Source: Raillietiella orientalis (Eukaryota). Taken from it: a DNA stretch of 64,000 bases. The position numbers were made by a program, and so were the translations under genes. The DNA lies in the NCBI GenBank assembly GCA_036172245.1, contig JAYWIR010000058.1:1-64000 (forward strand). The letters are read 5' to 3'. Shown piece after piece: positions 1-64,000 of the stretch (the first letter of the stretch is position 1; each line of letters starts with the position of its first letter). Below the pieces are notes generated by a model that was given only the letters and a program-made list of their open reading frames with translations, was not told the origin of the DNA and ran no database searches.

Positions 1-479
1 CTTCCGGTTGGGATGGATTCGCTATCCGCTACGAACTTCCGAATTCACAAGTAGACGCACAAGTAGATAAGCGCTGGATTACGCAGCAGTACGATACTCC
101 GAGTTGCGATCTCTTCCACGAAATGCGCGAGTCGATCCGACAACCGAATTCGCAAGCAGCACACAGCAAGTTCTTCCGTCAGGAAAAATCTCCTTTGCTA
201 AGCAACGGGAATCGTTGCCGAAGTGAGAGGTGGCCGTGCTGACGTCACACAACCGACGCTCGAGCAATGCCTTTGGCGAGTGCCACTTCATCCTGGTTCG
301 GTGCACGCTCATGCGCAGAAAAGTGCGAAGGAAGGGAAACGGGAGCGTTTCTCGCACTTTGGCTCGATCTTCGCTGTTCCCCATTCTCGGGAACAATTCG
401 GCCCGTTCGTCGCTTTCCTCTTTTCTCGTCCCGTCTTTCGTCGTTTGTACGTTGTGACCATCCAAGGCGTGCGCGTCCC

Positions 480-3400
480 GTTCCCTGGAATATCCTCGCG
501 CTTGTGCACCGGCCCTTCCCGTACATCCCGTACGAGCGTCGGGATCAGCGCAGCACACGCCCGTAGGGCGAATCGCGGAAGGACGGAAGAGGCGTGGGAT
601 TTTTTGTTCAGCGCAGCAGCAGTGCGTGGAACGCGCGCTTGCCTCAAAGACACGGTTCGTTGGCGCATGCTATGCTTGTTGCGTGCGACAACAGCAAGCA
701 GGCTGGTGAGCGGGATGGTGGCGCGTGCACGGCTTGGAGTTTCGCGAAACGCATCCGTGAAGGGACACTCAGCACTCAACTTGAAAGGCACCTCATTTTG
801 CATTCTCCAAGCACCTGTTCCAAGAAACGTTCGTTGATGCACGGCATGTACGAGTATTGCAAATCGGCTCGGTGTACGAGTTCCTGAAGCTCTCGGTCAT
901 CCCCAGTTGCTGCTTTCGTTGCTACCGCATGCCCAGCGCGCCACCACGAGAGGCTTCTTGAGCTTCCCTTCGGGCAGCTCGTGCTCGTCCCTGGCAGCCC
1001 ACTCTTGATTCCCCTGCCGCCCGACGAACCGGGACACGCGCCGGTACCGTCGCGAGGCAAGTGGTCGTTTTGGAACTTTGTTGCACGTGCACCTTTCCCC
1101 ATCGTGTCCAGTGGAGGAAGTGCTGCAGGACCAGCACAAGTGGGCTCTCCACGCCCCTTGCGGCAGCGCTTTCTGCTTTAGTGGACAGTTGCCTACCGGC
1201 GGGATGTGAGGGCGCCCTGCCGATCGCACGATCAACTCGTCCCATGGGCGACTGGAGTCCGGCAGAAGGTGCCACGCCTGGCCATGTTCCCAAAGCAGTC
1301 CTTCGCTGCTGTGAACTCTTCAGTGTGCCAGCAGAACAACTTGTGGACTCTCGTTCGTGCGTGGACGAGTGCGTGTGTTCCCGCTCCGATGGCGCATGGG
1401 TTAGCTTGCATTGCAACCAGAGCGCAAGCATCGTCTGCGGGGGAGTTGCGTCTTCAAAGACTGGTGCGGAAACGCTCCCGCATCTTTTCGTCCACTGCAT
1501 CCGTGCTCCTGCTGCAGGGGGACAGCCCAAGAATTGGGATGCGCCGCTTCTTCACGCCTGGCCGCTTTCCGTTAGATGCGCTCATCGTAAGGAGGCCTTA
1601 TCTTCGCAACCCTCCACCAGCTGGAGTCTCGAAGTCAACATGACGACGCCTGCCAGGCGGCCTGAACTCGCAGAAGATATGAGCGAGCAACGGATATTCC
1701 GTTATGCAGCGCCGGTTCCGCTTGCAGGGAACGGTCGAACGCGGAAACCCCTGTCATCGTCTCGTTCTCACACTTTTTGCGTGTTTCTTACATCAGTATT
1801 TGTGGACTGTTCCGGACTTTCCGTGCGACGCCACGTTAGACTGGCAGTCCACCTGTCCGACGTCCTTCGTTTCCCTGCCTTCTCCTCCCTTCTTCCCGGT
1901 AAGATCGCCAGCAACGCGGCGCCGCCCCGCCGCACACGGCTGAACGCGCAGCAAGAGCGTGCTTGCAGAAGCGCGATGCGCTCCACGTGAAAGCTTGCCG
2001 CCGATGACGGATACCACCGCACGAACCCAAGGAAAAATCGTTGGATGCGGCAGGCACGCACCGGCAGCCAGCGTTCCACTGCCTGATGGCAACAGCTTGC
2101 TTGCTGGTCACGGCGTTCTAGCCTGTGCTCGACATGCGAAACGGTGCGGGGGCAAGCGAGGTCGGTGGAAGCGGACTCTCTCCTGCTGCTTCATTTGCAT
2201 GGAAACGTTTGCTGTGACGGTGCATACGACGGCGTGAAACGCAGCAGGAAATCCGTGTGACGCGAAGGAGAAAATGCATGGCAAGTGAGCTGGCGCATTT
2301 CGCACCTGCGCTTTTTCGCTGTGCAACTGCGCTGCCTACCTTCTTGCCCATCTCGGTGGAAACGAGGCTCGAGCGAAACGGGCTTCACGATAGAGGTTCT
2401 GCGAAGATCAGCAGAGATGCGTCATCGTGTGATGGATGGGTGAAACTGGTGTATGCGCGCGACCCACAAGAAAGGATGCACGATGAAGAAGTGCTGCAGA
2501 GGTGACAGCTGGGAAGGGTGAAGCGGAAGCATTTCCGGTGCGGAGAACGTGCGCGTAGCGAAGGTTTGCTTGAACGGAGGGAGGAAATGAAACGGCCAAC
2601 GGCAGCGACGTTGTGCAGATGTGTCGTTTCGCAAGAAGCCAGCTATCCGACCGGCTTCCGCAATGACCGGGCCAGCTCTTCCGCGTTCCATCTGCAAAGC
2701 CTGCCGGCCTCCATCTCCGGAATCGCCATTCGGGAACAAGTGTTCCTTTCTTGTCGCAGACACGCGCGTTGTCGCGCCACTGCGCACGCAGTTCGGCGCA
2801 GGCTTGCGCGCAGAAAGGTTCGCTGATGGCCGAGGAAGATCGAAGCGAAGATTGTGCGCGGCAGGCGTTCCCGGAGAAACGAGCTAGCTCTCGAGGTGGC
2901 TGCTGCCTCCGCTCTGCACGACGTCATTCGTTGCCAAGCAGTCTGAGGCAGGAGAGGGCACAGCCGGCATTCAGCACCCTCCTCCGTTGCAAAAAAGGCA
3001 GGCGCTGCGAAAAAAGCGAAGGCGGTTTGCACGACCCTGTTCCTCGGATTGCCGACGATTCGGGGCCGTCTTGCAGCGCCGGAGCAGGACAGCTCTCCTG
3101 CGTGTTTTCTGACGCGGCGCAAGGCGCATACGGTCAACACCTGGAGAAGATGGAATACACGCTTTCCTCCGCGTTCGGATTTTCTCACACCTGATCGGTC
3201 TCATCAAAAGGGTACCGAAAGCATTCCCAACGTTTGCACTCGAGTTCGTTCTGCCTTCGACGCCCATCCTTGCGAAAAAATCGCGTCCACTTTCTTGGTA
3301 TGCTCGGCATGCTGTCCAACGTGAACCACTGCGCACTTCGCATCACGTCTCACCGACCAGGAAGAAGAGCAGGACGTCCAGCAGGATCGCCCCGCGAACG

Positions 3401-4050
3401 GTAGCGTTTGCTTGCAGGAAACTGGGCACGCGGGCGAATAGCAAGCAGACGGGCCCGGAGTCACGGCGGCGGTTGCTGTACTGCTTCTGTAACAATGTCT
3501 GCCTCCAGGAAACAGTCGTGCATCGTGGCAAGGGAGCTGAGCCTGGATTGAACCTCCCACGCGGCAATGATGCCTGAGGGAGCTTCTTGGGCAGCAGCAT
3601 GCCAAGAAGGTGGAAGGTCTCGTGAGTTCAACTCCAGGAAGAAAGACTTGGGTGGTTGATCTACAGCGAGCTCGCAGGTACCAAGTGCCCTACGTCTTCG
3701 CAGCCGCGAGCTCTTGGCTAGTCCCCGGCGAGACTACCGATGGTCCCCAGTCCTCCTGAGAACACTTACATCTTGCCTTTTTGGTTTCGTATTCGGCGAT
3801 TCTGCTGTTGCACTGGATTTGTTTCTCTTCAAACCTCCTCCGACTTCACTGGACCCGGGTTTGTGTGGGAGCCCCAACTATAGCCGGCACGCAGAGCGCG
3901 GATCCGCCCGCAGCTGAATGGCTCTCAGGCTTCCTGGTGGTTAAACTTTGTGCCCACCCTCGGGATACCGGGGACAATTGCAGGAGCGTTTGGAAGTGAT
4001 GCATCTACCGACAGCCGCGTCCCTAGCAGCTCATTGCGGCTAGAGCCGGA
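480..4050 (+). mobile_element. Heavily decayed L1/Tx1-clade LINE (ORF1 + APE + RT remnants), copy 1
   Basis: Degenerate motifs in canonical order across shifting frames. ORF1-like: LVHRPFPYIPYE (~500), knuckle-like CSKKRSLMHGMYEYC (~815). APE-like: SFWNF (~1065), CVPAP (~1375), VLLLQGDS (~1505), SSRSHTFCV (~1757), RFPAFSSLL (~1870). RT-like: ASSCDG..LVY (~2420), QPAF (~2960), VFSDAAQGAY...EYTLSSAFGFS (~3100-3185), EPL (~3325), NTYILP (~3760), TLG(K/I)PGTIAGAFG (~3955). Each motif alone is weak; the order is the evidence. Confidence 0.55.
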
Positions 4051-4199
4051 TCGTGGCGGCCTGCAGCGACGCCTGGGAGACACGGACGCGCCATCGTTCC
4101 GCGTGGCCATTTGCTTCCCACGAAAAGCATTAACATGGTCGCAGCTGGGAAGCGTTCAGCAACACCCCGCCGGCACCTTAGGAAAGATGCAGAGGAACA

Positions 4200-4850
4200 G
4201 GCAGCGATCCCTTCCAAGCGTCTTCCCCCCATTTCTTCCTATTTGCTTTTTAATTTTCTCCCCGTTCTTGCTTGTCCTTCTGCAATTCTGCCAAGGACCA
4301 GCGAACCTGGCGAGTCTGCGCACATCCTTCGCGCCATTGCTTCCACCACCTCTGTTAGTTCATTTTCCACAATGGCATGTCGGCACGAGTCGACCGACAT
4401 CATGAGGACTGAAGCGAATCCGGTTGGCAGCTGGATGCTGCGTGCCACAGGGAAGAGGGCATTCAGGCAGAAACCACGAGATCAGTCGCAATCTCCTATT
4501 TTGAGTCATCCGAAAAGTCTGACTAGCAGTGGACATAGTCTTCCCACCGCGGTGCGAAGGGATGAACGAGTTCCCTTTTCGTGAGGAAAAAGTGGAAAAT
4601 TTGTTCGGCTGGTACTAAATGGGTGGACGGCATGCCCGGTTCGGATTCTCAATATGGGTCCGTCCAATCTTCTGACTGTTGCTGCCTTGGTCAGCTTTGG
4701 GTGGAATCCGCTGTGGCTGAAACTTCATCTTCGCTACTTTGGAGAGCAGTGGTTTCACGAGAGTTGGCTCTCGCTGGACGGCGCAGGGTGCGTGTTGCAT
4801 TTGGAAGCGAAAAAGGAGCGTCCCATTCCAATGTGTGCCAAAAGTGAGTG
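4200..4850 (-). mobile_element. LINE ORF2 3'-end remnant (zf-RVT-like region plus tail); also at ~12670-13320
   Basis: Minus-strand LVKPLLSKVAKMKFQ...NRACRPP / AEQIFHFFLT, then CRHAI-WKMN and LV(R/L)(S/G)RIAE. This resembles the CCHC knuckle and AIW...LVRSRI tail of L1/Tx1 ORF2; it is frameshifted. Confidence 0.4.
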
Positions 4851-5082
4851 GATGCAGTCGAAGTCGACTTTGATCTTTTGCGGTTCTTTTCTGCTTGTTT
4901 TCCTCATTCAGAGCATTCGAGGGAACGAGGCAAAATGAAAACAACGCTGAAAAGTGGCTGAGCATTCTGCACAACTTGGTTGGTGCCGTCGCATGGTGCC
5001 AAACTTTCGGTGATGTGGAATGGGCGACTTGGCAGTCGTGGACCATTCAAGAACTGAAAGATCATTCGAAATTCGACACGTA

Positions 5083-5088
5083 TTTATT
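5083..5088 (-). promoter_or_regulatory. Putative poly(A) signal of CAP-like copy A
   Basis: AATAAA on the minus strand ~50 nt after the TGA; conserved in copy B at 13569-13574. Confidence 0.55.
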
Positions 5089-5138
5089 GTGACTGCTTTG
5101 CCTGCATTCGAACGTGCAAGCAAAGCAGGCCTTCCGGG

Positions 5139-8072
5139 TCACCGGGGCGTAGGAGAGTGGGAAGAGGTCGGCAAGGGTGGAGGTGGGGTGTGCTGCTCAA
5201 CGCTGGCACCTTTTGCGTGCCATGGAACCCACGTCGTGTGATGGGTTTTCGCCAAACTGTGCAACTCGGACAATACGGCCATCCACGACTTCACCCAACA
5301 CACATGATCATCGCTGAAAGAAACGAGCAAGCACCATCTTTTCCCGATCTTCCCTTCGACCCGGAAACTCACTTTTCCTCCCATTCTTGGAGGACGCGCT
5401 TCACGGGGAGTCGGCATAAAAACATCATATCTTCAACAGCATCCGCGGGATAGGGGCTCTACGAAAAGGAAAGAAAGTTTGCGGATGCGTGCCCGAACAC
5501 CTACCATGGTCACCCAAAGGATGGCTGCCACACTCTGGCTGATCACACACAGGTGAACATGCGTCTCGGTGTCGCGCTGACTTTGCTCGAATGCCTCGAT
5601 CTGCACGATGCACTCGGAAAGCGGTTGAAGGAGGTCGAGCACTTTCGAGTCGTCGGGTTCCTGCGAGCAGCATATGAGTTGCATCAAACGCCCCTGGATC
5701 CTGCAACAGGAAAGAAAGATGGTTAGCAACTGGAGAAACCGAGGAGAGGGAACCTTCCATCGTGGCCTTATGAACACCAAGCGCTTACTTGAATGCTTTC
5801 AGCACCATGTCCGAGTGCTTGCGAACAGCTTCCGAGATCTTGGCCGACAGATTGCGGTAGACGGCCAAAGATCCCTTCCCAATTCGGGCGTAATCTTCGA
5901 GCCACGGATTGCTGATCTCTGGAAACAGCGGCAAACAAGGTATCGACATTCTGGACGATGGAAGGCACGCTGTTTCTCCATTGCGAGCTGTTAGCGACCC
6001 GTGAGTTGTGAGTTGATCAGCCAAGCCGTGTTAGGTCGACAGAAAGCGAGAATGGCCGCTGCAGCTCATCTTCGCTGCACGCGTCGCTCTGCCGATTTCG
6101 GCTATTCCAGGCAGCGCGGACGTGCACATCGGACTTGCGGGCAAGCAGCAAGCCATTGCACGCGGACAGTCGCAATTACCAAAGCCATCCGACTGCTCCA
6201 CGCCAAGTTCGGCCTCCGTTGCCGCAGCTTCCAGCGCCGTGGCTACTATCTCCAATCGCGTTATCAAGGATTCCAGTGCCGGGACCACGCACTCGATTTG
6301 CCCTTTGGGAAAAACAAGAAGCGTCTCATTAGCATTTTTCATGCATTCAACCGATCGGACAACGCGACGGCAACACGCGTGCCTCGCAAGCCGTCGGCGC
6401 ACCGCTCCCGCCACCGCCATCACGTCGAAACGCTGCCATGAGAGAAGCACACGAAACGTTCGTGCGAAGGGAAATTATCGTTCCTTTTCTTCGCATCCCA
6501 AGTGCAATTGCCTTGCTTGCGAAACGTTCGGCTCGACAAAATGCTCACGCAGCCGCTTGCACTCGGATAAATGGCCACCTTGTTCCGGAAAGAGTTTGAA
6601 GAACAAATCGCGCCTGTGAAATTCCCGAAGGCAACGCAGCGGCGCTCTTTCCAGACAAGCCTGCAGTTTCCCGAAATGCGCACCCCTTCTACCGACTTCC
6701 GGTCAAGAACACGTGCAACGGCTCTTCTTCTTTTCCGTCCTTCCTTGTTTCGCGCACAAGCGAAGAAAAAGCAAGTTTCTCGACCAAACGCATGCAAACG
6801 CGTTGCGAGCTCCACACGAGCCACGCACACGTACGCGTACGTTCGTGCGCGAACGTGCAGAACGAGCGACGCGCATCCGCAAACTCCACCCGGGGCACCG
6901 AATGGGAGGAGACGCGTGTGCAGTGGCCGGAATGCAGAACCCGTTCCACCAACCTTCTCGGCAATAATCTCCATAGTCGCACTGAACGCTGCGGCTGACC
7001 AGCCACCCATCTGGAGAGGTCTGCTTTCTTCTTCGCAGTTCGAGGCTATGTGTGCCTGCGCACCTATCCACAGCTGCCGAGGGCAGTTCGGCGCCATCGA
7101 CTCCCCAGACACGGGAATGGCGGCAGTCGCTTCCTTCGTTCCGCGTGGGCTCCGTGAGCAGCATCGAGCAGCAATGCTCTTCCTGCTCCCTGGCTACGTC
7201 GACGCCTCCGTCTTTGCCTCGCAGTTTGCTCGAGACTTCGCGTTTCGTAGGTTCGTTCCCTGGCAAGCACGTTGCCAGGGTCGCATCTTCTCCGGTTCTC
7301 CTTCCCCTGTGCTTGGAGAACCGGAAGCAAGCTAGCGTTTTTCCTTTCTTCGCCTTTTCGTTCGTGGTCTTCGTTCGTTCGCCGTTTCCATGCTCCTGCT
7401 TGGAAGCAATCGTTTCGGCCGCCTCCTTGTCGTCACCCGGAACCATTTGCCTTTTGCGATTCGCAGGCACGCGTTCCTTCGTCTCCTGTTGCTCCTGAAC
7501 TTCTACCTTCTTCGGCACGAACCGATTCCGTTTGTTGCCGGATTTCTTCTTGCATTCCCGATCTTCCTCCCGTTTCTCTTTCGCTTTCTGTCTTTCCTCC
7601 TCGTTTCTCTTCTTCTTCCGTTCATCTTTCAGTTTCTCGTCTCGCTTCCGTGCTTCCTTGGTGGCTTTTTCCCCCTCTTTCTGCATTCCTTGCTCTCCTT
7701 CTCTTGTGGAGTGAGGTTGCTTTTGAAGAACGAGGTTGCTTTCACGAGCTTCTTGCAGCTTTTGTCGGTAGTCGGGGAGCCGTTCGCAACAGGTACTCTT
7801 TCGGCTGGTCCGCTCCCCGCTTCCTCCGCTCCGTTCATCTTGCCCTTGCCTTTCTTCCAGCTGAACCAAAGCCATCTCTTCGGCTTGGGTTCCGTGCGGG
7901 AAGGCTCACCGCTGCTCTCCGGTGGCCACTCCTCTTCCGTTTGCTTCTGGATTCTCGGCGAAGACACGGTAGCAGAGGATGCCTTCGCGTACACACTCTC
8001 AGTGTCTGCGGTCCGAAACGAAGCTTTTTGCTTGCGATTCGGACTCCTCCTTCCCGATACGCAAGAGAACAT
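5139..8072 (-). CDS. Divergent adenylyl cyclase-associated protein (CAP/Srv2) N-terminal-half paralog, copy A
   Basis: Phase-consistent GT-AG exons: 6302-6180 (VVPALESLITRLEIVATALE, RLE motif), 5918-5789 (NPWLEDYARIGKGSLAVYRNLSAKISEAVRKHSDMVLKAF), 5700-5505 (QEPDDSKVLDLLQPLSECIVQIEAFEQSQRDTETHVHLCVISQSVAAILWVTM), 5458-5373 (SPYPADAVEDMMFLCRLPVKRVLQEWEE), 5313-5139 (DDHVCWVKSWMAVLSELHSLAKTHHTTWVPWHAKG...PPPPLP...TGA). These are collinear with the CAP1 helical folded domain (APYVQAFD..., KLSDLLAPISEQI..., NHLSAVSESIQALGWV, KPGPYVKEM...NRVLKEY, HVDWVKAYL...HTTGLAW). The large 5' exon ~8072-6954 is less certain and needs one frameshift. Confidence 0.85.
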
Positions 8073-8926
8073 GCCAAGCCAGGCTGAGCATTTCCCAACA
8101 TCAACATATCTAATCTCTGAGGCGTGCACAAGCCACGAATCACTTCCTGCGTCACACGTGCACCACAGAGTTGATTTCCCACATTCTCACGGACCTCGCA
8201 TTCATCTTACCGGTGCTCAGCTTTGTTTCTAGATCTGCTTTCCTTTCCTGCTACCTTACAGCCACTGGCTTTTCTAAGTTGGCAGTACGGTTATCCTTCA
8301 TGGATACCTCGGCGGCAGGATAGGCGAGATGTGTTTTTTCCGGGGTCACGAGCGACAAGACTCGCTTTCCGTTTGGTTTCGGAACCGAATCCGAAGTTCC
8401 GGATTCGCAGGGATGCGAATTACTTACGGTTGGGATTGATTCGCTATCCGCTACGAACTTCCGAATTCACAAGTAGACGCACAAGTAGATAAGCGCTGGA
8501 TTACGCAGCAGTACGATACTCCGAGTTGCGATCTCTTCCACGAAATGCGCGAGTCGATCCGACAACCGAATTCGCAAGCAGCACACAGCAAATTCTTCCG
8601 TCAGGAAAAATCTCCTTTGCTAAGCAACGGGAATCGTTGTCGAAGTGAGAGGTGGCCGTGCTCACGTCACACAACCGACGCTCGAGCAATGCCTTTGGCG
8701 AGTGCCACTTCATCCTGGTTCGGTGCACGCTCATGCGCAGAAAAGTGCAAAGGAAGGGAAACGGGAGCGTTTCTCGCACGCCCACGCTCCCACTTTGACT
8801 CGATCTTCGCTGTTCCCCATTCTCGGGAACAATTCGGCCCGTTCGTCGCTTTCCTCTTTTCTCGTCCCGTCTAGCGGCAGTCTTTCGTCGTTTGTACGTT
8901 GTGACCATCCAAGGCGTGCGCGTTCC

Positions 8927-11900
8927 GTTCCCTGGAATATCCTCGCACTTGTGCACCGGCCCTTCCCGTACATCCCGTACGAGCGTCGGGATCAGCGCAG
9001 CACACGCCCGTTGGGCGAATCGCGAAGGACGGAATAGGCGTCGGATATTTTGTTCAGCGCAGCAGCGGTGCGTGGAACGCGCGCTTGCCTCAAAGACGCG
9101 GTTCGTTGGCGCATGCTCTGCTTGTTGCGTGCGACAACAGCAAGCAGGCTGGTGAGCGGGATGGTGGCGCGTGCACGGCTTGGAGTTTCGCGAAACGCAT
9201 CCGTGAAGGGACACTCAACACTCAACTTGAAAGGCACCTCATTTTGCGTTCTCCAAGCACCTGTTCCAAGAAACGTTCGTTGATGCACGGCATGTACGAG
9301 TATTGCGAATCCACTCGGTGTACGAGCTCATGAAGAGTTTTCCTGAAGCTCTCGGTCATCCCCAGTTGCTGCTTTCGTTGCTGCCGCATGCCCAGCGCGC
9401 CACCACGAGAGGCTTCTTGAGCTCCCCTTCGGGCAGCTCGTGCTCGTCCCTGGCAGCCCACTCTTGATTCCCCTGCCGCCCGACGAACCGGGACACGCGC
9501 CGGTACCGTCGCGAGGCAAGTGGTCGTTTTGGAACTTTGTTGCGTGCACCTTTCCCCATCGTGTCCAGTGGAGGAAGTGCTGCAGGACCAGCACAAGTGG
9601 GCTCTCCACGCCCCTTGCGGCAGCGCTTTCTGCTTTAGTGGACAGTTGCCTACCGGCGGGATCAACTCGTCCCATGGGCGACTGGAGTCCGGCAGAAGGT
9701 GCCACGCCTGGCCATGTTCCCAAAGCAGTCCTTCGCTGCTGTGAACTCTTCAGTGTGCCACCAGAACAACTTGTGGACTCTCGTTCGTGCGTGGACGAGT
9801 GCGTGTGTTCCCGCTCCGATGGCGCATGGGTTAGCTTGCATTGCAACCAGAGCGCAAGCATCGTCTGCGGGGGAGTTGCTTCTTCAAAGACTGGTGCGGA
9901 AACGCTCGCGCATCTTTTCCTCCACTGCGAAGAAGGTGGCATCCCTGCTCCTGCTCCAGGGGGACAGCCCAAGAATTGGGATGCGCCGCTTCTTCACGCC
10001 TGGCCGCTTTTCCTTAGATGCGCTCATCGTAAGGAGGCCTTGTCTTCGCAACCCTCCACCAGCTGGAGTCTCGAGCGGTTGCTCGAGACGACACTTCTTT
10101 CGCTGAAGTCAACATGACGACGGCTGCCAGGCGGCCTGAACTCCCAGAAGATATGAGCGAGCAGCGAGATGTTCGTTATGCAGCGCCGGTTCCGCTTGCA
10201 GGGAACGGTCGAACGCGGAAACCCCTGTCATCGTCTCGTTCTCACACTTTTTGCGTGTTTCTTACATCAGTATTTGTGGACTGTTCCGGACTTTCCGTGC
10301 GACGCCACGTTAGACTGGCAGTCCACCTGTCCGACGTCCTTCGTTTCCCTGCCTTCTCCTCCCTTCTTCCCGGTAAGATCGCCAGCAACGCGGCGCCGCC
10401 CCGCCGCACACGGCTGAACGCGCAGCAAGAGCGTGCTTGCAGAAGCGCGATGCGCTCCACGTGGGAGCTTGCCGCCGATGACGGATACCACCGCACGAAC
10501 CCAACGAAAAATCGTTGGATGCGGCAGGCACGCACCGGCAGCCAGCGTTCCACTGCCTGATGGCAACAGCTTGCTTGCTGGTCACGGCGTTCTAGCCTGT
10601 GCTCGACATGCGAAACGGTGCGGGGGCAAGCGAGGTCGGTGGAAGCGGACTCTCTCCTGCTGCTTCATTTGCATGGAAACGTTTGCTGTGACGGTGCATA
10701 CGACGGCGTGAAACGCAGCAGGAAATCCGTGTGACGCGAAGGAGAAAATGCATGGCAAGTGACTGGCGCATTTCGCACCTGCGCTTTTTCGCTGTGCGGC
10801 TGCGCTGCCCTACCTTCTTGCCCATCTCGGTGGAAACGAGGCTCGACGAAACGAATACGATGGGGTTCTGCGAATCAGCAGAGATGCGTCATCTTGTGAT
10901 GGATGGGTGAAACTGGTGTATGCGCGCGACCCACAAGAAAGGATGCACGATGAAGAAGTGCTGCAGAGGTGACAGCTGGGAAGGGTGAAGCGGCAGCATT
11001 TCTGGTGCGGAGAACGTGCGCGTAGCGAAGGTTGCTTGGTTGGAGGGAGAAATGAAACGGCCAACGGCAACGACGTTGTGCAGATGTGTCGTTTCGCAAG
11101 AAGCCAGCTATCGACCGGCTTCCGCAATGACCGGAGCCAGCTCTTCCGCGTTCCATCTGCAAGCCCTCCACCTGGCCTCCATCTCCGGGATCGCCATTCG
11201 GGAACAAGTGTTCCTTTCTTGTCGCAGACACGCGCGTTGTCGCGCCACTGCGCACGCAGTTCGGCGCAGGCTTGCGCGCAGAAAGGTTCGCTGATGGCCG
11301 AGGCAGATCGAAGCGAAGATTGTGCGCGGCAGGCGTTCCCGGAGAAACGAGCTAGCTCTCGAGGTGGCTGCTGCCTCCGCTCTGCACGACGTCATTCGTT
11401 GCCAAGCAGTGCGAGGCAGGCGAGGGCACAGCACCCTCCTCCGTTGCAAAAAAGGGAGGCGCTGCGAAAAAAGCGAAGGCGGTTTGCCCGACCCTGTTGC
11501 TCGGATTGCCGACGATCCGGGGCCGTCTTGCAGCGCCGGAGCAGGACAGTTCTCCTGCGTGTTTTCTGACGAGCCGCAAGGCGCATACGGTCAACACCTG
11601 GAGAAGATGGAATACACGCTTTCCTCCGCGTTCGGATTTTCTCACACCTGATCGGTCTCATCAAAAGGGTACCGAAAGCATTCCCAACGTTTGCACTCGA
11701 GTTCGTTCTGCCTTCGACGCCCATCCTTGCGAAAAAATCGCATCCACCTTCTTGGTATGCTCGGCATGCTGTCCAACGTGGCCCACTGCGCGCTTCGCAT
11801 CACGTCTCGCCGACCAGGAAGAGCAGCTGGACCTCCAGCAGGATCGCCCCGCGAACGGTAGCGTTTGCTTGCAGGAAACTAACGCGCGGGCGAATAGCAA

Positions 11901-12518
11901 GCAGACGGGCCCGGAGTCACGGCGGCGGTTGCTGTACTGCTTCTGTAACAATTTCTGCCTCCAGGAAACAGTCGTGCATCGTGGCAAGGGAGCTGAGCCT
12001 GGATTGAACCTCCCACGCGGCAATGATGCCTGAGGCAGCTTCTTGGGCAGCAGCATGCCAAGAAGGTGGAAGGTCTCGTGAGAGTTCAACTCCAGGAAGA
12101 AAGACTTGGGTGGTTGATCTACAGCGAGCTCGCAGGTACCAAGTGCCCTACGTCTTCGCAGCCGCGAGCTCTTGGCTATTCCCCGGCGAGACTACCGATG
12201 GTCCCCAGTCCTCCTGAGAACACTTACATCTTGCCTTTTTGGTTTCGTATTCGGCGATTCTGCTGTTGCACTGGGGTTGTTTCTCTTCAAACCCCCTCCG
12301 ACTTCACTGGACCCGGGTTGTGTGGGAGCCCCAACTATAGCCGGCACGGAGAGCGCGGATCCGCCCGCAGCTGAATGTGGATTCTGTGGCTCTCAGGCTT
12401 CCTGGTGGTTAAACTTTGCGGCCACCCTTGGGAAACCGGGGACAATTGCAGGAGCGTTTGGAAGTGATGCATCTACCGCCAGCCGCGTCCCTGGCAGCTC
12501 ATTGCGGCTAGAGCCGGA
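8927..12518 (+). mobile_element. Decayed L1/Tx1-like LINE, copy 2
   Basis: Near-identical array copy of 480-4050. Confidence 0.55.
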
Positions 12519-13624
12519 TGGTGGCGGCCTGCAGCGACGCCTAAGAGACACGGACGCGCCATTCGTTCCGCGTGGCCATTTGCTTCCCACGAAAAGCATT
12601 AAGATGGTCCCAGGTGGGAAGCGTTCAGCAACACCCCGCCGGCACCTTAGGAAACATGCAGAGGAACAGGCAGCGATCCCTTCCAAGCGTCTTCTTCCCA
12701 TTTCTTCCTATTTGCTTCTTCATTTTCTTCCCGTTCTTGCTTGTCCTTCTGCAATTCTGCTGCGGACCAGCGAACCTGGCGAGTCTGCGCACATCCTTCG
12801 CGGCATTCCTTCCACCACCTCTGTTAGTTCATTTTCCACAATGGCATGTCGGCACGAGTCGACCGACATCGTGAGGACTGAAGCGAATTCGGTTAGCAGC
12901 TGGATGCTGCGTGCAACAGGGAACAGGGCATTCAGGCAGAAACAACGAGATCAGTCGCAATCTCCTATTTTGAGTCATCCGAAAAGTCTGACTATCAGTG
13001 GACATAGTCTTCCCACCGCGGTGCGAAGGGATGAACGAGTTCCCTTTTCGTAAGAAAAAAGTGGAAAATTTGTTCGGCTGGTACTAAATGGGTGGACGGC
13101 ATGCCCGGTTCGGATTCTCAATAATGGGAATCCGTCCAATCTTCTGACTGTTGCTGCCTTGGTCAGCTTTGGGTGGAATCTGCTGTGGCTGAAACTTCAT
13201 CTTTGCTACTTTGGAGAGCAGTGGTTTCACGAGAGTTGGCTCCCGCTGGACGGCGCAGGGTGCGTGTTGCATTTGGAAGCGAAAAAGGAGCGTCCCATTC
13301 CAATGTGTGCCAAAATTGAGTGGATGCAGTCGAACTCGCACTTTCGAAGTCGACTTTGATCTTTTGCGGTTCTTTTCTGCTTGTTTTCCTCATTCAGAGC
13401 ATTCGAGGGAACGAGGCAAAATGAAAACAACGCTGAAAAGTGGCTGAGCATTCTGCACAACTTGGTTGGTGCCGTCGCATGGTGCCAAACTTTCGGTAAT
13501 GTGGAATGGGCGACTTGGCAGTCGTGGACCATTCAAGAACTGAAAGATCATTCGAAATTCGACACGTATTTATTGTGACTGCTTTGCCTGCATTCGAACG
13601 TGCAAGCAAAGCAGGCCTTCCGGG

Positions 13625-16553
13625 TCACCGGGGCGTAGGAGAGTGGGAAGAGGTCGGCAAGGGTGGAGGTGGGGTGTGCTCCTCAACGCTGGCACCTTTT
13701 GCGTGCCATGGGACCCACGTCGTGTGATGGGTTTTCGCCAAACTGTGCAACTCGGACAATACGGCCATCCACGACTTCACCCAACACACATGATCATCGC
13801 TGAAAGAAACGACCAAGCACCATCTTTTCCCGATCTTCCCTTCGACCCGGAAACTCACTTTTGCTTCCATTCCTGGAGGACGCGCTTCACGGGGAGTCGG
13901 CATAAAAACATCATGTCTCGAACAGCATCCGCGGGATAGGGGCTCTACGAAAAGGAAAGAAAGTTTGCGGATGCGTGCCCGACCACCTACCATGGTCACC
14001 CAAAGGATGGCTGCCACACTCTGGCTGATCACACACAGGTGAACATGCGTCTCGGTGTCGCGCTGACTTTGCTCGAATGCCTCGATCTGCACGATGCACT
14101 CGGAAAGCGGTTGAAGGAGGTCGAGCACTTTCGAGTCGTCGGGTTCCTGCGAGCGGCATATTAGTTGCATCAAACGCCCCTGGATCCTGCAACAGGAAAG
14201 AAAGATGGTTAGCAACTGGGAAACCGAGGAGAGGGACCCTTCCATCGTGGCCTTATGAACAACAAGCGCTTACTTGAATGCTTTCAGCACCATGTCCGAG
14301 TGCTTGCGAACCGCTTCCGAGATCTTGGCCGACAGATTGCGGTAGACGGCCAAAGATCCCTTCCCAATTCGGGCGTAATCTTCGAGCCACGGATTGCTGA
14401 TCTCTGGAAACAGCGGCAAACAAGGTATCGACATTCTGGACGATGGAAGGCACGCTGTTTCTCCATTGCGAGCGGTTAGCAACCCGTGAGTTGTGAGCTG
14501 ATGAGCCAAGCCGTGTTAGGTCGACAGAAAGCGAGAATGGCTGCTCGAGCTCATCTTCGCTGCACGCGTCGCTCTGCCGATTTCGGCTATTCCAGGCAGC
14601 GCGGACGTGCACATCGGACTTGCGGGCAAGCAGCAAGCCATTGCACGCGGACAGTCGCAATTACCAAAGCCATCCGACTGCTCCACGCCAAGTTCGGCCT
14701 CCGTTGCCGCAGCTTCCAGCGCCGTGGATACTATCTCCAATCGCGTTATCAAGGATTCCAGTGCCGGGACCACGCACTCGATTTGCCCTTTGGGAAAAAC
14801 AAGAAGCGTCTCATTAGCATATTTCATGCATTCAACCGATCGGACAACGCGACGGCAACACGCGTGCCTCGCAAGCCGTCGGCGCACCGCTCCCGCCACC
14901 GCCATCACGTCGAAACGCTGCCATGAGAGAAGCACACGAAACGTTCGTGCGAAGGGAAATTATCGGTCCTTTTCTTCGCATCCCAAGTGCAATTGCCTTG
15001 CTTCCGGAACGTTCGGCTCGACAAAATGCTCACGCAGCCGCTTGCACTCGGATAAATGGCCACCTTGTTCCGGAAAGAGTTTGAAGAACAAATCGCGCCT
15101 GTGAAATTCCCGAAGGCAACGCAGCGGCGCTCTTTCCAGACAAGCCTGCAGTTTTCCGAAATGCGCACCCCTTCTACCGGCTTCCGGTCAAGAACACGTG
15201 CAACGGCTCTTCTTCTTTTCCGTCCTTCCTTGTTTCGCGCACAAGCGAACAAAAATCAAGTTTCTCGACCAAACGCATGCAAACGCGTTGCGAGCTCCAC
15301 ACGAGCCACGCACAGGTACGCGTACGTTCGTGCGCGAACGTGCAGAACGAGCGACGCGCATCCGCAAACTCCACCCGGGGCACCGAATGGGAGGAGACGC
15401 GTGTGCAGTGGCCGGAATGCAGAACCCGTTCCACCAACCTTCTCGGCAATAATCTCCATAGTCGCACTGAACGCTGCGGCTGACCAGCCACCCATCTGGA
15501 GAGGTCTGCTTTCTTCTTCGCAGTTCGAGGCTATGTGTGCCTGCGCACCCATCCACAGCTGCCGAGGGCCGTTCGGCGCCATCGACTCCCCAGACACGGG
15601 AATGGCGGCAGTCGCTTCCTTCGTTCCGCTTGGGCTCCGTGAGCAGCATCGAGCAGCAATGCTCTTCCTGCTCCCTGGCTACGTCGACGCCTCCGTCTTT
15701 GCCTCGCAGTTTGCTCGAGACTTCGCGTTTCGTAGGTTCGTTCCCTGGCAAGCACGTTGCCAGGGTCGCATCTTCGGTTCTCTTTTCAACGGCGGAGAAC
15801 CGGAAAAAGCTAGCGTTTTCCTTTCTTCGCCTTTTCGTTGGTGGTCTTCGTTCGTTCGCCGTTTCCATGCTCCTGCTTGGAAGCAATCGTTTCGGCCGCC
15901 TCCTTGTCGTCACCCGGAACCATTTGCCTTTTGCGACTCGCAGGCACGCGTTCCTTCGTCTCCTGTTGCTCCTGAACTTCTACCTTCTTCGGAACGAACC
16001 GATTCCGTTTGTTGCCGGATTTCTTCTTGCATTCCCGATCTTCCTCCCGTTTCTCTTTCGCTTTCTGTCTTTCCTCCTCGTTTCTCTTCTTCTTCCGTTC
16101 ATCTTTCAGTTTCTTGTCTCGCTTCCGTGCTACCTTGCTGGCTTTTTTCCCCCTCTTTCTGGACTCCTTGCTCACCTTCTCTTGTGGAGTGAGGGTTGCT
16201 TTTGAAGCCTCTCACCCTTTCTTCCAAACTTCTTGCAGCTTTGTCGGTAGTCGGGAGCCGTTCGCAGCAAGTGCCTCTCTCGGCTGTTCCGCTCCCGCTT
16301 CCTCCGCTCCGTTCATCTTGCCCTTGCCTTTCTTCCAGCTGAACCAAAGCCATCTCTTCGGCTTGGGTTCCGCGCGGGAAGGCTCACTGCTGCTCTCCGC
16401 TGGCCACTCCTCTTCCGTTTGCTTCTGGATTCTCGGAGAGGACACGGTAGCAGAGGATGCCTTCGCGTACACACTCTCAGTGTCTGCGGTCCGAAACGAA
16501 GCTTTTTGCTTCGGCGATTCGGACTCCTCCTTCCCGATACGCAAGGAAGACAT
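13625..16553 (-). CDS. Divergent CAP/Srv2 N-terminal-half paralog, copy B
   Basis: Same exon structure at offset ~8485. The CAP-domain exons are in frame (e.g. 13944-13859 SPYPADAVRDMMFLCRLPVKRVLQEWKQ) and end at TGA 13627-13625. The 5' charged exon has several indels relative to copy A. Confidence 0.8.
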
Positions 16554-17409
16554 GCCAATCCAGGCTGAGCACATTTCCCAATTGCGAGGGACTCGACCTG
16601 GAAGTCGTGCACAAGCCACGAATCACTTCCTGCGTCACACGTGCACCACAGGATTGATTTCCCACATTCTCACGGACCTCGCATTCATCTTACCGGTGCT
16701 CAGCTTTGTTTCTAGATCTGCTTTCCTTTCCTGCTACCTTACAGCCACTGGCTTTTCTAAGTTGGCAGTACGGTTATCCTTCCTGGATACCTCGGCGGCA
16801 GGATAGGCGAGATGTGTTTTTTCCGGGGTCACGAGCGACAAGACTCGCTTTCCGTTTGGTTTCGGAACCGAATCCGAAGTTCCGGATTCGCAGGGATGCG
16901 AATTACTTCCGGTTGGGATGGATTCGCTATCCGCTACGAACTTCCGAATTCACAAGTAGACGCACAAGTAGATAAGCGCTGGATTACGCAGCAGTACGAT
17001 ACTCCGAGTTGCGATCTCTTCCACGAAATGCGCGAATCGATCCGACAACCGAATTCGCAAGCAGCTCACAGCAAATTCTTCCGTCAGGAAAAATCTCCTT
17101 TGCTAAGCAACCGGAATCGTTGTCGAAGTGAGAGGTGGCCGCGCCCACGTCACACGACCGACGCTCGAGCAATGCCTTTGGCGAGTGCCACTTCATCCTG
17201 GTTCGGTGCACGCTCATGCGCAGAAAAGTGCGAAGGAAGGGAAACGGGAGCGTTTCTCGCACGCCCACGCTCCCACTTTGGCTCGATCTTCGCTGTTCCC
17301 CATTCTCGGGAACGATTCGGCCCGTTCGTCGCTTTCCTCTTTTCTCGTCCCGTCTAGCGGCAGTCTTTCGTCGTTTGTACGTTGTGACCATCCAATGCGT
17401 GCGCGTTCC

Positions 17410-20400
17410 GTTCCCTGGAATATCCTCGCACTTGTGCACCGGCCCTTCCCGTACATCCCGTACGAGCGTCGGGATCAGCGCAGCACACGCCCGTTGGGCG
17501 AATCGCGAAGGACGGAATAGGCGTGGGATTTTTTGTTCAGCGCAGCAGCGGTGCGTGGAACGCGCGCTTGCCTCAAAGACACGGTTCGTTGGCGCATGCT
17601 CTGCTTGTTGCGTGCGACAACAGCAAGCAGGCTGGTGAGCGGGATGGTGGCGCGTGCACGGCTTGGAGTTTCGAGAAACGCATCCGTGAAGGGACACTCA
17701 ACACTCAACTTGAAAGGCACCTCATTTTGCGTTCTCCAAGCACCTGTTCCAAGAAACGTTCGTTGATGCACGGCATGTACGAGTATTGCGAATCCACTCG
17801 GTGTACGAGCTCATGAAGAGTTTTCCTGAAGCTCTCGGTCATCCCCAGTTGCTGCTTTCGTTGCTGCCGCATGCCCAGCGCGCCACCACGAGAGGCTTCT
17901 TGAGCTCACCTTCGGGCAGCTCGTGCTCGTCCCTGGCAGCCCACTCTTGATTCCCCTGCCGCCCGACGAACCGGGACACGCGCCGGTACCGTCGCGAGGC
18001 AAGTGGTCGTTTTGGAACTTTGTTGCGTGCACCTTTCCCCATCGTGTCCAGTGGAGGAAGTGCTGCAGGACCAGCACAAGTGGGCTCTCCACGCCCCTTG
18101 CGGCAGCGCTTTCTGCTTTAGTGGACAGTTGCCTACCGGCGGGATCAACTCGTCCCATGGGCGACTGGAGTCCGGCAGAAGATGCCACGCCTGGCCATGT
18201 TCCCAAAGCAGTCCTTCGCTGCTGTGAACTCTTCAGTGTGCCACCAGAACAACTTGTGGACTCTCGTTCGTGCGTGGACGAGTGCGTGTGTTCCCGCTCC
18301 GATGGCGCATGGGTTAGCTTGCATTGCAACCAGAGCGCAAGCATCGTCTGCGGGGGAGTTGCGTCTTCAAAGACTGGTGCGGAAAAGATGCGCTCCCGCA
18401 TCTTTTCCTCCACTGCATCCGTGCTCCTGCTCCAGGGGGACAGCCCAAGAATTGGGATGCGCCGCTTCTTCACGCCTGGCCGCTTTTCGTTAGATGCGCT
18501 CATCGTAAGGAGGCCTTATGTTCGCAACCCTCCACCAGCTGGAGTCTCGGGCGGTTCTTCGAGACGACACTTCTTCCGCTGAAGTCAACATGACGACGCC
18601 TGCCAGGCGGCCTGAACTCGCAGAAGATATGAGCGAGCAGCGAGATGTTCGTTATGCAGCGCCGGTTCCGCTTGGAGGGAACGGCCGAACGCGCAAACCC
18701 CCGTCATCGTCTCGTTCTCACACTTTTTGCGTGTTTCTTACATCAGTATTTGTGGACTGTTCCGGACTTGCCGTGCGACGCCACGTTAGACTGGCAGTCC
18801 ACCTGTCCGACGTCCTTCTTTTCCCTGCCTTCATCCTCCCTTCTTCCCGGAAAGATCGCGAGCAACGCGGCGCCGCCGCACACGGCTGAACGCGCAGCAA
18901 GAGCGTGCTTGCCGAAGCGGGATGCGCTCAACGTGGCAGCTTGCCGCCGATGACGGATACCACCGCACGAACCCAATGACAAATCGTTGGATGCGGCAGG
19001 CACGCACTGGCAGCGTTCCACTGCCTGATGGCAACAGCGTGCTTGCTGGTCACAGCGTTCGAGCGTGTGCTCGACATGCGAAACGGTGCGGGGGCAAGCG
19101 AGGTCGGTCGAAGCGGACTCTCTCCTGTTGCTTCATTTGCATGCGTACGTTTGCTGTGACGGTGCATACGACGGCGTGAAACGCAGCAGGAAATCCGTGT
19201 GACGTGAAGGAGAAAATGCATGGCAAGTGAGGTGGCGCATTTCGCACGTGCGCTTTTTCGCTGCCTACCTTCTTGCCCATCCTCGGTGGAAACTAGGCTC
19301 GAGCGAAACGGGCTTCACGATAGAGGTTCTGCGAAGATCAGCAGAGATGCGTCATCTTGTGATGGATGGGTGAAACTGGTGTATGCGCGCGACCCACAAG
19401 AAAGGATGCACGATGAAGAAGTGCTGCAGAGGTGACAGCTGGGAAGGGTGAAGCGGCAGCATTTCTGGTGCGGAGAACGTGCGCGTAGCGAAGGTTTGCT
19501 TGAACGGAGGGAGGAAATGAAACGGCCAACGGCAGCGACGTTGTGCAGATGTGTCGTTTCGCAAGAAGCCAGCTATCCGACCGGCTTCCGCAATGACCGG
19601 GCCAGCTCTTCCGCGTTCCATCTGCAAAGCCTGCCGGCCTCCATCTCCGGGATCGCCATTCGGGAACAAGTGTTCCTTTCTTGTCGCAGACACGCGCGTT
19701 GTCGCGCCACTGCGCACGCAGTTCGGCGCAGGCTTGCGCGCAGAAAGGTTCGCTGATGGCCGAGGAAGATCGAAGCGAAGATTGTGCGCGGCAGGCGTTC
19801 CCGGAGAAACGAGCTAGCTCTCGAGGTGGCTGCTGCCTCCGCTCTGCACGACGTCATTCGTTGCCAAGCAGTCTGAGGCAGGAGAGGGCACAGCCGGCAT
19901 TCAGCACCCTCCTCCGTTGCAAAAAAGGCAGGCGCTGCGAAAAAAGCGAAGGCGGTTTTTACGACCCTGTTCCTCGGATTGCCGACGATCCGGGGCCGTC
20001 TTGCAGCGCCGGAGCAGGACAGCTCTCCTGCGTGTTTTCTGACGCGGCGCAAGGCGCATACGGTCAACACCTGGAGAAGATGGAATACACGCTTTCCTCC
20101 ACGTTCGGATTTTCTCACACCTGATCGGTCTCATCAAAAGGGTACCGAAAGCATTCCCAACGTTTGCACTCGAGTTCGTTCTGCCTTCGACGCCCATCCT
20201 TGCGAAAAAATCGCATCCACCTTCTTGGTATGCTCGGCATGCTGTCCAACGTGGCCCACTGCGCGCTTCGCATCACGTCTCGCCGACCAGGAAGAGCAGC
20301 TGGACCTCCAGCAGGATCGCCCCGCGAACGGTAGCGTTTGCTTGCAGGAAACTGGGCACGCGGGCGAATAGCAAGCAGACGGGCCCAAGTTACGGCGGCG

Positions 20401-20991
20401 GTTGCTGTACTGCTTCTGTAACAATTTCTGCCTCCAGGAAACAGTCGTGCATCGTGGCAAGGGAGCTGAGCCTGGATTGAAGCTCCCACGCGGCAATGAT
20501 GCCTGAGGGAGCTTCTTGGGCAGCAGCATGCCAAGAAGGTGGAAGGTCTCGTGAGAGTTCAACTCCAGGAAGAAAGACTTGGGTGGTTGATCTACAGCGA
20601 GCTCGCAGGTACCAAGTGCCCTACGTCTACGCAGCCGCGAGCTCTTGGCTATTCCCCAAAGAGACTACCGATGCTCCCCAGTCCTCCTGAGAACACTTAC
20701 ATCTTACCTTTTTGGTTTCGTATTCGGCGATTCTGCTGTTGAACTGGGGTTGTTTCTCTTCAAAGCCCCTCCGACTTCACTGGACCCGGGTTGTGTGGGA
20801 GCCCCAACTAGAGCCGGCACGGAGAGCGCGGATCCGCCCGCAGCTGAATGTGGATTCTGTGGCTCTCAGGCTTCCTGGTGGTTAAACTTTGCGGCCACCC
20901 TTGGGAAACCGGGGACAATTGCAGGAGCGTTTGGAAGTGATGCATCTACCGCCAGCCGCGTCCCTGGCAGCTCATTGCGGCTAGAGCCGGA
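17410..20991 (+). mobile_element. Decayed L1/Tx1-like LINE, copy 3
   Basis: Near-identical array copy of 480-4050. Confidence 0.55.
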
Positions 20992-21149
20992 TGGTGGCGG
21001 CCTGCAGCGACGCCTGGGAGACACGGACGCGCCATTCGTTCCGCGTGGCCATTTGCTTCCCACGAAAAGCATTAAGATGGTCCCAGGTGGGAAGCGTTCA
21101 GCAACACCCCGCCGGCACCTTAGGAAACATGCAGAGGAACAGGCAGCGA

Positions 21150-21700
21150 TCCCTTCCAAGCGTCTTCCCCCCATTTCTCCCTATTTGCTTTTTCATTTTC
21201 TTCCCGTTCTTGCTTGTTCTTCTGCAATTCTGCTGCGGACCAGCGAACCTGGCGAGTCTGCGCACATCCTTCGCGGCATTCCTTCCACCACCTCTGTTAG
21301 TTCATTTTCCACAATCTATGCTCCGGCGCACCTTCGGATGGCAAAAACCATTTCGAGGTTGTAGGTAAATAAGTTTCTCTTTGAAATGTGTGAGATGCGC
21401 CCTTCTCGTGGTGCACCTGACACGGAGATAACGTCCCTGACCATGTCCTCCCGTTTTTCCTTTGGGGTCTGCAGAATGCTACCCACACGCTAAGGAGGGC
21501 AGCACACTCAAACAACAGGTGTGGCAAGGTTTACCTTTCAGCTATCCGAACGGTCCACCATGGCGGGAAAGAGCTTTCTGCTCTGGATGGTGGTGGATGT
21601 GTTCGGAAGTCGTTGCGCGAGTCCTGCATCCACACAGGTGGGTTCAGCGAAATGCGCACCCACTGACCTCCTTGCTACCTACAATCTGTTCTTTCGCAAA
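21150..21700 (-). mobile_element. LINE ORF2 3'-end remnant spanning the array's right boundary
   Basis: ER*TLPHLLFECAALLSVW at ~21540-21480 is ET..HLLFEC..L..VW with E as TAA. It continues HRLWKMN across 21315 into LVRSRIAEE inside the array. Confidence 0.55.
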
Positions 21701-24535
21701 CTTGGTACATCACATGTTGCGAACGAGTGAACACCGGATGGTCTTCCGTCTTCTAGGCTGATCATCCGTGGAGTTGCGTGAGCGTAGGCGTCTTCGTTCG
21801 TGTCGGCTACAGCATCGTGAGAGGGATAGCACCACCTTTTTCGCTGCAAACCTCTGGCCGTTGTTCTGATAGTGTCCCTCTCAGCAGAACATTGGTATCG
21901 CTGCCCCCAGAGGGAGGCTGAGTCGGCCTTGGATGGCAGCATTCTCTTTCCGAAGGAGATCACCATGCAAAACGGCTTTTCTGCTCCTCCCTTCCGATCT
22001 TTACCTTTCGCTTGCCCTCTTCTCAATCGCGTGGCCACTTAAGACATGAAGAAATCTGACATGAAGGTCTCCGCGGGACATTGCGTTCAGACCCTGGTAC
22101 GCCGGACCGTTTCCTTTAACACATTTTTTCACTGCAAGCCTGTTATGGGCTTTTGGATTCCAACGCTTATCCACCGGTGTCCGAGTATCACGCTTTTCGG
22201 CTCTCAGAATACTAGAAAATTTGTTAGAGATTTTATACTTCTCTGTTATGATTCAGTTCGGTATAACATAACATGTTCTTGTCATATATTACATGACAAT
22301 ATTGTCTAGGTATATATTGACACCGACGACCCCACGGAATAGCCACGAGTCGGTTGTTAGTGAGTGGCGACCTGAAACGTGGTCGGTAGATGGTGTTAAT
22401 AAAATGATACATCTCCAGAGAAGTGTGGTCTGAGCGGTGCTCCATCTACCAACGTTTCGTTGGCATCCTGCGGGGTTACCGTTTGGCAGACTAGTGATGT
22501 CCACCACGGTAGTAGAGGGGAGGGAATTTTCCTATATTGGAAGAGGAAACAAATGCAAAAATAAATTAAAAGGCATAAACAGCGTCTTTGGTCTTTCCTA
22601 TTTCTTCATGAAATACCGTGTACAGTCTGAAATGAGCGGAAGTGGAGTAAGCAATTGTATAAAATGGAAGACCGACCAAGGGGTTTCAGCAATGTCCGTT
22701 TAGTTTTCTGGGAAACGACTCAGGATATTGGTGTTCTGCTTCTACTGCTTTAATTCCACTTTCTAATGAGGTCACCTGTCAGTCTTCCTCACGGAGACAG
22801 CTGCTCTGCCCGTGGTGGCCTCTGTTCGCTGTTCTCGTCTCTTCTGCTAATGGCGGTCTGCAACGATGGCAAGGATGCAATGTGTCGTCGCTATCACGGT
22901 GCCTGTCCTGGCCCCTCCTGTCGCAAGGAATCGCCTCTGCATGTTGGTCGCAGTGTCACTGGTCTGCAGTCAGCTTCCGTCAAAGTTCTTGCAGGGCACT
23001 ACAATTGAACAAGGGGTGCGGAAACGATTCAAGAGCACAGCACTTTCAATAGTCCGTGGACACAACGTCCCCGGAAATCTGGTTCATACACTGGTTGCGC
23101 TGGAAACCCAACTGCAAAAACCGCAGGATGTTCTGCTTCCTTATCGGCGGGAAAACGGAAGTGCTTCTAAACAGGAGACGGACAACAATTTTGTCGGAGG
23201 TCATTCTGATCCGTTAGCTTGATCGAAGCAGTCTCTTCCCTCTATGAACTCTAGCGGAGTCTGCGAGCTCAATTTCTCCCATCCCTTTAGCAGTTTTGTT
23301 ATTCCGGCAAAAGTGAAGGACAACTTCCACCTTGCTGGCAGGCAACTGTTGTGACATCCCTTGGACAGAGTGCTGCGGCAAGAAGTGTGGAGGTCAGACG
23401 GGCAGTTCTCCTTGTGTCCTGTAGGACATCTTCCGCCCTCAGGTTGTCTGAGTGCCGCGGGCGACCCCGTACATTCGGGGTCACTACGACTTTAGAAACC
23501 CATTAAACAAGCACCTCCTGCCACCATGCATGGGAGTCTATTGGACGGCAGGAGATCCAAGGGTAGAATTGCTGCAGAGAGGCAATTCGATTCAACGGGA
23601 ACGCAAATCCGTTCATGCGGTATCGCCAACGCGAAAGTAGGTATCCCTCTTTTCTGCGCGTACGTCAGCGAACGCAATGCAACATTTACATCGGCGACGT
23701 TTTCTGGATCCTTGCCCAGCCGATTCGACAGCTTCCAAGTTGTTCGAAGAGCAGTAGATAGAGAAACTCGATTGTCGGCCGGACAAAGCCACGGAAAAAC
23801 CTCAATTTCATTTATTTTCGATGGGTGCGCAAGTGTACGAAGACGCTGAAGAAGCCATCCTGACTCTTCTTGTTCACCAGGGAGTTCGGCAACCGTCCAA
23901 GACTGTTTGTTCCAAAGTTCTTCGAAGGTTCCGCTCGTCCATTTGAAGTTTCCGTTACGCAACCTTGTTCGAAATCACATCCGTACCTCTATAATGGAAG
24001 CGTCTCCATTCCGTTCAAATGCATGGTAGCCGTCGGCGAGCAGGTCGTCGCGGCTGTTGAACTGAGCGACACTGCGGGAGCAGGCAGCTCGTGCGCCGCC
24101 CGTCTTCGTAACGACGAGTGCTAACTGCGGCGTCTGCAGCCGAACGATGCGCATCATCTGCGCAGCACACGTTTCAGGCACGCACTTCTTCTGCACCCCT
24201 GGTGAGGCAGAAGAAGCTCTCCGGAAGACCTGCGAAGAGAACAAACGTGACGCAGGGACGCGCATTGTTTCTCCCTTGGTGGTGCTTTCCTCCCTGCGCG
24301 AGGATGGGCGCTGCTGAACAAGCACGCGCCTTGGCGGTGCTTCTTCTCACACATGGCAGATCGCGCGCACACGGTCTTGCATGCCACCGGAAGCATTGAA
24401 ACGTGTTTCCGGATGAGGCAAACGGCTTTCCTACGTTGCCTCGGTAACCATCGGAAAAAGAAGGAGAGAGAAAGAAAACAAAAACCCATTTGGAAAAACA
24501 AAAAGCTGCCGTCTTCCTCCGGTGAAAAGAGCAAC

Positions 24536-24968
24536 ATGAAAAAAACTCTCCTGCTCTGTGGACTGGGAGCAGCGGCGGCTGTGGCCTGGTTCGGCCGAAG
24601 GAAGGTAAGCAACCGGCGCATGCTCCCTCACCCCGCCCGGCATCACGAGGAGCAAGTCTGTCCTTTCGCGGTACCCCGCCTCAAGTGTCCACTCTCGAGC
24701 CCGTCGTGGGTCCTTGTTTAGCACCCGTCCCCGAATTGCGATATAACGAAGTGTTCTCATTGGACTTCAATTTCAGATATCGGCGGCCGCACAGTACGCG
24801 TGGCAGCAGCGGACAGCCAGGCAGGATGCAGGCGACGAGCGCGGTCAGCTTCTGGGGGAGAGCCGACACGGCAGCACCTGCACCTGCGAGCTGATGTCCG
24901 CGGTTTCGGAGATGGATCGGTGGTTCCGGCACTTCGCAAACCCGCGCGTCGACGTCATCATTGTATAG
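24536..24968 (+). CDS. Candidate small two-exon protein (86 aa) with hydrophobic N-terminus
   Basis: ATG 24536, exon to 24604 (MKKTLLLCGLGAAAAVAWFGRRK), donor gtaagc, acceptor tttcag 24776, in-frame exon 24777-24968 (ISAAAQYAW...DVIIV*). No homology recognised. Confidence 0.35.
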
Positions 24969-25859
24969 AAGGTAAGCACGTCGCCCGTGCCTGCCGCTTT
25001 CTCATCTTTTGGAGCGTTCTTCCCCAGGGGTAGGAGTGGAAGCCGGAGGCAGAGCTCTGCAAGGGGGGGCATCCTTGTGAGGCACGGTGGCGGGAGTGTC
25101 TCAGGAAATTCCATTAATAAATAGTTCTCTTTTTTCAGCATGGTTCCCTTTTGTTTTATTCTACAGAATTTCAGTGGCTACGCCTGCACAACGTGCAATG
25201 CAACCGGGAGAAGCAAAGCGAGTATGCAGGATGCATGAGCAATCTTGCAGTAAGCAGGCATCCGACAGCAAGTTCTGCGAATCCAGGAACTTGTGCATGC
25301 GAATGCGGATTGGTTTTCAGTGGAGGATGAGAAAGATCGACTTGTGTCTTGCTTTCAGCCACGACGTTTCTGGGATTTTCAGGGAATTCTCAGATGGTTG
25401 GGGCAGTCCTTCTTAGGGGTGCCAGGACTGGACGGAGTTCTCTAGGATATTGAAATCACTCACGTCTCTGGACGCTGTCCTCGGGTGCGGCGGCGACGCT
25501 GCGCAGATGGTTCTGCAGTGCCGTTGCACACCGGTCTATCCTTTTGTGAAGACTGCGACACTGGGCGCCCGATGATTGGGCTGGACCACGGCGAGCCTGG
25601 TTTCTCTCATCACGAGGTTCGCCTCCACATTCGTCTTCTTTTCTCCTGTGGCGATTGACACCTGGGCGTCCAGTCGCCTCTCGTCTTTTAATCTGATTTT
25701 GCGGCTACAGAGGCTTCCTTGAGAGGTACACAATATGGACGGCAGGATCTTGGTCTTGCTAAAGGGATAATAAGTCCCTGCAGAGGCAACCTTCCTCCCT
25801 ACTTCTCGTCCGGTTTGCAATCCGGTTGCGGATTGTTGTCTCACCGTCCGATCTGGAGC

Positions 25860-26130
25860 CACATTAAGGCAGATCTGGTGGTTTAGCAGAGCTCTCTTTG
25901 TAGAGAAGACCATGCCACTGTCCGGCTTGTTGGAGAAGAGCCTCGATGAGACTTGAACGCACATCTTCTGCACTTATATTTGACTGCACCACGCCATTTC
26001 TGTGCGTAACCACCATGTAGAGCTTTATCTTCTGTACCTGGTGGCGAACCATCGAGAGTCTGGGGATGTAGCCGCACCCAGTCACGCCACAGGACATCGA
26101 CTGGGAAACACTGGGAACAGTGGCGAATGT
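25860..26130 (-). mobile_element. Decayed multi-zinc-finger remnant, possibly the N-terminus of an RLE-type (NeSL/Utopia/R2-like) retrotransposon
   Basis: Frameshifted minus-strand pieces SCGVTGCGY...THR, YKCRRCAFKSH and GMVFSTKRALLNH. No RT recognised downstream. Confidence 0.3.
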
Positions 26131-28030
26131 TTTTCCCTTACAATCCGGGCGATTTCTTCACAATGCTGTTACAAATCACAACGAATATTACAGATACAAG
26201 TAAAAGTGTACGAATTACTGGGAACACCGCTGCAATTGAAGGTCTCAGTAGCTTCGATTCAACTACATTGCGGTGCAATCATGGCAGACGAGACCACAGG
26301 GGCTCCCAACAAGGCTTTCTTCCAATCCAAAGAATACATCCATACTCAAATGCAACGACTGACAGTCCATTCAAATTCGCGCTGCTCTAGCAGTTCGTTT
26401 CTCCTGCGGCTCTACAGATACATACGATATGGTGCAAATACAACACAGAAACAGAAGGAAAACAACAATCGTGAACTCATTGAAATGAAAACCCTTCATA
26501 TAAGCACATCCCCTTAAGGGACGAGATCTTTTGTATCGCGGAAGCGTACGTTTACATTTTGCAAGGAAGCTCTCGGAGTATCTGTGTGAAAAGTCTTGCT
26601 GCTCACTGGGGCTATCCTTGCACTAATAGTCTTTGGTATCGAAAGATGCACCCGTTTACGGGACTACCAATCGAGGAAAATTCTCATGCTCTTAGCCAGA
26701 ATAGTGTTGGGATGCTTACTACACTTGGAGAAGCATAGTTTCTTCAAGCTTTTGTTTCTTTGGAATCATTGCTCCACGGACTGATACGGAACATCTGCTA
26801 AATATTCAATAGTCCATTACTGAATTGAACATCGGTTTTCAACATGTTTCCGTAATCAATATTAGCAAAAAGATTACCTACCGTTCTACATCGTCGCTTC
26901 TGAAGCTTACTTACATGCGGTTGTTGCCACGTTTCCTTCAAACTATGACCATTCGGATACCAAATAGTCAGTTATTTCCAGAATTCACATCAGAGGTAAA
27001 CCACAGTTTCTTGTTCTAAACTGATGCTCAAGCTAAACTATCTCCGGAAAACACGTTTGCAGTATCTTCAATGTATTGAAGATGAAATGGCCCGGTCGTT
27101 TATGGTGATTAGAATGTAGTTTGTTTCCAGTTTTTTTTTACTAACAACAAAAGTTTGTAATCCCCTTCAGAACATAGTAAGGTATTATCAAAAACATCAA
27201 TGGAATTTACAAGGCTACAGTAACATGGACTAGAAGAAAAAGGAAATACGGTTTCAAGGAGTGCAGAAATTACGGTTTCTACGTTGATGACCCGAAACAT
27301 TGTACCAGAAACAAGTACCAGAAATGATAAAACAAAAGCATGTACCAATTAAGCAGATTATTAATATTCAACGTGTGATGCAAATTATTACACAGATGTG
27401 GTCATTATTATTGTCTATTATTATTTTTTCCAAATCTATCTGGTGAAGTAGTAGTTGGCATACCAGAACAGTTTGAATCCCGTAACGAAACGGAGGCTGC
27501 CAGACGGTAGGATTATTGGGAGTTCGACATGGAAGAAGTAATACAAAAAATTGACAAGTCAGGAAGTAAATCAAAAGGCATGGTTGTTGTGTAAAATTAT
27601 TCGTCGAAATAAAGAAGGAAAGTCTTCCTGTTTATGTAGTACATGTGTAGTCGCAGCAACTGAAATCTAAACACATGTAGAGACGTTGATTTATGAAGGT
27701 TTTCGTAAGCTTCAATGGGATTTTTTATAAGTTTAGTTAATGCTTTTTTTAACAGCTGTAAGTGCTTCATATTAGTTGAAACATAGGCGATAATGCTTTG
27801 CAACCTTTGGCGCCAATAGTTTTCAAGTATTTTATTCATGGTTTCAAACCGAAGCTGGATATCATTGGTAAGCACAGTGTCATATTAGAAATTCCGAAAT
27901 TATTAAATTTTGCGATCATTCCAGTTATACAAGGCGCTATCGCCCGTCGTTTCAATGAAAAAAGAGTACACTGTTGTGGACTCACCAGTGGATTCCTGTG
28001 TTTATGTTAATCTTCCTTTAAACTGTGCAG

Positions 28031-31000
28031 AGATACCTCTATAGTTTCCAGAGCACTGTCCAATTTTCATGAGCACGGTTTTCCCATAAAAACATATAAA
28101 ATTATTACCACTTCTGATGAGATGGTATTATTACAAATTCAGACAGAAGGAGTTCGTTTCGTTAATTATATTCTAAAATACATATCATTTAATGAAGGCA
28201 GAAACCATCATGAACTGTCATGCTTTGAAGAGAATAGAAAGAAAGTACTCGTGGAATTTAGGTAATATTTTCTTGATCAAAATGTGGCATTTTGAATGTG
28301 AAGTACTGATGTGTTTTTGTGAAGTGTGTTCATTTTAATGTGATTGGATAATCATGTTTTTCTTATCATTGTACTATGTGTTAACTTTGTTAGGATTGTT
28401 ACTTTTGTTAGCTTTAAAAGAAATTCCAAGTTGTACAGTGAATGAAGGGATGGATTCTTAATTCCTGTTAAAAACTTTATTTGATTCAGTTTGCAGTTTG
28501 TTTTGTCTGGCTAATGTAGTTCTCCCAAAAAAAGCAAATTGAACATTCCATTGAAGTGTGGCTTTTAGTTACGGTAGTATTTGTTACATAGGTTTCTCTT
28601 TTTTGAGAATTAGAGGATCATTGGGAAGTGAAGCTTGACTATGCATGGAAAGTAAGCTGTACAGTAAGGCTGTAGGAGAACTTTAAGAATTCATTTGTTA
28701 AACTGAGGCTACTTACTAGTATTGATTCCTGAGAAAGTGAGTTGCAGGATGTGTGCTTCCTACTTACTAAATGTAAGGCCTTAACATTCATTATTCATTT
28801 GAATGAGTAGATAGAAAGGGAAGGTTGAATTTCCAGTCACATAAATGAATCTGTTTTGGCTTAACGAGAAGTTTGGAGAACCAATTGGCATGATGAAGAT
28901 GGAAATAAGTACTACAGCATTGTAGATGTGACGTGAAGACCTGTAATGGTTTGAAATCATGAAAATTTCAGTTCCTATCAGATTGTCATATTCAAAGCTG
29001 CAGTGACTATGATTGATTAAAGTTTCATTCAAGAGTAACAAATATCTATCCAATGACTTAGTATGAATTACCTCTTCTGATGAGGAGGTATTATTGATAT
29101 TATTACAAATTCATACAGGAGCAGTTTTTTTGTTAATTATATTCGAAAATACATATCATTTAATGAATGAAGAAATCATCATGAACTTTCATCTTTATCA
29201 CTATGAATTGATAGTGAGATACATGAGATCCATGGTGTAGTATTTTAAATGAATTCAGTACCCATCTAATGCTATCACTAGGATGTCATGCATGAATTGG
29301 AAGGATGAGCAGCTTGTATCTATCAGCTAACAATCCAATCTTACTGCAAACTGGATGCTTGGATTCATTTTTGGTGCCTGCACTTTGGACTTTGTGGGCA
29401 GAGAAGTTACAGAGAAAGTAATGAGCCAAAGACTGATTTATAGAGATTTCACTTCTGAGGCATCTTATGCAGGTTTCTCTTTGGAAGATTACCAGGAATC
29501 AAAAGCAAAATGTGCCAACATGCCTGTTTCTTTGCATTCTATTCATTATTGTTATTTTGGTGTTTGTATTTTTGTAAATTAAATCTCTGATATCTATTTT
29601 GTCAGGAACATTCTACTATAGTATATACTTGTTTACATATCATTTGTTCTGTGGTTGTCATATGAGACCACTTGATTGATTGGTAAATGTACAGGAGTTT
29701 CTCTTAAGTGTGTTAATGGAAAGTTTTCTATCAAAAGTCTCATCTTGTTTACACAATAAATGAGTCATGTATAGTTTCCTTGTGGCTTATTCTTTGTGTA
29801 CGTTTATTCTGCTTGAATTTTGGGATCTCACTTTAGATGCTACTTTTACAATTTTGTAGTTCTGTACCATTTGCATTGGATACAAATTCATGAAACTCTT
29901 GGAAAAGATTTAATTATTTCTTTTTTTGAGAAGCAGCTTAGCAGTAATATTCTGGGATTCTCTCCATGTGCCTCATACATTAACTAATGATCTTAAAGAA
30001 TGAATTTTGTTAATAGTTTTAATTAAATAATTCTGAACTTGACTAAACATGAATTCAAACTGCTCTGAAATTTTCTCATCGCACTGTCTAGTTGTGATCC
30101 TATAAACAAATTCTTTGCCATCCATATGTCCGTAGATTCAAATTCACTAGATTTGCAATGATTTGGTGCAACCAATCACATGCTTCACAAGGTAACAATG
30201 AAAATTCGAAATTACAGTAAATCCGTATTATATCTGAGGAATGAAATGTGCTGTATTAGATTGAGGATTATGTGTTTGTGATTTTGCTATTGTATGAGTA
30301 TTTCAGTTTTTTTCCAGCTCTCCAAATATTGCAAAACCATTTCACATTGGCCATTTGCGATCTACAATTCTTGGAACTTTCATATCTCATCTACATTCTG
30401 CTCTTGGCCATTATGTTACCAGAATAAATTATTTGGGTGACTGGGGTACACAGTTCGGTATTTTGTTAGCTGGAATCAAGCAGTTTCATATTAATTTGAA
30501 GGAAATTCAACAATCTCCAATGGAAGTTTTGTACAGAGTTTATGTAGAAGGCAATGCAAAAATGATCCAGGACTCAGCATTTGCTGAAAAGGTACAAAAG
30601 GAAACTGCATCTTTAGAAACTGGTGATCCAGCATCTCTTGAAATATGGCAATTTTGTCGTGATTTAACAATAGCTCATTTAAAAAAAACATATGAAAGAC
30701 TTGGTACTTGGTTCACAAATTATGATAGTGAATCCATGTACCGCAGCCAGGAAGTACACTCAGCATTAAGTTTGTTTAGCAGCCAAACGGAATTTTATAA
30801 ACATACTGATGGAAGAATTATGGCAAGCTTGTCAAATGGAAGACAGGTCACTGTAATTGAGTCTGATGGTACCCCATTGTATATGGCACGTGATCTTGCT
30901 GCTGCTGCAGATCGACTTGATAGATATGCAATGGATAGTGCATTATATATTGTTGATAATTCCCAGAACGACCACTTCATGGCACTCTTCGATCTCTTGC

Positions 31001-31804
31001 GTAGATGTGATATGTTCCAATCCTGTCATTTTAAACATGTAAAATTTGGTCGAATCTGTGGCATGAGCACAAGAAGGGGTACTGCTGTATTTGTTCATGA
31101 TGTGCTAAATAAGTTACAAGAACTTATGGAATCGAGGCAAAAACATTCTCCAAGTGAGTTAGGTCGTTTGATGATTTTTAATTAAGCTTCAATATTGCAG
31201 CCACTAGAATGGAAGCATTCAATCCTGAAGTATCCAATATCCTTGCTGTTAGTGCCTTATGCATTCAGGATTTTAAACATAAGCGTACCAAAGACTACGA
31301 ATTTGATTGGGAAGAGGCTCTCAAGGTAACATTTGTGGTAACTGCAACATTTACGTTACATTTTAAGCCTACAGGAATCACAGGTGTAAGAATCCAGTAT
31401 GCACACTGTCGTTTGTCCAGTTTGCAGAAAAACTGTGGTTTCCATTTAGAGCCTGATGCAGAATTCATTACCTTGGAAAGTGGGATCATTTTGAAATTGG
31501 CTGTGCATCTTTCACATTTTGAACCTATACTGTGGCATTGCTATGAAGAATTAGAGCCCTGCATTTTAGTAAAGTATCTCTTTCAATTATGGTGGGTATT
31601 TGTACATTTCCTTCACACAATGTTATTGATTCCTCAAATTATTTTATGATTAGTTCTTTGGTATCATCCTCATATGAAACAGTTCGTGTTCAAGGAAGAC
31701 CTTCACAGGTTGCCCAAGCACATCTCATGCTATATGTTGCATGTCGCAAAGTTTTATATGACGGTATGGTGATTCTAGGTTTGCAGCCACTTGAGCAAAT
31801 GTAG
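28031..31804 (+). CDS. RARS2: Arginyl-tRNA synthetase, mitochondrial type
   Basis: Exons ~28031-28261 (...ENRKKVLVEF), 30318-31153 (SSPNIAKPFHIGHLRSTI HIGH motif, NYLGDWGTQFG, DGTPLYMARD, FGRICGMSTRRG), 31201-31325 (DYEFDWEEALK), 31368-31591 (TGVRIQYAHCRL...LEPCILVKYL), 31654-31804 (GMVILGLQPLEQM*). The 5'-most exon(s) in ~27715-28030 are unresolved. Confidence 0.93.
29067..29196 (+). pseudogene. Decayed intronic duplicate of RARS2 exon segment 28104-28226
   Basis: attacctcttctgatgag...ttacaaattca...gttaattatattcgaaaatacatatcatttaatgaa...catcatgaactttcatcttt aligns with 28104-28226, with indels. Confidence 0.85.
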
Positions 31805-34800
31805 CATGCAGCTAATACAAATTTTACTATGTTGATGGCTGATCACTGGTAAAAATTTTATTACTTTAGAGTAATGCAGTGTTTTTGTGCATGCTACACA
31901 TAGCAATGAAGTACTGAAAAATGAGATGTACACTCTGAAGTACACCTTATGGTTTAGTCTTTTCACTTAGCTTAATTAACTTCATTGAAGCTAAAATTAT
32001 ACCTCATTAAAACTTTATCTCCAGGAACTTAAATTTCAAATATGCTAGTAAGCTGAAGTATTAAAGATAGTGGCATAAATTTGATAACGTCATTCATATT
32101 TGATTACCTTGACTTTCAATGAAATACGGTATTTTACTGTACATATGTCTTTCGTATTAAAACCACACTACTAAGTTACTGCAAAAAAGCATTCATAACC
32201 ATTTGTAATACTTTCTTTGCTTGCTTGCAATTATGTAAATGTACAATTTCTGAAGAATTCATTCTTCTACATCACCGTAAATTTCAATTTTTTCCGAGTT
32301 TCGAATTGCCAACACACCTATAAGAAGAATCACTACCAATAACTTACCGTCCGTCATGTGCAACCATTTGATGCAATCCAATGTTGGGCGCAAACACCTA
32401 TTTAAACATACCATTTCTGCTGAGAACCATTTTTAAAAAAGGAGAATGCAATTGGTTTCAGATAGAAACTTTAAAATCTTGCATTAAAGTTGAGTTGATT
32501 GCCAGTAACCACGAGAAATTCGTGAAAACATGCAACGAATTTACCAGCATAGAAATCAAGTAAACACTAATACGGTGCCTCTCAAAAGTAACACATGAAC
32601 CTAGTTGAGCAACAAGTTTCAGGACGTGTTCTTCCTTGACAATCATCTACTATTACATGAATTCATGGAGGTATTTGATTGGAAAATCATGCCTGTGACG
32701 CCTTCGTTCTGCTGTGGAAAGTGCATCGGCATAATTATATCAACTAGTCTTAGTTACCTGCAACGCTGATGTGATTGCTTTCGTATTATTTACGGCAATT
32801 TGTTTTCGGAAAATAAAAGGTTATTTCGCCTGAATTTATACACAAATGCAATTTACCAAACGTGTCTTCAAGTTTGATTCGCCAAGTTCTGTACCCCCTC
32901 AAGAGTGTGCCCTCCTTCCTCACTGTTCTTTCTGGAAGGGGAGAACAGAACCAGGAGTTACATGTAATCGTAGACTTCGGATTTCGGGACCGCCAAAGAG
33001 GATAACTAGCCTTAACAACCCTGTAAATTCTGCAAGCAGCCAGGTAACCAGTAATGCCCCGGGAAAAAGTACTAACGGGCAGTCTGCCTCAATAGTACTG
33101 ACAAGCGCATAAACATGGTGGTAATAACTATCACTCATTACAGATATGTTCCGTCATGGATCAACAAGCGGTGCTCTGTTCACCCAGGCAAAAAACAAAG
33201 GCAGCTTTTTCCCTATTTTGAGGTTTTTCCCTTAGGTTCATCTAAAACAAAGATTTAGCACTGACCAGCAATTATGTCTTGCTGGTTTGTTTTTCTTATC
33301 TAAACTTGACAAAACATGAGACACTAAACCTCAAGTAGCTAAATTGTAGACCAGCGGTAGGCCACGTGCAACCCACATGGCTTCGGAATTAACCTGTCTC
33401 GCTGTGAGGCACGCTTATGCAAATCCTTTTCCTTATTTAAGCTATGAAACTAGCGCGACAACCTTCGTATTTTATAAAGCGATCTGCCATGGCACAAAAT
33501 GTCAGCTTTCGCAGGAGCTGTAAGCGTAAAAGTCAGGTGCAAGAAGTATACTGAAATTCATGTACTTTGTTTAATGAATTAGTGATTTGGGGTTTTCTAT
33601 ATAAGATTGGAAACTTTTGTAAACTACTTCCGGAGATGTCAAATGCTAGTGATAGAAGGGGCATTTGTGTGAGATGCATTGAAAATTCCATTATTCTTGG
33701 ACCCCAAAGTTTTTCTTCTAAGAGTTAAATGGGACAGCAGTATATTTAAGTTGCCACGAATTCGTTGTAGCTACGAAAAAATGTAACATTACATATGTTG
33801 AGCAGCAAAAGTAACTAACCTAACGGTTGGGTCAGTTAAATTATAGTGGGTTCATAAAAAGTCAAAAAAAAAAAAGACATCAATTTGAATAATAGATTTA
33901 GGAAGCTGACCTTGGCAGTGTCTGAAATCGTGACCCGCAGCAGATTTCATAAATGGACTGTTCACTGCAGCACATTTCAGGAATCACATGAGGTCCTTTG
34001 GGACACAAAGATCACGCACACACTCATTTGGTCTCTAACTCGAGTTATTTTACAAACCATTCGGGAGAACCAACGAAAACAAGAATGGAATCATCTCAAA
34101 CTTATGAATGAATGAATAATTGCGAGTTAAGACAAACACCAAATACTTAAAATCCTTAAAGAAGAAATTCGAAAACATTCTTGCATTCTTCATTGCACGT
34201 CACGTGTTTTTGAAATTTTAGTCTAGAGCAGAACTTAACTTCTTTCTATGAACTTAAATAAACAAAAGAACAACAACGGAGATCAGGAAAGATCTTAGGG
34301 TCAAAACTTTCCAACAAAACGTTTTCAATAAAACGAGTAGAAAAATTGCCGTTTCAAAATCGGACAGTAATAAGTCCGGATACGTTTCGACGTTTATTTC
34401 GAAAAACAGGAAAATCAAAGATTTTTGAACGGTGGAAATAAAGACATGTGAATAAACGACAGCTTCTCCTTTTGCAAATCCTTCTCCTTTTTAAAAAAAT
34501 CTCTACAAAATTCAAAAAGTTGAAAAATATTGTAATTGGCATTCAGCTGAATTCTGTATTTTCGTGGGAAAAAGAAAGCTCATTTCAAAGTTCCAAAAAT
34601 TTAAATAAAAATCTCTTAACACAGGGCATCATTGCTGAGAATTTTGAAACGTCAAATTTCTTCTTGGAATATTTAAGAAATGCAAGAGCTAACAAGACAG
34701 CATTCTGTGAAAGAGCAAATGCAGCACGTCTCGCTCTCTCAGGTAACAAAGCAATCAAGAATGCAGTACTATAACGCAATCTGTGAATGAATACGCAAGC

Positions 34801-35408
34801 GTTTTTACATGTAAGTACAGAATTTATTAACATTCTCAAAATACCTGAATTATCCAATAAATGCTTTATGGTTTACAAACGATAATGTATTCTGACAGAA
34901 AATCGCATCCATTGTGCAACATTTTAAGATGGTCAAACCTTAAATAACAGGTTTGTGAGTACACGAATCTGTTTCATTTGTTTGTTACACAGGTTCGTAA
35001 GCCAGATTTTTTGCTTATTACGAATGGCTAGTAAAAAAGTTTTTTCTAATCTATGATCAGGTACGCTATTTTGATAATTAAGCAACCACTTTAATAGCTG
35101 ACATCTGAATGTAGTAAATCTGAAACAAATGAAATACTCAACTCAAAATGCATAATTCCTTTGGAAATTAATAAAATGCTCTTAAGTGAAAATCACGTAC
35201 CTTGCCAAGTAAAAAGCTTGCATGGAGTACATTTTCCGAAACAAATAAGTATTATAATCATAATAACCGTAAATCGATTTACATGTGAACAATGCAACTA
35301 TCCAAAAATGTTATTTAATATACATGGCAATAGGAATAATGTATAAAACAAAATAAGGCAATTTAAAACGATCAGTCTTTTCAAAAGGATTTCAATTTAG
35401 AGTTAAGT

Positions 35409-38369
35409 TCACCTTTTAAGCATTTTATTTGATTGATCCTGTCTTGCACCTATGTCATCTAACACAGTCTTGTAAACTTCTTCAGCTTTCAGATCAGTTT
35501 CTTCCGATTTAGAGAGGTCACGTATGATTTCGGATAACTCTAATTGCAATTTTTTAAAACCTGCAATATCCCTGAATAGACTTGTGAAATGCATCCCCCC
35601 AAAAGTATTACATACTTTTGCTTATTCGTCAAGAAAAATTTGCTGTTGTAAAATCTTTCAACTACGGCAACAAAATCGTCATTTATACTATTTAGGAAGG
35701 AAGTTTCCTTTTGCAATTTATCTTGTATAACGTGTTGTAAGAAAGCATTTATACTATCCTTAAGAAATTATAATCAGAAATAATGCATGATGATTTTGGT
35801 TGTACATTACGTTTGTGATTGTTTTTAATAGAGCATTTGCCTGAACATAAGCCTTTCATTTGTTTACTACTATGGGATTCAAGTTAAAAACAAAAATAAA
35901 TAAACATTACCTCTTTATTCTCTGTAATACTTGAATATGATTTAACATTTGTTTGGAATCTATATAGGTACTCTGAACTATCAGCTTTGCTGGAAGCAGG
36001 TTTTCCACCTAATGAAAAAGTACTTTAACAGTTGTTGATTGGAGATTAAATGTTTTACCTTGAGAACCTATATATGGTTTAAAAGAAACTGTATTTTCCG
36101 AATCTATTCTGAAAAAATCTGTACTCCTGTCATAGTCATCTCTAAAACAGCTTTTGACATACAAAACATCAGATTCCCTGGAATTAGGTCTCTCTGGAGT
36201 TTTAGGGCTGGGATGGGGGGTTTCACATAAAATCCCTTGTTCTGACAGCCCAGAATTCCATCTTTTTGGTAAATCCAGTGCCTGTTTTGGAACACACGTT
36301 TTTTGAATAGAATCAACATGTCTATTCCTTGATTGTATGCTCACTGAATTCTGATGCAGGGATGTTTCTTCAAATTCACACAGATTTTCCAAGTTCACAG
36401 AATTAGATTTTGCACTTTTATTTTCCCAAGAATTTGTTTCACCATCTGAAAGATTTAATGCATTTTCAGATGAGTTTAGATAATTGAATTTATTATATGA
36501 GCTTTTTATTCCAAGATTTGTATTTTCAGCTAAATTTTCTAGGATCCTTGATGTTTGTTTTGCTTTGTTTTTATAGGTAATCTTCGTCATTGGTGCAAGT
36601 GGCCAGTTATCTGTGATGCTGCTAGGAATAACTGACACTTTGCTTTTAGATTTTCTAGATGCAGCATCTGATATATACTTTTTGCCCTTAGTTGTAGGTG
36701 TTCTGCTCATCACAGGGAATGAAAGCGTGTGTGCTTTTACCTGTTTCTTACATTCTGTGTTCACTTTCATAGATTTTGATGCACGAGTTTCAATATTTGA
36801 ATTACAGAACATATTCAAAGTTTTCTTGTCACTATCAAAGTCTTTTTTAGCACTTTGTTCTTGTTCAACATTTTGTTTATTCAAATCACTTCCATAGGGA
36901 ATTTTTGTAGTTTTTAAATTAGATTGGTAGTCCCCAGATTCCAAATTGTTTTTTTTAACTGAAGCAGGTTCTTTCCCTGATTGGAAAGATTTATGCTTCT
37001 TTGAGTATGTAAACTTAATTGAATTTTTCAAGTTACTATCTTCTTCATTGGGTATTTCTAAATTATATGCAAATATGTCTTTTTTTGAATTTTTTTCTCT
37101 TGAGCACATGCTTGGTGAGTTAGGTGGTGGCTTTTTATTTTGGTATGAATCTTGAAGCCATGATGTTTGTAAGCAGTCATCTAGTTTTTTTCTTTAAAAA
37201 AAAAAGTAGCATTAGACATTGGCTTACCAGATAGCTTATCTCCTTTAATCTCTACAGCTTTCCTGGTTTTCTTTCGTTGTTTGCTATTTAGTGCAGTCTT
37301 TTTAACTGAATTTAAAGTATTCTCGTGAGTTTCATGGAAATCTTTCAAAGCCAAGGATGAACGTAAATGAGATCTCAATTCACTATCTTGATAATTATGG
37401 AAAACCTTTTTGGGTTTCCTTTTATCTCTGAGTAAATTATCATAGATGGTGGTATGAACTTTCACATCTTGAACATTTTTTGTACTTGAATTTTTTTGTT
37501 TTATTTCCGTTGTGGAATCATGGAGTGTCACAGGGTCTTTATACAGAATCTTATACTTTTTGACTATTGTTACAGGAGGCTTTGACAATTCTACAGTATT
37601 GATTGGATTCACTTTTTCTTCAGTTTTTCTCTTAAGTGATTTCCTCGTTGATGTTTGATGACGAGCAGAGCGGAAATCGTTGATAGATTCTTGACTCAGG
37701 TGCATAACTTACTTAGAATTCAAGATTTGTCTGTCCAAATTGCTTACCTGTGGTGTCTGGCTTTGAGTATTCTGAATTAACAATTATAGAAGATTCATTG
37801 ATGAAACTACACTCCGAATTGCGTACGCAAGATCTAACAGGTTTCTGTGGGATTCCTGTTTTAACTGAATGAATGCTACATGAAATGCAGGAAAATGCGG
37901 ACGACACTTTTTTATGACGTTTGGTTTGAGAAGACGTGTGTTGCGAGGTCACGATTTCTGACTTTCTTGTATAAGAATAATGCCTTTTCGACCTGCGTTG
38001 ATGTAACTTTTCTGAGAACTAATAACCTTAATTTAATAACGTTAAAGCAGCAGTTGTATTTACAAATTGAAAATAAATGCCTCCTCATATATGATAATAA
38101 TTCAATAAATAAACTACATTACTTGTACAAATACCGTACCTTATCTACACTTATGATGGGATTTTCCCTTAAGCCATTTGTACACACAAAAGAAACTGAA
38201 ACACAAAGTACAAACAAACACTACTTACATTACTCATGATATCAATACCTTTTCCGGTTTGATGTACTTTGCTTTGAATGTTTTTTATTGCTTGAGATAT
38301 TTTGCATTTGGTGTGACAGAATTGTACTGGCTTCGAATCGATCTTTTTTATCTCATTTTCACAGCTCAT
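35409..38369 (-). CDS. Unknown multi-exon protein: long S/K/N-rich low-complexity region plus C-terminal helical/coiled-coil segment
   Basis: ORFs 38369-38169, 37952-37713, 37705-37181 and 37109-36009 plus small exons are mostly joinable by 40-70 nt GT-AG introns (e.g. TCT G/gtaagc...ctag/AT GAC at ~37228/37180; CAA AA/gtatgt...ttcag/G GAT near 35600). C-terminus: DSINAFLQHVIQDKLQKE...DIAGFKKLQLELSEIIRDLSKSEETDLKAEEVYKTVLDDIGARQDQSNKMLKR*. First-exon joins are uncertain. Confidence 0.7.
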
Positions 38370-40069
38370 AAGTGCTTTATGTTAAAACTACAGCTTCCAA
38401 AGAAACTCCTTTAAAGTTAGGAATAAAAATCAGCTTTTCCTATAGGCCTAAGTTCGACACTGTTAATAAGCAAACGCGTATTAGTAAAATAGTATTTGAA
38501 AAGTAGTAAGTAAAATAGTTCGGAAAATAGTTAGTATATTTGAAGGACATTGAATTTATGAAATTTTGTAAAGTACGAATTATTTTATAAAATAATGCTT
38601 ATAAACTCCAATTCGGTGTTTATACGTGTCGAATGCCCTGTTTTGAAAGCTCTCATTGAACAATAATCTCTACAACGTATTCTAACGTGTATCTTCGTTG
38701 TTACTTTTTTTCAGTGAGGCCAGTGAAGAGTAATTGACATTTTGCAGCTCTGTGATTGTAATTAGAACACTTACAATGATTTTTGTAGTGACAGATGTTT
38801 CAGTTTTCTAAAGCAGTGATATACTGTTTTTTTTTAGTTCTTCACCGCGCACGAAAGAGTTTCCAGAAAAGTTCTATATTCTCAAAGACTATTTCCATTT
38901 TAACCAATTGATTTTCATTTTATAAATTTTCCATATATTCAGCAGCAAGAACAATAATGACAGCAGCAAGAACAATAGTAATGGAATCATGCGTTGAGTT
39001 AATTTGTAACATTATTCTTGAGACAAGAGTCTATAAACATGTCTAACTCTCCAAGTCATAATAAAGCGGAATAAGAGCCCTTAAAGCTCTCCTATATAAG
39101 TGTAGTTTTAGCTGGTTAAATTATAATTCTAAATAAGACTATCCGTAGTGCGTGTATGAAACTGTGTGTGCTTCAAACTGGTTGCCAAAGCATCGTTCTC
39201 ATAAAACCTTTACTTCAAGCAGATACTTAATGTATTAATCAGTAATGTTTATTACTTATTCATGTATCTATTTTTTTTTCTTTTCAGAATATTCGTTATC
39301 CCTTGTCGAGTTGGCGGCTATAGTGTGTGCCTATTCTTAGGTATTCATGTAACTAAACGTTGATTTATGTAAATCAAGTAGAAATATATTGATTGATTTG
39401 CTGTTGATTCGTTCTTATTTATTTCTACAATTTCCATGAATTCGAGCGGTTAAATGTAAACATTTGGGACCTGGAATTTTTCTGGATCCCAAAGCTACTC
39501 ATCATTTTATCAGTGTACCTGGACAACAAGAAAATATAGTTTCCGTTGTGACGAATTGTGTGATGAACTTTCTGTGAGTGCTGGTGCTCTATGTTGGTCT
39601 AAATATGCAAATGTTCTGACGTACCAGACCTTCATGGGGTATGTCAGTCATTATGTTTAAGTGAGATCTCATGACAAAATATTCCATAAAGTATGTCTGA
39701 CATATTTGAAATAAATATTCACGACAATAATCGGAACATAGTAACCATAGTATTTCAGATACACCGAGAAAGGAGTTAGTACAGCTCCACGAAATGGATA
39801 CAGTGTTATTTTAAACTATAGAAAAATATGAAATCATTTCTACAGCACTTTTAAAAATTCATGCAATCGACGGTTCAGTTTTTTGTGCCAGAAATAAGTT
39901 AGTCAGGGGTGCAATTATTTTAATTCAGATGTCCCTTCATAGGATATTATGCTTTGGAATGGTTTTCTAAAAGTATTCATTCTAAGAATTCAGTGTATTC
40001 CAAGTGAAGTCAAAGAAGACTTTGATTCGGGATGTCTCTTCTAGTGCAATACCATCTAAACCAACTACT

Positions 40070-41755
40070 TAATATCTAACCATCTTATCATTTTTCAAAA
40101 CGCTTTTCGAAAAGCGATAAGTCTTCTCTGTGAATGTGTGCTCGACTGTTTGTGGAGCACAGATTCCAGTCTGAAATTTTTGCTTGCAAAGAGGTTTGTT
40201 TCCTGTAAGGAAGTCTTGTTCAGGGTGTTCTGTTTTACTTCATAAAGTTTTGCTGATAACATTTGTGTTTTCCAGTGTTTTCCAGATTTTAATGCACCTT
40301 GTGTTAGTACTTCTTTCTATGTTTCCCCCTGTGCATGCAGAGCTTGTAGGGAGATCAGATTTAAACGTTGTGTTGACGTCATGCGAGTCGCAGTTGCGAT
40401 CTCTGTGGATGGAATGCTTTTTCGCGTACCACGTACTCTCTCAGAGGCACCCATTGACTACATAAAGTTACTATTACAATTGTTTATTTGCATCACATTA
40501 AATAAAATATTTTCATTCTCGGTTTTTCAGAGAAGTGACTCTCTGAAAAACCGCGAATAGTTAGCCGATTTAAATGGAATTTTGTTTACTGTCTTTGCTA
40601 AGGCTATTGTAAGAACGTAGGTGTATTTGTCCATCTCAAACATTGATGGTTTAACTTGTCGCGTGTACAAAGTAAAAGCATTTGCCAAACGCATGTATGC
40701 GTTTGTAGCACTCAAAGGATTAAATGCACTTTCTAAAGCAATACTTGTTCTTCGCAGGCCCTGTAGCATTATTAGTGAATCTTTCCAGATTTCAAAAACA
40801 TCTTTGAAATATAATGAAAATGGTGTTTCAGGCAATGTTTTATTTAGGTATATAAATAACCAAGCGAATATTTTAGGTTTCTAAATCAGATGAAAGCTGT
40901 TGATTCGAAGCACAATAATGAAGCGTTACCAACATTTAGTCCTATAGTCAAAATATTGAGAAATTTAGCAGCATCAGCATCTATCACAGTACTGAGTATT
41001 ATATTGTTAAGGCTGTTATTAAATTCAATAGCAACTGTTGAGCACGAAATATGTAACTCATGCAGGTAAGTATTTTCTTCTGCTCTCGCAAACTCAATTA
41101 TGAACTTGATTCTCTAGAATTTTTCAGATTATTTTAACCTTCATTCTCTTTTGTATTCTTTCATTCTTTTTGTTCTCTGATTATTTATGATATACAATTT
41201 TTAGAAATTAAGAATTCTGTGTTATATAAAGAAAGATTTGGGTCGTTAAAATTTTGAAAAGTATTTGATACATTTATTGTTTCGATTGACTCAAGCCGTG
41301 ACTAAGCAAACAGGACGTTTTATGCTTCGAGTTCCTTACAAAGAATCTTTTTTATAACGACAGCTCGTCAATAACTCGGTGGTTGATGATCGATTAGAGA
41401 TTCTTGATATAAGGAGGAATTTCTAAAGACGATTGAATTTAATACTAGTCTTAGTAGTGATGCCTATTGTCTTCTGGTTGAATTTTAGTGTTAATTTATG
41501 ACTAGCACGAATGTTTGTTTACATGAATTAGTAGCATAATAACTAGAAGCTGAAAATCAAAGCATAAAAATCCCAAGTTGCCGAGGCAATTTTACATTTG
41601 AGGAACACACAATACTTTGTGAAAGTTTGCCAGAAAAGCTCTACTGTGTTTTCGTGAAATAGTGGTGAACTAAAACACCTGTAATAATTATTTAGATAAT
41701 TATTGATAGCAGAAGAACCTAAAAAATTTTCAATCTTCGCTTGAACTGTATCCAT
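40070..41755 (-). pseudogene. Protein-like but disrupted minus-strand coding segments
   Basis: Open stretches RIKFIIEFARAEENTYLHELHISCSTVAIEF (~41110-40930), KPKIFAWLFIYLNKTLPETPFSLYFKDVFEIWKD (~40880-40527) and MDTVQAKIENFLGS (41755-). Flanking frames carry in-frame stops (e.g. two TGA in 40460-40070). Confidence 0.3.
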
Positions 41756-44355
41756 TAAGATATAAAAAGTTAATCAATTTCAAACATTGTTTTTCTAAAT
41801 CTTTTATTCAATGAAAATGTCAGAACGCCAGGGAAATAGAAACATAGTCACCGAGCGGCATCGAATATTTAAATAGTCATCATTCATAAGAGTAGGTAGA
41901 CCTACCTAAAGGTGAATCATAAATAAGAGAAAGAGGGTAATCACTATTTTATGTAAGAAAATGAGTGGATTGCAAAACTCTGTGCATTGCATAGCTGTAG
42001 AAGCTATTTTTCTCACAATACTTTTAGCAGTACGAAGTTAAGATTTTGAGAACATTCACAAGGTTCAGATTTGTGTAGGGAATGTTCTCAGCAAGAACAG
42101 CAAAGATCAGCCACAGGGAACCCTTTTGTCTCACCGGCCGTATGTCCATTTAGGAAATGTGCTGTGGAGCACAATTTTGAATACAATTTTGAATGCTCAT
42201 TTTTAAACTTTTAAAACTTATATTTGCTATTTTTCTTTTTAATTTCTTTCCATTTACATTGCTTACATACATCAAATTTCGCCTCTCCAACATCTAATTT
42301 CTCTAGGCATCTTAGAGACATTAGGAGATGTCACATTATCTTAGGAATGGTCCATTAGTAATGAGCCAGCCTAACGGTGGGAAGGTTGATTCCGATTTCA
42401 GAAAACTCTTGTGGGACGCATGGAAAAATTCTGCCGACTGCAGGTTGCCCATTTGCTTGAGATGGTTGACTAGTAGGTTCAGGAGGAGATGCATCTTTTG
42501 CAGGATTTCTGTTTATTAGCTTTCATTACAAGAGGAACCTGCTGGTTACTCCTGACTGATTCGGGCAAAATGTGAATGTTTCTTTCATTTCGGATCTGCT
42601 GAATGCTTTATCCCATTGTACTTTTCATTGTCATATAAGATGATCAGGTTTTTTAACCGGAAAATCGATACAAAGGGAATCACTGTGTAATAAACTACGA
42701 GAGTTTTGTGGTATTCATGAAATAAATGCTCATCATATCTTCGTTTCTAACAGAAAGCAACATTAGCTTTCAGGATGAGTATGTACCGCACGGACCCATT
42801 TTTAAAAATTACAGTGTTTTGATAATCATCCGGTGTTTTGAGGTGAACGTTCAACTGTGGTCGGAGAAGTGAGGGTGTTTGCATGCACTGTCACTCCTCG
42901 GACCAGGCTGAATGTTTCAAGATGAAGTTTCGGTGCAAGAGGCCGAGATCGCGAGTTGCCGGGATCGCTTCCGGCCTTCTCTTTTACATGCCCTTCCATC
43001 ATCAGCATGATGAACGGAATCGGATGCACTTGAGAAAGGAAGGCATTTCGTGCTCACCTAAGAATGAACGATGAATTTTCTTTCCGTTTTCAGAACGCAA
43101 GTTCGAGCCGTTCCAGTGACAGACTTGAAGTTATCCTTACAGAGAAAATCGTGATACCAGCTCATTTTTCATGTTCCTCACTCTCCATACCCAAACCAGC
43201 ACCTTGCGATTTTTACGTTTTTAAAATCTGAAAGGAATCTGGTGACTGTCTGTATGAGGGTTATCATTTTTCGTCGCACGCAGTTTTCACGCGCCGCTAC
43301 AGTCAGCCACGGTGCCCTTAAGGGGGCGGGAAAGGGGGAAGCTTTCAGTAGGCGTTGGATAACTCCGGCGGGGCATTCAGGGATACGGAGTCTAAGCAGA
43401 GAAGCACTTCACAGAAGGCTCCAGCAGGCAGTGATAACGGAAGGGCGGCGTTAAGTACCGGTTCAAGTGAAAGAAGCATATCTCGTCTATCATATGTTTT
43501 TGGACTCACTCGGAAGCCACGCGAGCCATTTCAATTCAGTGCCAAAGAAAGGTGATTTTACAACAGAATTAACAAGATTAACACATCACACGGTTCTGCC
43601 AAGTCTTGTACGACTAAAATCTCCGTTTCCTGTCTGCAATTTCCACGTTCCACTGTTCTTTTTGATAGCATGCTTGGTAACCTTCTTTTGGTGCTCTTGT
43701 CAAGTCAATTGCAGCAGGTGTCTTCGTTTTAAAATCTCTCTTCCTTTCCCAAGACATGGAGGATCAAGTATTCGATAAGTCATGTGCCATTTGCTTTCCA
43801 TTCGGTTGAGCGGCACAGAAACTCCGTGGCAAGCAGTTGCAATAGGAAATTTGTGCTAAGGAAATTTGACCTGGTTCCGGCCGGATTTGTGATTTTCCTT
43901 AAAAAGTTGCAAGCGTGTAGGCATTCTTCGGTTGATCATTTTGTTTGTATGTTTATTGATTTATTTTTTTCATTAGGAATGAGCAAATAACTAGAAGAAG
44001 AGTACTTGGCGGTAGTGAATGCATTTTCAAATACACGTGTGGGGAGCTGCTGATGTACAGTTTTGCCAGAAACTCCTTTCCATGAAGCTTTGTGATGACC
44101 TTGAGCTTTTCCTTCGTCACATTGGCGACTCACAAACTACACGGAAAGCGTTCTCAATTCACTCCGGGTTTCTGATCGCGCGCGAGACGACGTAAGTCGT
44201 CCAACAACGAGCGATTGTTCAGTGGCTGATGAATAAGAATCATGCTTGAAAGCATACGAAACAGAGAATTCGTTAAGAACAGATGATCATTGCAATTAGA
44301 ATCATCCATGCCATCCAGAAGACTAAACAGTTCATCTCATTGATTTTTTCATCAG

Positions 44356-47300
44356 CATTGGAATCTATGAAAGCATTCCTGAGAATCTGACGTATCCACC
44401 TGGACAACAGGTGTTTCCCAGCACATACGATGCGTGGTCGCTTCTCCTCGATGGAGCAGCTCATAAAGTTGAGTTGTCCACTTTTTATTGGAATCTACTC
44501 AGTGTTGATCCTCACCCCAGTTCTTGGCAGGTAAGAAGAAAGAAAAACAGCTCTTTCTTTTTTTGTTTGTTCTTTTTTTGCTGCTTTGGATTATGAGTCA
44601 GCACTTACTCTCTCCTCCCAATTCCCAGTAAGGGCAGCTCCAGCAGTGAGAACTTTCACTGCACAGAACGGCTTCCTCTTTTTAAGAGGATATGCTGGAT
44701 GACTCGATGCACCCGTGTCAGTGCAACCGCAGAGGCTGCGGCAGCCAGGTTGTCGGCGAAACGTCCGCTCGTTGATTTGCTTGAGCAAAAGAAACGTAAA
44801 TCATGCATGAGTTATATGGACGAGTGCGCGTGTGTGTGCCGCCTGTAATGTAATTAGGTAGCTACTTAGGAGCTGCTTCTGCGGTTCCTGGGTATAGGAG
44901 TTCTTGTAGCTGAAATTTTACGTCGGAAATTCTAATGTCACAAGAGTATAGAATTGTCGTGAATATGAATGCGTGATCCATATAATGGAAATCCAGTTTA
45001 TGGATCTTTGAAAGTGCAGTGTGGCGGTAACGGTTAGCTGTCCATAGTGGAGCAGCCATTTGCTGAATTGGTGTTTCGGAAGCAAGCATGTAGTGTCTTC
45101 AATGTTTTCGGTGTTCGCGCTCAGAAGGTTCGGAGAGGGCTTCAGTATCACAGACAACAGCATTCAACGCCTCCGTGATTCTTTCAAGTAGAATAGTTTA
45201 TCCTTATCCGAATAAAGACTACACCTTCTATGAGCTGCGCCTAGTGCATTCATGATTGCTACCTGCCTTGTTTGGGGAGGAAGAAATCCCAGAGCAACGA
45301 GGAACATCGGTGGCAGCAAACAAATTTTCACGATGTTTTCTCCGGGAATTTCCGTTATTACCGGTTCTAGTGGTGACAGGGGTAGTAGTGTAGGGAAAAG
45401 ACATTCGATGCAGGGGTGATTCTGTCTTCTGGTTTGAAATTTGCTGTCAAAGGAAAGAATTCTGAGGTGCTTGACTGTGGTGTTTTCACTGTTGCCAACA
45501 TATCCAACATATCCCTTTGGCCTTGTATTTGCAGCTTCTGCATCCGTCTGTCTTCCTTCCTCAAACTAAATGCATTTTCAGGGTAGAGAGATATACAGCA
45601 AGCTGGCGTCGCTGACCAACAGATCGGTCCAGCTCAGGATAGCTCAAAACCTCCCATTCGACGGCCAAGTGTACAAGGAGTTGGAACAACTTGCGAAACA
45701 AGAGTCCGTGGAGGTGCGATTTCTCAATTTCACGCACTTCTTTGGCGCCGGGGTCCAGCACAGCAAGCTCTGGATTGTGGACGATTCCCACTTTTATATT
45801 GGCAGCGCCAACATGGATTGGAAGGCACTCACTCAGGTGATCAGGGCTCCCGACTTTCGCACATGTTTCCTAGCAAGCACTTGTCCAGCAGCTGTTACTT
45901 AAACCAGCAGCTTCTTCCTGTAATTTTCATTCGTTTCTTTTTCCCCCGATTTTCTTTGCTATTTCACAGAAGCTTTCTTTCCAGGTAAAAGAAATTGGAC
46001 TACTGTTCTACAACTGCCACTGTATGGCAAAAGACATCCAGAAGTCCTTCGAGGTAAGGCTGATGTTCCATGTTCGCAGAAAGATGTCCGTCCTCAAACA
46101 GGTCTTCTGGGAACTGGGAAAACCTGGAGCGAATATTCCTTCTTATTGGCCGGAGGAGCTGAGCACAGTGTACAATAAAGGAAATCCTTTCAACGTGACC
46201 GTGGATGGAAGTTCCCTTTTAGCGTACTTCAGTGTAAAGTGGTCGACCTGAGACTCTCTTGAAATGGACCTGCTTCCTTCTTTCTAGAGCTCTCCTCAGT
46301 CTTTCTGTCCGGAAGGGAGGACGGACGACATGACAGCCATCTTAGATGTGATAGATCAAGCGGACCGCTTTGTCTGCGTGTCCGTGATGAGCTATTTGCC
46401 CCTTAGTCTGCATCAAAAGCAAACAAAGTGAGGATTTTCTTCGTCTTCTGTCTGCCTTGCCCTTTGGTCCGATAGCCCCTTTGGTTGGTGGGCCTTGGTC
46501 CGTGCTTCCTCCCGGATGTGGTGTACATGCCCTCTCGGGATTCCGGGGGTTTCTCTTTTGTGTTTTCCCTTTCTCTTCCGTTCCCTTCTTCTGCCTCCTT
46601 ATAGGTTTGGTAACTTGCTTTTGCTTCCAGTTCTTTTTTGGTTTTGCATGAGCCTCCGCAGCATATCCCGGAAGGGCAGGAAGGTTCTGAAGAGAGGCGG
46701 TATCCGCAGAGACAGCAAAGGGTCTTCCTATAGGAAGAAGCAGCGATGCTGAGCTTGTCGGTGCGCACCGCTTCGATCGAGCCACGTTGCAGACTATCCT
46801 GGGGTTCTTGAGCGCGAAGGATTTCGATTCCGCATCTCCTCTCCAGGGAAGTAGGAAAAGCAGAGTCGAGCGGAGCCTTCAGCAGTTCTTCTTGCGCTCG
46901 AGAGATCTGCTCGATGCAGTCGGAGGAGAGCGTGGAAATCCTCGATGGTGTGAAACGGGGGGAAGGGGGGACCTGGTTTGTCTCTGATTTGAATCTGCCC
47001 TTTGGCAAACCTCGCTCACGAGAAGGATTGGAGTTCCCTCACGTATATGCTCGGATGGCATCTAAGATGGTTTTCGGGGACGTTCTGAAGAGTGATCCAT
47101 TTGCTGTGTGGTCATCATTGCCTCCGTCGGTTCTGTCTGTCACTACTGGTCCTGAAAACAGGATCCTTTTCACGCTCCGGAAAAATCTCCAGCTGCGTTC
47201 TCTTGATCGTGATCCTGTTAAACTTTTCTACCGGCGTTGGCATCACTGACAACAGTAGCAAAGATGCGGCTATTGTTGGTTAAGAACGAGGCTGCGGTTC

Positions 47301-49458
47301 TGAGCCCGCGACTCGTTGAACCGCTGAGCTCCTCAGTACAGCTTTGACGCTTGTGGTGAGGAGTGAGACCACAACGTAATCCGACTCGTTTTAAATGTGG
47401 CAGCAGCACTGATCTTCCGTCAAGGAAGATCAGCACCTAAACCGTCACGCGGCTTATCTGCAGTCGCCAAAAAGGAAACCATTTTTTTTTTTTTTTTCTT
47501 TAAAAAAAAAAGGGAAACCATGCGTTTGAAAATGCGGTGTCGACAAGACAGCCTCTGTGCCGATCAAAGCCTTGCACTGCACATTCTCCAGGTGGTGGCC
47601 TGTTCTGGACGATGCCTTGCGCCGTGCCGCTTTCGAGCGCCATGTACATGTGCGTCTGCTTGGCTCCCTCTGGAAGTACACGCCTCCTGCCATGCTGAAC
47701 TTTCTTCGGTCCATGAAGATCTTGAACGGAACTAATCTCGGCGCCGTCATAGAAGTGGTAAGGGTGCGTGTGAATGTATCATGCGGGAGAGTCTGCTGCT
47801 TCTATTTTTGCTTTTTGCAGAGAATCTTCCAAGTGCCTTCTGATGGACAATACATTCCATACACTCGGGTCAACCACGCAAAGTTCATGGTGACCGAAAA
47901 GTCCGCCTACGTCGGTAAGACCGCTCTCTTGTGTTCTCTTTCTGTCCAGGAGGATCGCTTTGCTTCTGCCTGCCTCCTGCTCTTCGTTCTCCTAATGCCC
48001 TCGCCTGTTTCGGAAGGGGGAGGGGTGAAGGAGGTCAGAGGAAGGAGTGCGTCGTGCGAAAGGTGCTTCCACCCAATCCTCCAACCGGGTGAGGGGCAAA
48101 CACTGGAGTGAACCTATACCAGTGCCTTCGTTACAGACGAACCGCTCTCGTTCCCACAACGGTAGCCCGCTGCCACTATCAGGGCAGCTGTTGGGAACCG
48201 CTGCATTCCTCTCTTGAAACCAGGACGCTCCCGGGCGCCCTTCTCGCTCCCCCTCCTTTTCACCGTCCACCGAAATTTCTTAATCCCTCTATTCTTTTGT
48301 CAACTCGCGAAACTGCTGGGGCAGCGTCGCCGATCCGGTTGGAGTCGCGTGCTCCCGTTTCCACCTGCATCGTTCCTGCTTGCCTCCTCCTTTTTTCAAG
48401 TGAGCTCCCTCTGCAGGCCTCATTCCTCCCTTTTTCCTCTTCCCTCCGTTTCCCGAGCCGCTTCGACCCGTTCGGTGGATCAGATGTTTCGGTAGATGCC
48501 GCCTTCGTCTAGCACATCCGCCCGTCGCCAAAAATTTGCTGCCTTCTCTCAGCCCGTTCGTCCTTCCTCACCTCCCCTGAAGATGAAACACCATTTGCGG
48601 AGTAGTTACCCCGCTTCGTAAGAGGGTTCCCGACCGATGTCTGGAGGCGCGTGGTGGTCCGATGGCTGGAACCCCGAGGTGCTGAGAAGGAGCAGGAAAG
48701 AATCGAGAAGTTCATCTCTTTCCACGGTTGATCTCATCTCCTTCTCCGATTGATGCTCCTGCATGGACGCGTCCTGGAAACTCTCCCATTTGGATGGAAT
48801 ATCTTAAGGACACTGTAGAATTTCTCACTTCAGGACTTATCTGTTGGACCGTTTCGGCCTCCTCAGTTCCTAGAAAGGGCAAAGTCCCCTGTGCAGTTAG
48901 TTCATTGTCATCTTGTTTGCTTGCTTGGTTTGTACCAAAAGTGGGATCCTCCTCCTCCATCCATTCCTTTTTCTTCTCCTCTTCCGCTTCACCATCATCT
49001 ATTCCTCCTTTTCTTCCTCCATTTCTCCTCTTTAAGCGCCGTGCCGCTGGATGTCTGGTTTCCTGTGCACTTTGTTGTGAAAGATCCAGGAAGAATGAGG
49101 AAAAGAAGGATCATTCTGGTGGAAACGCGGAGTGAAAGGTGGGGTTGGGATGGAAAGAGGAAAAAGGCGTGAGACGGAGGAGAATCGAGTGTTCGAGAGC
49201 GAAGGGGCCCTAGCAACAGACCGCGATCGCACAAGTGGGCACTGCACCAAAGCCGCGATGGTGCACGAAGATTTTGCAGTGTGCTCCCTTTCACAGATCC
49301 TCTCTCTTTCTCCTTCAGGTACATCCAACTGGGTAGAAGACTATTTCAGTGTGACCAGTGGTCTAGGAGTGGTGATCCGGCACAACGACAAGCTGAGACA
49401 GTCCCTTGAAGATGCATTCATGCGTGACTGGGACTCCGTATACAGCTCGTCGGTGTGA
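44356..49458 (+). CDS. PLD3: Phospholipase D3/D4-family protein (lysosomal 5'-exonuclease family)
   Basis: Phase-consistent exons 44356-44530 (IYESIPENLTY...STYDAW...FYWNL), 45582-45836 (HSKLWIVD..FYIGSANMDW, HKD1), 45985-46053 (VKEIG), 46102-46233, 46288-46427 (SSPQSFCPEGRTDD), 47592-47757 (WPVLDDALRRAA), 47821-47914 (RVNHAKFMVTE, HKE variant typical of PLD3), 49319-49458 (GTSNW...FMRDWDS*). Possible 5' exons are 43494-43551 and 43669-43717. Confidence 0.93.
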
Positions 49459-49461
49459 CGT

Positions 49462-49467
49462 AATAAA
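49462..49467 (+). promoter_or_regulatory. Putative poly(A) signal of the PLD3-like gene
   Basis: AATAAA 3 nt after the stop codon. Confidence 0.5.
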
Positions 49468-49943
49468 GGGTTTCCCCCTCCTTTCATCTCACTTGCCGTC
49501 CACGGAAGGAGATTCTGGAATTTGTCCAGATAGCCCTCGAGCTATTCTCCCATCCCCATGCATTGGATGGGTTCCCGTTGCTTGATGGTGAGTTTCGGTT
49601 TGACATCTCAGCTGCTCCCGCATTTGTAGAAATCCCATGACTCCTGGCCTTCCTTTCTCTGCTCTCCCTCCGCTCGGGCTGTGTGCGCGACGCGCGCTTG
49701 CTTCTGCGACTCAGCATCCCTAGTCGCGTTTTTCCATCCTCTTTCGGTCTCTCCGAGCCCGTCCTGATTTTCCAGCGCGCCTAGGAATCTGTTGGGAAGC
49801 CGCCGCTGTTTCGACGCGCTCGATGTTGGTTCTCGGAACTACAGGGAAGGTCTCGTTGGTGGCACGAGCCTGCCTCCGGTTCGGCAAGTGTTGAGGATCG
49901 GCTTCGCCTCTTCCACCGGGAAAACCTCCCGGGAGCAGACGGA

Positions 49944-49979
49944 GCCCAGATGCTGCGTGGTGGCACGCAGCATCTGGGC
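49944..49979. repeat. Perfect 16-bp inverted repeat with 4-nt loop
   Basis: gcccagatgctgcgtg-gtgg-cacgcagcatctgggc. Confidence 0.95.
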
Positions 49980-50192
49980 GCTCGCCGGCCTATCCCGTTC
50001 ACAGCGCTTTCTACCCTCAAGAACAGTCATGATGGGTCAAAGCAAGGACGGAACCTAGAAGGACTTCTCATGCTTCCCAAGAGCCATCGGCCCGTTCCCT
50101 TGGTGTTCATCTCCTTTCCGTTCTGGCTCAGGGGGCTTTGTGTTCGTCTGTGTTTAGGCCGCCACTCCCTTCGAACAGGAGCAAACCTTTCT

Positions 50193-50777
50193 AGCTGCCA
50201 GCTGCTTCCGAGGAGATCGAGAAAGACGGTCGGAGAGGAATGGTTCCTACACTCCTTCCGAAAACGAACAAATCGTGGTGACCACCTCGTGGGAGGTCTC
50301 GAGGACGTTGAAGTTCGCGAAAGCTGCTCAATAGATCTTAAGGCCGCTCAGCTTCCAGGTTCAGCATTGGACGGAAGGCAGCTGAGTTATGAGGTGATTT
50401 CGAACATCCTGCAAGTGCTGGATCGACTGGTTCTGGAACTTGGAGACTTCCAAGTTCCAGCACCGTCACAGGCTGCTGCTGACATTTCTGCCGTCATCGA
50501 CGGTCCGATCACGAGCACCGACTCCCTTCCGGAGGCGGTTACATTACCAAAAACTTTTCCTGACTCTGACGAGAGTGCCGTCAGCGTTTCTGCTGGTGCT
50601 ACTGTCCGCCCATTTAGATGGGGACCCCGAAACTCGAGTGAATTCAGTGGAAAACTCGCGTCATCGTTCTGCCGTCTTGGCCGTTGCTATCGTCTCTGCT
50701 ACTTTCCGGTCGCTTTCGCGCGTCCGCTCATTGAACATCCTGTGAGTTGTTTACACGGTTGCTTCTGCCGTCAGTAA
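50193..50777 (+). other. Unassigned open frame with a protein-like core
   Basis: Part of ORF 49950-50777 (DGRQLSYEVISNILQVLDRLVLELGDFQ...) after a ctttctag acceptor-like site. No family recognised. Confidence 0.2.
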
Positions 50778-52669
50778 GGATGATTACACCGGCCCTGTCA
50801 GCCAGCAAAAACGACAGTGGTAATTAGAAAATATCTGCTTTATTTGTACGAGATCGTCTGAACGATGCAGTTTGGTACGATGAGCACGCGGTTTCAGGAT
50901 TCGAAACTTCCAAGTCGGCAGCTGCGAGACTTTTTCTTTCTTTCCTATCCTCTTGAGGAATTTTGTTTGCACTCGTCCGTAGATCGGTTTCTGTTGCGGT
51001 GCATTTACGGCGAAGAAACCTCAGGCCAAACTCCTGCGTGATCGGTAAGAAATGCAAAAGAGTGTTGGGTCGCCTGAAGACATTCTTGATCGTTGCGAAA
51101 CCTCACTCCAGTGATTGTTTCTCTCAGGGATTGCAGTGCGAAGGCATTAGGAATCTCGACGCACCTTTCTTCCGTTTCAAAAGGATGTGCCGTGAATCCT
51201 TCACCCTGAAACGGAGAAAGCGCGGGATCGAAAGCGAAGCCCCCTAAGATACCTTGGCGACATGGAGAACCAGGTGACTGCCCTTCACTCGCAGAGGGAG
51301 TCGAACTCGTTGAATGTCGATTTCCCATTTGATCTCGTGTCTTTCCTCCGTTGGAGACTTATGCAAGCCCAGGATCCTCCTAGAAGTGAATGGTCTCACT
51401 AATTTGTGTTACCCAAGCGAATAGAAAGATCGGTAAAAGCAGTGTTATCTTCAGTGTTACACCCTACACGAGAAAAAAAAGATTCGAGGCACAATCAGAG
51501 GTCATCTGCTCTCGTTCAGTGGTCAACTGATCGCATGTGCGCCAACTTACGAATTGTACACTCTTTGCTCTCTATGCGCATCCAAAGAAAGTGCAGCACA
51601 GAAGTAACGTTCTTACTTATTTGAAACAAGAAGCACGTTGGACTCGCAGGAAGAATCCAGGAAAACATGATCGATGTACTCTTCTTTGCCTGCATGTTTA
51701 GCTGGGCTAGAATTCCTCAACAAAGCTTGGCCATAGGCTCCGTTGACGCAATAAGGCTGCATTCCCTTAAATACAGACATTTTCAGAGTCGGTTCGTGGC
51801 CGAGTGATCGATTTTGAGTGCGCTCGTCACCCTTTTGCAAACTCCCTTATCCAGCTGTGTTTGATCGCATTTGCAATGTGAACAACCGTGCCTCGAGTGT
51901 GCACAGCTTCTCTCAGCATTGGAAAACTCAAAATGTATGGCAGCTTGAAACGTGATATAATGTGTTCATGCCCTCGCCCATTCTGTAGAACGCAGTTTTT
52001 GGATGCTCTGTCCAACTAGTGCAGCAAGAACAATTGCAGAGCAGGAAAGACAGGTGAAAATCCTGCGATGCAGGGACTGGAGGCTGCCGTGTGCTTTCAA
52101 GCTGCAACACAGCCAAACCGACGACGCGTTGTACCTGTCTGCCGCTTTGCATTTTTCAAGCCATTTCTGAGGTACCCCCTGTGCTTCGCTGATGAAGAAG
52201 ATAAAGAAACGCTCGTCATGCTGAGAAGGGGAGAAACATGCAGGCAACACACTTTAATCCGCGTCAACTGATACTTTTTGCAACTGCGTGCGTGTGGCCT
52301 CCGTTGGCACCGATGTCTTCTGCTCGCGTCTAGCATTTTGATCTGGCTCACGAGGGTGCGCACGAGCTAATAGACCAAATAAATGAATGGAAACAGCGAC
52401 AGCACATGCAAAACAATATTGTAGACTAATAATCATCAAGAAGGAATCAAACATAATCTGCATACACTCACACACACACGCACAAAAGAGGAGCAAGGAA
52501 TAATGCACGGAATGTCTCATAGGGAAGAGAACAAGAGTGCTGAAATGGCAAGACCAAACTTCATTTTGGAAATTCATCTGCGCGCCAGATGAACACATTT
52601 CCATCGGGTTTTGACCTCCAATGCAGCGGCAGGTGGTCCATAGCAAAAACCTGCGTGGCAGAGGAGCGC

Positions 52670-55600
52670 TGCTACCTTACCCGATACAAGTTGACGACTC
52701 TGGGAAGGCGCGTTCTCAAGCAGAGGGATTCTCGGAACTCTGGATTTCTGTTTTCAAATACATGAGGGAGAGTCAGGATCGGAAGCGATTCCAATACCTC
52801 CTGATGGCAAGCGTCAGCATGATTTCGGAGTCCACGGAGCTCATCTCAGGAGGCAGTATTTCCAATAGTTGCTTGGCGTAGCCTCGAGAAAAGATTTCCG
52901 CTCTGTCCATCCGCGCGTCTTGTGGGCGAAACAACATACGAGTGATAACAGAAGGGAAAAAGAAGATTGACCTCGCTTTTCATGTCATGCAATGATGCAA
53001 TTTTTGTTCATGCAGACGCGTGTGGATCGTCAACTCACCCAGCATTACTCCGTGGAAAGTGAAATGCCGGTCATCGTAGGCTTGGAAAGATTCACCGCGA
53101 TCATCGGAATGATCCAACGCCTTCTAAGATACGGAAAAGTGAGTTTCCCAAAATGTGATCCACATCTCAAATGCAAGCACAGCAGGAACCGGGGCACTCT
53201 CTGTCAGCAAGCGCTCAGTCGGTTCGGTCATTCTTTTTAGGAATTTCCATTCAAGGTGAATGGAAACTCGCCTCCGTTGCATTTAGTTCACTCAAACAAT
53301 CATCTCCTGTAAACAGTGTTGAAAACCTGGCTATCCTGTTTGTATGTTTTGCTGTAAGCGTCGTCCTCCACCGTATTCTCTGCAAGCGCTTCCTCCATCT
53401 CTTTCGTTCTCATCAGCAGCTTCTTGTGGGGAAGAGGTTTCTGGTTTGGCGAAACAACAATCAACCATTTTGACAAGCATCACTATTATTAGGCGCTCAT
53501 AAGGATGACCCAAGTTTTAGGAAATCGCAATGCCTTATCCTTGGTATTTTCTTTTCCCTGCCGTTTTTCCTCGTGAACCAGAGGAGCTGGCAGCGGAGCG
53601 GTCCCATACGAAACGGGGCGGCTCCAGAAACGGAACGCACGCAGTCCGCGAAACCTTGACTCCTGGCTGAGAGACCCTGGAGCTCATTGGACTCGTGGGT
53701 TTCTGGCCTGCTCCGTTGGCGCACAAGTGATCGCTGATTTTTTCCTTGATTCCCAAGGAAGCTGACAGATCTCCAGAAAAATTCTGCTACCCATTATGGG
53801 GTATAAATAGCAGTATTCTTCCGACCCATTTTGCGGTTCGAGACCGTTCCCGAGTCTTCACGAATTCTCGGATTTTCACCGATCCACGTCTTTCGTGGCA
53901 TTCCTGGGTGGGCTTGGAGGACACAGCGGCAGGCGGAATCCATGCTCTGTGCATGGGAACTTACTCTCATCTCGCTAATAGTCGTCTTTATCTCTCAGAA
54001 TTCAGGGTCAGAAGGTTGCACGTCTCTACGAGCGTTTAGATTTATCTCGTTTTCACGTCAGCTATCTGCGAATGGACAGAAAGCTCTGTTCGCATGCAGA
54101 GATGAACGCGGCGCTACGGGAGGCTGGGCTTCTCTCGTTAGGTTCACCCAGCCATCTCTTCCTAATTGCATCATTTCCCAAACGGAAAGCGATCGGGCTT
54201 GAGGAATCCGCGAATGGCTGCTGGACTGCAGCATTTTCGAACTGCGCAGTGCATTCAGTGGCTCGATTTTCCATATGTTGCGACAATGAGAACCCTCCTT
54301 ACCTTACATCGCGACAAGTCCCGGTTTTTCCCGAGGGACAGCAGAAGGAATTGTCTCCGAAAGTCTTTCATGTAATGATCGTAAACTCTCCAGAGTAGTT
54401 CCTTCAGGAGCACTTGCTGGAAATTAATCTCGAAAGGTTCGAATCTGAACGAAAGTGGTCGATGTGCAGAATGATGATGAAAGTGGAGAGAACTCACTGG
54501 AACACGCCGCTTTTAACTTCCACGACTTTGAAGGCCTCTGACTTTGGCAAGCGCTTCGAAGAAGGGGTTTTCCTGTGCAGGAGCAGCCGTTGGAAAACAG
54601 AGCTTCCGCAGTCGGCTGACGTGAGCTTCCAGTTCATGCCCTCCAGGCGCAGGTGGTGAATTTGGACCGATGGGTCCTAGGGAGCAGATGAAAGGAATCT
54701 AAGGAGCTGCAGAGCCCCCTGCTTTAAATGCCTGAACCACTCGCTTGAGAGAAAGTCCGTGTGCAGCCGGTGCGGCTTTCGACTGATCTGACTGGGAGTC
54801 GTCCTTAGTTGGTGAACGGGAGCGCGCCTGTTTTCGCTCGCGTCATCCGCCCCTGTGTCTGAACTACCTGCTTTTGCCCCCATCTCCCTTTTCCCATGGG
54901 ACCTCCGTTCAGAATCACTTGATCGCACCAGCTCATCTCAACACCACAGCCTCCCCTATTGGACCGTTTACGCCAGCGCTAAGCAGCTGCGCCACGTTGA
55001 GACGGAAAGGCTGCTCGTCGATGGGATGAAGGGTGTCCACTTCACAGGAATGAGCGTCTTGCGCCAACGAAGAGGCTTCCGTCAGAAAGAATGAAGAAAA
55101 TCATCAAAGGATGAGCTCGAGGCACAGGTGAACACTCTTTTGCGCGAACGATTACGTTGAGGAGAATTGTATTTTCCGTACAGTACATGTTTGCGAATAT
55201 ATCGGCTGCTTTTAAAGCGGAGTTGCTTCATTGCCTCATATGGTACTACCTCTCTTTAGCAAAAGCATCCCATACTATACTTTTCTTCTCATTATGGGAT
55301 ATTTTCCCCAAGAGAGAACTGAGCTCGGTGACGTCAGAAGGGAGGAGGGCTCAGAGGCCTCCCTGAAGGTCGGCACTCGGGAACTGCGCACCGTCCATCC
55401 GAACAGTGATCGCGGGAGTCGACGAGCAACTCCCTGATGTTTGTAAGACTTTCTGCCGCAGCCTAAGCCACATCTTCCCTCTTCCCCCCCACACGCACAT
55501 ACTCGAAAAAACAAACAAAACATCGTACAAGAGTGCTGCCGCTTCGCTTCCTGGAGGTCGGGGAGAAGAGCTGCTTACCGTGGAGCGGTACAGCATCCTC

Positions 55601-58600
55601 GGAAAGGAAGGTCCGTCTGGCAAGGTCTTTGGTGCCCTGGAATTTCTCTTCAGCTGTGCGAGTTGGCAAAGGAGGCGTTCCAGGAAGTCACCGTCAAGTT
55701 TTACGTGCAAATTTTGCAACTCCGCTTCCAGATTACTAGGGAAAGAAAGGGGAACAAACAGACAAACGTGCATGCAGCAATAGAGCTGTCAGGGGCTCCC
55801 TCAGAACCAAGGAACGAAGTTTTCTTGCAGTGGAGTGCAGACGTTACGCGAAGCTTGCATCCCTCCATCTACACTCTGCGGTGCGCAAACGGTTCTGGTG
55901 CACCCTCATGCCGCTAGGGAAACGCAAGACTATCAGCATCACCAGGGATGCGCTCCTCGAAGACAGCCGGATGCTTCCAGTTGCGTGGAGGGGATGTTTG
56001 CAAGGGCCTTCGAACTTGCGATGCACCAAAGGCGGTGGTGTATCTCATCGACATGGCTCATTGAGCAATTGTCTCGGCTCCTGATGACGCACAGGTCACT
56101 GGGATATCCATGCCCTATTCACGCGTAGGTGTGCCAGCTGGATTTCGTACATGCTGCTTCGTAGATTTCGTACATTCATTTCTGACGGTTTTTTTTCGCG
56201 TCCAGCAGGGCACGTCAGAGTCTCCTCTTGACAGAATGCAGTGCTCCTTTTACGGGGCAGTCAAGATCCTTGGTCCCGGCAGTCCTTCTAACCGATATGT
56301 AAGGTTGAAAAGTAAGAAGGTCGTGGAGCACTGGAACGGTCAGGGAGGAAGCAGCAGGCTTCTAATGATTTGAAGACCTCGAGACGCTGAATGGAAGGTT
56401 GATGCTGCTGAGCGAACGCGAGGCAAACCTTCCCTCCAGCTTCCGCAAGGGATAGGGGAGCACGAGACCACCAATTCGTAAGAGATCACGGGGAAGGGAC
56501 AAAGGTAACGTCTCCTTTCACGCGAGACGCTCTCGAAGGTTGATGCAGAGACTTACTGCACGGTCTTCCTGGATCCCAAGCTTCTTTTCGCTAGGAAAGC
56601 AAACTCGCAGAATGGTCCCTGAGAGGCTGGACAGCACACGCAGATGTTTGAGAAGAGAGCCTCTGGATCGGGATCGTCCACCTGAAATGTGAAGAAGGTA
56701 CCCCGCTCAGATTTGAAAGTCACCTCCGCTGGCTTACAGCGGCGTTCCAATGATAAGTTTCAGAGGAAAGCCAAAACAACAGGGGGGAAGAGGAATGAGA
56801 TGGATGAGGATGGTAGTGACCCATCCTTGGCGGATGAGGCGGAGGAGAGAATGAAGATGTGAGACCTGAAATTGCTGGATGCGGACGTGGCAAAGCTGGG
56901 TCCACAGGGCACGAGTCAGTGAGGCGTAAAACGCAGGCGGGCGCACGCGTCGCAAGGAGGCAAAGAACGGTTTCAGCAGATGCATCCGGAAGAAGTCGCA
57001 CTGAAGATGGGAGTCCATGGCGGTCTTTTTGTGTCTGTTGGCCCACTGGAAATCCAGGATGGTACATATTTCGGTAGGCAAAACTTTCCATCCACGCTCC
57101 AGTTCGATTTCCCAAAGCGCGGGGCTTTCTGGGAAGCTGCAGTGCATGAGTTCCCGTCTGTCCTCCGAGACAAAGGACAGGCCGATGGAACGCAAGGACA
57201 GGACGCATCTGGAGACGATCTTCTGATCCTCCGCCAGCTCGCGAAAGTAGCTCGCCTCTTGGGACGACTCGGTGAACACGGCCGTCCTTTGCAAGTTGTC
57301 TGCGAAGCACACCCAGTAGACGGTGACCTGTCTGGGGGCTTCTGCCTGCTCGAGGAAGCAGGAGGCTGGCCTGGTACCCCCCGTTTCTCCTTACCGGCTG
57401 AGAGCGCTTACGTGATCCAGAAACAGAAGATACTGTCCTGAAGAAGGGCTTTTCGCATCTTTCTGCATGAGGGCGCTCATCGAAGGTAATGGTTTCTTGT
57501 CCCGAAGAATCCTGGAATGGAGAGAATCGGATCAGCGATTCATGGAAGCCGGGCTCGCTTGTTCTTGGAGAGGCATGGACGCCGAAGGCGGCTTCCGTAC
57601 CATGAGCGGCAGAGAGCTTCCCACCAACAGTCCGATGCGCCAGCCATAAAGTAGGCTCTTTTTCTTCTTCCCCCCATTTTGTTTTCAACCTTTCCCGTCG
57701 GCAGCGCTCCAAGAAGACGTCGGAGCGTTGCCAACTACTTGTTCGATCTGCAGGCAACGTGTTGTTGCCGCAGATCGGGAGCCGTTCACGATAGTCGCCA
57801 TCCCCTAGGGAAGCTGTGCCGGTCGGCTGTCTCACGCAGAGGATCTGGTCTTCCAAGGTCCTCCGTGCGAGAGCAGCACGGAGAGAGAGTGGGAAGAGAG
57901 GGACTATTACGTTTTCGACAGGCAGGGGAAACGGACGCAGTGAGCTCTCCGGTAGCCTCCAGGAAAATCCCTTGCTGCTCTGCGAGGAGTCTGAATATAG
58001 GAAATACTCCCGTGGTTTCAGGGTTGCCAGCTGGAAAAATCGAAAAAAAAAAAGACATTCTCAGTTGTATCTGGAGGGAAGTTTGCGGGAGGAGGTCATC
58101 TGCACTGTTAAGCGCGGGCTGAATCAATCACATTCCTTCCCACTCTACCGCGAGTCTCTCTACTTGTCCCGTTCGCCAAGAGTGATTGCGCTTCCCGCAA
58201 GTACTGGAGAGTGTAGACTGACCGATTGCTCTTAGCGCTCGCGAACGGCCCTCACTGGCGGTAGGGAGTCTGCGTCTGCTGCGCGCGCCACCGAGCATTG
58301 CGGGTTCGAATCCCCACGTGGAGGATCGGCCCCGAGGCTGGGTGCCTCGTGGGTTTCGAGCCCACCTCGCAAATCTCTGATCGACCCTCAGGCTTCGGGT
58401 GCGGCATTGGTGGAAATTGGACGACCCCGTTGACCGGCCGGGACTGGAAGTTGACGTTCCGGGTCCTTCCAGAATTCAAGGAATTAAGGCTATTCTCTAA
58501 TTCTGCAAATGAAAAGGACCTCCCTTCTCGAGGGCACCCTCCATGGAGTTGGTCTACCACCCTCGGAGAGTTCTTCTCCAGAGTGCCAGAAGAGCGCCGC

Positions 58601-61600
58601 TCCCTTCAGGGCGCCCTTCAGAGAAATTCGGAAGCGTCCTTCTGAGAATCTCATCAGAAAGGGAAAGGGAGCAGTTCCCTTGCGGATTCCCTCGGGGGAA
58701 GAAATGGGGGGAAGATCCTTCCCGAGGGGCCTCTCCGGAGAGAATATGGAAGAGGATCCCTTTGAGGCTCCCTCGCAAGGGTAAGAGGAATGGACTCCTT
58801 CCCCTGGAGCCTTCCTAAATTCACAGGGTGGTCCCTTCGGGTAACCTAGCTACACACATCCTCGGGGACGTTGACGCTGTTCAAAGAGCCCTGTGAGCAT
58901 CCCCATTTGGTGGCATCGTCGAGCTGAGTCCACAGGGCACAAGGAGGTTAAAGGCGGTCCCTAAGGCTTCGGGACTTCTTAAGAATCAAAAAAGAAATCC
59001 GAAAAAAGAAAACCTGGAAGGATGGGGAATGAGGGAAACAAGCGAAAGGAGGGTGGCGGAGGATGAGGAGAGGACCCTGAGATCTCTCCTGTCATTCGAT
59101 ACCAACGACACTGATGAGAGTCTTGAAGTCGAGAGGGAGCGAGCACAGAGAAGCGAGCGACGGCACGGGTCCGGAACGCAGCCTGTGGCTCAGGTCGCGA
59201 GCACCGCTCCCTCTTTCCGGAAGCGACAGCTTTGGAAATCACTCCGTATTTTCTCAGAGCGCCCCCCTGCGACAGCTGGCGGAAGCTCGGGGAAGAAGGG
59301 GGGAGGAGGAGGAGGAGGAGGAGGAGGAGAGGGGGGCAGGGAAGAATCTCTCTATAGCCAGGGGGCTTAAGGTTCCGCTCACGAGAAGGATGAAAGCGAG
59401 AACCTCAGGTGTCCGCGTCGCGGCGGACGGATGCCACAGTTGCCTCCTCCCCACTCTCCGGGATTACGGCAACGGAAGTCGGAAGGCTACCCTCACTGGG
59501 AAGGAGGAGTAGTTGCCTCCCACCCACAAAGCTACGGTCGGGATCCTCCGCCTCACCCTTGACGAGCAGCGCGGGGAAGTTAGCGAGAGGAATGCGTTGG
59601 GGTCGGTGGGGTCCACCTGTTCTCCTTCCCGGGACAGGATAACGAGGGTCGTGGCGCTACACAGGTTGACCACGGACACGTGGGCGTCGCGCGCTCGGTA
59701 CTTCCTCAGCACGATCCTCTTCCTGTCTCCGAGGTCCTTCGTCTCCACGACGACGGCCACCTAGAAGGTAAGGAAAGGAGGGGAGCAGCTGGTTTCGCCC
59801 AGCGATCCGATGAGGTCGGAACGTGCCTCCGGGGAGAGCTTGACCACCGCTGTCCCAGGCCACCCCGCGCGGAGGTACTCCGAGCCAGACTTCCTGCTGT
59901 TCATCCGGAGGCGCAGGCACGGCTGGTCGGCTGCCGGGCAAAGTGGAACGACCTTGAGGGGGAAGTGGCGAGGGCTACATGGTGGAGGCTGCGCCGCTGA
60001 CCTGGGAGGGGGCGAGCGGCAACCAGGAGGAATCGCCCCCCTTCTCCATGGCGCACAGGTGGAAGGGAGTTCGGTTCTCCAGCTCGTAGGGGGCGAAGAA
60101 GGTCAGCGCCGTCCTGCTGGAGGCACCGCCGCCTTCCCCGAGGCGCTGCACCCTAGCAGCCAGGAGGAACCCGTCACCTCCCTTCCGTGGCACCGTGAAC
60201 GATGCCGGCGGGTCCCGAACGGAGAACGCCTCCGACCACCCGGAGTCCCTCATCCTCACCCGCACCCTGGTGCCGTGAGTGCTCTTGAAATCAAAAAGGA
60301 CGGGACCCTCGTCGCTCGGGACGTCGCAGGGCGCGCTCGACCGAGCCTCCTGGTACGAAAAGAGGTAGAGGGAGGAGGGAGGGAAGAAGAGGTCACCGCT
60401 CACTAACCTTCACCTGGAGAAACTTCCCCGTGCTGTTCCCGATCCAGAACCGGGATGCAATCCGCAGAAGGGGGATGGGCCGGATGTCCATAGCAAGGCT
60501 CAGAGGGAGCTCCTGCCTCCTATTGGAGATTGCGGTGAGCCTCCTGTAGGAAACGCGCCCCAGGGGGATCAGAGCCCTGCCCGACCAGTCCTGCGACAGG
60601 TACGACAGCACCTGGATGGGCATGAAGCGCGGCTGCCCGTGCCCGCCCCTCCTCACCTGGACGACGACCTCGGTGCTGGGGGCCAGCTCGAAGAAAGGGA
60701 GTCCCTCGCTGCTCCCAGGGACCAGAGTCACCTCCAGCCCTTGCTCTGGGAGCTCCAGCCGGATGCAGTAAGGCAGCTCGTTCTGGACCGTCAGGAAAGG
60801 GTGCAGATGCAGCTTAACGACAGCCTCAGGGCAGGTCCAGAGGGCTTCTCGATCCCGGACGACCTGCATGGAAGCAGAGTGCCCTCTGGGGATGCACCCC
60901 TTCCAATCGAGGCATACATGGAAAGTTGCTGCCCGTGGGAGGCCGTCTGGATTGCCGGTGTAGGGCGGGGGCGTCTGCAGGAACAGCATCGCCTCAGGGG
61001 GTTCTCCGAGGACCCAGTGCACTGTGCACTCGGAGGCAGAGGAAAGCGGCGGTGGGCCCCCAAGGACGGGGGGGGCGCTCTGTAGTGCTACGCAACTGGC
61101 GTGGTGGGCAAAAAAGGGCAATGAGGCGCCCTGTCCAGGCTCCACCTCAACCACGATGGCAGTGCGGTGGTCCGGAGCCCTCGCTGCCTCCTCCCCCACG
61201 TTCCGGGACTGCGGCGATGGGGGCCAGCAGGCGACCCTCACGGGGAAGGGGAGGTGGCTGTGCACCTGCAAATTCCTAGCTGGCGGCAACGGCTGCGATG
61301 CGGAACTACGAGCCAACCTCCACCAGGGAGATGAAGCGCAGCGCCACCACGCCGCAGTCTTCCGTGTAGACTTCCAAAAGCATCCGGCAGGCGGTGCCGT
61401 CCGAGGAGCTCCTTGCCTCCAGGATGAGCGCTCCCCTCCGTGCCGGGCCGGCGAAGCGCACGGGGTGGAACCCTTGGGAGGAGAGGCAGGCGTTTCGCCC
61501 TGCCCGCGAGCGCGCGCTGCCCATGGCAACCTTCCACTTGCAGGCGGATCTCCAGGACAAGGGGGTTCTGGGCTGGCGGGGTGGCAGCGGCGGGAAGCTG

Positions 61601-63952
61601 GCTGGTGAAGGAAAGAAAGGAAAGCGAAAAGTCCTCATTGCTCTAGTCAACTCCCCAACTCCCTGCCTCCTGTTCCGAGGGGCCTCGATGACCTGCCCGA
61701 TGGCGAGAACTGTCACCCCTATCCGCGGCTCATCAAAAGCATGAGGCACGGCCAGGGTAGTCACGGCCTTACCGCCTAGCCAGGGCTCACGAGGCGCACG
61801 AGTAGAGAAAGATGGAGTCATCCTCTCGCTTTCTCTCTCGCCCTCGCAGAGCAGGGGGACAAGGGTCACAAGGGCTTACCTCCAGGGGAAGTCGGCGTCC
61901 AGCTCGGCCTCCCCATCCCTGGGCACTGCCGCCAACGCATCGAGGATCAGTCGTCCCTGGGGGTCACCCTGCGAGAAATGGGTCTGTGTGGGGAGGGAGA
62001 GAGCAACGGCCGTCCCACCTGAAGGGAGAAGCGGACCTGTGCCTCCAGGTTCACCCCGAGGGCGTTCCTCAGGACCACGTTCCTGCGCGGCGCGAGGGGC
62101 AGGAGGCCCTCTGGGAGCAGCACCGACTCCGCAAGCCACCGCAGCCGCCTCAGGGTGTCCGTCGTCAGCGTTACCTCCAAGGGGTCGCGGCTCTCGAGAA
62201 GCAGCTTTTGAACCCTCTTCCGACGTTCCTCGTGGCTTGGGCCGGAAGCTCCCTCGTTGGGACCCTCCCCCTCTCCGTTCCAGGAGGCAGCGGAGGCGGA
62301 AGAGGAGGAGGAGCGGAGCGAGCCTGATCTCCTCCCATCGGATTCGGAACTCTCCCACGGGCGGCTCCGGAGCGCTTCCCTAGGGAGCACCCGTGAGGAA
62401 GGTCGCGTGTCTCCCTTGACCATCTCGGACTCCTCACCTTTCCAGGAGCCCGGAGAGCGTCCGGGTGATGCTGGGGAGGGCAGCCGCCGACCGACAGGGT
62501 TCCTCACCAGGACCTACAAACGCAGGGAGATATAGAGGAGAGAAAGAGCCCGGTGATCTCTTAGTGGGGGTCCGCTTGCCCTTCCCGTTCTTCCATCTCC
62601 GTTCCCTCGGTGGGTGAAGAAGCGCAGAAAGAGGGACACCGGATGACCTTGGAAGATTCGGGATCGCCTCCTTCTCCCTCCTTGGAACCTCGGAGGGGAC
62701 CGGGGGCTGGGAAGAGGAGATGAGAATTCTGGCCATTGCCCTCGGGCTCTCCTGTCGAGGAAGGAGAAGAGGGAGCCACGAGGTTTCGACGTCCTGGTTG
62801 CCGCGCGACGCGACGACCGTCGCCACCCCTTTTTTTCGCGGGAGCATGAGGCGAATCTGCTCTCGCCTACCCCGTTCCGCCGCCCGTGGACCCAGGACTT
62901 CTCTGTACCTCGGACCTTCCTTCTCCCGTCCTTCATCCTTGCGTCCCGGGCACCGCTGGAGCCGTCGCTGTCGTCCTCCGCTGCTACTCTGCCGGCACCG
63001 CTGCTGCTTCCGTCTCCGCTGCTGCTAGTGGTGCAGGCGCCTCTTCGAGGCCGCCGGCAGCGTCCGCAGGTCTCCGGGACGGCAACTAGTGACAGTCTTC
63101 CGGAGTTCTGCGGCTCATAGCTGCAGGGCACGGACTTCCGCTGCCAAGGGGAACCATATAGGACAAAGGTCAGTGAGCCTGACCTCCTCACCTGGACGTA
63201 AAGCCTCCATGGCCTCCTGCAGCCAGAGGACTCGGAGACCGCCTCGAGAAGGGGCTCCCAGGAGCAGGTCAGGCAGTTCCAGGCGTGCACGGTGCACCTC
63301 CAGCACCCTGAAAAGGGGATGACGGGCCGTGGAGTGGTCAAGATGGCGCGCGCCGCACCCGTCTCCACGTCCGTGTCAGCGGAGCCACCGAAGTCGAATT
63401 CACCGTTCAGCACCACTGCCGGCACCCGCCGGCCGTCCCCCAGGGCGCTGTGCAGGGAGACCACCAGCAGTGGCACGCGTATCCTCCCGATCCTGATCGC
63501 CAGAGGCGCTACTGCTGCCGCCGCCTCTCCTGGAAGAGACGCACCCGTTCTCGGTCTAAGGATCCCCTCGGTTCTCACCCCTTTCCATCAATGCATCGAA
63601 CCGGGAGCGCCCCGGCAACCTCAAGGGGCATCCAGGGGCCCTCGATTCTTCTTCCTTGACCAGGTGGCGAGCCCGCAGCTTCTTCCTCTGCCCGAGCATC
63701 CAGCGGGCCGTCTGGAAAGAGCAGTGTGACACACTGCACACCTGAATCACCCCCAGAGAGGGCGGAGGAGAGGCCACATTCCTTTGTCCTCCCCGCCCCT
63801 TGTCTGGGATCTTGTCCATTGTGTACCTGGAGGGCAGACCTCATGTGATGAGTCAATAGCTCTACCCTGATCTCGGTGAAGTCGCTGAAGAGGTTCCACG
63901 ATGTGCAACCCTCCTCCAGCTTCCACTTCGAATGGATCTCGAAGGGGTGCAC
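52670..63952 (-). CDS. VPS13: Divergent VPS13A/C-like lipid transfer protein, C-terminal portion (5' part outside the window)
   Basis: Collinear minus-strand motifs: WNCLTCSWEPLLEAV...PWRL (~63250); LEVTLTTDTL...VVLRNALG (~62150); VAB/SHR-BD-type LHPFLTVQNELPYCI, RFWIGNSTG, WSEAFSV...TFFAPYELENRT (61300-60000); DNLQRTAVFT...LSLRSIGLSFV...WEIE...WK (57300-56860); QVDDPDPEALF (56680); FEPFE...HYMKDFRRQFLLLSLG (54440-54330); LGHPY..FAKP (53510); RTRLPRVV (~52700). Confidence 0.82.
59302..59328 (+). repeat. (GGA)9 microsatellite
   Basis: Direct reading; lies in a VPS13 intron. Confidence 0.9.
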
Positions 63953-64000
63953 TAGCTGGAAGGGGGAGGGATGGTGGAAGGAAGGGAGTGGCCTGCCCTA

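What the first reader, a model, noticed from the sequence alone, without database searches (positions are those of the whole stretch)
4374..21315. Ampliconic array of 'half-CAP' genes: RLE + helical folded domain, no WH2/CARP
Seen: each complete 8.47-kb unit has five phase-consistent exons encoding a divergent CAP N-terminal half. They end in a short proline run, TGA and AATAAA, followed by LINE-like debris rather than WH2/CARP exons. Both complete copies keep these exons free of frameshifts, while introns and flanks carry indels. Known: CAP/Srv2 is usually low-copy and conserved; the N-terminal half oligomerises and, with cofilin, accelerates actin filament pointed-end depolymerisation, while WH2/CARP recycle ADP-actin monomers. 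Inference: this is a lineage-specific, amplified actin-disassembly module uncoupled from monomer recycling, or a dominant modifier that co-oligomerises with canonical CAP. Such amplicons are often germline/sperm genes or conflict loci, but that is speculation here.
Basis: partly seen in the sequence, partly recalled or inferred. Interest (0 to 1): 0.75.

Follow-up and report, generated by a model that had tools for sequence, protein, structure and literature searches.

The report
Tandem genes for a truncated CAP
A tandem repeat in an animal genome carries intact copies of a gene for only the front half of the actin regulator CAP, but that half has lost the residues CAP normally uses to grip actin, so it probably does something other than ordinary filament disassembly.

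Summary
Window 1-21315 is a head-to-tail array of an 8.47-kb unit: two complete units plus a partial one cut by the window edge. Each complete unit carries, on the minus strand, five GT-AG exons giving a 249-aa open frame. It encodes a heptad/RLE coiled coil, a complete CAP helical folded domain (Pfam CAP_N; 118-124 bits against my own profile) and a PPPPLP stub, then TGA and AATAAA. No WH2 or CAP_C signal was found in the unit or the 64-kb window. "LINE-like debris" found no support.

The protein is very diverged, 34% identical to a CAP1-like protein. All four mouse CAP1 residues reported as actin contacts are replaced: Arg118, Glu119, Phe162, Tyr163 become Glu, Gln, Leu, Pro.

Three sequence variants carry no exonic indel or stop. 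Synonymous changes are in excess (9 of 19, p=0.015), and indels are depleted around the gene.

Expression, total copy number and the genome's canonical CAP could not be tested. My best reading is a constrained, truncated CAP paralogue that is not a standard depolymeriser. Interest is moderate.

The parts
1..21315 (.). Head-to-tail array of an 8.47-kb unit: partial unit 1-4373 (cut by the window's left edge), unit 4374-12843 and unit 12844-21315
   Evidence: A contig of run X1 joins 12842 back to 4374.
6180..6342 (-). Copy 1 exon 1. ATG at 6342, heptad/RLE coiled-coil segment, ends in phase 1.
5789..5918 (-). Copy 1 exon 2, start of the helical folded domain
5505..5700 (-). Copy 1 exon 3, core of the domain. 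Holds Glu136/Gln137 in place of mouse CAP1 Arg118/Glu119.
   Evidence: Pfam CAP_N E=1.2e-9; PDB 6rsw_C E=1e-6
5373..5458 (-). Copy 1 exon 4. Holds Leu180/Pro181 in place of Phe162/Tyr163. Most variable exon between copies (6 of 86 nt).
5139..5313 (-). Copy 1 exon 5: last helix of the domain, PPPPLP stub, TGA at 5141-5139. Holds an internal weak GT (AAG|GTGCCA) at 5209, phase 1.
5083..5088 (-). AATAAA, 51 nt after the stop of copy 1
6418..6420 (-). Upstream in-frame ATG in a better context (G at -3, G at +4). It would add 26 Arg/Ala-rich residues. Which ATG is used is unknown.
14665..14827 (-). Copy 2 exon 1
14274..14403 (-). Copy 2 exon 2
13991..14186 (-). Copy 2 exon 3
13859..13944 (-). Copy 2 exon 4
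13625..13799 (-). Copy 2 exon 5 with TGA
13569..13574 (-). AATAAA of copy 2
4858..7289 (.). Indel-poor stretch of the unit: the gene, about 280 nt downstream and about 950 nt upstream. It holds 1 of the 42 indels between units 1 and 2.

Best explanation
This is a real tandem array of at least three units, two of them complete in the window. Each complete unit carries an intron-containing, protein-coding gene for a truncated and strongly diverged paralogue of cyclase-associated protein (CAP). The product has an N-terminal heptad/RLE coiled coil (the oligomerisation domain, OD), one complete helical folded domain (HFD) and a short PPPPLP remnant of proline motif P1. It has no WH2 or CARP domain.

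Shown: the anatomy, the domain assignment, the absence of C-half coding sequence in the unit, and the replacement of four published actin-contact residues.

Inferred: the gene has been kept as coding sequence. The frame is open and collinear despite about 66% amino-acid divergence, synonymous changes are in excess among three variants, and indels are depleted around it.

Inferred, and the least certain step: because the actin-contact residues are gone while the coiled coil is kept, the protein most likely does not act as an ordinary cofilin-dependent pointed-end depolymeriser. It more likely works through oligomerisation. It could enter CAP oligomers as a subunit that cannot grip actin and so lower their activity, or it could self-assemble as a scaffold with a new partner.

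My odds: a constrained, functional gene about 0.5. Within that, a decoy or modifier acting through the coiled coil about 0.2, a new partner about 0.2, and canonical N-CAP activity about 0.1.
For: - **Array and exon model.** The array and its exact edges are. Five GT-AG exons give 249 aa in both copies.
- **Domain assignment.** The spliced product matches my profile of 8 reference HFDs as one domain, residues 62-232, at 118.0 and 123.9 bits. The best of 200 shuffles scored 2.0 bits. Pfam CAP_N hits exon 3 above its cut-off. Exon 3 matches PDB mouse CAP1 HFD 6rsw_C at E=1e-6, and exon 5 matches Dictyostelium 1tjf_A at E=6e-4.
- **Collinearity.** The MAFFT alignment with 9 reference HFD rows needs almost no gaps, and identity to P0010 is 64 of 191.
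- **Coding-like composition.** GC at codon positions 1/2/3 is 0.59/0.41/0.66.
- **Coiled coil.** Hydrophobic residues at 23, 26, 30, 33, 37 and 40 are spaced 3-4-3-4-3, with an RLE motif. This fits the oligomerisation domain as described in PMC7543520.
- **Constraint between copies.** Exons have 0 indels against 4.1 expected (P=0.016). The stretch 4858-7289 has 1 indel against 16.6 expected (P=1e-6). Only 7 of 37 chance ORFs of 100 aa or more elsewhere in the unit stay open in copy 2.
- **A third variant.** A contig of run X1 shows no exonic indel. Its 6 private exonic changes are 4 synonymous and 2 not. Pooled with the copy 1/copy 2 changes, 9 of 19 are synonymous against 23% expected (p=0.015). 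Private differences number 6 in 1204 nt of gene body against 21 in 751 nt of flanks (p=3e-5).
- **Loss of actin contacts.**
Against: - No expression evidence of any kind exists.
- Between the two in-window copies alone, dN/dS is 0.46 from 13 differences and is not significant (5 of 13 synonymous, p=0.15).
- Mismatch density in the gene span (24 of 1204) is only slightly below the rest of the unit (208 of 7218). Another block, 963-1462, is more alike between units than the gene is.
- The indel-poor stretch extends well beyond the exons, so it could reflect sequence composition or a gene-conversion tract rather than selection on the protein.
- The X1 contig may be a mosaic of copies, or an allele from the same sample the window was assembled from. 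Its table of differences was truncated (40 of 150 rows shown), and my view that the interior of the contig is fully listed is an inference.
- Only 19 of 33 well-conserved HFD columns are kept, fewer than in any reference (61-97%). Exon 4, which holds the lost Phe/Tyr, is the most variable exon. Both fit relaxed constraint as well as a new function.
- The oligomerisation mechanism is pure inference; nothing tested binding.
Confidence: 0.45

Rival explanations
1. The copies are non-functional relics. A segmental tandem duplication copied only the 5' half, with promoter, of a diverged full-length CAP paralogue. The copies are young enough, or homogenised enough by gene conversion, to remain open by chance.
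For: - The unit boundary lies only 765 nt downstream of the stop. A breakpoint in a downstream intron of a longer parent would give exactly this picture.
- The in-window pair shows no significant dN/dS signal.
- Several conserved surface residues are lost, and only 19 of 33 conserved columns are kept.
- No transcript evidence is available.
Against: - Exons have 0 indels against 4.1 expected.
- Synonymous changes are in excess once the third variant is added (p=0.015).
- The gene body is much more alike than its flanks in the third variant (p=3e-5).
- The in-frame PPPPLP sits where P1 lies in P0010, and TGA plus AATAAA are kept in both copies. That argues for a settled 3' end rather than random read-through.
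- Only 7 of 37 chance ORFs stay open.
Confidence: 0.3
2. The product is an active N-CAP module that, with cofilin, speeds pointed-end depolymerisation without recycling actin monomers.
For: - The product has the OD plus HFD architecture of N-CAP.
- N-CAP alone is active in vitro according to PMC7543520 and PMC6876575 (passages).
Against: - Arg118, Glu119, Phe162 and Tyr163 of mouse CAP1 are all replaced, by Glu, Gln, Leu and Pro.
- The Phe162/Tyr163 mutant loses binding to cofilin/actin and twinfilin/actin monomer complexes.
- Two aromatic residues stand at those columns in 7 of the 8 reference rows that cover them. P0009 has Ala-Phe, and P0004 ends before these columns.
- From general knowledge, actin is too conserved to have co-varied.
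Confidence: 0.12
3. The 249-aa frame is not the whole product. Transcripts use the weak phase-1 donor at 5209 and splice onward. They could reach C-half exons beyond the array's left end (leftmost copy only). They could instead reach exon 2 of the next unit, which has the same phase, giving a multi-HFD protein like those of some protists.
For: - The donor AAG|GTGCCA at 5209 is phase 1, as is the exon 1/exon 2 junction.
- Proteins with 2-4 CAP_N domains and no CAP_C exist: P0005, P0007, P0009.
- The left end of the array is off the window.
Against: - The donor is weak, with C at +4 and +5, while the four used donors are GTAATT, GTAAGC, GTAGGT and GTGAGT.
- It would need an intron of about 8 kb in a gene whose introns are 46-261 nt.
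- No C-half coding sequence lies anywhere in the 64 kb.
Confidence: 0.1
4. The array is an assembly artefact: the repeat was wrongly expanded or joined.
For: Tandem repeats are error-prone in assemblies. The only read set that holds the sequence may be the source sample itself.
Against: - The units differ at 232 sites and 42 indels, so they are not one sequence written twice.
- A short-read contig spans the unit-to-unit joint 12842>4374.
- The right edge is a clean switch to unique sequence.
Confidence: 0.03

Closest known systems
Canonical CAP/Srv2 (mouse CAP1; Drosophila Capulet) and its N-terminal half, N-CAP
   Same: It shares the N-terminal heptad/RLE coiled coil, a collinear six-helix HFD (Pfam CAP_N; PDB 6rsw_C, 9q7o_W, 1tjf_A matches) and a proline run directly after the HFD.
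   Different: It ends 11 residues after PPPP and has no WH2, P2 or CARP. Identity to a CAP1-like protein is only 34%. The four published actin-contact residues are replaced. It is tandemly duplicated, whereas most invertebrates are said to have one CAP (PMC7543520, passage).
HFD-only, multi-domain proteins of protists: P0005 Pygsuia biforma (2 CAP_N), P0007 Nolandella sp. (4), P0009 Compsopogon caeruleus (4)
   Same: They carry CAP_N without CAP_C on the same polypeptide. They were among the 11 hits to exon 3 in 1.84 billion representative proteins.
   Different: They hold 2-4 HFDs in one chain and keep an aromatic residue at one or both of the Phe/Tyr columns and mostly a basic residue at the Arg118 column. 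This gene encodes one HFD per frame and has lost both features. Whether those organisms also have a separate C-half was not examined.
Apicomplexan CAP (Toxoplasma, Plasmodium)
   Same: It is a naturally truncated CAP that keeps one functional half only (PMC6785269, passage).
   Different: It is the mirror image: apicomplexans keep only the C-terminal CARP domain, and that gene is their sole CAP. This gene keeps only the N-half and is presumably an extra paralogue.
Caenorhabditis auriculariae protein CAD6197962.1 (P0003)
   Same: It is an animal CAP with a lineage-specific change in HFD dosage, carrying two CAP_N domains.
   Different: It retains CAP_C and is a single polypeptide, not a truncated tandem gene.

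Membership tests
CAP/Srv2 family (full-length cyclase-associated protein) | Helical folded domain (Pfam CAP_N, PF21938) | tested here: met
   Exon 3 scores 38.8 bits against a cut-off of 27. The spliced product scores 118-124 bits over residues 62-232 against my profile of 8 HFDs, and 200 shuffles reach at most 2.0 bits.
CAP/Srv2 family (full-length cyclase-associated protein) | N-terminal coiled-coil oligomerisation domain with heptads / RLE motif | tested here: inconclusive
   The sequence shows 3-4-3-4-3 hydrophobic spacing at residues 23-40 and one RLE, aligned with the RLE of P0005. No coiled-coil predictor or structure model was run.
CAP/Srv2 family (full-length cyclase-associated protein) | WH2 domain and second proline motif | tested here: not met
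   No Pfam hit in 21 ORFs of 30 aa or more downstream of the stop or in 79 ORFs of the unit. tblastn with P0010 and P0003 gave no hit to their central parts.
CAP/Srv2 family (full-length cyclase-associated protein) | C-terminal CARP domain (Pfam CAP_C, PF08603) | tested here: not met
   None was found in the unit or the 64-kb window. The sequence left of the window is unseen.
Functional N-CAP (cofilin-dependent pointed-end depolymerase) | Actin-contact residues of the HFD: Arg118, Glu119, Phe162, Tyr163 of mouse CAP1 | tested here: not met
   They are Glu136, Gln137, Leu180 and Pro181 here (HMMER alignment; MAFFT; mapping through P0010 to 9q7o_W). The residue list comes from PMC6876575. The shift of one between the 475-residue chain and mouse numbering is my inference.
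Functional N-CAP (cofilin-dependent pointed-end depolymerase) | Binding to cofilin/ADP-actin and acceleration of depolymerisation | not testable with these tools
   This needs recombinant protein.
Ampliconic (multi-copy, often germline-expressed) gene family | Many near-identical copies | tested here: inconclusive
   Two copies are in the window and a third variant is in run X1. Units are about 97% alike. The array is open at the window's left edge, and contig depth cannot give copy number.
Ampliconic (multi-copy, often germline-expressed) gene family | Germline or sex-biased expression, sex linkage | not testable with these tools
   No RNA run is listed for this sequence and no genome is held.
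Processed retrocopy | Lack of introns | tested here: not met
   There are four GT-AG introns of 261, 88 (87 in copy 2), 46 and 59 nt.

The most novel reading that the evidence does not exclude
This could be a natural 'poison subunit' of the CAP machine. It would be a tandemly amplified protein that keeps the coiled coil by which CAP assembles into tetramers or hexamers, and keeps the HFD fold, but has shed the actin-gripping residues. By co-assembling with canonical CAP it would lower the number of working HFDs per oligomer and so tune down cofilin-driven filament disassembly in a dose-dependent way. Published work shows that N-CAP activity rises with oligomer order (PMC7543520, passage), which makes such a decoy mechanistically plausible.
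Probability: 0.15. Interest if true: 0.7.

Novelty: new variant of a known kind. Interest (0 to 1): 0.45.

Why it matters
CAP is one of the few actin regulators found in all eukaryotes. According to the review read here, most invertebrates have a single copy (PMC7543520, passage). The two halves of CAP are known to work separately in the test tube.

A natural N-half-only gene in an animal would be a ready-made experiment on what that half does alone. It would be the mirror image of the apicomplexan C-half-only CAP.

The sharper point is that this copy keeps the assembly motif and the fold but has replaced all four residues named as actin contacts. If expressed, it is a candidate built-in inhibitor or a re-purposed scaffold rather than a depolymeriser. 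If it is not expressed, the locus is an ordinary partial segmental duplication.

Tried and rejected
**Searches and tests that gave nothing**
- Whole-genome search for CAP_C: no genome is held for this window. The canonical CAP, a phylogeny against it, copy number and sex linkage could therefore not be examined.
- Word-indexed protein search with exon 3, longer proteins: no hit.
- Sequencing runs: no RNA holder listed. Runs X2 and X3 laid nothing.
- Protein atlas with the 117-aa plus-strand ORF at 4585-4935 and with exon 3: no usable hit.
- Earlier findings of this scan by place, sequence and words: nothing.
- Rfam at gathering thresholds over the window: 0 matches.
- Tandem Repeats Finder on 1-26000: 0 rows.
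- blastn and tblastx of the unit against 21400-64000: no match, so no dispersed repeat is shared.
- PDB search with exon 2 or exon 4 alone: no match; these pieces are too short.
- The 413-aa ORF at 60393-61634: no Pfam family and no homologue. It is probably a chance frame in 65% G+C DNA.
- Paper search for truncated or tandem CAP paralogues: 12 of 1,207 papers listed, none relevant. Together with searches, I found no report of an N-half-only CAP gene in an animal. These searches are not exhaustive.
- One paper search failed on a malformed term and was re-sent correctly.

**Not attempted**
- Structure prediction of the spliced product.
- The supplements of PMC6876575, which list further interface mutants, were not opened.

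**Readings considered and rejected**
- Processed retrocopy: rejected because there are four introns.
- A second gene in the unit: the long frames 962-1987(+) and 6706-7905(-) are broken in copy 2.
- The sub-threshold RBD_RDR6 hit at 6600-6995(+), 20 bits against a cut-off of 27: treated as chance.

Full report
**1. What is in the sequence**

Direct-repeat analysis finds 17 families spaced 8422-8486 nt. Eleven have three copies and six have two. A three-way alignment shows that 1-21315 is a head-to-tail array of one unit.

The two full units differ by 232 mismatches and 42 indel events over 8422 nt. Homology stops exactly at 21315|21316, which corresponds to 4373|4374 and 12843|12844.

The window starts inside the array, so 1-4373 is the right-hand part of a further unit whose gene lies off the window. 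A short-read contig of public run X1 crosses the unit-to-unit joint, 12842 back to 4374. That run may be the source sample and is not independent.

**2. The gene model**

The coding strand is minus. In copy 1 the exons are 6342-6180, 5918-5789, 5700-5505, 5458-5373 and 5313-5139. Copy 2 has the same structure at 14827-13625.

All eight introns are GT..AG, with lengths 261, 88 (87 in copy 2), 46 and 59 nt. Exon-end phases are 1, 2, 0 and 2. Both copies give 750 nt and 249 codons ending in TGA, with AATAAA 51 nt further on.

G+C at codon positions 1/2/3 is 0.59/0.41/0.66, against 0.54 in introns.

An in-frame ATG 78 nt upstream (6420) has a better context (G at -3 and +4) than the ATG at 6342 (T at -3). 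It would add 26 Arg/Ala-rich residues. An out-of-frame ATG lies at 6439. The true start is unknown.

**3. What it encodes**

- Pfam CAP_N (PF21938) hits exon 3 at E=1.2e-9 (38.8 bits, cut-off 27) and exon 5 at E=4.8e-4 (below cut-off). Exons 1, 2 and 4 alone give no CAP hit.
- Exon 3 matches the mouse CAP1 HFD in PDB 6rsw_C (E=1e-6). Exon 5 matches the last helix of Dictyostelium CAP 1tjf_A (E=6e-4).
- HMMER against 1.84 billion representative proteins gave only 11 hits at E of 0.001 or better for exon 3. The top hit is a spurious ankyrin-repeat protein, and the best true hit has E=2.3e-6.
- Spliced in a script and aligned with nine reference HFD rows, the product is collinear with almost no gaps. 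Identity is 34% (64 of 191) to P0010 and 20-28% to the others. P0010 is a CAP1-like protein that matches PDB 9q7o_W at E=2e-85.
- Against a profile built from eight reference HFDs, the product scores 118.0 bits (copy 1) and 123.9 bits (copy 2) as one domain over residues 62-232. The best of 200 shuffles scored 2.0 bits. That the splice model yields one uninterrupted domain is itself good support for the model.
- Upstream of the HFD, residues 23-40 show 3-4-3-4-3 hydrophobic spacing with an RLE motif that aligns with the RLE of P0005. This fits the oligomerisation domain described in PMC7543520 (passages).
- After the HFD comes PPPPLP, at the place of the P1 proline run of P0010. The stop follows 11 residues after the proline run.

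**4. What it lacks**

- In 79 ORFs of 75 aa or more across 1-9214, the only CAP family is CAP_N. The only other hit is a sub-threshold RBD_RDR6 match.
- 21 ORFs of 30 aa or more in 4242-5290 give nothing at E up to 1: no WH2, no CAP_C and no reverse transcriptase.
- tblastn of nine proteins, including P0010 and P0003 which carry CAP_C, hits only 5.2-5.7 kb and 13.7-14.4 kb with their N-halves. Three hits elsewhere have E of 0.4-1 and are short.
- The unit shares nothing with 21400-64000.

The absence of C-half exons from the unit and the window is supported.

One caveat is structural. The gene's stop lies only 765 nt from the unit boundary. The downstream sequence of every internal copy is the tail of the neighbouring unit. 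The leftmost copy, off the window, runs into unseen unique sequence. A full-length parent gene there cannot be excluded.

**5. The actin-binding surface**

Kotila et al. 2019 (PMC6876575; passages read) report three points:
- Phe162 and Tyr163 of the mouse CAP1 HFD coordinate actin's D-loop region.
- Mutating them abolishes binding to cofilin/actin and twinfilin/actin monomer complexes.
- Arg118 and Glu119 form salt bridges with actin Glu57 and Lys50.

In the HMMER alignment to CAP1, the Phe-Arg-Glu of CAP1 faces Phe-Glu-Gln here, at residues 135-137.

In the MAFFT alignment, the Phe-Tyr of P0010 faces Leu180-Pro181. One search shows that this Phe-Tyr is the Phe-Tyr of CAP1 in the motif MFYTNRVL.

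Two aromatic residues stand at the Phe/Tyr columns in 7 of the 8 reference rows that cover them. P0009 has Ala-Phe, and P0004 ends before these columns. A basic residue stands at the Arg118 column in 7 of 9 reference rows.

Of 33 columns where at least 75% of references agree, this protein keeps 19. These are mostly Pro, Trp, His and Leu. Each reference, left out in turn, keeps 61-97%.

The fold therefore looks kept, while the known actin face is gone.

**6. Is it under constraint?**

Between the two in-window copies:
- The coding sequence has 13 differences, 5 synonymous and 8 not. dN/dS is 0.46 and not significant (p=0.15).
- Introns have 11 differences in 454 nt and one indel.
- Exons have no indel against 4.1 expected (P=0.016).
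- The two longest indel-free stretches of the unit abut at the single intronic indel and span 4858-7289. That is 1 indel against 16.6 expected (P=1e-6). This stretch also covers about 950 nt upstream, so it is not specific to exons.
- Only 7 of 37 chance ORFs of 100 aa or more elsewhere in the unit stay open in copy 2.

The X1 contig over 4374-6555 is a third variant:
- 27 of its 40 listed differences from copy 1 are not those of copy 2.
- Its three indels inside the gene are all in intron 2.
- Its six private exonic changes are four synonymous and two not (V33A, C18S).
- Private differences number 6 in 1204 nt of gene body against 21 in 751 nt of flanks (p=3e-5).
- Pooling the 19 variable exonic sites, 9 are synonymous where 23% are expected (p=0.015).

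Caveats: the contig may be a mosaic or an allele, the table was truncated, and gene conversion could mimic part of the pattern.

A deeper argument is that a frame of 249 codons with no indel against distant CAPs at about 34% identity cannot have drifted neutrally for most of its history. This does not date the truncation.

**7. Context**

A neighbouring exon at 30298-31185 encodes mitochondrial arginyl-tRNA synthetase. Its best identities, 40-47%, are to pancrustacean arthropods, but a crinoid and a mammal score about the same. The host is an animal with no close relative in the protein collection.

A PLD-like exon lies at 47530-48111. The array therefore sits among ordinary genes.

No RNA family was found in the window and no short tandem repeat in 1-26000.

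**8. Interpretation**

The proposed activity is doubtful because of the lost actin contacts.

The kept coiled coil and fold, together with the signs of constraint, make a truncated paralogue acting through oligomerisation my best reading. It could be a decoy within CAP oligomers or a re-purposed scaffold. Published work links N-CAP activity to oligomer order (PMC7543520).

A non-functional partial duplicate remains a strong rival.

A weak phase-1 donor at 5209 could in principle splice to exon 2 of the next unit, giving a multi-HFD chain like P0005, P0007 and P0009. I rate this unlikely.

**9. Comparison and novelty**

It is not a full member of the CAP family as defined by HFD plus WH2 plus CARP. 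It is a CAP_N-domain paralogue.

The nearest parallels are:
- HFD-only multi-domain proteins of protists.
- As a mirror image, the CARP-only CAP of apicomplexans (PMC6785269, passage).

I found no report of an N-half-only CAP gene in an animal (searches, not exhaustive). I file it as a new variant of a known kind, of moderate interest until expression is shown.

Noticed in passing
window 26000-42000 versus 1-26000 and 46000-64000: G+C drops sharply from 55-59% to 32-40% and rises again to 50-65% within one 64-kb window. The tRNA-synthetase exon in the A+T-rich block has GC3 of 0.27, against 0.66 for the CAP-like gene.
   Followed up: partly
window 30298-31649 (+): Mitochondrial arginyl-tRNA synthetase lies in two long adjacent frames (tRNA-synt_1d E=8.6e-60; DALR_1 E=4.2e-8). 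Best identities of 40-47% are spread over arthropods, a crinoid and a mammal, so the host has no close relative in the protein collection.
   Followed up: partly
window 47530-48111 (+): An exon with a PLD-like domain (PLDc_3, E=3.7e-11).
   Followed up: no
P0005, P0007, P0009, P0002 (proteins): Protist transcriptome proteins (Pygsuia, Nolandella, Compsopogon) and a metagenome fragment consist of 2-4 CAP_N domains with no CAP_C. This architecture may deserve its own look.
   Followed up: partly
window 963-1462 and its copies at 9.4-9.9 kb and 17.9-18.4 kb: This is the most alike block of the unit, 99.2-99.4% in all three pairwise comparisons and higher than the gene itself. It has no Pfam hit, and its long plus-strand frame is not preserved between copies.
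   Followed up: no
window 6706-7905 (-): A 400-aa Lys/Glu/Arg-rich frame in a purine-rich tract lies just upstream of the gene on the same strand. It is broken by several 1-nt indels in copy 2, so it is probably non-coding low-complexity DNA.
   Followed up: partly
window 8078-8123, 8914 and 12400-12420 (run X1): Contigs of X1 leave the unit at these places into unlike sequence. The loose end at 12400 reads like a sequencing adapter. The others might mark other partial copies or insertions.
   Followed up: no
window 60393-61634 (-): A 413-aa open frame in 65% G+C DNA has no Pfam family and no homologue. It is likely a chance frame.
   Followed up: yes
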